From positions 7,254,001 to 7,318,000 of the forward strand of contig CM060733.1 in the NCBI GenBank assembly GCA_030704615.1: a stretch of DNA of 64,000 nt, read 5' to 3'. This document shows, piece after piece, positions 1 to 64,000 of this stretch. The stretch's first letter is position 1, and each line of letters opens with the position of its first letter. The stretch comes from Takakia lepidozioides. Taxonomy: Eukaryota > Plantae > Bryophyta. The position numbers and the translations under genes were made by a program. Below the pieces are notes generated by a model that did no database searches, had not been told where the DNA came from, and saw only the letters and a list, made by a program, of their open reading frames with translations.

Positions 1-2910
1 ATCAAAAAATGATGGTGGGAACTCCTTCTCTATAAGACACAGAGTGACAACTGCTTCAGTTCTCAATTCCTCATACTCTGTATGATTCACCACTTTTGCA
101 CACAATTTCTTGAATACACGACATATTCGCAAAATGGCCCTGCGAGGACCACTTGCCATGAGCCCACGGATAGCAAGCGGTATAATTTGCTGCATGAGCA
201 CATGATAGTCATGTGATTTCATGCCAGACAATTTCTTCTTCACCACATGCTTTTTGAAAGCTGATGCGTAGCCTGTTGGCACTTTCAGGTTCTGCACAAT
301 CTCCAGAAAGACTTCTAACTCAGCCTCAGTGAGGACATAAGGGGCAGGAGACATAATTAACGTATCTGCTTTGTCATGATCACGTTGTAGCCACAATTCC
401 GGGCACATCCCAAGTAGCTCCAAATCACGGCGAACTTTCAATGTGTCTCTCTCACCAAAGATCGTTTTAATAATATTTTCAGCCAAGTTCTTCTCGCAAT
501 GCATTGCATCAAACGTGTGGCGGATGAGGAGGCCCTACAAAATCAACGCATAAGCAATTGAGCATTTAATCATTACAATTTCAATAGAAAACGCAAAAAT
601 GTACACAGCCAATTTAAATGCCATGAAGGAATTACCTCCCAATAAGGTAAGACATATAAAATTGAGAATCGCTTAACTCCATGAGTTTTTGCTAGGTCTG
701 TCCTGCTATCTGGTATCCCTCCGTTTTCTACCCATGCAGTGCGAGCTGTTGCAAGCTCCTTGATTTGTGTTCCAGTCTGCGTTTTTGGAGGAGTTCCATG
801 CTTAGTAGTGCCATTGAACATTCTTGACCTTCTGTATGTATGATTGCGGGCCAAAAATCTTCGGTGGCCTAGGAAAACAGTCTTCCCACATGTGTGTAAT
901 TGCTGTGAAGTCACCTCGGGTCCACAAGCTGGACAACCAGCATAACCTTTCGTCACTTGACCTGAGAGCAAGCCATATGCAGGGTAGTCATGGATTGACC
1001 ACATCAACAGTGCCATCAATGTGAATTCGCGTTGACCACGAGGACGGGAAACATCATGAGCTACAATCCCAGACCATAGTTCCAGTAGCTCTTCCACTAG
1101 GGGCATCAAGTAAACATCTATGTTCTTAGAGGTAACAGACTCCTTTCCAGGAATCAATAGTGCTAACATGACAAAGAACTTCTTGGTCATTAACCATGGA
1201 GGCAGATTGTAATTGACCAAGAGAACGGGCCATGTGCTCCAACTGGTGGATTGAGCTCCGTAGCGATTTACACCGTCAAGGGCCAATGCAAATCGTACAG
1301 ATCGTGGCTCTGTAGCAAAATCTGGAAATGTCGTGTCAATGTGTTTCAATGCTTTGCTATCAGCTGGATGTTGAACTAACCCATCTTGGCTCTTATGTCT
1401 GTCGTGCCATGTCATTAACTCTGCGATCGACTTACATCTGTACATACGTTTCAACCTTGGAATGACAGGGAAGTGTCGCAATACTTTTCTGGGCACAGTT
1501 CCACGACCAGGAATGTAACGGGACTTGTGGCATACTAGGCAAATGGTTGCCTTCTCATACTCCGCACGGAAGAGTACACAACCATCATCACAGGCATGAA
1601 TCATCTTGTATTACAATCCCATTTTGGCAATCATGGTTTTTGCTTCATAGTGAGTTTTCGGCAATGAATTCTTGGCCGGCAGAAAACTCTTACGCAACAA
1701 TCCCAGTAGCTCATCCACAAATGCATTGGTGCATTTGTGGGTAGTGCATGCGTTGAGCAATGTCAAAGTTGCTTGCAGCCGGCTGATTGAGCACCCTTCG
1801 TAAAGTGGACATTTCGACTGTCGGATGAGTTTGTCATACTCATGATCAACGTGCAAATGAGCATTCTCATCGAATTCATCTTGAACATTATCTGGATTTT
1901 GAAAATTGTCTCCATTGTCTCTGGAATCGTCAATGTGGTCGACATGATCGGATCCAATGTGATCGGTTCCACCATGAATGGGGTCTTATCTGTTTGCATC
2001 AGCAAATTGAAATGCTTCATGTAATGCACGCTGGATTTCTACGTGCAATCCACCACCCTCATCGATTGAGCACCCTTCGTAAAGTGGACATTGCGACTGT
2101 CGGATGAGTTTGTCATACTCATGATCAACGTGCAAGTGAGCACTCTCATCGAATTCATCTTGAACGTTATCTGGATTTTGCAAATTGTCTCCATTGTCTC
2201 TGGAATCGTCAATGTGGTCGACATGATCAGATCCAATGTGATCGGTTCCACCTTGAATGGGGTCTTGTCTGTTTGCATCAGCAAATTGAAATGCTTCATG
2301 TAATGCACGCTGGATTTCTACGTGCAATCCACCACCCTCATCTGCATTCTCAATGACATTTGGCTCCCGCTGAAACGCAGGGCCTTCGTTTTCATCATCG
2401 GAATCTACACGTCCCTGCACCACAACAGTCATGTTGTGAGTCAACCAATCAAAACACTCCATTTGTAGCCATAGAAGTCATAGTTGCAGTCACTTAGTAA
2501 GCCCTAACTGACTAACTGACTACAGATGACCAATGAAAACAGGACATGTGCAATAGTTGAAGTCAAAAGGGCAGTGATGTAGTCATAGTGACGTCTGTAT
2601 ATTATGACTACATGACTAGAATCACCCAACGAAATTAAGACACGTGGTAAAGTGGATCGTTGAATTCAAAATTCATACTCAAGTGTTAAAGGGGAAGTGA
2701 CAATCGTACTGGAATAGAACAGCTGCGGAGAAGGGGATCCCTCCCGTGCATTAGGTAATGTTTCCTCACAGTTTCGAACGACATTAGTTTTCCTCCATGA
2801 CACTCATCGCAGTTGCACAACATTTTTGTATGCCCATTGCTTATGGCATAAGCTTCTTCCATTCGCCATAGACGGTCATCTCTTCTATCGCATCCGGATC
2901 CGGTCCTCAT
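1..2910 (-). pseudogene. CACTA TnpD/Tnp2 transposase, disrupted
   Basis: Motifs in order: CNCDEC (transposase-associated domain, 2686-2910), CPLYEGC..LP..YEAK, IHAC..GCVLF, LDGVN, WPVLLVNYNLPPW, DVYLMPLVEEL, WSIHDYPAYG. A GT-AG intron spans 635-535, then DAMHCEKN..MKSHDYHVLMQQ. In-frame TAA stops at 1988-1986 and 1613-1611. Confidence 0.9.
1785..2342. repeat. 279-bp in-frame tandem duplication inside TnpD
   Basis: GATTGAGCACCCTTCG starts at 1785 and again at 2064; the copies are near-identical, and one has a CAA>TAA change. Confidence 0.95.
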
Positions 2911-5900
2911 CTACAAGATCACTTTCCATGCTTTGAACGTCACCCCCTACCCTGTTTGAATGCTACGCACACTGATTGAACTGGATTTGCACCAGCTACC
3001 AGTGCTATATGCACATCGTGTACTACATCTGTAAGTAGAGATTCTGAGTATCCATGGTGAAGCGGAGGGTCTTGGAGGTGACTGTCCCTCTCATAGAGTA
3101 CGAGAAGTTTTGAGAGGCACGGGTTGCTGCCATAAAGGAGGTGGAAGCAACGTTCAGGCAGTCGATAGAAGGGTGAGTTTAGTTCCTGACTTTGGTTACC
3201 CACTCACTGTTTTCGTGATTCACCTTCTCCTCATACCTTACTGCAGCTCTCATAAGCTTCATAGCACGAACGCGGGGTAGCTGCAACTTCTACAAACAGA
3301 AAAGGCAAGCGGGATGCGGTGAGTGACGAGTAGGCACTTTCAGGTGTGTCTGTGTGTGATTAGGCGGGAGGTGTCCGCAATTCGTGGGCAGCCATTACTC
3401 AGTGGTAGGGTGCGGCTGTGCTTCAGCGTAAGGTTTAGGGTATGTGCTTCCATGTTTTTTTTACTGTTCCCTGTAATGGTCATGGAGGTGTTTGTGTAGG
3501 CTTCCAGGAGTGAAACGCCCTCAGAAGCCATGCGCTAGGAAGAAGAAATGTACTGAATGTCCTGCAAGGCAAAGTGCCAGACTGAAGACCATGACAAAGA
3601 CAATGGAGCATGCTGAGGGCTCTTATGAGGATGATGAGGACGATCCACTCCTCCCACGCCAGGGCGAGGCGACTGCGTCATCGGCGGATGCCATGGCGAG
3701 CCGGCAAGAAGTCACCCACACTCATGTGGCAGGACATAAACGGCCATCTTCTACACTACGAACACCTTCTTCGTCTGTGAGTTGAAGTTCTTCACATTCA
3801 CCATGATTGAAAGAATGTATGTTTTTGGTTCATTGATTCTTTGTGGTGGTTTTTCCTTTTGGTGTAATGTAGAGGGGTGCTTTATTTTTGTTATGAGGGG
3901 CTCACAGCAGTAGTGCACAGTTCTTGGCACAAGCAATTAGTTAGGGCTTTCTAGACACTTCAAGCAGACAAATTGCAGGGACACTTATCTTTCATGGACC
4001 CATCAGGTTTGTCCCTTTGAATGCTTGATATTGATTTTCAGGAACAACCCATACCTAAAAGGGTTCAGAAAAGTACTGGGAGCACATCATTGGGGCCAAT
4101 CAAATTTGGGAGATTTACTGCCCAAGATCATACTGACTTTTGGGTAATCTTGTCTTTAACATATGCAGACAGAGAAGCACAGCTAAACATGTTCTTTCTT
4201 TTGTAAGGCATTCTCCTTGGCTTTCAGCTCCTGTTCCTTCTTCTTCAGTTCCTGATGTCAAACAAGTCCCTGATGTAACTTCATTTCAACATTACCATAG
4301 GCAGCCTTTCCTGAAATACTGATAACCATCAGGGAGTAAGAATTGAGAACACCCACTTGAATTCTAGGATTTGCTGCTTGCTGCCTATATGTATGTGGAT
4401 TCACCCACATTGTACTTGGTGTTTGTCTTTTCAGGGCAAGCACAAGCGCTCTATCAACATGATCCCTGCTGCTAGCAATGGAGATGGCGCCCACAACAAG
4501 GCAGGAGGTGGCCCTAAGTCTCCCCAGGTTTTTGGTTCTCTGCCACCAGTACCCCCACCTTATTATGGTATGCCTCAGTACCCACAAGCTGTCACTCAGT
4601 ATGGTGAGGGGCAATATGGAAATGTTGCTGCGTATGGGCAGTATGGCCAGTATGCCCCTCCACCATATTTGCCACCCCCTAATAGCTATGGGGGTGGCAG
4701 ACCACCAGACTATCCTCCTGCTTATGGACAATATGGCCAGTATGGTCCTCGGCCTTCTGGCCAACAGCCATGGCCACCAGTCCCTACTTGGCAAAATCCT
4801 GCAGTGAATTCTCCTGTGCAAATGGAGGTCTCTGAAGGAGGGGAGGGTGCCAATACAAAGAAAGATAGAACCAATGCTTTAAGGAGGGCTAATAGCACAG
4901 CCAAAGTTGAGGCTGCGAAGGTGAAGGAAGAGAGGATAGCTGCATGTCTTCCTCCAACGGTAGTTATGACGAACACCAAAGAACACTACAACAGATTGCG
5001 GCTTTTACGTCTTTGTGTTATGACTGCAAATGCAGTTATGGAAGCCATTTACGACTTCCTGACTCTGAAGACGTAAAAGCCTAGTCAGTTGTGACATGGC
5101 AGATATGACTCTCCAGGCTGGCTGTGACATGGCGCCTGAGCAGCTGTGGGGGTAGTCATACACGTTGGCTTTACTGAATGACTAAACGGATAGTGTAGTC
5201 CATGTCAGCGGCTGTGCAAGAGTAACACATGGTCGATACAAAAAAAATGACACGTGGCAGAGTGTTCTCTCTCCATGACTCTGAACTATGACTACGGGCG
5301 TGCTAATCCAGTTGCAACACGTGGCACGTTGCAGGTTTACACATGGTCCCTCAGCAGATTGACTTGTGTCATGATGGGTGATTTTTTGGGTATATTGCTA
5401 ATTTTTAACATATTTGTATTTCCACCACGTGGTGTAAGTACTATTGGAGAGTGAAAATAGATGTAGTCATTATTATGACTGCGATAGAAGTCATATACAT
5501 GTCTATTACAACAATGAAATATAATATATAATACAAACAGAACAAGGCAGCAAGACAACTGCAACAAGCTGAGCAAAACCAAGAGATTGTACACCATCTC
5601 TATTTATCAATCTATGTATCATTATCATTTTTGTCGCGATCTAAAAATACATAAAATAGTCACATGTTCTCATGTGAATTATATTGTCTAACTGTAACAC
5701 TTTGAAAAGTGTTCACCCAAATCTTCTAACTACTCGTGTATTCCATCAATCTGCAACCCATCAAAAACTAAGGCTTGCATGGCTTTAAGAATCACTACAG
5801 CAAGGACATCTGTTTGTTTTCCAAGTTCTTGCATAAGATGCACCAAGCAACATTGCATTGTGAGACACTCACTCACTATACTCCAAAGCGTCCAGGGAAG

Positions 5901-6689
5901 GTCACTGAGCAACCTGCCAAGGCGGAAACAATTAAGATAATTATCTAATATCATATATGAAAAACCAATGCTAGTGTTGTTTATGGTAACTTCTATCCCA
6001 TGGACTCGTAAACAAACCAAAGCAAACAGGTTGGTGTGTGTTGGCGAAGTCAGATACTTCACAAAGAAACATGCACTAAAAATGAGAGCCAGGAGGATAG
6101 GAAGGTCACTCACGTTATACAAAGACGTCTTGCCCACTGCCCAGCACCCTGCATCACCCACACTTTATCTCTACTCCTTCAGCTATCCATGCCTCTGCAC
6201 AAATCAAGCATTCATCCTTGCCTTGCTGCTAGTAGCTGACAATGACAGCCTACATTTGGAATAGGAAACACCCAACTCAGCGTAGCACACTAGGCGCTAT
6301 GCTGAATTGCGTCTGCTACTCTCTGAAATGTAGCAGACATTCACCTTTATGCCCCGGTTGACCCATCAGTGACTGGGCTCAGATAAGTATTCATTCCACA
6401 GCTTCTCCTCATCTCTGTTTCCTGTTTTTTGATACTTTCCTGTTGTCACATTGGCAATATCATGTGAAAGTCACTCCAAACTAGATTCACTCAACCAGCT
6501 AACTTGCAGAATTGCTCCTTCAGCTATCCATGCCTTTGCACAAATCATGCATACATCCTCGCCTTGCTGCTAGCAGGTGACAATGACAGCCTAGAATTGT
6601 CAAAGCAAACACTAGCAGGGAAAACAGGGTGAAATATGGTGAAGAAGGTACGATCACCCCTTTCCCCATCATTTGCTTTCAGATCTCCA

Positions 6690-6840
6690 AAGCCCCATCC
6701 TGCGCTCCTACTCTGCACACCCTGCAAGCATCGCATTCCATGACACCACATCTCGTTCAGCCATACTCCCTTGGCATCCTCAATGCTCCCACATTTAGCA
6801 TACATCGCCACCAGAGCAATGTTCAGGATGACATCTCGTG
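6690..6840 (-). pseudogene. Captured PLS-PPR fragment
   Basis: Translates as MYAKCGSIEDAK.V followed by frameshifted DVVSWNAMLAG-like sequence. Confidence 0.75.
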
Positions 6841-7117
6841 CTCTCTCTTTTTATGTCTCTCTAGTCATTCACGGCCAGAGAAACAGCTGGATTGCGCACC
6901 TGATTGTGCAGAGGTTCAGAAACACGGCCACCATGTCACCATGGACCTGCCAGGCCAAGATCCACTCAACCAGCTAACTTGCATAATTCAACATGAAAAT
7001 TTAGGGGAAACAGGGTGAAATGTGTTGAACAAGGTACCTTGATTAGCAGTGTCTGATTTTATCAATTGTGCCGCTGCTTCTGTAGATTCCAGTTGACCAT
7101 CTACCTATGCAGGACCT

Positions 7118-7930
7118 ATGATGGACCTCTGTGCCCTTTCCCAGAGCTGCCAGGCTCGCATTGGGCATACATGTCCACCTGGGCATAGTTCAAATGACAT
7201 CTGGTACAATTCCAGCTTTGACATTGACACCATGGATCTGCTCCATTTTCCAGGGTGTCAGGCTCGCATTTGGCATAGATGTCCACCAGAGCAGAGTTCA
7301 GAATGACATCTGGTACATTTCAGCTTTGACAATATCACCGTGGACCTGTCCGTCCATTCCATAGCTATCAGACTCACATTTGGCATACATGTCACCAAGG
7401 CAGTGTTCAAAATCAGATTTGGTGTACAGTTCCAGCTTTGACAATGTCATCATGGACCTCTACACCCTTTTCCAGGGCTGCCAGGCTCGCCTAAACTTGT
7501 GTTCAGAATCACATATGGTACGTTCCAGCTGATTTGACGATGTCACCATGGCCTCTAGTGCTCTCTTTTCCAGGGCTGTTAGGCTCACATTTGGCATACA
7601 TGTCTAGGGCAGTGCTCAGAATCACATCTGGTACAATTCCAGCTTTGACAATGTCACCATGGACCTCTTTGCCCAGTTCTAGGGCTGCCAGGCTCACATT
7701 TGGCATACATGTGCTGCATGGCAGTGCTCAGAATGACATCTAGTACAATTCCAGCCTTGACGATGTCACCTAGGAACTTTGCGCCCTTTTTCAGAGGTAG
7801 AATGCTCGCATTTGGCATACATGTCCACCAAGGCAGTGCTCAGAATCATACCTGTTACAATTCGCGCTTTGAAGATGTCACCATGGAAGTCTTTGCCCTT
7901 TTCCAGCCCGCTGCCATGCTCGCACATGCT
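7118..7930 (-). repeat. PPR-derived minisatellite, about 113-123 bp x about 6.5 copies
   Basis: Each unit encodes a degenerate SLAALEKGKEVHGDIVKAGIVPDVILSTAL.DMYAKC; the + strand motif TTTGGCATACATGTC recurs about every 120 bp. Confidence 0.85.
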
Positions 7931-8871
7931 TTGCCCCCACAAACCAACGTGATGTGGTCAGGTTGAAGTACACCTCTCCCCGTACCTGATTATAGGGGCA
8001 CATAGAGGACCTTGAGGATGATCTGAAGGGCCTACCTCTACCCTTGACACCAGACCTAAAATTTAAACTCAAGTTGGGGAGTCTATCTTTGCACAAAACC
8101 AGATGTAGAGAGGTAAAGGAGATAGTAAATGTCCGACATGCCAACGGCCTGAAGATGATATCCGTTCTTTGATACAATGCGTGAGTAACATCAAAGTCAC
8201 TCCAAACCGCCACAGATCCACCCAACGAGCTAACTTACATGACCCATGGGGGATTTGACTGACCATGAACCCAAGAGGACCTCTTGTGTGTGCTGCTTGT
8301 GTCTGTAGTCAGGTAATGTCGGATTGGTCAGTGAGAACCACCACGGTGCAGCTAAGCGGGCAGAGATTGAAACACGGCCTGCTAAGACCAAGCTGACTCT
8401 CCCAAGAACCTTGTAAACATCAGGAGGAATACCAAATCATGGTACTAACAGGAGCCAACAACCCACATTTGCATGATGGACAAACTTCTTCACATCGTAC
8501 ATTAAGAAAAAGCCACACGGTCCTTGCGATTGCGGTTGTTCCACATCGTGAAGGATCTTTTATAAACTCATGCCAGCTCTGCTCCGTGCTGCAAATTCAA
8601 GGCCGAGCGGGTAAAGATTGAAACACGGCCTACTAAGACGAAGCTGACTCTCCCAAGAACGGCGAGCTCCCAGCCGAAACCTCCTCGCACACATACCCTA
8701 GCATTTCTAGGGTTGCTTGCTTCAGATGCGAAGGTTGCTCCAACTGCGGGCCTCCCATGCATGTTTGTCCTCCCTCCCGCTAGCTCTAAGTCTGTTCACG
8801 GCTATCGCGATGGGCAATTTTTTTAAGTTTTTTAACCTTGTTGCAAACCCTATAAGCAACTTTTTGATTTA

Positions 8872-8876
<5 letters not shown>

Positions 8877-8912
<36 letters not shown>

Positions 8913-9082
8913 CAGGCCCTTGAGGAGGGGGAAAATTAACCCCCTTTCATTTATGGGCCATGAGACCTACAGGACGATCAGCCCAGACATACCGTCATGA
9001 ACAATCCCACACACGGAGTAGGGCAGTGGGTTTGAACCCCGAACCACCAGGGCGACACACTGTGCACTTACCAGCTGATGTG
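8877..9082 (-). mobile_element. Putative tRNA-derived SINE with poly(T) tail
   Basis: On the - strand: A-box-like AGCTGGTAAG (9076-9067), B-box GGTTCAAACCC (9038-9028), a body of about 115 bp, then a T run of about 33 nt. No clear TSD seen. Confidence 0.5.
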
Positions 9083-10282
9083 TTTTTTTTTAATCTTTTG
9101 CACTTTGTTTTTCTTTGTTTTTTTTATAGAATTCATTCTAGTGGTCCGAGTTTCCGTTTTTTATAAATATAAATACTCATATATTATATATATAACTAGA
9201 AAAGCATACACGTGCAGTCATGTAGTGATTCTTCCATGTGATGATTTGGCAGAATGCATTAGAGTGAGAGTCATAAAGTCATATGTCCATCTAGCAATAT
9301 GCACACATCATTCCAGTGTAGCCATGACCGTGACTCGTAGTCATATCCGCCATGCCAATATTCGTGGTCAAACATGTTTGACCTGTGTTGCGCAAAGTCC
9401 GGAGTCATGCAGTCGCATATACGCCTTTCCCCAGACCAGCATTATGACTTCAGAAGCATTTACGACTGCAAATGGCATTTCTGTCACAAATTTGTCATGA
9501 CTGCGCACCCAGAGTCATAAAAGCCGCAATCTGTTGTAGTGGGAGCCCCGTATGGTCAACACGTAATGTATGGCATGCTGCCCTTAAAGGACAAGCTCTT
9601 CGTAAGCTAGATTGTTCCCTTCCCATCAACAACCAACCTGATGAACTTGTAAATGAAATCAGAGATCACCTGGGCTAAGCTATTTTCATATACGCTAAAG
9701 CAGTTGACTGACCGCCACCTAAAATAAACGATTGGTCGTATAATGAAGAGCCAGTGTTTTGATTCACACACTGCGTGGTTGAGTGGCAATGGAAAACCCA
9801 TTACTGTATCTGATGACACATGGAACAAGCTTGTAAGTTATTGGCAGACAGAGGTGTTCCAAAAAGTGTCGGGCAACATGAAGAAGGCAAATGGTGCAAT
9901 CCAAAATCCTACCAAAACTGGCCGTGGTGGGAAGGCAATGGTGGAGTAACGCTTGGTCAGTGGCATCATCACTACTATGTATTTCATTCCTCATTGAAAC
10001 ACTATGTGTATATAGTGTGCCCTCATATTGGTTATTGACTTGTGGGATGTTTTTGTTTGTGGCATGGGTTAAATAAATTGCAGGAAGCACTATCAGGGTG
10101 CCCTCCTACATTACATGAAATTCAAGAGGGCTCAGTGTCACGGATGTCAGGTGGGAGCGAAATGCGGGTAATTCAATTTTCCACGTTTGCTTTCCTGGTT
10201 GCTTCATCTTGATTCTTGCTAGGTTTTTTTCTATCTACATTTTTGGGCTAGGTTTTCTTAGAAAACTTCCCTTCACTTGTTT

Positions 10283-10585
10283 CCAGTCCTCCTTAGAGGC
10301 TGTAGTGTCCAAAGCCAGCATTGTTGCCATTAAATTGTCTAATGAAAATGAAGTTAGGCAGAAAACTTCCCTTGACTTGTTTTATGTGACTTAGAGGCTG
10401 TAGTGTCAAAAACCGGGTCTGTTGCCATGATATTGTCAGATGAAAATGAAGTTAGGCAGAAAACTGACCTTCACTTGTTTCTAGTCTGTGACATGGGGGA
10501 GGGCATCATTGTTTTGCTCAAAGTAGGCGCAAGGTCAATGGCCACAAGGCTACATCAAACAACGTCTTATGAGTACATTCTTTCC
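10283..10585 (+). repeat. LINE-derived fragments (partly duplicated) in a TnpA intron
   Basis: TTAGAGGCTGTAGTGTC..GAAAATGAAGTTAGGCAG occurs twice and matches 61083-61170. The tail GGTCAATGGCCACAAGGCTACA..CGTCTTATGAGTACATTC matches the LINE 3' end at 59670-59720. Confidence 0.7.
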
Positions 10586-11199
10586 AATTGTTCATGCTAG
10601 GTGTTTTTGGTTTGATTCAACTCTATTTTCATGGATTGGCAGGAAGGGAGTCGGGCATATGCTTCTGTAGTTGGCAGGATGGAGGGCTTGGACAAACTGG
10701 GAATCACAAGGACGCGACATGTCAGATTTAAAATTGCAGGTGCAGAGCATGATTGATTACCAAAAAGCCATTGTGGCGCGATTAGGGATTACTCTACCTG
10801 GCCCAGGCCTAGTGACATCTACGTTGGCTGCTTCTGGTGTGACAGTATCAAAATGTTTGGAAGAGCAATTTCAGACGGTAACTGGGGCTCACTCTAAGCC
10901 CTCATGTATTGCCCTCACTGATGATGGTTTGAATTTGTCCGAGCAGCAGCAAGATACAAGGAAGGCTAGTTGTGAGGTAGATGCGGGAGGTCAGCCCAAG
11001 CGACATACAAATGAAGTAGCAGTCCAGGGGGCAATGGTGACAGAAGAGCCTGGCACAACAGATTTTGGTATGTTGGTCTCACGGAGTTTACAAGTGGAGG
11101 AAGATGCAGATGCAGACTGTGACAAAACAGACAAGGATGTTGCTATACTTTCTCCCGCTTACATGTTGAAGCCAGATGTCAGTTTGCTTCCTGGACCAG

Positions 11200-11790
11200 C
11201 GAGGAAGCATTTGCTAATTCTGGACTTAAACGGTTTGCTTTGTGAATCATTTTATTTTGCTACTGGCGTTGCATCCCTTCCCAAAGGTTTTGTGGGGAAG
11301 ATGTGTGGCAAGAAGATGGTAGTTTTGAGACCACGCTGTTCTGAGTTTTTGCAAAAGTGTTTTGAACACTTTGAGGTGGCAGTGTGGTCTTGTTGCCAAG
11401 CTCGCAACTTCTTCCCAATAGTGGACTATATTTTTGCAGCCCACACTAACCTTGTTTTCCAGTGGGATGCCCTTCACTGTGACGAGGATCCAGTCCTCTC
11501 ATCTCGTAAGGGGTATGATTCAAAACCGTTGTTCTATAAGAACTTGTCTAGAGTGTGGGCAGAGTGGCCAGAATGGAGTCACGAGGACACTGTTCTTGTT
11601 GATAACACACCGCGAAAGGCGGCAAACAATCCTCCATTTTGCGGGATTTTCCCAGCGCCATGGAAAGTGCAACCAGATTTGCCATGTGATGATTATCTAA
11701 CAAATGTGTTGTGGCCTCTCTTGTGGAATGCATCGAAAGTTGCCAGTATTCCAACTTTTTTGGAGTCTCAGCCTGTTTTGGGACAACAAC
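11200..11790 (+). CDS. FCP1/SCP/NIF-type HAD phosphatase domain within the TnpA-like ORF 10671-11945
   Basis: LLILDLNGLL, RPRCSEFLQKCFEHFEVAVWS, KPLFYKNLSRVW and DTVLVDNTPRKAANNPPFCGIFP follow the motif order of plant FCP1-homology proteins. Confidence 0.85.
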
Positions 11791-13551
11791 CATACAACTC
11801 TGCTTCATGTCGAAGGTACAAACATTCTGATGCTAAACTTGTGAGGCTTGAACATTTGTGGGTTCCTTCATTGCATTGCTTTCATGGATGCTTCTCCTCA
11901 GTTGCTTCATTAATGCTAGGTTGTCTTTGCAGGTCTTCATGCTAGGTTTTCTCGTTTGATTCATGCTTGGGTTTTGTTTTCTGTTCACTCTTCCTTGAGG
12001 CTTCACTAATACACTGTTGTTTTATGGTCTATGACACAGGAACTTGTGACAAAGAAAGGTGGCCTTGTCGAGAACCCAGTAAAGGCCAGGGGCAAGACTA
12101 TCGACCTGCCAAGTAGCCCCCCAAAGGAGGTCTCACAACCACTCGAGACTGCAAATGGAGTAAGTCCAGGCCCTCCTCTTGTCTGTTTCATTTTTTTCCA
12201 ACCTCGGGGCTCTCTTTAATTCCTAAATGTTGAGTGTCGTAGTGGTGCATGTCATGAGTTTTCACAACTTGTTGTTTTTGTGTGGAGTTGGGATCACAGT
12301 TCAGGGTGGGTGACGCGGTTCGGCTGCTGGATATGAACTCCAAACGCAAGAAAGTTGGAGTAGGGCTGATTGTTGCTCTTCAAGGTGCTGTGGTGGGTTA
12401 CGGGTACCCTGTTGTGCCCCTTGACTATGCCCGTGTGTACATCAAAGAGGCAAGTGTGAGTAACACTCCTCTACCATATGTGAATGGTGTTACGAAACAT
12501 ACCGAATTGGGGCAGGTGGTTGGCCAGACAACGTTTTGGAGTCTAAAGTTGCTGAAAGTTACGGAGCCTTAGAATGATAAGAAGTATTGCACTGTTTAAC
12601 AGGGTCCTTGATTCTAGAAGCACCAGAACAAACTAGTACTAGAACAATTCAGCCCATGCGTGGGCTTGCTTATTTTTTGCTTACTGGGCCTTTTCAGGCA
12701 TGGATTTTTGGACCTTCTGGCCTTTGAGATGGTTGCTAACTAGTATGCAAGAAGGGTCCATTCTGTTTATTGGAATTTCACCATGTAATGAAGAATTTAA
12801 ATCATTTAATCTATTTTTTATTTTATATAATATTAATAAATTAAACAATAATACCATTTAATAAAATTTACCAAGCTACTATCCCCCTGTTTTTAAAAAT
12901 AAAATATAACTTTAAGAATTTAAAATTATGAATATAAACTATTAAATTATTTTCAAATATCATTCTTGATGACAGGTGGCATAAACCCTGCTCGAACTAG
13001 AACACGTGGCATTATATGACACGACATTCTTTATCCATATTTCACCACGTGTAAAGATAAATAGTCATATATGCTAGTCATATATTCTGTCTAAATGCCA
13101 CATGTCACATCTGAAGTGCAACAGGTGTCCTACTAACAACTTTCCATGTAGGCATCATTGTGCAGACATGTAGTCATATGATCACGCCTGAAGTTGTGAC
13201 GTGTCAAATCCGCAGTGGCGCACGTGTCTACATCCCTCACGGATGCGTGACGTGTCGCTTGCGCAGTGGTGCACGTATTCATCTAAAGCCTCTCCATGTA
13301 GGCAACCGTCAACAGACAATGTAGCCACATAGTTAGTCATAAGTAAGTCATAGAGCTGTGACTACATCAGTCTCTTCTGCATGACTCCAGGTGCCACGCA
13401 CGCAGTCACGGCTATGACTTGAAAAATGCAGTCCTAAAGACCAGTCGCTATCACGCCGCTTTTTCACTACAGAGTGATGTAGTCATGAATGCATATATGA
13501 CTGAAAAAATAGTCATATATACAGTCATAAAAATGCTCATCTGTTGTAGTG

Positions 13552-14700
13552 AATATGTTGTTGGTCCTCGCCTTCAAAAGCCTTGGACCCCAAACCGGAC
13601 CTCACCACTCCTCTTGTGCAATGGTTGGCAACCAATACCTTTGTATGGATCTCGGGAAGGCCACTGGCAGAACTTGATCTTGACCCAATAGAGTGGTCTT
13701 GGACATTCTCTAGGACAGGAGACCCCTTCTTCACCTATACCACCAAAAAAGGCTACAAGGCCCTCATGGGCTCCACATGCATGAGGAAAAAATGGGAGTC
13801 AAGATGGGATCTCTACCACTTTCAAGATGAAAACTTGACTGCTATTTGGGGCTCCGTTTGGATCAAAACCCGCACTGCTAAAATAGCAGCAGTCATTTGG
13901 CAACTTGTTAATAGAGTGCTAAAAGTGGGGGAATGGTTGCAATTCCAGGAGGCTCTTATGTGTGGTTGTTGTGCAGCTGGTATCATGGAATCACTAGAAC
14001 ATTGCCCGCTCCTCTGCCATGCTCCAGTCTGTCTAGCCCCTGGTCAAAACTTTCTATGGTAACTGGAATAAAGAACCTCTGACACCTCTGGACCTACTCT
14101 TAAACTATGACTCAAACACCAAGCAAAGATCTTTGAACTGCCCGGTCTTTGAAACCCTCAGGGGATCAACGTTGTGGCACTTATGAAAGGCTCGATGCAG
14201 AAAACTTTCTCTGGGGAAACTACCACTATCTTTGCACTTTTGTCCAATGTCGTCTATGACCTTAATACCGAGTCTCGTAAAGCTTGAGCTAAAACATGTG
14301 CAGACATCAGGCGGAACTCAAGGAACGCTGCAGCCATCCATGCAGGCTTCCAAAACACCTTGGGCTTCCAAGGAATTATCTGCCTCGGCACCTCGCTGGA
14401 CGAATGTTCCTAGGTCGAGCTCCCACCCCCGTGCTGGCGCGATCACCGAGCGACCCTCCACAGTATCGCCAGAGTTTGAACGGGATATTAATTGGAAGCA
14501 CTTGAAACCAAACATCCAAGCCCTCACGGCTTCATTACATATAGAGTAGCTTAGCATAGCAAAGGTCAATATCATACTTTTCACCATTGACTCCTCCATC
14601 ATTTCCTGAACATCTCTATCGCTCTCATGATGAGGCTCCTTCACCATTAGATCTTCGGCGCATTGGATCACAAAACCTGGCTATGGAGTTTCATGTAGAA
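13552..14700 (+). mobile_element. Degenerate L1-type LINE ORF2 3' part (zf-RVT region), the target of the CACTA insertion
   Basis: W..VW....TAKIAAVIWQLVNRVLKVGEWL....CGCC....ESLEHC.LLC matches the zf-RVT pattern; frameshifts follow. Confidence 0.7.
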
Positions 14701-15639
14701 GAAGTCACATGCTTACACTATTTCTAGATGTTTTTCCTTCTTTAGGAGGTGCACTTCACTTATTCACGGACTACGGTGTGTGTGCTTATGGTGTAATAAG
14801 GGTTTTGATTTTTTTCCCCAAATAATTATTAATAAAGATTTAATCAGGGCCACTGTCCCCTGTTTTGTAAAAAAACCAAAACAAAACAAAAACAATATTA
14901 ACATGGATATATTAGTGTTGGACTAGTATACCGATAAGAAATTGGTATCAATACTGCTACGTATACTGGTATGAAGTACCAGACCAGTTTGGTATCACCT
15001 TAGGCCACTACCTAGCATATACCCGTATTGGCCTGGTATCTGCTTCCTCTATGGACGATACCCTACCAGTCTGGTAGGTGGTTGAAAATCTGGTAAATGA
15101 TAATCCATGTTTTTGAAGAAAACCTGGTATCAATACTTTGAGGAACTTGAGGAATACTTTGAGGAATAAAATCAATGAGATGCATGCTTGTACACATTTA
15201 TATGAGAAGTGGGCCTTTCAATATTTGACGTATCATGAGTTTTTTTTAATACCAGACCAGTATTGATAATACCCTGGTATCGATTTCTAAAAACTCTTGC
15301 TATTGATACCTGTAAAACACCACACCAATCAATTTATGAAGGAAGCCAATTTGTTTGTTTTGTTTTGTTTTGTTTTGTAGCGTTGAGATGTCCCAAACCG
15401 CGGGCCCCAGCGCTGGTGCTTGGTTCCATTGGAAAGCCCTCGACGAGGAGGGTGCACGGGCTTGGTCTCACGATTTTTGGACCTGCGGTGTGGGAGATGT
15501 GGAATTTCAAGTACTTTAGGTCGCTGGAAATTCACGAAAAATAGCAAAGTGGGCTTTCCTAGGAGCCTCGACGGGAGATACATCAATAACGAATGGATAT
15601 ATTTCTACTCAATAAATTAATGGAAAAAAATAAATTGGG

Positions 15640-16085
15640 CCTTGATATGGAAGACGTCTTGGATACATAGGAGATTGCACTTGGGCAAATTACATGACAC
15701 TGGACACATGGGCCTCTATATGGGAGATGCACTTGGATACATAAATAGAAGATTGCACTTGGGCTTAGATGGGCCTCGACATAAGAGACGCACTTGGATA
15801 CGTAGGAAATTGCACTGGACTTATATTTCAATTCTTCACGCATGGGTCAACGGCATAGGCTACACTAGAGGTCGCACTTGGGCCTCGACATAAGAGACGA
15901 ATTGGGATACATAGGAAATTGCACTTGGTCGTAGATTTCAACTCTTCATACATGGGCCAAAGGCACATGCTACCCTAGAGGTTGCACTCGGGCCTCAACA
16001 TAGGAGAGGCACTCGGATACATAGAAGATCTTACACTTGGACTTAGATGACACTGGACACTTGGGCCAACGGCACAGGCTACCCT
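15640..16085. repeat. Degenerate tandem repeat of about 110 bp
   Basis: GGGCCTCRACATARGAGA at about 15771, 15880 and 15990, with GCACTTGG/GGATACATAGG submotifs. Confidence 0.8.
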
Positions 16086-16743
16086 AGTCAGGTATTATTG
16101 ATACCACCATGGTATCCAAATATGGTGGTATCCAAATCTCAGATTTTTGCCAATACCAGTACCTCCCTGGTATCACAATTGGCCGGAGGCCTATATACTA
16201 GCACCAGCGTGTTCAAAATACGATACCAGTCCAACACTGGTGTATATATATATATATATACACATTTCAAAATGGATCTAGGGTTGCGGGGTTGTGTGTT
16301 GAACGATGAGTCTTGGACTTGGTTGTTTTTCTTTGTTTGTGTCGTGGGATGATTTGCAGGTGCATAGCTAGGGTTTGAGATGGAAGCCTTGGAGACCACA
16401 TGCGCTCAAGCAATGCGGGGAGGGTTGAGCTCGATAGCTTTGGAGACATGTGTGCAATCGATGCGGGGAGGGTTGAAACTCGACAGCTTCCTGGCCTTTT
16501 CATATGGCTCTCAATATTGTCCTCTCCACCCTCCTCTCTACCCCATCTTTCATTCACATTGTTTGCTTCTCCTTAGTCCACGCCCAAGCGCTCTCCAACT
16601 CTCCATCAATCTCGCTCCCACCCTCTTCATTTCTCATGCTTTTGCTGCAGTAGGTCGCTCGAGGCTTGGGTCTTCTGTTGCCGTTTCTTTAGGGGCACCA
16701 TTGCCAGGAAGTTGTATTCTAGGGCTCAGCCATTTATATATTC

Positions 16744-17010
16744 ATGAAGGGAAAAGATGTCCATGGTGACATTGTCAAGGCTGGAATAGTACCAGATGTC
16801 ATTCTGAACAATATCCTTATTGATATGTATGCCAAATGTTGGAGCACTGTGGAGGCAAATGAAGTGTTTGATGGGCAAACAAGATGTGGTGTTCTGGAGT
16901 GTTATGATTGCAGGACATGCACAACATGGATATGGGGGATGGACGCTTTGGAGACCAAGCCAGGGGGGGGGGGGGGGGGGGGGCAGACCAAGTTACATTC
17001 ATTTGATCTG
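16744..17010 (+). pseudogene. PLS-PPR gene fragment
   Basis: KGKDVHGDIVKAGIVPDVILNNILIDMYAKC, frameshift, DVVFWSVMIAGHAQHGYG, then a G21 run and DQVTFI. Confidence 0.85.
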
Positions 17011-17039
17011 TTGTGCCCCATCTTCATGCCACATTTCTG

Positions 17040-18341
17040 GGTGTGTTATGGTTTGGTGGATTTGTAGCAAGTAGGGTGATGAAGATATGCTAGTCTTCAG
17101 AGCCATAAAGATTTTCAAAGGGTTGTGATCTGGCCCCCAGTATAGCTGCACTTGTTGTTCAAGTTTCCAGACATTCAGCTACTTTGATAGGCCTATCTTC
17201 TTGCCAATTCCTCCATTTGTGGTGTGCTATGGCTTGGCACATTTCTAACAACTAGTGTGATCAAGGGATGGTGGCCTTCAGAGCTTTGGAATTTCTGAAG
17301 GGGTTGTGGTCTGGCCCCCAACAAATCTGCACTTGTTGTTCAAGTTTCCGGACGTTCAAGTACTCAGATGGGCCTATCTCCTTGCCAATTGCTCCAATTG
17401 TGGTGTGCTATGACTTGAAACATTTCTAATAACTAGTGTGATCACATTATGGTGGCCTCCTTAGCTCTGAATCTTATTAAGGGGTTGTGGTCTGGCCCCC
17501 AACAAATCTGCACTTGTTGTTCAAGTTTCCAGACGTTCAGGTACTCAGATGGGCCTATCTCCTTGCCAATTGCTCCAATTCTGGTGTGCTATGACTTAAA
17601 ACATTTCTTACAACTAGTGTGATCAAGTTATGGTGGCCTCCTGAGATCTGAATTTCTTTAAGGGGTTGTGGTCTGGCCCCCAACAGATCTACACTTGTAG
17701 TTCAAGTTTCCAGACGTTCAGGTACTCAGATGGGCCTATCTCCTTGCCAATTGCTCCAATTATGGTGTGCTATGGCTTGAAACATTTCTAACAACTAGTG
17801 TGATGAAGGTATGATGGCCTTCTGAGCTCTGAATTTTCTTAAGGGGTTTTGGTCTGGCCCCCAACAGATCTGCATTTGTAGTTCAAGTTTCCGGACGTTC
17901 AAGTACTCAGATGGGTCTATCTCCTTGCCAATTGCTCCAATTATGGTATGCTATGGCTTGAAAAATTTCTTATAACTAGTACAATCAAGTTGTGGTGGCC
18001 TTCTGAACTTTGAATTTTCTTAAGGGGTTGTGGTCTGGCCCCCAACAGATCTTCACTTGTAGTTCAAGTTTCCGGACTTTCAACTATTCAGATGGACCTA
18101 TCTCCTTACCAATTGCTCCAATTGTGGTGTGCTATGGCTTGGAGAATTTCTCATAACTAGTATGATCAACATATTATGGCCTCCAGAGATTTAAGGGATT
18201 GTGGTCTGGCCCCCAACAGATCTGCACTTGTTGTTCAAGTTTCTGGACGTTTAGGTACTCAAATGGGTCTATGTTCTTGCCAATTGCTCCAATTGTGGTG
18301 TGCTATGGCTTGACACATTTCTAATAATTAGTGTGATCAAG
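17040..18341. repeat. 181-bp satellite array, about 7 units
   Basis: CTGGCCCCC anchors at 17130, 17311, 17492, 17673, 17854, 18035 and 18206 (spacing 181 five times, then 171). Confidence 0.95.
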
Positions 18342-18561
18342 TTATATCACTGTCGTGTTATACCTAAAGGGTTGTGGCGGATTTAGGTGAATGATATCTA
18401 TATTGCCAATTGTGTCTTGCCTCACCCTAACGAGGAAGAGGTCCCACCGCAAACAATGTTGGAGGATGTCGTCGGTCTGAATTGTCTTTGGCCAGAGAAG
18501 AACATAAGATGGCTTAGAATTTTGTTCGCCCGGGCATAGACATTGCTGGCAGTGAGAAGAA

Positions 18562-19766
18562 GGCAGGTGAGCAAAGTGTTTAATGAAACGACGGTAGTAA
18601 GAGACTAACCCAAGAAAGGCGCGGACACAATTTTTGTCACGTGGAGTGGGATACTCCCACATGGCTTGGATCTTGGATGGATCAGGGCTGATGCCTCTGG
18701 CAGAGAGAAGGTGCCCAAGAAAATGAAGCTCCGTCATCCATAGGTCACATTTTTTTGCTTTCACCTTCAAGCCAGCTCCTCTAAGCCTGCAGAGTACCCG
18801 CTTCAGATCTAGCAGGTGAGAATCAAAGTCAGCCGAGTAAACATTGATGTCATCTACATACACCAAGGCACATTCCCAACGTAAGTTTCCTAGAACCACA
18901 TCCATGAGACGCTGAAAGGTGACAGTGGCATTACATAATCCAAAAGGCATGGTTTCGACCTGAAAAAGACCCATCTTACAGGTGAACGCAGTCTTCTCTT
19001 TGGCTGAGTCAATGAGAGGGACCTGCCAAAAGCCCGCAGCAAGATCTAAAGAAGAGAACAGAGTGGTGCCATTAAGTTGATCTAGGGTATCATTAATACG
19101 AGGCAAGGGATATACATCTTTTTTGGTTAGGGCATTGAGACGTCTGAAATCCACACAGAAATGTGTGGTGCCATCCTTCTTGGCAACCAATACGATAGGA
19201 CTGGCCCACGGGGAAATAGAGGGCTTGATAACCCCTGCATCAAGCATCTTAGTCAGTTCAGTCTGCATAATCTCTCTTTCTTTAACGCTTTCCCTATAGG
19301 CATACTGCTTGACAGGGCTACCCTTAGTGACAATGTCATGCTTAAGAACGTCAGTGCGACCTTAGTCATGAGAACCAGCACTGAAGACATCAAGATTGTA
19401 ACGGATAACGTGGTAAAGACGAGTTCTTTCATTCTCAGTGAGACCAGAGCCCATTCTGACCTCACCTAAGACCTGATCAAGGTGAGCAGATTGCGTAGGA
19501 GTGAGGGGCTGACCTTCGGTGTAGCCATAGATTGGGCCAACAGAGCCAAGTGATCTACAGGGTCATCAGTCAAGCCAATATCAGCAAAACTAAAAGCATG
19601 TTGGACGTCTCCTAAATCTGTTAAAGAGGTGGCAGTCAGACGTGCCAAGACCTGGCCCTTACAGATGGTGATAGGTATGCGCTCAGGATTAGCAACCAGA
19701 AGTCTGAGCTCTCCTCTGAAACCCTTGTCCACAACCCCTGCAATCAAACAATGTTTGGAAAGCATG
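18562..19766 (-). mobile_element. Ty3/gypsy pol fragment: dUTPase-like domain plus reverse transcriptase
   Basis: SPWASPIVLVAKKDG..FCVDFRRLN, LDLAAGFWQV, MPFGLCNA, YVDD, FLGLVSYYRRFI; upstream AGVVDKGFRGEL. Confidence 0.9.
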
Positions 19767-20614
19767 CACTAGAGGGAAAACGCGGAATAACCACTCTGTT
19801 AACCACTCATTTTGAGTGGTAAAAGACACTAAACCACTCTGGCCCCAGAGTGATGAAGAACCAGTGGATTAGGACAAGTGAGTGGTAAAAGACATTACGT
19901 GGCACCAGTGGTTAAGGACAGTGGTTCGAACCACTTACATTTGGGTCCACCTGTTTGCTGACGTGTCACAGTGGTAAATTAACCACTGTGACATGTCACT
20001 GAGGTAAACCAACCACTTATGACGTGTCACAGTGGTAAAGTAACCACTTCCGTTTTCCAGTGGACACATGTAAGCCGGTGGTCCGTGGATGATATTGGAG
20101 ATTATGTCGACACGTGGCGACACTCTCAGCATGGACACGTGTCCTGTGTAGGTGCTACGAAACGGATGGAGTGAAAAATTCAATGACTTCCGAAACCACT
20201 TGTTGAGTGATCACGAAATGACTCACAGAGTCATGCTATGAAAACTGAGAATATACAATATCACTCACAGCGTGGTTATGTGAGTGGATGATGTCTCTCA
20301 GCAGGTCATTGGAATGATTACCCACAGAGTAGTATGTAAGTTGTTTGAGTCATCCGTGGTGTCTCTTTGAGTGAGAACTATGGATTGGAATGATTACTAA
20401 CAGAGTTGGTGTATAAGTGATTAGGAATACCACTGTAGGAATTCATACCACTAATACAATAATATATAGGTGATTACTTATACCACTACAGGAGTGGTAA
20501 TGGAGGCAATTGTGTGCATCTGACTACTCCCATAGTTTTAAATTATACCACTATTACAGTGATGTGCAAGTGATTAGGAACATGACTAGATGAACACATA
20601 CCTTTAGTGTAGTG
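19767..20614. mobile_element. CACTA-like non-autonomous insertion with mismatched ends
   Basis: Starts CACTAG at 19767 and ends GTAGTG at 20614. AACCACT/AGTGGT repeats are dense in the left half and ATACCACT/CACAGAG in the right half. No TSD match (ATG vs AAA). Confidence 0.55.
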
Positions 20615-20771
20615 AAAGAAGTACCATTTGGGATTCAAGCTCCACAAAATAGAATAGAATCCCAGAGAGTAAGTGCTGGAACACTGTCAACAAAATCCAG
20701 CCATGATAAAAGTCTGAGCCTAACTTCTACACGGCATCTCCACATGCATGCTAGGAACACTAAACTGCTTT

Positions 20772-21260
20772 TGCCGCTACGCTTAATCAGTTACTATGCA
20801 AAGATGTTCACTTTCATTGGGGGTGGTCTCAAACCACTGCTTTTGAGCAACTAAAAATTGCTCTCACCAGTGCACCCATTCTGGTCTTTCCATTTATCCT
20901 TCAGACTGATGCCTCTGACCTGGCTGTTTCAGCTATTCTGTGTCAAAAGCAAGATGGCAGGGAACATGTGGTGGCCTATGCCTTACGCCGGCTTGACAAA
21001 TATGAAAAGAATTACAACATTACTGATAAAGAAGGACTTGCCGTCATCTTTGGGGTGAAAAATTTCCGGCAGTATCTACACGGGTGTCCCTTTGTTGTTC
21101 AAACTGATCATTTGTCTAAAGTTAAAGGCTCTCAAGACCCCACATGAGCTCTCAGGTCGCCTGGCTCGTTGGTCTTTAACTCTTCAGATGTTCGAATATG
21201 ATATTCAATACAAGAAGGGCAAGGCCAACAACAATGCTGATGCTCTTACACGCAACGATC
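20772..21260 (+). mobile_element. Ty3/gypsy RT-connection and RNase H fragment
   Basis: AATLNQLLCKDVHFHW..TAFEQLK.ALTSAPIL, LQTDASD.AVSAILCQ, EGLAVIFGVKNFRQYLHG, GRLARWSLTLQMFEYDIQYKKGKANNNADALTR; frameshifted. Confidence 0.9.
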
Positions 21261-24220
21261 CTAAGTCTCCTACTCCTTATGCTTCTTTGGATGATCTCGC
21301 TAAGTGCTTGCCCACTGCTGCTTCCCCTATTCCTTCATCTGGTTTTCCAGATCTATTGGCCCTATTTGGCACTGTTCCTTCCACTCCCCCTGATCTTATG
21401 TCTGAGTGGGATCTCATTTCCTTTGCTGTTGGTTAGAGGATCAATAGAGTACTGCCCTGTTACAGAGGTGCTCACACTATTGCAGCGACTGTTCATGTTT
21501 CTCAACTCGTCCCTTCTAAGCTGCAGTTTGATTTAGCCTGCATCAACGTCGAAAATCGCCATGTGGTTTTGACCCCAAGGAAGCGTGCTCATCTTGATTC
21601 GGATACCATAGCTGACTAGTCCTACTCTTCTAGTGACATTGTTTTTTTGATTAGATTGGACTTTCGCCTTTGAGTTACCTTCACTGATCCTTTGTAGATC
21701 TCACATAGCACATGGGGTTTTTCCCCGGCAACATTTTGTCCTTCGCTCACGTTGCAGAGCAAGGTTTTCCTTGTGGAGGTTTTTTCATCCCATCTCAATG
21801 CTATTTTGAGTAGCACTACTCTCTTGAGAGCATTGTGTTTTGTTAGATAGCTCGCTGGAGCTCGCTCCTCTGTGCGCAAGGAGGTTTTACATATGTAAAG
21901 ACTAGATTCCCACCTACCTTATTATTGGACACTGGATGAACGAAGATGATAAGTGGCTGAATGACCGTTATAAAAAAAATAGGGATGAAGATAGGTTGGC
22001 GGATCTATTTATAAACTAAGGATTGTCTTATGTTAAGAGCTACCCTATCTCTAAGTTAGCTTATGTGTCATCCTATCTGGATGGGCATCTGGTAGTAATC
22101 TAACGGACCAATCAGGATGTGCCATCCGGCGGAGATGTAATCTTAGGCCATGGATTATAAAAGGGGATCAGCTGCAAACCTAAGTGGCGGGTGTACGTTT
22201 CTGGTGTTAATATCTGGTGTACGAAGTGTCTGAGGTGGATGGATGCAGTGTGCCTGGATGAACTGAGAGTTAATGCGTGAGATTTGACATCCTCATAAGA
22301 GGATCCTCCCTTCCTCGCTTGCAAACTTTACCGAGCTTACATCCCTCTGTTAGCACTATCCCGCAGAGGAGGGGAATAAACCCCCGCGTGCAGAATCTGG
22401 TTTTACAAGATCCAAAGAATATAATGTCTAAAGTGGTGCAAGAAAAAAAAAAAAAAAAAAAAGTAAATAGTTTTTTTTTTTTTTTTTTTCTATCGAATTT
22501 CCCATCTGCGAACTTGTCTGACATGACACTCTCCAGAATCTGGTGCCTTGTCATATAAGACACCTTCACTGCAAATTTCATCTTCAGGTGGGCTGCTTTG
22601 TATGCTAAAAATGGGGGGTCAAATTTGGGATTTTCCTTCGGGCAGGAAAAAAGGTTTGTTCAGAAAATTGAGGAAAAATTTTCAGCCGTTCATTTGGCAA
22701 TCGCTCCGGTGGGAATGTTGTGGGTGGGTATGGCTTTTCCCCAAAAACATTTCGGGCCAATCTGAGTTTCCTACTAGGTCTTTTTACCCCTTGCCCATGA
22801 GACTTGTAATTGCACCTATGTGGGCCTATAATTTTTAGCCAGTAGCCCTCTCTTGTGGAGGGTTTTAGGGGGTGCCTCATCCTACCCATCCCTAAATTGA
22901 TTAGGTCTCCACCCGAGCGGGTCGGATGTGGATGCCATTTAGGGGGTAAGTGGGGCGGCAATAAAGGGTGTTGGGAGACGCGCCACCCTGCCATGGAGGG
23001 GGTGCATGGAATTTCACCCTAACCTGACCCTAGTTGCCACGTCATCCTCAGGGCAGGTTAGATGGTGGAAAGTGGCCTCAAAATCACGAGTGTGGCGGAC
23101 TCTATGCTCTCTACGTGGCAATTTCCAGGTTGTATGCCTAATTGGGCAATGTCACGTCATACCTGACTTGATTTCCAATCAAATGAGCCTATGTGGGCCC
23201 ACATCAGGCTTAACCTCAGGGATAACCAGCCTGTTTTCTAAACCCAACCGACCTAGTTTGGGTCGTTTTGACGCTTAGGGGTTTATGGCCATGAGGTTGA
23301 CATCAAGTTCTGCCTAAGAACTGCCCCTAAAATATGAAGGTTAAGCCCTTTTGAGCATTTTTATTTTTATTTTCCCCTCCAATAAAGATCACAAGGGCTT
23401 CCCGAGTCCCCCTTTCGGAAAAAGAAAAGAGGTGGCAATGCTCCTCGCACCCCTTACTGATGTCTTTTAGGGTTTCCATACTGTCTTTCTGTCCCTTTCC
23501 AATGCAGATTGCTGCCATGGATTTGCTCTGTCGCTTTGAACTTTTTGGACATTTTTGGCACCCTTCTGAACTAAGATCACTTACCACCAGGTGACGATAT
23601 TGGGGGCAGGTTGGTTTTTCAGGCCGGTGAAGGGGCAGCTGAATGAGGCCCTTCCACGCTTTAAGAATGCCCCACCGAGCCTGGTAAAAAGCAGCTACAT
23701 AAACATAATACATAAAAAACGAGAAGGTATATTACATAGTTGTACTTTTCCTATACGTATTTCTAGTTTTAAGGGAAACCTCAGCAGAAGGGGGAAATCA
23801 GGCAAACAGAAGACAGATGAATTCACAGAGGTTTGAGCCCAAGACCCCTCATGCAAATCATAGAGCAATATGGATTGGTCTACCCGAGGGAAAGGGTTGG
23901 TCCCCCCGAGGGAGAGAGGGAGAGGGATTAGAGGGAAAGGGTGATTATATTGGTCTGCCCGAGAGAGAGGGAGAGGGATTAGACTGGACAGTAGTATAAA
24001 GCGCTGCTTGCTTGCTGCTCTCCTTCACACAGTCTCCCTCGCACTCTCGTCTCCAATTCTTACCTACAGTCGTTTCACACCATCTCTCTCATCTCTCTCA
24101 CTCGTCTTCAATTCTTACACACTGTCTTGTCTCTCTGTCTCTCTCTCGTCTTCAATTTCTACCTGTAGTTGTTGTTTATACAGTCTCTCGCGCTCTTCTC
24201 CATTCTACTCTAGTTTCACG

Positions 24221-24906
24221 ATGTCTGCGCCGTTTTCTGTGGTGGGCTACCCTTGTTCTGTGGTACAGGTGAGAATTCGTTGTTGTTTCGTTTTCTAATC
24301 TCTTGCAAGCTCATTATTTGTTCCATGGTTTCTCCTCTCAACTCACAACATCTTAATTCTGATTTTCTCTTTGTTGAATTTTCCACGGGTCCCTCTAAGT
24401 GCTGTTGTTGTTTATGTCTGTCCAGATGGCCTCCAACACTCATGCAGGCACGCCGATCCCTTTGGTATCGAGCAGGATCAGGCGTAGCTGTACCTTCCAG
24501 TGCAATATCTGCCTCGACCTTCCCAGTGAACCTGTACTTACCAGGCGGCCATGCATTTTTCTGGTCTTGCATCCATCGGTGGCTTAATAGGGGCTTCGAA
24601 AAATTGTGCCCCGTGTCCATGGAAGCTGTTGAACCTGACAAGGTAATTCCCATCTATGGCGGGCCTGAGGAACAAACCACAATGACGGCGAGCTGGTCTG
24701 AAGCTCCTGGAATTCCACCCCGCCCCAGGCCACTCAGGTCTACTGAGCTTACAAGTTCTGCCCCAATTACAAACTTAGTTAGAGCAGAACAAAGTATTGC
24801 TCCGAGTCCAGAAATCCTGTTGATTTCTCCGAATCGAGAAGAGACCTGGTTTGTGACTCTTCTGAGAAGGATGGTGGACTCAGCGGACTGGCCTCCACTC
24901 TACTAG
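24221..24906 (+). pseudogene. RMA1/RNF5-like C3HC4 RING E3 ligase pseudogene
   Basis: FQCNICLDLPSEPVLT, frameshift near 24540, then GGHAFFWSCIHRWL..CPVS..VIPIYG..IPPRP. TATAAA at about 23995, GT-AG intron 24269-24425. Several Zn ligands are lost. Confidence 0.75.
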
Positions 24907-26201
24907 TACAGTTTGAAGATTTAGTGAGGCTTTTCTTTCAATGGAAATTGTGGATCATGAATAAACATCGTCACCTTCGTTTGTGACACATTCTTAATTT
25001 GCTACGAATGTACAGTCACCTTATTTGGGTCTTTTACAAAGCTTTTACAGAGTTTTTGCGTAGGTTTTGTCACCACATTTATGACAAAGTGCACAAATCT
25101 ATGTCGACTAGCATTTTAGAAAACCACTAACAGAAAGAACATGAACTTGTAGATGCAGAAAATTATACAAGTGATAGCACTTGGACAAGATGATGCTCAT
25201 GAATCATATACTATAGTTGATTGAAACAGCAGTCTCCAGCTGGTAAGATTCAGGATATTTAATACTCAGGAGGTATCTCTTGCGTATTGATGTACACCAC
25301 TAGAGATTGAAATCTGCGCACCCATCAAAATGATCCAGGGCATGTGGCGCCTTTTATGCTTGTAGTACTCCGACTTTTTGTAGCATATACATTTGCAGTT
25401 GCATGTTTACAAGTCCCTTGACCTGCACAGTTCAGTTTAGGTAGAATTTTTGTATACATGGTCTTTCAATAATGTTTCAAACTATAGATAGAAAGAAAAT
25501 GATTGAGAGGCTAGGACATGCGGAAATCCTAGACCCGAATGCGATGGTGTATCTATAATTTATGCTTTAAATTACATGAAATTTGGATACTAAGTCATTC
25601 ATTGTGAAGAGCCTCAGATGCCTCCACTTTAAGGTCAGCAAGAAATGTAGCCACAACTTAAAAATTGGCAATAACTGCTGATCTGGGAGCTCTTGTTGGT
25701 TGCAAACGCGAGTTCCCAAGTCCATCTTTTGGGAATCTCCTTGTTCAACATTTGTAGTGTAAATTTTTTAATTCTGAGAGATTTGGGGGCAAGTAGCCTA
25801 GGAAATCAAATCTTGGGTTTTTACAAAGCTGAGGAGTACCAGCTTTGTGTGATGTGGTTGGTGGACAATTCACAAACCATCCATTGCACTCATGCAAGCC
25901 ATCCATCCACAAATGCACTTTGTCACAATCAGATGCAATTGCAGTGTGCAGTGCAGTCAAATATATACCTCAAGTAGATTATGGACATTGCAAATGATCA
26001 GCCTCTCAGTACCTGGTCTTCCTCTTTGCCATTGGGTGATCCCTTTGTCAATCTTTAATAGTATAAAACATCCTTCACTGCAGGAGCTTGCTCTCTGCCT
26101 ACTGACATCTGTCAACAACATGCCCTGACATGAGGTCTTGAGATTTCCAAGCTTCAAAATAATTTCAGCCCTTATGTTTGAAGCCACACATACTCCTTGT
26201 T

Positions 26202-29200
26202 TCACCAGTAATCACCACAAGAACAGGCCCCATCTTGGAAGCGGTGAAAGCGATTGGCATCCCGTACAACAAACGTTCGCCCAATAATCTTTGAGATGAA
26301 CTTGGTGGCTTTATGGCAGTCATAACAGACACGGAGGTTCTTGATGACATGGATAGGCGTCCCAGGGGGTGTGCTGATGAGCCCAAAAGCAATTGCCACC
26401 TGCTCACTGTGGTGGCAAAGAGAAAACTCATGCTCCTCGATATCATGCAAGAATGTTTCAGGCACATACCCTGCGTCCTTCATCTTCCCAGACAATATCT
26501 TCAGCTCAGCGTAGATTTCTTCAATTTGTGGATGTGACATTCCTTCTCCAATGAATGTATGCACCTGGTTCCCAACCTGAATGTTGCTGAGGCTTGTCTC
26601 CTTTCTGATGCCTCTCTCCCGCATCATTTTCCTCAGCTGTGCTTGATCCTCCCACCTGCCAACTGCAGCATAAATGTTTGAGAGTAGCACATAAGCTGCA
26701 GTCTGCTGAGGATCAATGTTCAAAATGCTTTTAGCAGCACGCTCTGCTATATTTACATTACCATGTTTTCTGCAGGCACCAAGCAGGGCCCCCCACACCC
26801 CAGCACTTGGTGGGATTGGCATTTTGCTAATAAATTCCTCTGCCTCATCTAATTTCCCTGCACGGCCAAGAAGGTCCACCACACAGCCAAAATGCTCCAC
26901 TGTAGGAGAGAGGCCATGATCTCGGGTCATCGACTCAAAGTAATCCCGGCCTTCAATCACTAGGCCCCCATGGCTACACGCAGAGAGAAGAGATGTGAAA
27001 GTAGTAGTGTCGGGCTTCAAGCCTTCTTGTTGCATGCGCTTAAATAGTGTAAGGACCTCCCTACCACACCCATGCTGAGCATATCCACCAATCATTGCAG
27101 TCCACGAGACTGTGTTTCGTTCAGCCATATTGTTGAACACATGATAGGCGTCCTTTAAACTCCCGCACTTGGCATACATATTAACAAGGGTATTCTCCAG
27201 CTTGACACATGTTGCAATGCCAGCTTTCATGATGTCAGCATGGACTTCTTTGCCCTTTTCCAGGATTCCTAGGCTAGCACATGCATTGAGAATGCATATG
27301 TATGTGACCCAATTGGGCGTCACCCCTTCCTTTTGCATTTGCTCATAGAGCTCAAAAGCCTCCCTACCACACCCATGCTGAGCATATCCTGCAATCATTG
27401 CACTGAATGAGACCACATTTTGTTCAGCCATATTGTCAAATACTTGCCGGGCATCCTTCATGCTTCCACAGTTGGCGTACATGTCAGCAAGGGCAGTATC
27501 CAGAATGATATCTGGGGCAATTCCAGCTTTGATGATGGCAAAATGCACCTCTTTGCCCTTTTCCAAGATTCCTAGGCTAGCACACGCATTGAGGATGCAA
27601 ATGAATGTGACCCTATTGGGTGTCACCCCTTCTCGTTGCATTTGCTCATACAATGCAAAAGCCTCTCTACCACACCCGTGCTGGGCATATCCTGCAATCA
27701 TCACACTCCATGAGACCACATTTCGTTCAGCCATGTTGTCGAAAACGTCACATGCATCCTTCATCCTCCCGCATTTGGCGTACATATCAGCAAGCGTACT
27801 CTCCAAATCTACATGCGAGCCAATTCTAGCTTTGATAAGGTCAGAATGGACCTCCCTCCCCTTTTCCAGGGCTCCTAGGCTGGCACACACATTCAGAATG
27901 CAAATAAAAGTGATCCTGTTGGGTGCCACCCCTTCCCATTTCATTTTCTCATATATTTCAAAAGCCTCCCTACCACACCCAAACTTAGCATATCCAGCTA
28001 TCATCGTGTTCCAGGTACACCGATCTCGTTCAGGCATTTTGTCAAATAGTTGGCGTGCAGCCACCATGCTACCGCACTTGGCATACATATTGACAAGGGT
28101 GTTGAGTAGGAAGATGTTAAGCTTGTATCCACGTCGGATGATATGGGCGTGCACCTGCTTTCCCTCTGCTAGACGTTTCCTGTTGATGCACTCCTGCAAG
28201 ACACAGACGTATGTATTGAAGTCTGCCTGAATACCTTTTTGGTTCAAAACGTGCAGTGCCTCTTTGAGTCGTCCTTCCTTACATAATATCCTCACATCCC
28301 TACTAGTGCCAGAAGAGTTCTCATTGACTCCCTCTCTTGGCTCTCTTTCCAAAGCACCGCAGGTGCTAATCCCACCGCCACTCTGAAGTTGAACAAATAA
28401 TTTTGTCTGATTCAACCCTGCTATCCTGCACAAACAGAGAGTTTTCGTTACAAAACATGGCACTCTCCTTGGTTCGCCAGGATTAAAATCTGGTTCTCAT
28501 GATTGGATGTCCCAGGGAACTGCTCTTTGTAGACTTATGGCCTCTATCAGCCCAAACACAAACAAGCAGTCAATTTCACATCCGAAAGCTGCTAGGTACT
28601 TCTAAGAATTATTCTTCATGAGGATAGGCTTCTTCCTGCATATTGATAGGATACCAAACTACTGCACTCATCTACTTCAAGATAAAAGTGGAAATTATCA
28701 GTTCAATTGAAAAACTTGACCATCATCAAGACGGTACCCGTTGTACTTTCGGCCAGGAGCTCCAGGGTGTACATGGACATTAGGCATGTCAACCCAAAGA
28801 CCTCCTCTATTCGCTTATGTCTGCAGTCTGGTCATCTTGGACTCTTCTCTGCAGAACACAAATGAGCAGGCTGAGCAGCCACAGCTTCAACCATGGCAGC
28901 AGGCTGCACAAGGTCCAGAGAAGAACAGAGAGGACCTTGAACAACCTCCTATGATGCCCTGCTAACAAGAAAGACCAACCTACAGCAGTAAGATTTGAGT
29001 ATTTAGCTGATGAAGAAAAAACTTGCCATCAACCTGTGCAACTGGAGGTACAATCCAGTCCAACACATCATCATGCCTTCAATACAAGCCGTCCTTGTCA
29101 GACTCATTCATACCCAAATGAAAACAACCTTACCTTCTCAATCTGTTGTGCTGCCACTGCGAAGCATCTGAGAAGAACTCCTTCCAAAGGAATTCCATGC

Positions 29201-30611
29201 TCATTGACTGACCTGCACATAATAATTGCAAGAACATTGAGAAACTTGAATGCTTCCAATTCCCTTGGACTATATTGAGGAGATCAAATGTTCCTTTGCA
29301 AAGCAGTTCTACTTCTCTGGGCTTTTTCTCTGTCTCATACTAAGGAGGAACCTGAAAAGGTATCAAACAGTTTAAATATTGTAGAAGCAAAGGGAAAGCT
29401 TGTGTTGGCCAAGGCCACCCTTCAGCCAGATTGATTGTGATGATACTCACATTCTTCCACAGCCCGTGTTTGACCAGACTCAGGCTTCTCATCATAAACT
29501 GTAATCCTACCAGAATCTGGACTCCCGTCTTGAATATTCAATAAAGCTCCAATGCTCACTCCAGAATGTGAGCCATACTCTGATATCCATCCACCATCCC
29601 ATTGTGCTTAGGCGTTCTATGCTTATTGCTTGGCCTGCATGCAAACACCACTTGAACATAAATCTAAAGCAGCTCCGGAATGCAGATATAGACTTCCCCT
29701 AAAATCTCCCCTCTCTGTCTCTCTCTGCCTACAGTGGTGAGACTAGCACTGCAATAAGAGAAGCTGTTTTTACCAAGGCTCCCGCCAACACCCCAATTCA
29801 CTGTCTTCAGATTTTGTTGGCTGTGAACGAGCACCTCGTGATTCTTGGTTGAGTTTCTATACCCTGATAGTTGAAACCCCACAACTAGCTCCAGCCAGGT
29901 TATACCCAAACAAAAATATGCCCTCAAGGGTGGGTCATTGTCAAGTTTAGTAAGGCACAGTCGCACATCTCTCCCTGCCCTTTATCCATCCCACACTGTG
30001 CCTGGAAATTGTCTGCAGTGCCTAGCTAGAACAGCAACGTCTTCGATAAAGCCCGCTGCGCTTATGAGCAGGGATAAGATACTTTGCATCTTTTTCGATT
30101 TTCAAAGGATTTTCTGTGCGGTATGAGCCAGCCCTAACCATATAGCAAGCCAGGTGGGAATTGACCCCCAATGTCCCAAAGACAAAGTCATGCAAACTGA
30201 GTAACTCTCTCAAATGTAATGAACGAAAGAAGAGAAAATCCACACTACGTTCCTCAGCCCATGTGTACGCATCAACAGCGAGCTTCTTCGCCTAACCGCG
30301 TTAATTTCAACTGGTATGAGGCCAATATGGAGCCCGGACTGATGCGAAGTACAAATTAAAGACAGTGTAGAATTAAAAAACAAGTTCAAAGGCATACTTT
30401 TGGTCAGATTCCCTGGAGGTTGGGGAGGCATCACTTGCCAACGTCTGGAGCCCGGCATTGGAAAGTTGCACGCCCATTTCAGCTCCAAAAAATTCCCCGA
30501 CGATGTGCTGCATGATGCGAGGCCTCCCGCCCCACCACCGCAAAGGAACGACAGGGCTTTGGGAGTGCTGTCTCGCAGCTCCCGCAGGAGGGCACCACAG
30601 CACGCTGCCAT
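26202..30611 (-). CDS. PLS-class PPR-E-DYW RNA editing factor (paralog 1)
   Basis: Main exon 28425-26202 has P-L-S triplets, E domain, HSE, CYDC and the terminal CSCGDYW. Predicted upstream exons 30611-30398 (transit-peptide-like, phase 1) and 29212-29134 (79 nt) give an open frame. Confidence 0.9.
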
Positions 30612-30699
30612 CCCCTGTAACTCATGGAGGCAGGAGGGAAACTCTGAAGAGAGAGGGCCCAGGGGACCCAACAACATTAGCCTAACGTGCTCGTTATGA

Positions 30700-30792
30700 G
30701 TCGCCTTTAGCTAACGGCCCGGTTCGGTCATCGCTGTTAGGTTAACGGCCTGACATGCCGTTAACTGACAGATGATTTAGTAAACGGCTCAG
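30700..30792. promoter_or_regulatory. Divergent promoter region with a cluster of AACGG (MSA-like) elements
   Basis: CTAACGGCC, TTAACGGCC, GCCGTTAA and TAAACGGCT lie within about 80 bp, between the PPR paralog 1 start and the CT-rich leader of the NHR2-like gene. Confidence 0.45.
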
Positions 30793-32237
30793 AGTCAGCC
30801 ACATGCTTAGAGTCTCCTTCTTTCTTCTTCTCGGATTCCTGCGAAGGCTGTTTGAGCGTGATTGCTGCAGAGCTTCAGAAGAAGACGAGATTGTCAACAC
30901 GGTTCGACAGGGAAGAGGAGATTTCTGAAGCTGTTCATTGCATCCACTCCCAAACTTCTGGAAACGGTACTTTTCCCGGGATTTCCTTTCTTTGTTTTTG
31001 CTGTGAGCTGATGGTGTGCGAGAGAGGTACAGCGATTTAGACATAGGAAACAGAACGATTTCCTTTTTCTGGAGAGATGGGAGAGTATTTTCACGGATTA
31101 TTTCTCGGGGGAGATTAGGCTATCGCCAATTTTCTGATCTCTGGTCACTGACACGATTGATTGATGTATTAAGCAGACACATAGACGGAGACCTGGTAGG
31201 TAGAGGGTTGTGCTGATTCGAGACATTGGTCAGTAGCATGAGGGTGAAAGTCTGGCATCATCTGAGTCACTACTCTGGTTTGGAAACAGTGTTGTGAAGG
31301 CACTATACTACATTGTGTATGAAGGGTATCCCATTTGAGGCGAGTAGATCTCTTAACCGGTTTCTCAAACACGTCCACATCTGATAACAAAGCTGCTGTA
31401 GGGGGAACACACATCAGGATTATCAACAAATAAGAGAAGACTTTATTAAGTTTGAGAGGATCCTACATCTTTGCATCTGCAAGTCGTGTGTATCCAGTTG
31501 GGTTTGGGCATAACCACACTCCGTTCAATGAGTGGAGGCAAACCCTCCCTCTAGATGATCTCCCAAGAGTTAGGTCCATTATAACTAGGGAGCTTAAAAG
31601 GAAGGGTAAGGAGGGAGGAGGATGTCCACAATATTTGTAGCTCGGAATCTCAGGCCAGTGTGGGTTACTAGTGAAGCCATCGTTGTGTAGTTCAGCCATG
31701 GTGATGGCAACACTGAGGACACAAGGTACTTTTAGGTCATGGAATGGACTAGAAAAGCTAGTTAGCTAGACATCCTTCCAAGTAAATCTACTATATTGCC
31801 TCACAATTGCCAGTTGAACCGACCTGAAGGACTGATTTTGCAGCGTGCATTTTGTGTCCAGTAACCACTTTTCACATTGTTATAACGTTATAACGAATGA
31901 GGTTACTGTATTTCATTGTTAGAGTGGAAAGCCCATCATGAATATGGGACTCCTAATCTGTCTTCTTTTCTTCTGCAAACTGGGTGGCACAAACAATGAA
32001 ATGAGCCGTTGGGTAGAGACTCCAGGAAATCCAGGCACTAACTCACCAGCACAAACAATGAAATGAGCCGTGGGGTAGACTCCAGGAAATCCAGGCACTA
32101 ACTCACCACGAGAGACAAGCACCTTCTGCCGTGCCGTGAACAGCGAAAGATGTTTTGTGTGTGTCATAAAGGTATTGTTCGTTGAATTCTGTTAGACATT
32201 GGCAATTTTGTCTGTCACAGCAGTTAAGGAGGGAGAA

Positions 32238-33963
32238 ATGGCATTCTCGATGAGAAGTGAGAACAATTGTGGATCCGACCTTGTTACCCAAGCAGTGGAG
32301 AGGTGCCCCTTTCTCAGAAACATTGCAGAACCAACTGCATTTTCGTTCTCCTCATTCAGCTCCCTGTCCCCTGTAAGTGTTTTCTGTCTTTGTGTGTGTG
32401 TGTGTGTCGCCTCGCTCTCTCTCAGCTCTCTTTGTCTTAATCTCTGTCTCTCTCTCTCTCCTTCTGTGGATATGTTTGTGTTACTTCTCTATGTTTCTGT
32501 TAGCTATGTCATGGGCCCTTTGGCCTCCCGTGGACGTAATGAACCTATTGCTCTATCTGTCTCACTCTTTCGTGTACAGAGTTCCTGCCAAAGTGTCACA
32601 GCACTGCTCATTGGCAGCTTGTTAGTGTTGTGCAGATTGAAAGGTTTCCTTGGATGTCGTTGTGTTGGCTTGCTGCAGGAGACTTTTGACTGTTGGAAGT
32701 ATCCATGATATGACTAATCGTGGACTTCAAGTCATTATAGATATTAGCACCTAATTTCATACCAGATTTAATACTGGATATTTGAGGTCTCACAGATTGT
32801 ACTACTATTAGGACTTAAAAGGTAGTCAACAGTTTGGCAGACCTACTTATGATATTTTTTCTTTCATAAGCTGACCAATTTGTGGTGTGTTGTATGTTGG
32901 AGGGGGGTGTAACTAGTTTTACATGTGATTCAAATTGACTCTTTTCCCACGGATGGGTTGGTTTTTCTGTTCAGGTACAGGCAAATGCTCCGCGAGGCCC
33001 AATTTTTGAGGATGGGCACAGCTTCGATACCATGTTTCGTCTTTTCCACGGTCGTGATGGTTTGGTTCCTTTGTCTGAAGGTCGTTCAACAGGTCTCCAT
33101 GCCACTAGCCCAACGAAAGATTTGCCCCTGGCACATACCATGGATTTTCACCCACTGGCTGCTTCAGCAGCCTCTATCAGTCTCTCATCATTTGGTGGGG
33201 GAGGGCCCTTCAGCTTTGATGCTTTCATGCGCAAACAGAAGGCGGACAACTTGAAGAAAAACAAGTCTGGGAAGGAACCCACTCCTGATAATACCAATGT
33301 ATGCCCAAAGACCCTTTTGGTTTTTCCCATTTGCTCTTTCTCTCTCCCTCTCTTTCTGGCAAATCTCATTAAATCCAAGATTGCTGAATGCAGGGACAAT
33401 CGCATGAAGCTGTAGGCAACGAATGGCTCGCAACTGGGAAGTGTCCAATTTCAAAATCATACCGGGCACTCAGTGGAGTGCTACCCTTGGTAGCCAAAGC
33501 ATTGACACCACCCCCGGGGATCAAATACAAGTGTCCACCAGCAATCATGGCTGCCCGTGCTGCATTGGCCAAGACCCCTGCTGTAAAAGCTCTAAGGCCT
33601 CTAGCGCTACCCACTAAAGTTCTAGCAATTGGAGCTCTGGGAATGGCTCTCAATATTCCGTTAGGAGTCTGGAGAGAACACACTAAGAAGTTCTCTCCAG
33701 AGTGGTTTGTGGCAGTGCATGCATCAGTCCCTTTTGTTGCAATGCTAAGGAAAGCCGTCCTCATGCCCAAATATGCCATGGCTTTCACCATTGCGTCCGC
33801 TATTCTTGGCCAAGTCATTGGATCCCGAGCTGAGAGAACCCGACTTGCGAACTCAAAGAGTGCGTATAGTGTCCACCAGGAGTGTGCCAAGGAAGCATGG
33901 GTTGTGCCAACTTCACTCGGGGCAATTTCATCGCCATCATCAGCCTCTGTTGCTGTGTGCTAA
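32238..33963 (+). CDS. Conserved plant protein, NHR2A/NHR2B-like (At5g45410/At4g25030 family)
   Basis: Exons 32238-32372, 32975-33298 and 33394-33963 with GT-AG joins. Motifs RCPFLRNI, GPIFEDG..FRLFHG, EWLATGKCPISKSYRA and WREHTKKFSPEWFVAVHA. Confidence 0.85.
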
Positions 33964-34983
33964 GCTCTTGAGACATCAATAAGACTGTCAGTGAAGATTG
34001 TTTGGAGCGTTGAGGAACTAGTCTGCTATTTTTTGGTGTCAAACAGCAGCCATGGCTGGCTCAAATGGCATACTCGTGCATCACTGTACTGGTTAGGGTA
34101 GGTAGACTAAAGGGAATTCTGTCCGCCGGACTGTGTCCAGTAGTCTTTGTTCGGCTTTGCTGTCAGGTAGTGACCATGCATGCAGTTGCTTCACTTTCTG
34201 AGCCGGTATGGATAGCTGATTGGGCCTGGCCTGGACCAGGGTGAATAAATGAATCTCAACTTGTTCACCTGCTTCTAATTTAAGATGAGGTTTGTTTCAC
34301 GGGGAACAGCAATATAGCCTTTTCTCTGAGCTCTCCACAATTCAAGTTAGGCTGTTGAACAGGAGCATTGGTAAGACATCCTTGCAAAATTGCAGTGGGT
34401 GGGAACTGTATGGGATTAAGGAAACCGTGATATAGTGGGGGTTTAGAGTTCTACACCAAAAATGGTTAAGCACAAGGACATACAACATGAGGCACTGTGA
34501 GGTAGCTCGTGGATTATCAACTATCAAATCATCACGAGGTGCATTAGTCTGGTTGCTACCAGTAGATTCAGCCTGCATTCTCTTGAAGTCCAGGAGAAGG
34601 TCAGAAGAGGGTTCTGAAAATGTGAGGGGATATGATGTTGCAGCTATGCCAGGAAGCAGGAGAGAGAGAGAGGCAGTATTCCGGCCATATCCTGCATAAC
34701 TAAGAGCCACTTCAAGGCGAGAAAACAGAAATTAGGTGGTGTTGTCATAACCAATCCGTTGCATAACCGACATACAAACCATCTGGGATTCTGCGGATGG
34801 TCCGCCACGTGTGATTTTGGATATCATGATTTAGTCGTGACGTTAGTGCACCAGCTGTTGACTTACACTTTGTTCCTCATCTCTCTCGGATGACTGCGTG
34901 ATTAGAGAAGCCAAACCCAATACTCCGTTTTCTCCTTGCGTTGTGTTGAACGGGCAGGAAGCCTCTCATTATGTAGCAGATTC

Positions 34984-37900
34984 ATGGACCAGGCTGTGGA
35001 GCTGAAATGGGCATCCATACTTGTAATGCAGAGCCGGGAATCCTTCCAAGGGCTGGCTTTGACGCCTCCCAAGCCTCCAGGGACACAGAAGAAAGGTATC
35101 AATGTCTAAGACTTCCACTATTTTTTGGAGTCTCTAACCTGTGCACATCGGAGTGATCCATGATCCCGATTATTCTAGAGCTATGTGAGCCTAATCTACA
35201 GCCTTTTTGGTCGAGGATTTCGACACAAGGTCACTGTAAATGGCTAGTGTAATTGACGTCCTTTCCTCAGCTCCTCAGTATCAGCCTCAACATCCTGCGA
35301 TGTCTGAAAATTCTGGTATACTTGTCGACTAATTTATGCGGCTTGCTTGGAGCCCATAACCCGTTAACCTGGTTTTGGTCAAATATAGCTCCTCCAATCC
35401 ACTCTGACAAGTTCCAAGAGGTGAAAGCATTTTCATCTCGCTCCTAGTTGATACGCATTGTTGTGATTCCTGGGGCGGAGGAGAACCATAATGGTTAGTC
35501 ACATGCTCAACGGGACAGAGAGATGTAATCACCGTTGAAAATTGCGTACTGAGAATATTGTCCCGCAGCATAAAAATCCTCCGGGAGCCAGTTTGTGGGT
35601 TTCCGTTCTATCCCGCGCACAGCCTACGGCAATCCGTTTACATGGAATGAGTGTCCTGGACTGCAGAAACAATGCTAGAAAACATCAATTTCATTCCAGG
35701 ATTGCTGGACACCCCCCAAAATCCGATACAGATACTGTAATTGCGCTGCCAGTTACACTACTGGGGAAAGGGCAGGGGGGTCAATAGAGACACGATGTAC
35801 TCATTCACAGCTCCCTGCAAACTGTCTATGATCGCCCTTAAGCCTGGTGAGACGTTCTAGCAATGTCCATTCCAAAACTAGTGCTGTAGCGCCTAGTTTT
35901 GTGACGAATAGGGCAGAGAGAGGGGCCCAGAGATTGAAAGAGAGACAGGGAGAGAAGAAAGAAGAAGCAACATATTTTTGAAGACCACTATACTACGAGA
36001 GGACCAAGAGGTATTTTGTGGAAGCCTAGAATATTATAACCCATGCCATTAGGTGCTGGTAAAAATCTTATTTGCTGGTGTTTGCATGCAGGCCAAGCAA
36101 CAAGCAACAGCTTTGGCAGGAGTTCATGTCAGATCCTTTGCACAGGTTGGACCATAAGTATGATGAGGTGAGGGTATCTATATTATTTTCCAATCTTAAA
36201 AGTTAGAGAGGACAGTATGGAAGTTGATGTTCTCAAAGTTGTGACCTGTTGTTTCAAGCAATGCTGTGGAGCTTTGGTGGCAGCCTGGTTATCAGGCTGT
36301 GGTTGCTCAGTTCCACACCGGTGGTTTTCACAGAAACATCCAAGGTCCCCAGACTTCATACATAAGTGCAGAAACGAGGACATTTATATTGAGATTCCAG
36401 CAAAGCCCCCTTGGGAAAAAACAACACTAGCGACCATGGATGGTGATATCAGAGTATGACTCTAACTTTGGTGTGGACATTGGAGCTCCATTGAAGTTTC
36501 GAGATGGGCGAGAAGATTTTGTTGGGATAGCAGATTCTAGTGGAATTACACAGTCTGATAAAACATGGGCTGTGGAGGACAGTTTGTATCCCCCAGAATC
36601 AATGCTTGAAGCCTTGGCCTTATAAACCTCTTCCTCCACTTATGCAACGTCTAATGGTAGGTATTTTTTAATCCTTTGTGTGTGCATCAGGCAGGGAAGT
36701 GCCCGGAATAACTTGCACCGAAATGTTATTCAAAGCTACAATAGCAGTTCTCGTTACGTGCGAGGCCATTGGAGCTTCAACATTCTCACATAAGACCAGC
36801 TCTTGGATGCAGGTTAAGCAATGAGTAAACAGTGGCTCTGGAATGGGTTCTTCTCAGATCCTTCACGGTCGTGGGACAACATGTGTGACAAGGTGAGGCT
36901 ATTTCCATTTAGGACGAGAGGGTTGTGGCTGAAGCTGGCATCGTGATGTGTAGTGGACTGGATTGTATCTCCTTGAGTAATGGCAATCTTTCTCTATTGC
37001 TGCTTTTGGACAGCATGAAAGTAGGTTATTGAAGATCACTCCCAATTATTTCAAAGATGTTTAGATCTTTGGTAGTTGTAGCCTGCTCTCTGGGAGGCTG
37101 TGCTGGAAGCTATGGCCGCTGCATGGTTTTCACAGAGAAGTCCAAGATCAACGGACTTCAGACACAAGTGCACAAAGGAGGTGCTGTGGATTCAGAGTTG
37201 GTCGAACCCTGCTTGGTTGAAAGCAGAGCTAGCTGCCATGATACAAGGTCAAGTACAACCTAGTGATGGTTCAGATGGCGGTGTACAACATGGAGCTCCA
37301 AGCCTAGAGTGCAACGGGTATTATTTTGATGATAATTGAAGGGTTCCAATTCAAAAGGATAAAAATGGAACAGCTTAGTCTCAACATAGATGACAGTTTT
37401 GTAACCCTCTTAATATCTAGCATGAAGCCTGTCTTCACGAAGAGATCTTTCTTGTAGGATCTAGTAGCTTTGGGCGATATTATTTGAGTCGCGAGTGGAA
37501 AAATCTGAAGTTAGGAGTTTTGAGACGTGCAGGCTGGCAGGGTTGAGTGCAACACAGCTGTTTGTTGGACATCAGACCGGCCCCAAGGGTAGCACTGCCA
37601 CTGTCACTACTGCTTTTGGAGGAGCACCAAAAGAGGGAGTCGTCAACAAGGATTCTACTGGCACTCCTGACTATATGAGGACACTAAGTAAGGCAGGACG
37701 AGTGAAAGAGGCACTGCACATTTTGAACCAATCAGGCATTCGAGCAGACTCCAATACTTATGTCTGGCTCTTACAGGAGTGCATCAACATGAAAGATTTA
37801 GCAGGGGGAAAGCAGGTGCAGGCCCAAATCATTCAAAGTGGACACAAGCCAAACCTCTTACTACTCAACACCCTTGTGAACATGTTTGCCAAGTGTGGGA

Positions 37901-39780
37901 GCATAGTGGATGCACGACAACTGTTTGACAAAATGCCTGAACGAGATATGTTTACGTGGACTATAATGATAGGCGGATATGCCAAGCATGGTTGTGCTAG
38001 GGAGGCTTTCAAGATGTATGAACAAATGCAAAGGGAAGGGGTGAGTCCCAACCAGGTCACCTTCATTTGCCTTCTCAATGCATGTGCCACCCTAGGAGAC
38101 CTGAAAAAGGGTAAGGAGGTCCATGCTGGGATCATTAAAGCTGGAATAGCCTCATATATAAACTTGGAGAACAGCCTTGTCGACATGTATGCCAAATGTG
38201 GCAGCATGAAGGATGCACATGAAGTGTTCAACAATATGGCTGACCGAAATGTGATCTCATGGAGTGCAATGATCGCAGGATATACTCAGCTTGGGTGCAG
38301 TAGTGAGGCTTTGGAGATCTATGAACACATGCAACAGGAAGGGGTGACTCCCAACAGGGTCACATTCATTTGCGTTCTCAATGCATGTGCAAGTCTAGGA
38401 GCGCTGGAAAAAGGCAAAGAGGTCCATGCTGGTATCGTCGAAGCTAGAATAGGGTCATACATTAAGTTGGATAACAGCCTAGTGAACATGTATGCCAAGT
38501 GCAGTGACATGGCGGACGCTTATAGAGTTTTTGACAATATGGCTGAACGAGATGTGGTCTCATGGAATGCAATGATCTCTGGATATTCTCAGCATGGGTG
38601 TGGTACAGAGGCTTTGAAGATGTATGAGCAAATGCCACAGGAACAGATGACACCTGATAGGGTCACATTCATTTGTGTTCTCAATTCGTGTGGCAGCCTA
38701 GGAGCCCTGGAAAAGGGAAAACAGGTTCATGCTGACATCCTTAAAGCTGGAATAGATACATATATTAATCTGGAGAATGCCCTCGTCGACATGTATGCCA
38801 AATGCGGGAGCATGAAGGATGCACGCCAATTGTTTGACAGTATGGCTAAACGAAATGTGGTCTCATGGAGTGGGATGATCACAGCATATGCTCAGCATGG
38901 GTGTGGGAGGGAGACCCTGCAACTATTTGAACAAATGCAACAGGAAGGCTTGAAGCCAAACAGCATCACCTTCATCTCTCTTCTGTCTGCCTGTAGCCAT
39001 GTGGGCCTACTGGCTGAAGGCTGTCACTACTTTGATTCTATGAGTCATGATCATGACCTCACCCCTACAGTGGAGCATTTTGGCTGCATGGTAGATCTTC
39101 TTGGCCGTGCAGGGCAAGTGGATGAGGCAGAGGATTTCATAAAAAATATGCCAATCAAACCAGATATTGGGGTGTGGAGGGCCTTGCTCGGTGCCTGCAG
39201 AGTTTATGGTGATGTGAAAGTAGCAGAACGGGCGGCAAAAAGCATTGTTGAGAGTGATCCACAGCATGCTGCATCTTATGTGTTGCTGTCAAACATATAT
39301 GCTGCGGCTGGTAGGTGGGACGATAGGGCAAAGGTGAGACAAATGATGGAGGTCAGGCGTGTCAGAAAGGAGCCAGGGTTCAGTCGCATTGAGGTCGATG
39401 ACCGCATACATACATTTGTTGTAGATGATAAATTGCATCCGCAAATTGAGGAAATCCATGCTGAGCTGAAGAGATTGTTTGGGCAGATGAAGCAGGTGGG
39501 GTACATGCCTGATACACGCTTTGTCTTGCATGATGTTGAGGAGGAGCAAAAGGAACTTTCTCTTTGCTACCACAGTGAGAAGTTGGCCATTGCTTTTGGG
39601 CTCATCAGCACACCCCCTGGGATGCCCATCCGCATCATCAAGAACCTTCGGGTGTGTGGTGACTGCCATGCAGCCACAAAGTTCATCACGAAGATTGTTG
39701 GGCGAGCAGTTGTTGTAAGGGATGCCTATCGCTTTCACCACTTCCAAGATGGGGTTTGTTCATGTGGAGATTACTGGTAA
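34984..39780 (+). CDS. PLS-class PPR-E-DYW RNA editing factor (paralog 2)
   Basis: Main exon 37533-39780 has KEPG (PG box), HSEKLA, CGDC and CSCGDYW. A homologous first exon ends AAAG|GTATC at about 35095. Small PDF-motif exons at 36092-36167, from 36334, 36813-36892 and from 37135. Confidence 0.9.
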
Positions 39781-40243
39781 ATCAAGCCCTTAAATGATAG
39801 AATGTGCATCCCTGAGAGTGAAACAGGCAACATGCATGGATGCAGGTGCTTTGCTGCAAACATACGGCAGAAAGGTCATAATTTGTCATTATTTTGAACC
39901 TAAAGATCCCAGAAACCGATGTTAACAGCAAATTTCCAGAGTTTGTGGTGGATCCCTTGTGTACACTTTGCTGAACTTGAAGCCATTGGGGTACGCGGTG
40001 CTGTTGTTACATGAATGAGCGATGGGTCATTTCACATACTAGGAAGTATTGCACCTGGATTCCACCACAAGGGATTTTGAGGTTATAGTTAAATCAAAAA
40101 CAGTTTTCAGTTCTGTGCACAAGTCTGATTTCACTTGCTACATGAAGGGCATATGCCACACCCTTGTAAGGCTCTTTACACTTTTATTCAGAGTCAGCTT
40201 GCAACTTTGACCTCCCAGTGAGAAGATTGATCTGTTGCTGAAG

Positions 40244-43200
40244 ATGGGAGAGGTTTATAAAGTTGGTTGCTTTTTCCTCGTTCATCGACATCTTTTCATC
40301 CACGGAAGCTCCAAATTTTTCAAATCCTCCGAGAAATCATCCCTGTTAAGGGGTGGAGGCATCCTCTTCGGAAGAGCAGGCAGGAGATTGATGGCGGTGC
40401 AATGGAGATGCGGCTTCTCAATGGCAGGGGAAGTGAAGAAAGGTATGGACTCGCAACTCTTTGTATGTAGCATTCAGTGGGTTGTGGGCGTCGGAGCGAT
40501 CCAGGCTCCAGAAAACAAGTTCACTGGATTCTGTCAGGCAAAAACGGAAGTCCCGCTTTGAAATCCAAGAAGTGAAGCATTTTTGAGCTCACTCTTTTAT
40601 GTCGGTTGCCAGTTAGCTTGGATATGAAGCACATTGCTGTGTCTCAGCTGGAGCAGGGGAGAAACAATTCCCAGCCACACTCAGGGGGTAATAAGGAGTA
40701 GAGAGAGATGTACTCGTTGGCCGTTGACTGACTTCTTCTGAGGTACTTGTCGCTGAAGGATATCAACCCTTTGCAAGTCGGTTGTGGGATTCTTTGCACG
40801 TATGTCAATCCAGTCCGAAACGGCATCATGCTAGCACAGCCAACAGCAATCCGGTACATTGTGGCACGGTAGCCTTGTGGCCATTGACCCCGCGCCCACT
40901 TTGAGCGGAACACAAAGGGACAGAAACTACCTTTGTCAGGAGCTGACGCCGGTAGTATGACTTACCTTGGAACAGACAATTGATCCGAGTTTTCCAGATA
41001 TCCTCTAGAAATCCCTTTACACAAGCATCAATCTGCTGTGTGTGATTTGCCCCACTGAAGAGAGAGAGAGAGAGAGAGAGACTAGACCAACATTTCTTGT
41101 TAGGTTACGCAATTCTGAGACGCCAAACAGTTATGTTTTAATGTGTTTGCATGCAGACCAAGCAATTAGCAGAAAGCTGCTGTGGCAGGATCATACGCTA
41201 GATCCTTCCCAGTGGTGGGACAACTGGTCTGATAGGTGGCTGTGCAGTTTTAGTTCCTAGAACAGAAAGGATTCGTTTAATGTTTGCATGCGTTTAATGT
41301 TTGCATGCAGACCAAGCAATAGCAGAAAGCTGCTGTGGGGATCATACGATAGATCGTCCCAGTGGGGAAACTGGTCTGATAGGTTGCGGTGCAGTTTAGT
41401 TCCTAGAACAGAAAGGATTCCTTCCGACTGATGCTGGTGATGGTGTACGTTTATGTACTAGACCCGATTGGTAAGTGATCTGCTATATTGTAGGTTTTTG
41501 ACCATGCGAACTCGATTTGTCGTTGATGGACATTTGTGGAAATTTTGTATGCTGGTCTATATGGAGTTTGGTTAAACCATTGTTGCTCAGCTGCACACTG
41601 GTGGTTTCTGCAGAAAAGTCCGAGACCAGCTTTCGGGCATATGCATACACATGAGGTTCTTTGGTTGACAGTTGGTGGTTCGTACTGTTTGATGAATTGC
41701 AGTGTTCTAGAAGTTTTAAAATATATTATGTAAGTTAAAGAGTTCTAAGTTTGCAGTGTTAAGATATTATGAGTGGAGTTTAGTTTGCAGTGACATTGAG
41801 TCATTTAGGATGGTAGCGTTAAATCAGGCACAATTTTTAGTCGGACATCAGACTGGTGCCAGGGGTAGCCCCTCTGCTTTTAATAGAGGACCAGGAGAGG
41901 CAGTCAACAAGAATTCTTCTGGGACTTTTGAGTGTGTGAGGACACTATGTAAGACAGGTCATCTGAAAAAGGCGCTCCACATTCTGGACCAACCAGGCAT
42001 CCAGGCAGACTCCAGCACTTATCTCTGCCTCTTGCAGGAGTGCATCAACAAGAAAGACCTAGCACGGGGAAAACAGGTGCAAGCGCACATCATCCAGAGT
42101 GGATTAAAGCCAAACATTTTTCTTCTCAACACCCTCGTCAACATGTATGTCAAGTGTGGGAGTGTGGTGGACGCTCGTGTAATGTTTGACAAAATGCCTG
42201 AACGGGATATGTTTACATGGACTATGATGGTGGCAGGATATGCCAAGCATGGACATGCTGAGGAGGCTTTCAAAATCTATGAAGAAATGCGACGGGAAGA
42301 TGTGATGCCAGACAGGGTAACATTCACTTGTGTTCTGAATGCATGTGCCAGCTTAGGAGCCCTGCAAATGGGCAAGAAGGTCCATGCAGACGTCATTAAA
42401 GTTTGGATTTTGCCAGATATTATTCTACAAAATACCCTTGTCAATATGTATGCCAAATGTAGGAGCATGAAGGATGCACTTGAAGTGTTTGAGAATATGG
42501 CTAGACGAAATGTGGTTTCATGGAGTACAATGATTGCAGGTTATGCCCGATGTGGGTGTGGTATGGAGGCTCTCAAGACCTATGAGCAAATGCAACAGGA
42601 AGGGTTAACCCCTGACAGGGTCACGTTCACTTGTGTTCTCAATGCATGTGCCAGCCTAGGAGCCCTGGAAAAGGGGAAACAGGTCCATACTGATGTCATC
42701 AAAGCTCGAATTGCACCAGATGTGATTCTGGAGACTGCCCTTGCTGACATGTATGCCAAATGCGGTAGAATGAAGGATGCACATCAAGTTTTTGCGAATA
42801 TGGCTGAACGAAATGTGGTCTCATGGAGCGCTATGATTGCAGGATATACTCAGAATGGGTGTGGTAGGGAGGCTTTTGAGGTCTATGAGCAAATGCAACT
42901 GGAAGGGGTGACACCAAACAGAGTCACGTTTATTTGTGTTCTTGACGCATGTGCCAATCTGGGAGCCCTACAAAAGGGCAGAAAAGTGCATGCCGACATC
43001 ATCAAAGCGGGAGCAGGAATTGCGTCATACATCAATTTGGAGACAGCGCTTGCTGACATGTATGCCAAATGTGGGAGCATGAAGGATGCACGTCAAGTGT
43101 TCATGAACATGGCTAAACGAGATCTGGCCTCATGGAGTGTGATGATGGCAGGATATGCACAGCATGGCTGTGGTAGGGAGGCAATGCAACTATTTGAACA

Positions 43201-44133
43201 AATGCAACAGGAGGGATTAGAGCCAGACGGTATCACATTTATATCCCTTCTCTCTGCGTGTAGCCATGTGGGTCTAGTGGACGAAGGCTGTCACTACTTT
43301 GATTCCATGAGTTGTGATCATGGCCTGACTCCTACAGTGGAGCATTTTGGCTGCATGGTGGATCTTCTTGGTCGTGCAGGGCAATTGGAAGAGGCAGAAG
43401 ACTTCATTGACAAAATGCCAATTGATCCAGATGCTGGGGTGTGGAGGGCCTTGCTTGGTGCCTGCAGAATTCATGGTGTTGTGGACGTAGCAGAACGTGC
43501 CGCAAAATGCATTGTTGAGAGTGATCCATGGCATGCTGCAGCTTATGTGCTGCTATCAAATATCTATGCTGCAGCTGGCAGGTGGGATGATAAGGCAAAG
43601 GTGAGAAAAATGATGGAGGACAGAGGTGTAAGAAAGGAGCCAGGGCGCAGCTGCATTGAGGTCGACAATCAGGTGCACACATTCGTTGTAGAAGGCAGAG
43701 TGCATCCACAAATTGATGAGATCCATGCTGAGTTGAAAATATTGTCTGTGTGGATGAAGGAAGCAGGATATGTTCCTGACACACATCTTGTATTGCATGA
43801 CGTGGAGGAGGAGCAAAAGGAACTTTCTCTTTGCTACCACAGTGAGAAGCTTGCCATTGCCTTTGGCCTCATCAGCACACCACCTGGGATGCCCATGCAC
43901 ATCATCAAGAACCTGCGAGTGTGTGATGACTGCCACACTGCCACCAAGTTAATCTCAAAGATTGTTAGGCGAGCAGTTGTTGTACGGGATGCAAACCGCT
44001 TTCACCATTTTGAAGATGCTGCACACTGCCACCAAGTTACTCTCAAAGATTGTTAGGCGAGCAGTTGTTGTACGGGATGCAAACCGCTTTCACCATTTTG
44101 AAGATGGGTTGTTCTTGTGTCGATTATTGGTGA
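40244..44133 (+). CDS. PLS-class PPR-E-DYW (paralog 3) with C-terminus disrupted by an 88-bp duplication
   Basis: Predicted exons 40244-40442, 41157-41235 and about 41809-44056. HSEKLA and CDDC are intact. The CSC.DYW codons at about 44110-44133 are out of frame. Confidence 0.85.
40860..41060 (-). mobile_element. 3' fragment of the LINE family also found at 60796-61665
   Basis: Reverse complement matches 61470-61625 (GATTTCTAGAGGATATCTGGAAAACTCGGATCA..GTTCCGCTCAAA); abuts a (GA)n run. Confidence 0.75.
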
Positions 44134-45371
44134 CATCAGTACGATTTTTGGTAAATACCAAATGTCCTAACACAATCCTAAGCAAGATTTCCTGCACTTG
44201 GAGATCTGGCCATCCTGCAGATCACATTTTCTATATGATTGTTGAACAGCCACAATGAAGTCATGGAACACCTTATGGAGGCCACTTTGGGGAATTGCAG
44301 GCGAAAGACCATGGCGAATCTCTACAGTTTGTGACACTGTCAAGAGCTTCCAATCTCCATTCTGTTCACAAGCACCCAACATGTTTTTCAGTATGCACAA
44401 CGCCAATTATTCATGATGCTATGATCAAGATCAAAGGAAATGTCAAAGCCATACAGATGATACAGGCGAATAGCCATCCAACTTCTTCCTCCACCCTCCG
44501 TCTCCTTGCGAGGAGGTAACTAGTTACGGCATTAAGCACACTCGGGGTACTTCAGACAGTGGAGGATGACGTGCGTCCTCCTGTTGTTCTAATCTGGTGA
44601 CGCCTTACATCCTCAGTAAGCCCCGCTTCATCCACCACCTACATTGTGCTCCCGGAGTCATTGTGCTGCCGGGTGACTTCTGTGAACATCACGAGCATAG
44701 CATGCAACCTTATGGGCTCTCCAGGAGGTTGTTGAGGTATATGCTCACTTATGAAATGAGTTAGATATGCATAGTGGACAAACAAACCATGCACAAAAAC
44801 CATTCGCAACACCTCTCGAATGCGTAGCTCTATGTCTGCGTGCGTGATCATTTTCTCCGAGCTTGCAAGTATGAAGAGAACAGGGATCAGATCTTCCCTG
44901 CATTCAGTGTAACCCCCTCTACCGCTAACATCCCTTGGCCTGTCCTCGCAAGCCATTCAAACAAAGGATCGATAAACTTGGAATTCAGGAAAAATGAGAT
45001 GAAAGAGTGCCGATGGAACCAGTAATCAAGGAATTGGGGTCCGTTACTAATCGATGTTGCGCCCGTGGTGCCTCCACTAGAAACTAACACTCTGGACATG
45101 GAAAAGAATATTGTTTGAGTTGATCATTCCAGTTGTGTCTGAGCTCTTGCATTTCAATCCGTTTCTGGGTCCCAAAAGGCTTGATACTCTCGCAGTTTCC
45201 ACCGTCCGAGAACACTCCGTAAGCAATACGTTTTGAGAGGTAAAAAATAGACCACTACTAAAAGTAGCTACACGGAGGTAAAATACTTAGGTTTAAAATA
45301 GAGAGCTCCAAAAATACCTTGAGCAAGAGTTTAGACACTTAGGTAGAAAGGGGCTCAGAGGCACAACGGCC

Positions 45372-46348
45372 ATGGACGCCTCAGTGTCGGGAAGATTATC
45401 GGGAGACCTGGTGGATGCTGTTTTTACTTTCTTGCCAGTTTGCAGTTTACTTCGATTTCGCATTGTTTGCAAACACTGGTGTTCTTGGATAGATTCTCCT
45501 TCATTCCGCAAGACCTCTGCAGAGATCGAAGGAGCATCTCCTCTTATCCCATCATCTGTAGTTTTTCTGGTGCATCATTCATACAATGACGAAGTAGCAA
45601 GACGTGTAGTTAATGCACAATTTTCAAGTAGATAGATGAGGTGTTCATGGTGAGAGAAACAAAGACGTCAAGGGGACTACGATCTTGGCGGGGCAATCGT
45701 GAGTATGGGGTGAAGACGAGAGATACCAGGTCAAAAGGATCTATGAGCAGCGTTTGGTTCGTGGAAAAAACACGGTGGGACCCCTCTGCGCCTTACATAC
45801 ATTTTATCACCGGTTTCTGGATGGCGTACAATTGGTGTTGAGCACAAAGGGGTTTTGTACTTTGTATTTTGTACGAAGTGGAGACTACCGAGATCTCCAC
45901 TCCCGAGATACCGGCTGCTTGCGGACAACATTGAACAAGATGTATGGAGCGAGATGCCACACATTCTTCCTTAAGTAGTCCACGAAAGTGAGGAGTTTGC
46001 ACTTGTGAAGTGTGAAGGACGCTTATTACTCGCACGAACAGTTCATGGGGATGAGTCCAACTTCGAACAATTCAACATCTTCGAACTGAACATTTCAAGC
46101 AAAGAGCGGGTCCCCTTGCTAAAAGTTCCAGTTCCTATCGTTCCAGTTCATCCGTTGGATAAAAGTGTAATATGTGGAGTGGTGCGGGGTAACCAACTGG
46201 TTATAGCGAGCATGCGACAGGGGCAGCACGTATGGGTGTACGACATGGTTCAACAAACAGTGCGAAGTTGTAAACCATTTGGAAGTTTGTTTTTTGCAGT
46301 AGAGTTTTCATTTCGGCCGGCCTTGTTGCGGACACTAGTGTTGTAGAG
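45372..46348 (+). pseudogene. F-box protein pseudogene
   Basis: LSGDLVDAVFTFLPVCSLLRFRIVCKHWCSWI..PSF is an F-box motif. Stop at 45635; the fragmented C-terminal ORF contains VWVYDM. Confidence 0.7.
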
Positions 46349-47689
46349 TTTTGCAAAGCTTGGTGTATAGGTGCGGCGTTTGCATTCACTCTTTGAGTTT
46401 GCCAATCCGTGGTGCCTCACATTTGTGGTTGCAACTTTGGTAGTGGGTCCACACTATTCTAGAATTTGCTTGTGGGTTTGAGTTGCAATCAAACCAAATT
46501 GTCGTTGCAAAAATTATTGATCATTTACTTGATATGTCGATATCACTATTATTGATATGAGTAAAGTCGAGAGTCAAGAGAAATTAATTTGAAAAAATGA
46601 CCACCTTGCAATTACCTTGTGATTCTCAATAAAGTGTGACAAAATGAAGGTAAGCATGTATCAAACCGGCATCCGAAATACCAATATAATGTCCGACACA
46701 TTTCATTAGTTATTATTTTATTAAACAATTCTTCTCATACTTATTCATTGCATTAAAAAGTTAATATCAAAACGTTCTGATTATTACAATGGTACTAGGA
46801 TTCAACCATTGCCATGAAAGCTTATCCACCTTATGTGACCTTTAATTCCTTTAATTTGATTAAAAGGGCCTCTGACCCCTTTCCTTTTTTAAAAAAAAAA
46901 CATTGTTGCCCGCCCAATGAGGATTATGCACGTGACTTCTTTTTTAAGGTAAAACAGTTTGATGTTTTGAGTAGATTAGTGGTTTGGATGGAAAAGTTTA
47001 CAAAAGAGGAAGAAGGATGAGGATGAAATGCAAAAGAGTGGGCATGAAGCCAAGAAAATGGATGGATTTTCTTCCCGACTGATATATATGGCTCTCATTG
47101 TAAGATAATAGCATCTTCATGCGCCTATGGGCCCCGCCCATAGGGTCAGCTCCTTAGACCAGTGCCCATCCACTGGATCAGCTGAAGGGTCCATTGGATA
47201 GTCTAGTCTGTTTTGGAGAGTCTCTTGAAGGGTCCATCGACTCTCAGAGTCCACTAGAGAGGGTCCACTCTGCAGTCTAGTCCATTGGAGGGTCCACTCT
47301 ACGTATATAGTGGACTCACATGCAGAGTCTGCTGGAGGGTCTGCCCAGTCCGTTGGAAGGTCGGCCGCCGCAGAAAAACAAGGACTTGGGAAAATTTCAG
47401 AAAGAACCAGTATACAAAAAATAATAATAATAATACACACTACTTCCAGAGTACCACCTAACAAGAATTGAATACCTAATCTCATGCTCATTATTTGTTG
47501 CTCTTAATCACCACACTACCCGCTACTGAAAGAACTAATGTTTTATGTGTATTACCATAGCCTCTATGCAGGTCCTCTCTTCGTTGGGACCTACCGCAGT
47601 AGACTGGCTTGCCCGGTAGACCCAACAGCAAACTGAGCCGCGGCGGACGTCCCTCCTATAAGGGTGAAACAAGCAGTTACCCACCACAT

Positions 47690-47965
47690 TTCTATGAAGA
47701 AAGAGAGGGAGAAATGGAAATCCTAGAGGAACCAACTAGTGTGAGTTTACAGGATGAAGTGGTGACTGGTTGGACAATCACAGCTGAAGTGAATGTGGGA
47801 ACTGAAGAGGAACCGAGGATGGTGAAGGTAGGGGCTGATTTGGAGCCAGAATTCTTTGAGGAAGCTAAGAGTTTGTTCATCAAATACAAAGATGTATTTG
47901 CTTGGAGCTACGAGGATCTAAAAGGGATACCACCTGAGATCTGTCAGCATAAGATTGAACTAGAA
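47690..47965 (+). mobile_element. Ty3/gypsy (Tat/Athila-type) pre-RT fragment
   Basis: EVNVGTEEEPRMVKVG....LFIKYKDVFAWSYEDLKGIPPEICQHKIEL. Confidence 0.8.
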
Positions 47966-49274
47966 CACGCATGTGCATTGAGGACATCAATGAGAAGCTA
48001 AAATCTCCTTTTGTAGGCTGGTCATTTTGACATCAATTCCATTCAAACTACCCGTGTGTTCTCTACCTTGCAATAGTTCTTACCCAAATCTATACCAACC
48101 AGATCCAAATATAAGGCAAATCTCATATTCGTTATGGTTGAAAATACCCTATTATGATTTAGTTATTTAGGATGGTTAGGCTATGGTGAGCCTTAGCTGC
48201 TTAAATCAAATTCCTCAAATTCCTTGGGTTAATAAGGTAGGCCCAAGGGGGGATTGGTATTCTGTGAGCACACTCACGTGAGCGTGAGCACAACCCACGG
48301 TCATGGGAGTTTTATGTTTTTAAACCTCGGTCATATGAGTTGTGTGTTTTCAAAACGGGATAAAACCATAAGCGGGTATAGAGGACTGGTGCATTTGTAC
48401 AGCACATCTGTGCCAATTCAGCGAGGCGAAACCTTCAGTAGTGTAGCCAAAAACCCTAAACCTGTAGTGGCGGCAGTGAATTTTCGCATTGGAGAAATAC
48501 TTGGTGATATGGGCACAAACTAAGCAATGGTGAATTTCGCACTAAGAAATACTTGGTGATATCCGACTTCAAGAGCCCACTGAAATATCTGTTACTGCTA
48601 CTAAGTCGTTTGTGGGACAAGAACAGCCAACTTCTTTGGAACAAGCTCAACAGGTTATTTCGGAAAAAGAAGGTAATGATATTATTATCACTGCCTCAAA
48701 CTGGAAGACTCCTGCTGAGATCTCTGTTACTACTATTAAACCACTTATGAGCACAAACTAAGCAAGCAATGGGTTTGCATTGAGAAATCCAATCACCCCC
48801 AAAAATCCCACAGCCAAAAGGAATGGGCGGGGGCTTGAAAACTGACCTATTCATCCTTCTAGCCACAATGTGATTGCTTCTCAGGCGTAACTTCGCAGTG
48901 CGATATTATCCATGGGTGTTTTTTTTTTTTTTTGGTAAGCACAGGACCTTAAAGTTGAGGTGAAGCCTCACCACCACTCTCCCTCCTTTTACCAAGAACA
49001 GGCCACGCCTATAGGGTAATGGTTCATCAGGTATAGGGGCTACTTGTTCTTAACGTGTGAGTTTCGCATAATTGTTAGTTTCGTCATTTCGCTGTGGAAA
49101 TCTCTTAGCCTCCATCTACCAAGGTTGTTTCCTCTGTTCTTAGCTAAGCACGCTCTACTGGCTGCATTCCCCTTTGTACCCAAGAGCCTCAGAGGAAGGA
49201 AGCAAAAACCCAGGGTAGTACAAAACTTAGTCTCACAGCCTTGACTTCCACGTCTTTGAAAATTCAACTTGTAT

Positions 49275-50482
49275 ATGGTTATGGAGGGAAAGTTGCTCCT
49301 TGGAGCTCCACAGACTCCAAGTCTAGTCGGCTGGAGCTCAAATGACGGGGTTGTTCTCATGAAGGCAGGGTGTGGGACCAAGAAGGGGTACGAAGCGTCG
49401 AATGATTCTAGACCTAGAGGCGGATTCTTGTGTATAGCCTCATCTTCTTCCAAAAGTATTCAAGGAGGCGCGAGGGTCGAAGGCAGAACTTACGGCAATC
49501 CTTCCTGTACAAAACTGAGAAGGCCAAGAATTTTGATAGCAAGAGCGGAGAATGAGAAGAAACCAGATGTGGGTCCAACGGTGAATGACTCAGAAAAGGC
49601 TTTCTTTGTAACTCCGGAATTTTGGCTGAAGGTCGCGGTCGTGGTGATGACAATCGGTTTCGTTGATGCCGGGTAAGTTTCTTTATTTCTTAGTGGTGAA
49701 GCTGTTGTATCTTTCAACGTGCAATTTCGTGGCCCCGTTTTTGGGTTGAGAGCTATGGTCGACCATAGTGACCGGGGAACGTTCTCGAAGATAATGGTCT
49801 GAAATTGTGATTAACAATCGAGCCCCACAGTCGGGAGCTGATGAAGTCGGTGGGAGTGGTCGCAGCTTGTCACTACCACCCATGAGACTGGTTGACAACA
49901 CAATGTTATGACTGCACTCTCTATGGTGCCAGTGTATATTAATTGACTTGTTAGGCATCTCAGAGCAGACTCCTCTATCTCTCTGACTCTCAATCCGTGC
50001 CTTTCTATGTGCCTCTCTTGCCTATGGAGAAGATCTCTCCCATACCTATAGTTCTGGACCGCACACCCTTTGGCCTCAAAGGCCTCTTCGAATTTCTCTG
50101 AGTTGACTGTTCACATTCAGTCATTGAAGGGTCATTGAAATATTAAATGTTGAATATCTCAACACCGGCCCCTTCAACTTATAATTCAATAATCTTTAAT
50201 CCCTGTAGCAAACTATTGTTGTCTGTTAATCAGGTTTGAAGTTTCTTGATCCATGCCACCAAAAAACTAGGAGTTGAGCTCCTTCTCATGGTCCATGTCC
50301 TCTAAGAATCTTTGTATCTTAGTATCTAAGTATCGTTGGCATGCAGGTATAGCGGAGATTGGTCCCGGATTGGGGCATTGTCAAAAGAGAGTGAGGCACA
50401 GTTGCGTGTGGCTGCCTTTGGCGTTGTTCCGCTCTCTGCTGCATTGGTGTGGGTCATAGGGAAAAACAGAGTGTCCACATGA
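49275..50482 (+). CDS. Small conserved putative plastid membrane protein of unknown function
   Basis: Exons 49275-49672 and 50347-50482 join as GFVDAG|YSGDWSRIGALSKESE..LRVAAFGVVP. The N-terminus resembles a transit peptide. Confidence 0.75.
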
Positions 50483-53474
50483 AATTCACAGTTCTTAGCC
50501 GCAATCTCATTGTAGACTACCACCCCCTACCTTCTGCCTCTAGGACTAGCCGCATACCTACATAAGGCACCCCATCTCAGGGAATTGTTAGCCAGAGAAC
50601 TTGGAAAGTCTCTCAGAGCCCCAAGTCTTCTTGCGGTCTTGGATGTCTCTTTGGCCTTGTGGACATAGTATGTGTGGCTTCCTTCATTGCGTGTGGTTGC
50701 AAACATGTGTTACGTTACTGCAACAATTCTAGCTCCCATTGTATTAAAGATCCGTCCCCATACCACATGAGCAGCCCTTGATTCACCTTCCAAGAGTGGG
50801 GTTATGATGACTGCCTCCTAATAAGCAGATAAATGGAAACACTCCTTTCATTCATTTGTTCTGGTGCTTGATAAATGGTTTCTTCAACTTCCTTTGTGCG
50901 AGATCAAATTGCATTCACACTCTAAAAGTACATACCTTGTGGATATTTCCTGCAGAGTGTTTAATTCTGTTCCATTGTCTTTCCAAGACTGCAGTAGCCT
51001 TTATGGGTTGAGAGGCAGTGTAACATGCACTGGCCAGCACCACTTGATCAGTACTGTAGCCTGTTCACTTTTGACATAGACTGATTCATGTCATGTGGTT
51101 CCAGACCAGAAACATTATCCTGAGTTTCCACCAAAGAAGAAGTGGGTGGCAACCAACTGTTCCATAACTTGGGAGGACCACTTATACTTTCCGTAAAGCA
51201 CTCCTGGTTCTTTTCCGGTGGTGATCCTCAAGCAGAACATTACTGAGGGTTCCTTACGCTGCTGAAGGCCCTGGCCAGGCTGGCGAGGTTCCTTACGCAG
51301 GTTGTAAGGTACGCCCTCTTCAAAACTATTACATGTGGCAGCATGTGCTTTATGCTGGGCAGCCCCGAGTGGAGGGCGTTCCTGATTTGAGGGCCCCAAG
51401 CCTAGTGCACTACAGTGTTAACTGGCTTTCCTAGTTTGATGACAGAAGCTTTCAGCTTTGGACTGCTAGGCCAAGCTGATTACCTTGCATGATAGTAAGG
51501 GGAAAAAGCCATTAAGGCTAGTCAATGATGCACACTCCTAAACCCGTTACTCAGTGAATAATTCAAACACAGTCTCGCAAATCTATCATTATGACTCTTT
51601 AACAAAAAGTATTGCACCTTTTTCTCCACCCATTATTTTCAAACCTGGGGGATCCAAAACTGTGTGCCGCGCTAAAAGACGCATATTACGTCAACTCTAA
51701 ACTAGCGTTGCAGCTTGCAGTTGAAGTTCCCAGTCAAAAGGAGCTACAATGTGAAAGCTGAAATGAAGCTCGACTGGGAAGCTGATTCTGGTTGTACTAG
51801 GAGTGAGATGCCCTGACCAAACTTGAGAACTTAGATTTAATCGTTCAACAAATCCCGGGGTGGGCCTTCTTCAATCTGCACAATTTGGCACCACAACTGC
51901 AGTCACTACACTCAATCCCTGCAGGGTCTTTTCAGGGGGGCATTCTGTCCCTAGTTTCCATAGATGAAATGAATGAAACCTCATCAAGTCGATGTCCGAC
52001 GAAGGCTTTTGAAACTACAGTGCTGCTTGATCTGGTGAAGTCCACAAAGTTTTGAATGGACATATCATGTTTACGAACAGATTCGCCAAGCATTGTCGAA
52101 GGAGACTGTGCCCAGTCAGACAAAGCATAACAAGGGTGGACTATGTGGTGAACAGAAGAATGGACCACTATGACATGGAATGGTAGTCCCACTTACATTT
52201 AGTTGTGCCTCCACAGGTCTCGAGATTTCTAGGATAAAGAGGGGCTTCCAAGGAGGGTAATAATGGGTGTAATCAAAGTTGAGAAGAGGAAGTACCATGG
52301 TCCATGATAAGCACGTGGTGAAGGTCGATGATTGTGGAGATAATGATTGTGGAGATACGGTTGGCAATGGTGACGACTGTCATGTTGTGGCACTCTTTTA
52401 GTAGCGCTGTTGTGTGTGGGTCCACATTTGCTGTGCATTCATTGAAGCACAGGATCTGAAAGGACTCACGTCTTCATAATTCTCCTCTCAGCTACTTGCA
52501 ATTTCATGATTTATAGAAGACCAGTAGAGCAACCAAACTGTTTGATTCTCTTGGGCTCCCTTATGTCTTTTAGGAATTCTAATACAGATCCTTCAAGGTC
52601 ATGATCATCCCTAGAGTGAGAGGATAAAGTCTGAGAACACTAATGTGTCCAATTTTGAGCGCTGATATAATAGCATGACAAAGTTGGAGGATGCAACTTA
52701 CTCTTGCTTAACTGTTAGCATTTTGTGTTTCTTTTGGCGGGAGGGGGAAGAGTGCACCCTCACTTACCTCATTGAATCTCACGTAGGGAAAGTAAAATAT
52801 AGAGCCATGAGGCTTTAGAGGGCCATCACCCACTCGAAAAGGACAGAAAGGGGGATTCAGAAAGACCGCAAATCCATAAAAGCAATTAGAGCTGAAAACA
52901 AAGGGCAGCAAAGGGGTAACACAGGAGAAAGATTGATTAATGAGAAGAAAAAGGTGCACAGACAGCTGCCATAATCATGTACAAACATTTGACAAGAGGG
53001 AGGCCAGAAGGGACCTCAAGAATAACATGAACAAACCCAAACATTAACCACCCTAAGGCCCTCAGACAGGTCACCAAAGGCACTTGATCTTGGCTTTGCA
53101 AGAGGGGCTTGCTTGGAAGGGCTCCTGTTGACATCCTGTCAAAGTCAGGGGAGGGGGTTGTGTATCATGGTCGTAGTAATAATCCTCAAGTATCAGCAAA
53201 GATATTTCTAGCAAATTATTATTTGAAGATGCAGAGGTCTGCATTATTATCTGCCCTTGGCACATTTGAAGTAGAGCTTATGTCTCTGGGTATCGAGTTT
53301 CTGCAGTTGGCACTGAAAGAGTCTTGACAAGCTTGTGAGCACATTCCTATCTTTTTGGTGTGGATGTCGATGTGATTTGTTTACCAAACTTGCCACCCTG
53401 AGGAAAAGTAGGAGAGGGAGGGATGTGGGAGTACATGCACCCAGCAATTCGCGTACAATCAATAGACGCCCCGT

Positions 53475-56400
53475 CTAGTTATTGTTGCTGGAATTCCCAC
53501 TGCCAGAGCTCTGCAGCTGAGCCAAGTTGAAGGACGATGCAGGGGAGCCCCCACCATTTGAGCTGTTGTCACTCTCTCCTAGCAGTTGGCCATTGCTGCA
53601 ATTGCTGTATATCGCAGACCGCAAGCGGGCTTGACGCTTTCCTCTGTCCTGTTCAAGCACCAGATCATGCCACATCTGGTTGCGGAGGTCCTTCTCAAGC
53701 TTTCCATTGTAGAGGTCCAGCACTGACCCTGCATCAACGTTGAGTGCTACCAGATGACGCACGCCTGGGAATGTGTCACAGTCGATAAGCAGCTTGCTGC
53801 GTGGCCCATCCTTTACCCCTATCAACTGCACCCAGGCAAAAGACAAATAAATGTCCAAGCAGAACGAAGGATGACCTCTTCTTTTGCTAGTGGAGGGCAA
53901 CTTTCAAAGGTCCACACCTGCCTCTCGAAAGAAGACAAATGGGTCACAACAATGCAATGTATGTTTTCATGTTCAAATTTAGAGCTATGCCTAAACATTA
54001 AGTGGTGGCAATTGATTCCCTGCAAATACCCCTGGATTAGAGATCCGAAAAGGGAGGCTGAATCTGATTTAACCTTTTGGTGTGTACAGGTCAGCTCTGA
54101 TTAAGATAGATTCTGATTGAGGATCTCCTGTTCTTGGGGCCAACTGAAGCCCACTGGTGGATGTCTCCTCACCCCTGAGGGAATCCTGTGACAGTACTGC
54201 ATGGGAGCATTTACAAACATGCCAAACAGAGTGTTAGCAAAACCCAGATTCCATGGGGGCAGGACTGGTCTCCAATACCTCAGCAGGGCCATACAATCGG
54301 CTCGTGGAATAGATCTTGGCATGGTCCACCACCTCAATGTATTTGTCCAGCGACTTTGCAAACAACTTATGAGACCGCAGCTGCCCTTTAATTGGCACCC
54401 CCCTCTTTGTCAATATTGCCCTCCTGGAAAACCAGCCACAAGAAGCTTCATAACACAAAACACTCCAGTACAGCTGAATGTGCTAGCAGGATACCCCTCA
54501 AACTCTCTACTCAAACTCTTCATGTTCTGCCAAATTCACAAAAGTGCTGTCCACCTCAAATGTAGGTATCTTTCACCCCACTTCCGCATAACATGAAACT
54601 GCAGCTGGCATGCAAGCAGGCCTATATCTGGGAGCATATCAGGTCAAATGAGCTCAGACATTTGACCAACAAGCTGTAACTAACTCAGGAAAAACAAAAA
54701 CGCAAATGACAATTGAATGCTGTCACCTCATGCCCCGCACCACTGTCAGATGTGCATCACAAGTGACACCGACAAATTCTATTCGATAAGGTTTCTTCCC
54801 AACATTCTCACTTCGCCCAGCTTCTGAAACCTGCCCGTTGATCTTCTTTTCACTCAAGGTCTCACCATTCAGTGTGTCAACTGAACCATTCTCTTGATTT
54901 GTGCCATTGCAATCATCGGGCACAGGTTCCCAGTATTTCTCAACAACCACCCCATCCTCTCCTTCATGATATCCAGGGCCCATGCGATACCGTCTGCCAA
55001 GTGTTTCTCATTGCAATTATTGTCCAGCTTGACATTTCTATTCTGTTCCAGTAAAACCTGACTTTTCAAGATCAATAAAACATCCATCAAGGAACAGTAG
55101 AACTGTGACAGAGTCTATGAGAGATGTAGTCATAAGATGTTTACCGTAGCCTTGTGGCAATAGACCCCACGCCCAGTTTGGGCAGAACAGGGTAGTGGGT
55201 GCGGCACCAGGACTTCCTGGGAGGTCACCCATCCCAGGACTATTCCGGCCCAAAGGCGCTTGACTTCAGAGATCTGATAGGGTGTGGTGCATTGCTATGA
55301 CCGCACCACGAGTCTATGGGAAACGAAATGGTGCGTTATAACGTCCATGGGAAGCTCAAAGAGCTTATGGGACAACAGGAAAGAAAGAACCGTGAGAGAG
55401 AGAGAGAGTTTGTAGCCATTGAGCAATGCCAAACTTGCAACCCTACTTTTGACTGGGCGGAAATGGAAACATTACTCATTAGACTGCTTGCTGGAGCATT
55501 GTGGTCATTTGAAAAACTACCTGCGGTGGATGTCACGAGCCATGGCAATGGTTTGAAGAAAAAATGGCTCCCATGACATGGTTCCATCAAAGATGACATC
55601 ACGTCCTTCATTCAATGCTGACACCAGCAGTGACGATGCAGCATTTGTTGAGAACTGGTGCACCTACATTTCCCAAAGTCATCCCCTCCACTCGGATTAA
55701 TTGTATTTGTGGTTAGACAGTAACATAACCCTCCCATCGGTTGCTCTCACTGGTTATGGACCAGAATCTATCGGTTCTGGTTTATCAGTAACACAAAGAG
55801 ATGTTAGAGACCAATGGCATGATAAACTTGCGAATTTCTAGATAGTGTGGTGAACATTAGATACTAACTCGTTTTGGCTTAGGGGATTTTGAAAGCTGGC
55901 ACTACATCAGGGCCCCCATGTGATGACAGTATTACAGTCTCCAGTGGAAACCCAAAATCTGTGTAGGATTGAATTGAAAGACTTTGATACAACATGGTCT
56001 CAACCAGTTCCATCAGCTCATAGATTGGCAACTCACAAACTGAGCAGTCCCTGCCATGTCATCTTGGCCCATTGAGCTGAGTGCACGGTAGATGACATCT
56101 GTCTCCTTGAATGCATCCGCCTCTACCACCACTGCATTGTGTGCTGCTCCTGACCAGAATGAGCTGCAGCCCGGCAATCATACAACTCATAGTAAAAAAA
56201 TGAGCAGCGGGCTTCCAATAATTATGAAACATGTCTACCACTTGCTACATATTTTGTTGTTCCATGTGCCATTAACTAGATTGACAGATAGAGGTGAGGC
56301 CTTGCTAGAAGACCATCAGACCCGCTCTAACTTACCTGAGACGGCCTCTTACAGCAAGAGCATACGCACCCACAGGCCAGAAACCTCATTGCATATATGA

Positions 56401-59400
56401 ATATCTGATTATCCATCTAGAGAAGATGAATGTCAACTACTGAACACGTAAATTGGGCCATAATTTTGGCACAGATGAGAATCTTGAAGTCAGAAGTATA
56501 TACCCTTTGAGAATTTCATTGACAACAGTGCTCTTGCCAGCACCCATGCCGCCACCAATGAGAAGCAACACAGGGCTTCGCACAGATGAATCTGCAACCA
56601 CCATCACCTGGCCCTTATCTGGGACTGATATATTTGGAGAGCCTAGGGCCTTCAGCTGCTCCACCAGCGTTAGAAACGCACGCTTTGTACTCAGACATCT
56701 CAACAGCTCCTGGTATTGCTCCTTTCGGCTTTCCACTTTATGCTTTCTGAGCCACCATATGCCAGAAAAACCAAAGGGAGATGGTTAGTGGACTCACACT
56801 TACTGTCCATCACAATGCACACCTCTTTCTACCACAACTCATAATCTCTGCTGTGCTTGATGATGAACATCCCACAGAAAAGTTCATTCGATGGCCTTTG
56901 GTGAAGAGCAACAGCAGGCATGGTCAAAGAAGTGACATTTGTGAAGCCTAATTTCTTGTTATGGACACAGAACAAATGGGGTTCATGTCAAACCATGGGA
57001 CCCACCCAGCTACCGACAAGAAACCAGACCAGGTTTCCGGTTCAATGATGCAGAAAACATGACCGGTGTTTGGCAACATCACTACCAACGAAGAGGATCA
57101 GCTTAAAACACTTGCTGCTTGTTGTAGGCACAGAAAAATATGGAGTATGTTCCACAAGATGGGCAAAATCAATTCCTTCATGTGGCCTATGTCAGGAGTT
57201 TGCAAGCTTTGTCCTACTCACCAACTGAAGACAGCTACTTCATCACTATATTTTTTGGACTCTTGACAATTTAAATCTGGCAATGGAAGTATCGAGATAA
57301 CTCCATACTTACAATCAAAGGTAGCCAAAAAAGAAGTACTGAGAATATCTGATATAACGTTAGAGGGATCATGAGTCCAACAACTGCGCAAAGGTGCACA
57401 ATCTTGGTTGGACTTCAGAAATTTCAAACACATCCCTTTCACAGATTGCACCCTAACCTGGGTGACAAAGGGGTGACAGACTTACTCACACACCTGGTAG
57501 CAGACAAGACAGCTCTGCGCAATTTGCTCTGCATCCCGCCCCCAGTGCTGACTACCTGTATTCACTGCCACAACTCAGTGCCTACCATGGAAGTCCTCTA
57601 ATGTATACATTACAGTGATCAATTCTCGAAGCTTTGTGTACAGGAATGACCAAAGAAGTGGCAAGAGGCCAATTTGGTGGGCCACCGACAACAGTCAAAT
57701 AATGGTTACTTCCTGCAGCAGTGCTCTGCATTGCAAAGCACTGAGTAAAAAGTTTTGAAGTCCTTGAATGGAAAAAAAAAAAAATTTGCAGCAAGCACTA
57801 ACCAAATTTTTGAAGCAGGACACACCAGTGTTAGTATAAAACCAATGCAAATGTGTTTGGAATTCCTTAGGCTCAAGCAGCTTGGAGGCCAGAATGTGCT
57901 TACCTGCTGGATGAGAGCTGAAGAATGCGCCCAATGAAAGCTGAAGTAGGCCAAAATGCATGCATCCAGCTCCTTCAATACCTCCTCGTTCATATGCTTG
58001 ATCTCTTTATCTGACTTTTGCTCAACCCCCCTGGATGCAAGTATGCATACATTTTCGCGGCTGCTGTCAGATGAGCTTTTATCACCCCGCAGATAGTCTT
58101 CTGCCACTTTGGCCAAGTTTTTGGCAGCAGGTGTGTCTGCATTGAGTCCGAGCTGCCGTACTGTTCTACACAAGATTCCATGCTTGGAAAAACTCATTAA
58201 AAGAGTAGAGATATGAAAAGCTTTGAAGGACATATTTTGTCTAATGCCTGTCTTCTTTATTTTGTAGATTGCACTCCCATAACATGAATCGGAGTTCCTC
58301 AGAGCATTAGTTCATTACATTGGCTCATAAACAGGTAAATTGTGAGGTGCAATAGGATGTCTAAAACTTCCCTTAAATGCTTCACAGCCAGGGCATCTCT
58401 CCTCTACTTTCAGTTTACTCTCGTCCAGCTTCCAGTGGAACTCATAAACTCTCTCTAGTATGTACTCTCTTGACTTCTCTCTCTAAACTAGTTTTTGCCT
58501 ATGTACCACTTCTCTTGCTTCATAATTTTTCTGTTGATAGAACCAATAAACAAAACCTTTGACTCCATGACACAGATCCCTGGACATTAGGGATATGGAT
58601 TTGATCGATTGAAGGACCTTCCTCATGGAATTGGAGAACTCATGTTCATTTCTACCATTTGGCAATCTGATTTCCTTTAAAGGCTTGAGTTGACGGCTCT
58701 CGAATGGCATGATATCTTTCCTCTCATGTCCATAGCTAATGCAGATCATATCTCAAGGAAGGAAGGCTCTATCAATGGATGTTTGTTGCAGAATGCATTG
58801 ACCTCTCCCTCAAGGAACACTCACCTAGAACACATGGCTCTCAATTTTTCCTTACTAGTTTCCCATACATTGATCTACTTGTTAGAAGTGCGATGTGATA
58901 CTTGCCATTTAGACTTTGCTCCGATCTCCTATGTCTCTCTTGGTGTACATCGATAACAACTAGGAGAAGCCAGTTTGCTCTGGCTCGGATCGAAACAGAA
59001 GGCTTCAAGTTTACCTTGTTAGCCACGAGTACTGCTGTCTAATGACTGAGTTATTCCAAACATTGTGACTGATGTTTGGATTTTCAGTACGAGTTTGGAA
59101 AGTCATGGAGGATGCTCTTTCAATATGCTGGTTAAACTCCAAGCTATGATGTCATCTGATTGATAGTATGTCTATCAGGTGCCTGACATCTAAAGGTCAT
59201 ACCTAAACTTCTCTGGCATTACGTCCCACCCACTCACCCACCTAGACAGAGGGAATAATAAGACTGTAAAGTACGATGGAGCCTTTTCTAGGCAGATGAT
59301 ATCATCAAATTTCTTGAAAACAGCAGTAATGAGTCACTATCTCTTCGGCCTGCCTACCTACCTCAGCACTAGACTGAAATTTTAAAAAGGGGTGGGGAGT

Positions 59401-60251
59401 CTACCTTCGAAATTTTCTGATACAGAGTCACGGGTATTCTCATAAGAGAGCGACCCTCTTCAGGACCATCAAGAACATAGTCCCTGCACCTCTGTTGACC
59501 AACTTTCAAAATCTCAAGGCTAGAGCCCTGACCCTGTTGGGGTCTGCTGGGCAGCACATACAGCAGATTGATGCTTGTGTGAAGGGCTTTCTAGAGGAAA
59601 TCTCAAAAGCCCGAACTAATGGAGTGAGCCAAAAGCAGTGTCTGTTCCCTCTTGCTCCGCCCAAACTGGGCACAGGGTCTATGGCCACAAGGCTACAACA
59701 ATCGTCTTAGAAGTACATCCTCTCAGCCTTTTTCACTTTTTTTCCCCTTGACTCGTGAGAAGTAAGGAATTCATTTCTTTCATTCTCTTTTGTCTTTCTG
59801 TTTTCTTACTTTGTCTCGGCCCTTGTGGACGGTTTGTCCTTCATTCTTTCTTATACCTTGGTTCCCCGTGCCTAAGGGCCAGGTCTATGGCCACTGGCTT
59901 CCTCAAGCAACATTTAATTCTCAGATCAGCATCCTGTTTGGTGTGTTAAATCCCCAAGACTGGTTCCTGGAGGACTAGTATAGTGAGGACATTATGTCCT
60001 CCAGGATAAGTCTTGGCCAGCATTTGCGGGGACAGCTATTCGTGCATCTCTCCTGTGCTGGCAAATAAGATAGACACACAGGGAGGCATACCAACATAAT
60101 CGCCAAAACGTTCAACCTTTTTTATGTCACCCCCCTTGGTAAACTGCACACGGGGAATCAGACGCTGGTCCTTGCGTTTCTGGTCAAGATGACGCAGCAA
60201 ATTGAGCGTCCCGATTACGGCCACTGCCACGCCAACCACCACTTTTGCCAT
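53475..60251 (-). CDS. Calmodulin/Ca2+-dependent NAD kinase-like P-loop protein (zeta-toxin fold, At1g04280/NADKc family)
   Basis: About 8 exons (60251-60092, 58160-57904, 57555-57494, 56746-56504, 56163-56037, ~55663-55521, ~54993-54727, ~53800-53475). Features an N-terminal membrane anchor, GGGMGAGKST, VVEADAFKETDVIY, NEGRDVIFDGTMSW and KPYRIEFVGV. Confidence 0.88.
55120..55309 (-). mobile_element. 5S rRNA-derived SINE (SINE3-like) in a NADK intron
   Basis: 5S-like head 55307-55197 (..AAGCGCCTTTGGGCCGGAATAGTCCTGGGATGGGTGACCTCCCAGGAAGTCC..), LINE-like tail 55196-55120, and direct repeats GAGTCTATG at 55111-55119 and 55310-55318. Confidence 0.85.
59280..59725 (+). mobile_element. LINE 3' fragment
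   Basis: Similar to 61400-61660; ends CCGCCCAAACTGGGCACAGGGTCTATGGCCACAAGGCTACA..AGTACATCCTCTC. Confidence 0.7.
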
Positions 60252-60795
60252 CCTCTCCTCCTCACGTGTCTGCTTCTTTGCTCTTTACTGGATTCTCCTG
60301 CATCATCAGATGATGTCTTAGGAAACACTTATCTTTGTGTGTGGCTTAGTTCCTGCAACTGTATGTGACTTTTAACCAACTTTCCGTGCAATAGGTCTAC
60401 TTTTGGTGCTTGCATTCCGGTATATCGTAGATCTCTCTTTTACGGCTGGAGGTACTTTGTGAGAGTTCTTCTAGACTTGCTGGGAAATCTGAACGACTTT
60501 GTTTTGACAGTGTGATCTACAGTAGTAAAATTAGAGTAGCTATATGGAATACCTCCACAGGACTGAGGATGAAAGTGATATGCAGCGAACAGTTTCACAG
60601 GATCTACCACGTCTGGATAAGGGTGAAGAAAAATGTAGAAAACGGGCATGGATCCAGTCTTTCCAAGGTGAATGCACCTTGGATTTGGCAATATCATACG
60701 TGGATCCAGAGAGGACGAGTGCCGTCCACAACTACACAGTTGGTAGGACACATCTAACTCCAACACCATAGAACTATCTCTCTCTCTCTCTCTCT

Positions 60796-61665
60796 GAGCC
60801 CTCCAACTGTAATTGGGAAGCACATATACGAAAAGTGATTCAATCTGGCAAGTGCAAAGCGTTGGGTCTCACTAAAAAATTTCCACTGCAGAGTGATCGA
60901 CTCTGAAGTAACTATGCTTTGCAGCATTATGAGGCCTACCTTGGAGTACACATCTGCTGGTTAATGGACTCTATATCTTGGAAGCAGGAGCGCCCTGTCA
61001 AACAGCCTAAGTCCTGGTGGAAGAGGATAGTCAAGGATCTGATCTAAGTCTGCAAGCCATGACCCTGCTAGATAAATCTGACTTAGAGGCCGAAGTTTCC
61101 AAGGCCATGTCTGTTGCCAGGAAATTGTCTGATGGAAATGAAGTTAGGCAGTCTGTGACATGGGTGAGGCTATCATGGATGACTTCAAGGATTTACCCAC
61201 TCTCGGCACTCTACTGAAATTCAAACTCAGGGCGGGTAGCCTACCTTTGAACAGCAAACAGACGCAGAGAGGAAAGGGGGATTGTAAATGCCCGTTGTGT
61301 GGACAACCTGAAGACAATCCACTTCCTGATTCATTGTCCTGGGTACTCCCACCAGAGAGACACCCTCTTCAATTCCATCAAGTGAATTGTTCCTGTACCT
61401 GTGTTTACCAACTTCGAAAATGACGTGGCTGAGCCAAAAGCTCAGGCCCTTTTGGGGTCTAGTTATTGGGTAAATCACACATAGCAGATTGATATTTGTG
61501 TGAAGGGATTTCTAGAGGATATCTGGAAAACTCGGATCAGTTGCATGTTTCAACGTAAGTGATACTATCGGCGTAAGCCCCTGACAAAGGGAGTTTCTTT
61601 CCCTTTGTGTTCCGCTCAAACTGGGCGCGAAGACAAGGCTTCTGAGTACATTCTCTCTCTCTCTC
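60796..61665 (+). mobile_element. 5'-truncated degenerate non-L1 LINE with (TC)n tail
   Basis: WEAHIRKV..SIMRPTLEY (RT thumb) and KFKLRAGSLPLN..CPLCGQPED (C-terminal Zn finger); (TC)n on both sides. Confidence 0.7.
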
Positions 61666-62619
61666 GCACAAGCAATTTGATCTCACGTTCAGAAGCTGAC
61701 ATCTGAATGTACAAGCTGAAGATAGGCGAAGGAAGTAACCGGAGATCGATGCGAGCTTGCTGTCTTGACAACGATTCGATGCGCGCACGTCTCTCAACAA
61801 ATTTCCCAGACTGTTAGGTCTCGGTTCTTTCGGTGGTGTGAAAATGTAGTGGAGCACAGCTCGAGACAGCAGAAGAGGAGAGAGACAACAGCAGACCCTG
61901 TCAAAGCCTCAAATCGTGTGCCTAGAAGTTTTCTATCAACTGGTCGTCACTCGTGACACTCTGCTCAGTAAAATCAAGAATGCAGGGAGGAAAGATTCGT
62001 AGAGAAGAGTATTTCACAGCAGATCCGGGTGTTTGGCACATGGACGACAGCAGCATTACCTCATCAATGCAGCGTACGTAGGTACCATCACAATCCACGC
62101 TCACAATTGAAATCTATCCAGGGAAAGCGAGCCCTTATTATTAAGCTACTCATGTATGCGATGTTTTACAAAGCATGTCTGCGATGCAAAGCGCTGCACT
62201 CTGTTTTGCTTTGTTACTTGCGGCGCCGGCCACGAAATACTCAGGCGGGCACCTCAGGCTTCTTCTTCTTCTTTTGTTAAGAAAAATATATATATACATT
62301 TATTGGCTCCTCCCATCCCTGGCAAAACAATGTCAACTCCCTCTTACACCTTCCCCACATAACACCTGCCCTGAATGAACCTCTCCTCAGATTACAACAG
62401 GGGTCCTGTAGTAAATTGCATATTCCATATTATTATTTAATGATTTTGATAGTAAATTAGATCTATTTTTCTTCACAATTTTAGAAGCCTCTCATTATAG
62501 GATAATAGCGATTTCAATGCGCCTCTGGCCCGCAAATACGGCCGATGGGGTGAGCTCATGAACCCACCCCCCTTTCACCGGGTCTAGATTCTGAATTTGT
62601 TCGAAGTCCTAGTTCTTTA

Positions 62620-62820
62620 AGGGCAGACCTTCTAGCGGACTGGCCAAACCCTCCAAGAGATTGACTCCAACTGGCGAGCAGACTGACCAACAGATTGGCG
62701 ATTGGTGAGCAGACTGGCGAGCGGACTCACCAGCAAACTGGCGATTGACGAGCGGACTGACCGGCGAGCAGACTGACCAACAGACTCCAACTGGCGAGCG
62801 CCTAACTCCAACCTTCAGAC
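62620..62820. repeat. Low-complexity short-period repeat
   Basis: Recurrent CTGGCGAGCAGACTGACC and GACTCCAA submotifs. Confidence 0.6.
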
Positions 62821-63716
62821 CCTCCTCAAACAAAATATATATTTATAATTAACACACATTACCGCCACAATATCACCTGCCAAGATTTGAACACCAGACC
62901 TCACGTTCATCACAAGTTGCTCTTTACCACCACACACCCGCTACTTTCTATAAACCCTTCAAATAATTAATTATTTATCTACATATTTCACGTGTTTTGT
63001 GGGCCCAACAGACCCGCTCCCCCTCTCGCTTCCCCCTATGCGCGCCCCGAGGCGGCTCACCCGAGTATGTACCCCGCGGGTAGGAGGCACCCCACCCGCC
63101 GAGACCCCCTCTCCCACATGCGGGGCCCCACCACAATCACACGTGCCCGCATTGAAATCACTATTATCAAACAATGAGAGGCATTTTAGAAGATCATACT
63201 TTTCTTTCTATTCATAAGTTCATCCCTAGGGCTGTAGGAGGATGAAGAAATTTGCAGCGCCATCTGATGCATCCAGGGCTAAGCCTGGTTAAAGGGTGCT
63301 GAAATTGCAAGCTTTCAATATGGGTGCAGAATTGTTTTGTTTCTCTTACAAGCTTGCCACGCACGCATCGTTACTCCGAAGGCACAATTGGGTCTTCCCA
63401 TGCCTCTATGGTACGAACCTCTTCTCATATCTTGCATACTTGGTTTTGATGCTTTCTAGTGACATGGTACAAGTTAGAACCACATTGTAACTCTGTCCTA
63501 GGTGAGTGTATTGTAACCCATGACATATTGTTTGATCAGAGGTTAATCCCTGGATATATCACGATGGCAATCACAGGTGTCCCAGATAGAACTATGTTCG
63601 TCACTTCCATGTTGATTGCAAGGGTGGGCGCCATTTTTGCTTGCGATGTCAGATTTGTACTCCGTAGCCACCTGGATAATAAACACTCTCAACTCTCTCA
63701 AGTTGAAAGAAGTACA

Positions 63717-63894
63717 AAAAACTTTTGTGTGAAATAATGAGAGCACCTGGTGTGGGGCTGTGCATTTTGTATCTTGAAAGTGTCACGCTTTTTCTTCCTA
63801 TCCTCTTGCGCTGTGGTTTCATTATGATAAGGTAGAGTTTACAAAATGCACAGCCCCACACCAGGTGCTCTCATTATTTCACACAAAAGTTTTT
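63717..63894. repeat. Perfect 55-bp inverted repeat with 68-bp spacer
   Basis: 63717-63771 is the exact reverse complement of 63840-63894. Confidence 0.95.
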
Positions 63895-64000
63895 GCCCAA
63901 GTTTTGAAATGGTGGTTTGTAGGTTTGGTCTGATGTTAACTTGGGGGTGTTGTGTTTGTGTAATGGAAGGCACACAGCGGCTCCTTTGGCTTGTCGGGCT

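What the first reader, a model, noticed from the sequence alone, without database searches (positions are those of the whole stretch)
55111..55318. 5S rRNA-headed SINE with TSD and a visible partner LINE
Seen: a near full-length 5S-like head retains the region of the internal Pol III promoter. It is joined to an ~77-nt tail (GCCCAAACTGGGCGTGGGGTCTATTGCCACAAGGCTAC..TCTTATGACTACATCTCT) and flanked by a perfect 9-bp direct repeat GAGTCTATG. The tail matches LINE 3' ends at 59655-59725, 61605-61665, 10520-10585 and 40870-40910 (reverse complement). Established: SINEs borrow LINE 3' ends for retrotransposition; 5S-derived SINE3s are described mainly in animals, while plant SINEs are almost all tRNA-derived. 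Inference: a plant SINE3 family, although a one-off template-switch chimera is possible.
Basis: partly seen in the sequence, partly recalled or inferred. Interest (0 to 1): 0.8.

Follow-up and report, generated by a model that had tools for sequence, protein, structure and literature searches.

The report
5S rRNA fused to LINE tail
A decayed but complete copy of 5S ribosomal RNA was pasted into this plant genome joined to the last ~70-75 bases of a resident retroposon; this is how a 5S-derived SINE is built (a kind not reported in plants), but it is more likely a one-off by-product of a LINE's copying enzyme.

Summary
On the minus strand, 55308..55195 is a whole 5S rRNA (Rfam 59 bits, all 120 model positions, 6-nt internal deletion). 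It runs straight into a 70-75-nt tail (55194..55120). A perfect 9-bp target-site duplication encloses both. The tail matches the 3' ends of four other retroposon fragments in the window, two of them only in part. These share a terminus (...GTACATYCTCT(CT)n, no poly(A)) and have different 5' extents, as 5'-truncated LINE copies do. No reverse transcriptase of that family lies in the window, and no database search confirmed that it is a LINE.

This is not a Cassandra TRIM: there is one 5S in 64 kb, no LTR pair, and the duplication is 9 bp rather than 5.

I could not test whether it belongs to a multiplying family. The genome is not in the searchable collections, and the two indirect searches I could run found no second copy with this junction.

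The scan has found this before on other DNA of the same genome. At least ten other loci are noted, with reported tail lengths of 53, ~65, ~80, 262 and ~300 nt. Different junctions point to repeated independent 5S/LINE fusions, like human U6/L1 chimeras, rather than one SINE3 family.

Odds: chimeric by-product 0.6, low-copy SINE3 family about 0.3.

The parts
55309..55317 (.). Target-site duplication, copy next to 5S nt 1 (GAGTCTATG on +, CATAGACTC on -)
   Evidence: Read directly. The script finds it as the only 9-mer shared between the two flanks.
55195..55308 (-). 5S rRNA-derived head: complete (positions 1-120) with a 6-nt deletion at positions 18-23. Box A is at 55265..55251, IE at 55248..55243 and box C at 55235..55218.
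   Evidence: Rfam RF00001, 59.1 bits, E 7.6e-10. 84% identical to moss 5S L008:1453-1571.
55190..55194 (-). Junction, 5 nt (TACCC on the minus strand) of unclear origin: a terminator U plus filler, or a LINE variant
   Evidence: Alignment A1. Clear homology to the other copies begins at 55189.
55120..55189 (-). Retroposon (LINE-type) 3' tail, 70 nt, ending ...GACTACATCTCT. It contains the small hairpins GCCCA-AAC-TGGGC and GCC-ACAA-GGC.
   Evidence: blastn against three other copies, E 3e-9 to 2e-11; alignment A1; fold.
55111..55119 (.). Target-site duplication, copy after the tail terminus
59355..59724 (+). 5'-truncated copy of the tail-donor retroposon (L59), with a complete 3' end
   Evidence: blastn against 61194-61524 and against the element's tail; alignment A1
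60793..61665 (+). Longest copy of the tail-donor retroposon (L61, ~870 bp). It has a decayed ORF with RT-thumb-like and CCHC-like motifs (read by eye), an internal deletion in the tail, and a (CT)n end.
   Evidence: The motif MRPTLEY is at 60932-60952. No Pfam, PDB or word-search support.
40866..41058 (-). 5'-truncated copy (L40), 89.5% identical to L61 over 162 nt. It lacks the last ~35 nt of the tail and is preceded by (CT)11.
   Evidence: (I16)
10260..10585 (+). Rearranged copy (L10) with an internal 98-nt duplication and a complete tail
   Evidence: (D14)

Best explanation
This is a chimeric retrocopy made in one integration event by the reverse transcriptase of a resident non-LTR retroposon (LINE-type; its 3' end is ...GTACATYCTCT(CT)n with no poly(A)).

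Inferred sequence of steps. The enzyme nicked the target and primed on the retroposon's own RNA. It copied the last ~70 nt, then continued on a 5S rRNA, either by jumping to the RNA's 3' end or because the two RNAs had been ligated beforehand. It copied the 5S rRNA to its first nucleotide. Second-strand synthesis left the 9-bp duplication.

Shown: the bipartite order, the sense orientation, the complete 5S from nt 1 to its 3' end, the shared terminus with other copies, and the single TSD. Inferred: the template switch or ligation, the LINE nature of the donor, and that this copy never multiplied. The copy has since decayed and sits in a non-coding stretch, probably an intron of a minus-strand P-loop kinase-like gene.
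For: 1. The head is a whole 5S. It starts at nt 1 directly after the TSD and ends at the mature 3' end, as expected when a finished 5S RNA is the template.
2. Demonstrable retroposon homology begins 5 nt after the 5S end and runs to the same terminal motif as the other copies, directly followed by the second TSD copy.
3. The tail donors in the window share a 3' end and have different 5' extents (~190, ~330, ~370 and ~870 bp), which is the 5'-truncation pattern of LINE copies.
4. Only one 5S-bearing copy lies among five tail-bearing copies in 64 kb.
5. A word search with the junction-spanning ORF found 17 proteins, all ordinary moss 5S rDNA read-throughs. None carried this tail.
6. Earlier follow-ups on the same genome report complete 5S heads fused to tails of 53, ~65, ~80, 262 and ~300 nt (unverified here). 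Different junctions mean independent fusions.
7. The same architecture is established for human U6/L1 chimeras: a full-length small RNA, in sense, 5' of an L1 3' end, inside TSDs, each a unique event that does not propagate. The proposed mechanisms are template switching or RtcB ligation (bioRxiv 10.1101/2025.02.02.635956; PMC6789731).
Against: 1. I could not search this genome, so single-copy status is not shown.
2. The TSD is perfect although the head differs from moss 5S by 13 substitutions and a deletion. An old one-off insertion would keep 18 flanking bases intact only about 1 time in 3 to 8 (my estimate). A young copy from an already diverged master would explain this better.
3. The differences cluster outside the promoter span (3 of 13 within positions 50-97). 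That is the pattern described for SINE3 and Cassandra heads, but it is not significant here (Fisher p 0.23), and this organism's own 5S sequence is unknown.
4. Several noted loci are of similar size (196-226 letters), so a small sub-family with one junction is not excluded.
5. The scan notes at least eleven such loci in a genome of ~325 Mb. From that I would guess the rate per LINE copy exceeds that of human 5S/L1 chimeras; I did not count LINE copies here.
Confidence: 0.6

Rival explanations
1. It is a member of a genuine, probably low-copy, 5S-derived SINE (SINE3-type) family. A master copy would be transcribed by Pol III from the internal 5S promoter, and its LINE-derived tail would be recognised by the partner LINE's reverse transcriptase, so the unit multiplies.
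For: - All the structural requirements are present: a 5S head with box A, IE and box C nearly intact (3 changes in 48 nt), a retroposon tail and a TSD.
- The 5' part of the head is more diverged than the promoter span, as reported for SINE3 and Ajax heads (PMC10886601).
- The TSD is perfect despite a diverged head.
- Many 5S+tail loci are noted in this genome, several of about the same length.
- A TATAA lies at -32..-28 and a C at -1 upstream of this copy.
Against: - No second copy with this junction was found.
- The reported tail lengths in other loci range from 53 to ~300 nt, so there is no common junction (unverified).
- One earlier follow-up found only 1-3 look-alikes for its copy.
- The promoter-versus-rest contrast is not significant (p 0.23).
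- The tail's predicted fold is no better than shuffled sequence (z -0.6).
- A 2024 review knows of no 5S-derived SINE in plants (PMC10946416), which lowers the prior.
Confidence: 0.3
2. It is a Cassandra-type TRIM or solo LTR, that is, a 5S sequence carried in the LTR of a non-autonomous LTR retrotransposon.
For: Cassandra is the only 5S-bearing mobile element known in plants, and it occurs from ferns to angiosperms (PMC10946416; PMC10886601).
Against: - There is only one 5S hit in 64 kb.
- No direct repeats longer than 16 nt occur within 53000-57500.
- The TSD is 9 bp, not 5 bp.
- The unit starts exactly at 5S nt 1 and ends at the terminus shared with non-LTR-type copies.
Confidence: 0.02
3. 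Two separate events happened to lie side by side: a 5S retropseudogene or rDNA orphon next to an older retroposon fragment, with a chance 9-bp repeat.
For: Tail-bearing fragments are frequent in this window (five in 64 kb), so chance adjacency is conceivable.
Against: - The 9-bp repeat sits exactly at the outer ends of the two parts. By my estimate the chance of that is about 4e-6 per fixed position and under 1e-3 with some slack.
- Both parts have the same orientation, and at most 5 nt lie between them.
Confidence: 0.05

Closest known systems
U6/L1 and other small-RNA/LINE-1 chimeric retrocopies of mammals (Buzdin-type chimeras); also the LINE-mediated chimeric retrogenes of Magnaporthe (PMC2104539)
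   Same: A full-length small Pol III RNA at the 5' end, in sense, joined directly to a 5'-truncated LINE 3' end. One TSD encloses the whole unit. Each event is independent and does not propagate.
   Different: The host is a land plant. The donor ends in (CT)n, not poly(A). The small RNA is 5S, whereas in human 5S/L1 chimeras the 5S part is mostly antisense and truncated. Here it is whole and in sense, like U6.
SINE3 (5S rRNA-derived SINEs: zebrafish SINE3, AmnSINE1, MEG-RL/RS, Ped-1, HaSE3 and other lepidopteran families)
   Same: A 5S-derived head with box A, IE and box C, a LINE-related tail, and a TSD.
   Different: SINE3 families are multi-copy with one fixed architecture, and amplification is not shown here. 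None has been reported in plants (PMC10946416).
Cassandra TRIM (plants) and Ajax TRIM (nemerteans)
   Same: A mobile element that carries a 5S-derived sequence with the promoter region conserved.
   Different: Those have two LTRs, PBS, PPT and 5-bp TSDs. This unit has none of these. Cassandra has been proposed to derive from a SINE3 inserted in an LTR, so plant 5S/LINE fusions are of interest as possible raw material.

Membership tests
SINE3 (5S-derived SINE) | Head derived from 5S rRNA that retains the internal Pol III promoter (box A, IE, box C) | tested here: met
   Rfam 59.1 bits over model positions 1-120. Positions 50-97 differ from moss 5S at 3 of 48 sites. Promoter activity itself was not tested.
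SINE3 (5S-derived SINE) | 3' tail shared with a partner LINE | tested here: inconclusive
   The tail is shared with four other retroposon 3' ends in the window. Their LINE nature rests on the 5'-truncation pattern and on motifs read by eye. Pfam, PDB, the word search and the big protein search gave nothing.
SINE3 (5S-derived SINE) | Retroposition hallmarks: a TSD, and a start at the RNA's first nucleotide | tested here: met
   Perfect 9-bp TSD. The unit starts at 5S nt 1.
SINE3 (5S-derived SINE) | Multi-copy family: many copies with the same head-tail junction, shared diagnostic mutations and different TSDs | not testable with these tools
   There is one copy in the window. The genome is not in the searchable collections. 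A metagenome pattern scan gave 7 chance hits without 5S. The junction-peptide search found only genuine 5S rDNA. Earlier notes report differing tail lengths.
Small-RNA/LINE chimeric retrocopy (U6/L1 type) | Full-length small RNA, in sense, directly 5' of a 5'-truncated LINE 3' end | tested here: met
   At most 5 nt lie between the 5S end and the start of tail homology.
Small-RNA/LINE chimeric retrocopy (U6/L1 type) | One TSD around the whole bipartite unit, which ends at the LINE's own terminus | tested here: met
Small-RNA/LINE chimeric retrocopy (U6/L1 type) | Each locus is a unique fusion (junction positions differ between loci) and does not propagate | not testable with these tools
   The only support is earlier scan notes giving tails of 53, ~65, ~80, 262 and ~300 nt. 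I could not read those sequences.
Cassandra TRIM | 5S sequence present in two LTRs that flank a short internal region with PBS and PPT | tested here: not met
   A single 5S in 64 kb. No direct repeat longer than 16 nt in 53000-57500.
Cassandra TRIM | 5-bp TSD | tested here: not met
   The TSD is 9 bp.

The most novel reading that the evidence does not exclude
This locus and its look-alikes elsewhere in the genome are copies of the first 5S rRNA-derived SINE (SINE3-type) family in a plant. They would be transcribed from the 5S internal promoter and mobilised through a (CT)n-ended LINE tail, and would represent the kind of element from which Cassandra-type 5S TRIMs were proposed to arise.
Probability: 0.27. 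Interest if true: 0.65.

Novelty: new member of a known kind. Interest (0 to 1): 0.35.

Why it matters
Plants are thought to lack 5S-derived SINEs. Their only known 5S-bearing mobile elements are Cassandra TRIMs, whose origin was proposed to be a SINE3 inserted in an LTR.

A bryophyte-like plant genome that repeatedly fuses whole 5S rRNA to LINE tails shows that the raw material for such elements is produced in plants. If even one of these fusions multiplied, it would be the first plant SINE3.

If none did, the loci still record that this plant LINE's reverse transcriptase switches templates, or uses ligated RNAs, much as human L1 does with U6. As a single locus it is a modest finding, and the scan has already reported the same thing elsewhere in this genome.

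Tried and rejected
- Cassandra or solo LTR: rejected.
- The RT ORF at 18345-19361 as the partner LINE: rejected. It has a dUTPase-like piece upstream, a YVDD motif, no tail nearby, and is the only RT core in the window.
- Confirming the donor as a LINE by homology: nothing usable. This covered Pfam on ten ORF pieces, the protein atlas, the word search on 61148-61420, the big HMMER search on 59378-59707 (only chance RTX-repeat hits), and PDB on two thumb-like pieces.
- Metagenome scan for the 5S 3' part plus the tail core: 7 hits, all chance, none with 5S. It is no evidence against a family, because the organism may be absent from that collection.
- Tail pattern in bacterial/archaeal genomes and in viral contigs: 0 hits.
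- Junction-spanning ORF search: only genuine moss 5S rDNA units with terminators and 26S linkage.
- Finding this genome in the public gene collection: two guessed ORFs were not on record, and the best relatives of a PPR-DYW gene are only 49-57% identical. The moss affinity rests on the 5S head (84% to moss 5S) and on earlier notes.
- A structured 'handle' in the tail: the predicted folds are no better than shuffles, and the small hairpins do not vary enough to test covariation.
- The search of earlier findings by sequence and by words came back blank.

Full report
**What is there**

On the minus strand the sequence reads: CATAGACTC | 5S rRNA | 5-nt junction | 70-nt tail | CATAGACTC.

Rfam finds one family hit in the whole 64-kb window. 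It is 5S rRNA at 55308..55196, 59.1 bits against a gathering score of 38, E 7.6e-10, covering model positions 1-120 with a 6-nt gap in the helix II / loop B region.

To judge its state I fetched genuine moss 5S genes. These turned up as spurious ORFs in a protein word search and lie in rDNA units next to 26S rRNA (L008, L010, L011).
- They score 109 bits in Rfam.
- They are 99% identical to the 5S of Sphagnum compactum (L009).

The window's head is 84% identical to them: 13 substitutions plus the deletion of positions 18-23. It shares the moss-type stretch AAGCGCCTTTGGGCCGGAATAGT. It ends at …GCACCCAC, the position where the genuine genes continue into their T-run terminator. The head is therefore a complete but decayed copy of a mature 5S RNA, not a gene with its spacer.

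**The tail and its relatives**

blastn of the 189-nt unit against the window gives three further matches to the tail:

| Copy | Coordinates | Strand | Identity | Length | E-value |
|---|---|---|---|---|---|
| L59 | 59653-59719 | + | 79% | 67 nt | 2e-11 |
| L40 | 40866-40912 | - | 85% | 47 nt | 8e-10 |
| L10 | 10510-10578 | + | 77% | 69 nt | 3e-9 |

A fourth copy at 61585-61665 (L61) carries an internal deletion. A 23-nt core of the tail has 3 matches where shuffles give none.

In alignment A1, clear homology starts at 55189 (TGTTCTGCCCAAAC…) and runs to …GACTACATCTCT. The other copies end in the same way: …GTACATCCTCTC, …GTACATTCTTTCC, …GTACATTCTCTC(TC)n. The five bases between the 5S end and 55189 (TACCC) could be a terminator U plus filler, or a variant of the donor sequence.

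The other copies extend upstream of the tail for different distances: ~190 bp (L40), ~330 bp (L10, rearranged), ~370 bp (L59) and ~870 bp (L61). A common 3' end with variable 5' truncation is the usual picture for LINE copies. The longest copy reads, in broken frames, MRPTLEY, CKCPLCG…, and IHFLIHCPGYSHQRDTLF. To my eye these resemble the thumb and C-terminal CCHC region of LINE ORF2.

No tool confirmed this. Pfam, the atlas, the word search, PDB and the large HMMER search were all blank or gave chance hits. The only RT core in the window (18345-19361, minus strand, YVDD, with a dUTPase-like piece upstream) belongs to a different, LTR-type element. So 'LINE' for the donor is an inference. It agrees with what earlier agents wrote about this genome, but I did not check those reports.

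**What it is not**

It is not a Cassandra TRIM.
- There is one 5S in 64 kb.
- No direct repeats above 16 nt occur within 2 kb on either side.
- The TSD is 9 bp.
- The unit begins at 5S nt 1.

Nor is it two unrelated insertions that happen to touch. The 9-bp repeat sits exactly at the two outer ends, and the parts are co-oriented with at most 5 nt between them.

**Family or one-off**

This is the question that matters, and I could not answer it directly. The genome is not in the collections I can search. Two guessed ORFs are not on record, and a PPR-DYW gene from the window has no relative above 57% identity.

I tried two indirect routes.
- **Metagenome pattern scan.** I scanned for the 5S 3' part followed at 40-70 nt by the tail core. 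It gave seven hits, all chance, none with a 5S.
- **Junction-spanning ORF.** The ORF at 55133-55294 (minus strand) reads through the 5S into the tail. A word search with it found 17 proteins, all translations of ordinary moss 5S genes followed by spacers. None had the tail peptide.

Both are weak negatives.

The more telling information comes from the scan's own notes on the same genome. At least ten other loci are described as a complete 5S fused to a LINE tail inside one TSD. Noted lengths run from 156 to 448 letters. Five follow-ups give tail lengths of 53, ~65, ~80, 262 and ~300 nt, and one reports only 1-3 look-alikes in data from the same organism. I could not read those sequences, so I treat this as a lead. 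If it holds, the junctions differ, which means independent fusions rather than one amplifying architecture.

That is the behaviour of human U6/L1 chimeras: a full-length small RNA, in sense, 5' of an L1 3' end, inside TSDs, each a unique event that does not propagate. They are made by template switching during target-primed reverse transcription or by prior RNA ligation (PMC6789731).

**Points in favour of a SINE**

Three features keep the SINE reading alive.
- **Perfect TSD.** The TSD is intact although the head is about 11% diverged from moss 5S. This is easier to explain if a diverged master produced a young copy.
- **Where the differences lie.** They are mostly outside the promoter span (3 of 13 in positions 50-97), as described for SINE3 and Ajax heads. 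With one copy this is not significant (Fisher p 0.23). Several changes in helices I and V preserve or improve pairing and may simply be this organism's own 5S sequence.
- **Similar sizes.** Several of the noted loci are close in size (196-226 letters).

A TATAA at -32..-28 and a C at -1 upstream of this copy sit where plant 5S genes have upstream promoter elements (my recollection of the Arabidopsis work, not checked here). This may be chance.

**Verdict**

The SINE3-family interpretation is partly supported: the build is right, but multiplication is unshown and, on the available leads, unlikely.

My odds are:
- chimeric by-product of a LINE-type reverse transcriptase: 0.6
- low-copy SINE3-like family: about 0.3
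- everything else: under 0.1

A 2024 review states that no 5S-derived SINE is known in plants (PMC10946416), and my literature searches found no later report. The SINE reading would therefore be new for plants. The chimera reading is a new host and a new LINE type for a known process. The scan has already reported the same kind of locus several times in this genome.

Noticed in passing
window 60775-60792 and 41059-41080: Two copies of the tail-donor retroposon (L61, L40) begin directly after a (CT)n run, and the family itself ends in (CT)n. Copies seem to insert into or beside their own terminal microsatellite, perhaps in tandem.
   Followed up: partly
window 55336-55340 (minus strand, -32..-28 from 5S nt 1) and 55309: A TATAA box and a C at -1 lie upstream of the retroposed 5S head, where plant 5S genes carry upstream promoter elements. 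This could make the copy transcribable, or it could be chance.
   Followed up: no
window 55145-55189(-), 59650-59700(+), 40866-40915(-), 61590-61630(+): Read in one frame, the tail copies all give …CSAQ(T/S)G(R/H)(G/R)V(Y/N)(G/C)HKAT…. This may only reflect nucleotide conservation of the tail. Earlier notes on this genome mention a conserved out-of-frame peptide after LINE ORF2.
   Followed up: no
window 17040-19768 (minus strand): A retroelement fragment with a dUTPase-like piece (19469-19768) and an RVT_1 domain with YVDD (18345-19361), followed by six to seven 181-nt tandem repeats (17040-18345). It is unrelated to the tail family.
   Followed up: partly
window 26202-28463(-), 37495-39780(+), 41756-44056(+): Three paralogous PLS-type PPR genes with E, E+ and DYW deaminase domains in a 18-kb stretch, built of 303-nt P-L-S triplets. 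The best public relatives are only 49-57% identical.
   Followed up: partly
window 54700-56740 (minus strand): Exon-like ORFs of a P-loop protein (GGGMGAGKST; weak Zeta_toxin hit, E 0.0013). The 5S/tail unit lies in the same orientation between them, probably in an intron.
   Followed up: partly
L008:1-1571, L011:1-6117, L009:1999-4358: Public moss-type rDNA units carry the 5S gene in the spacer after 26S (linked arrangement). Their 5S is 99% identical to that of Sphagnum compactum.
   Followed up: partly
window 573-1604 (minus strand): An intact-looking 343-aa ORF with a CACTA-type transposase domain (Transposase_21, E 5e-72).
   Followed up: no
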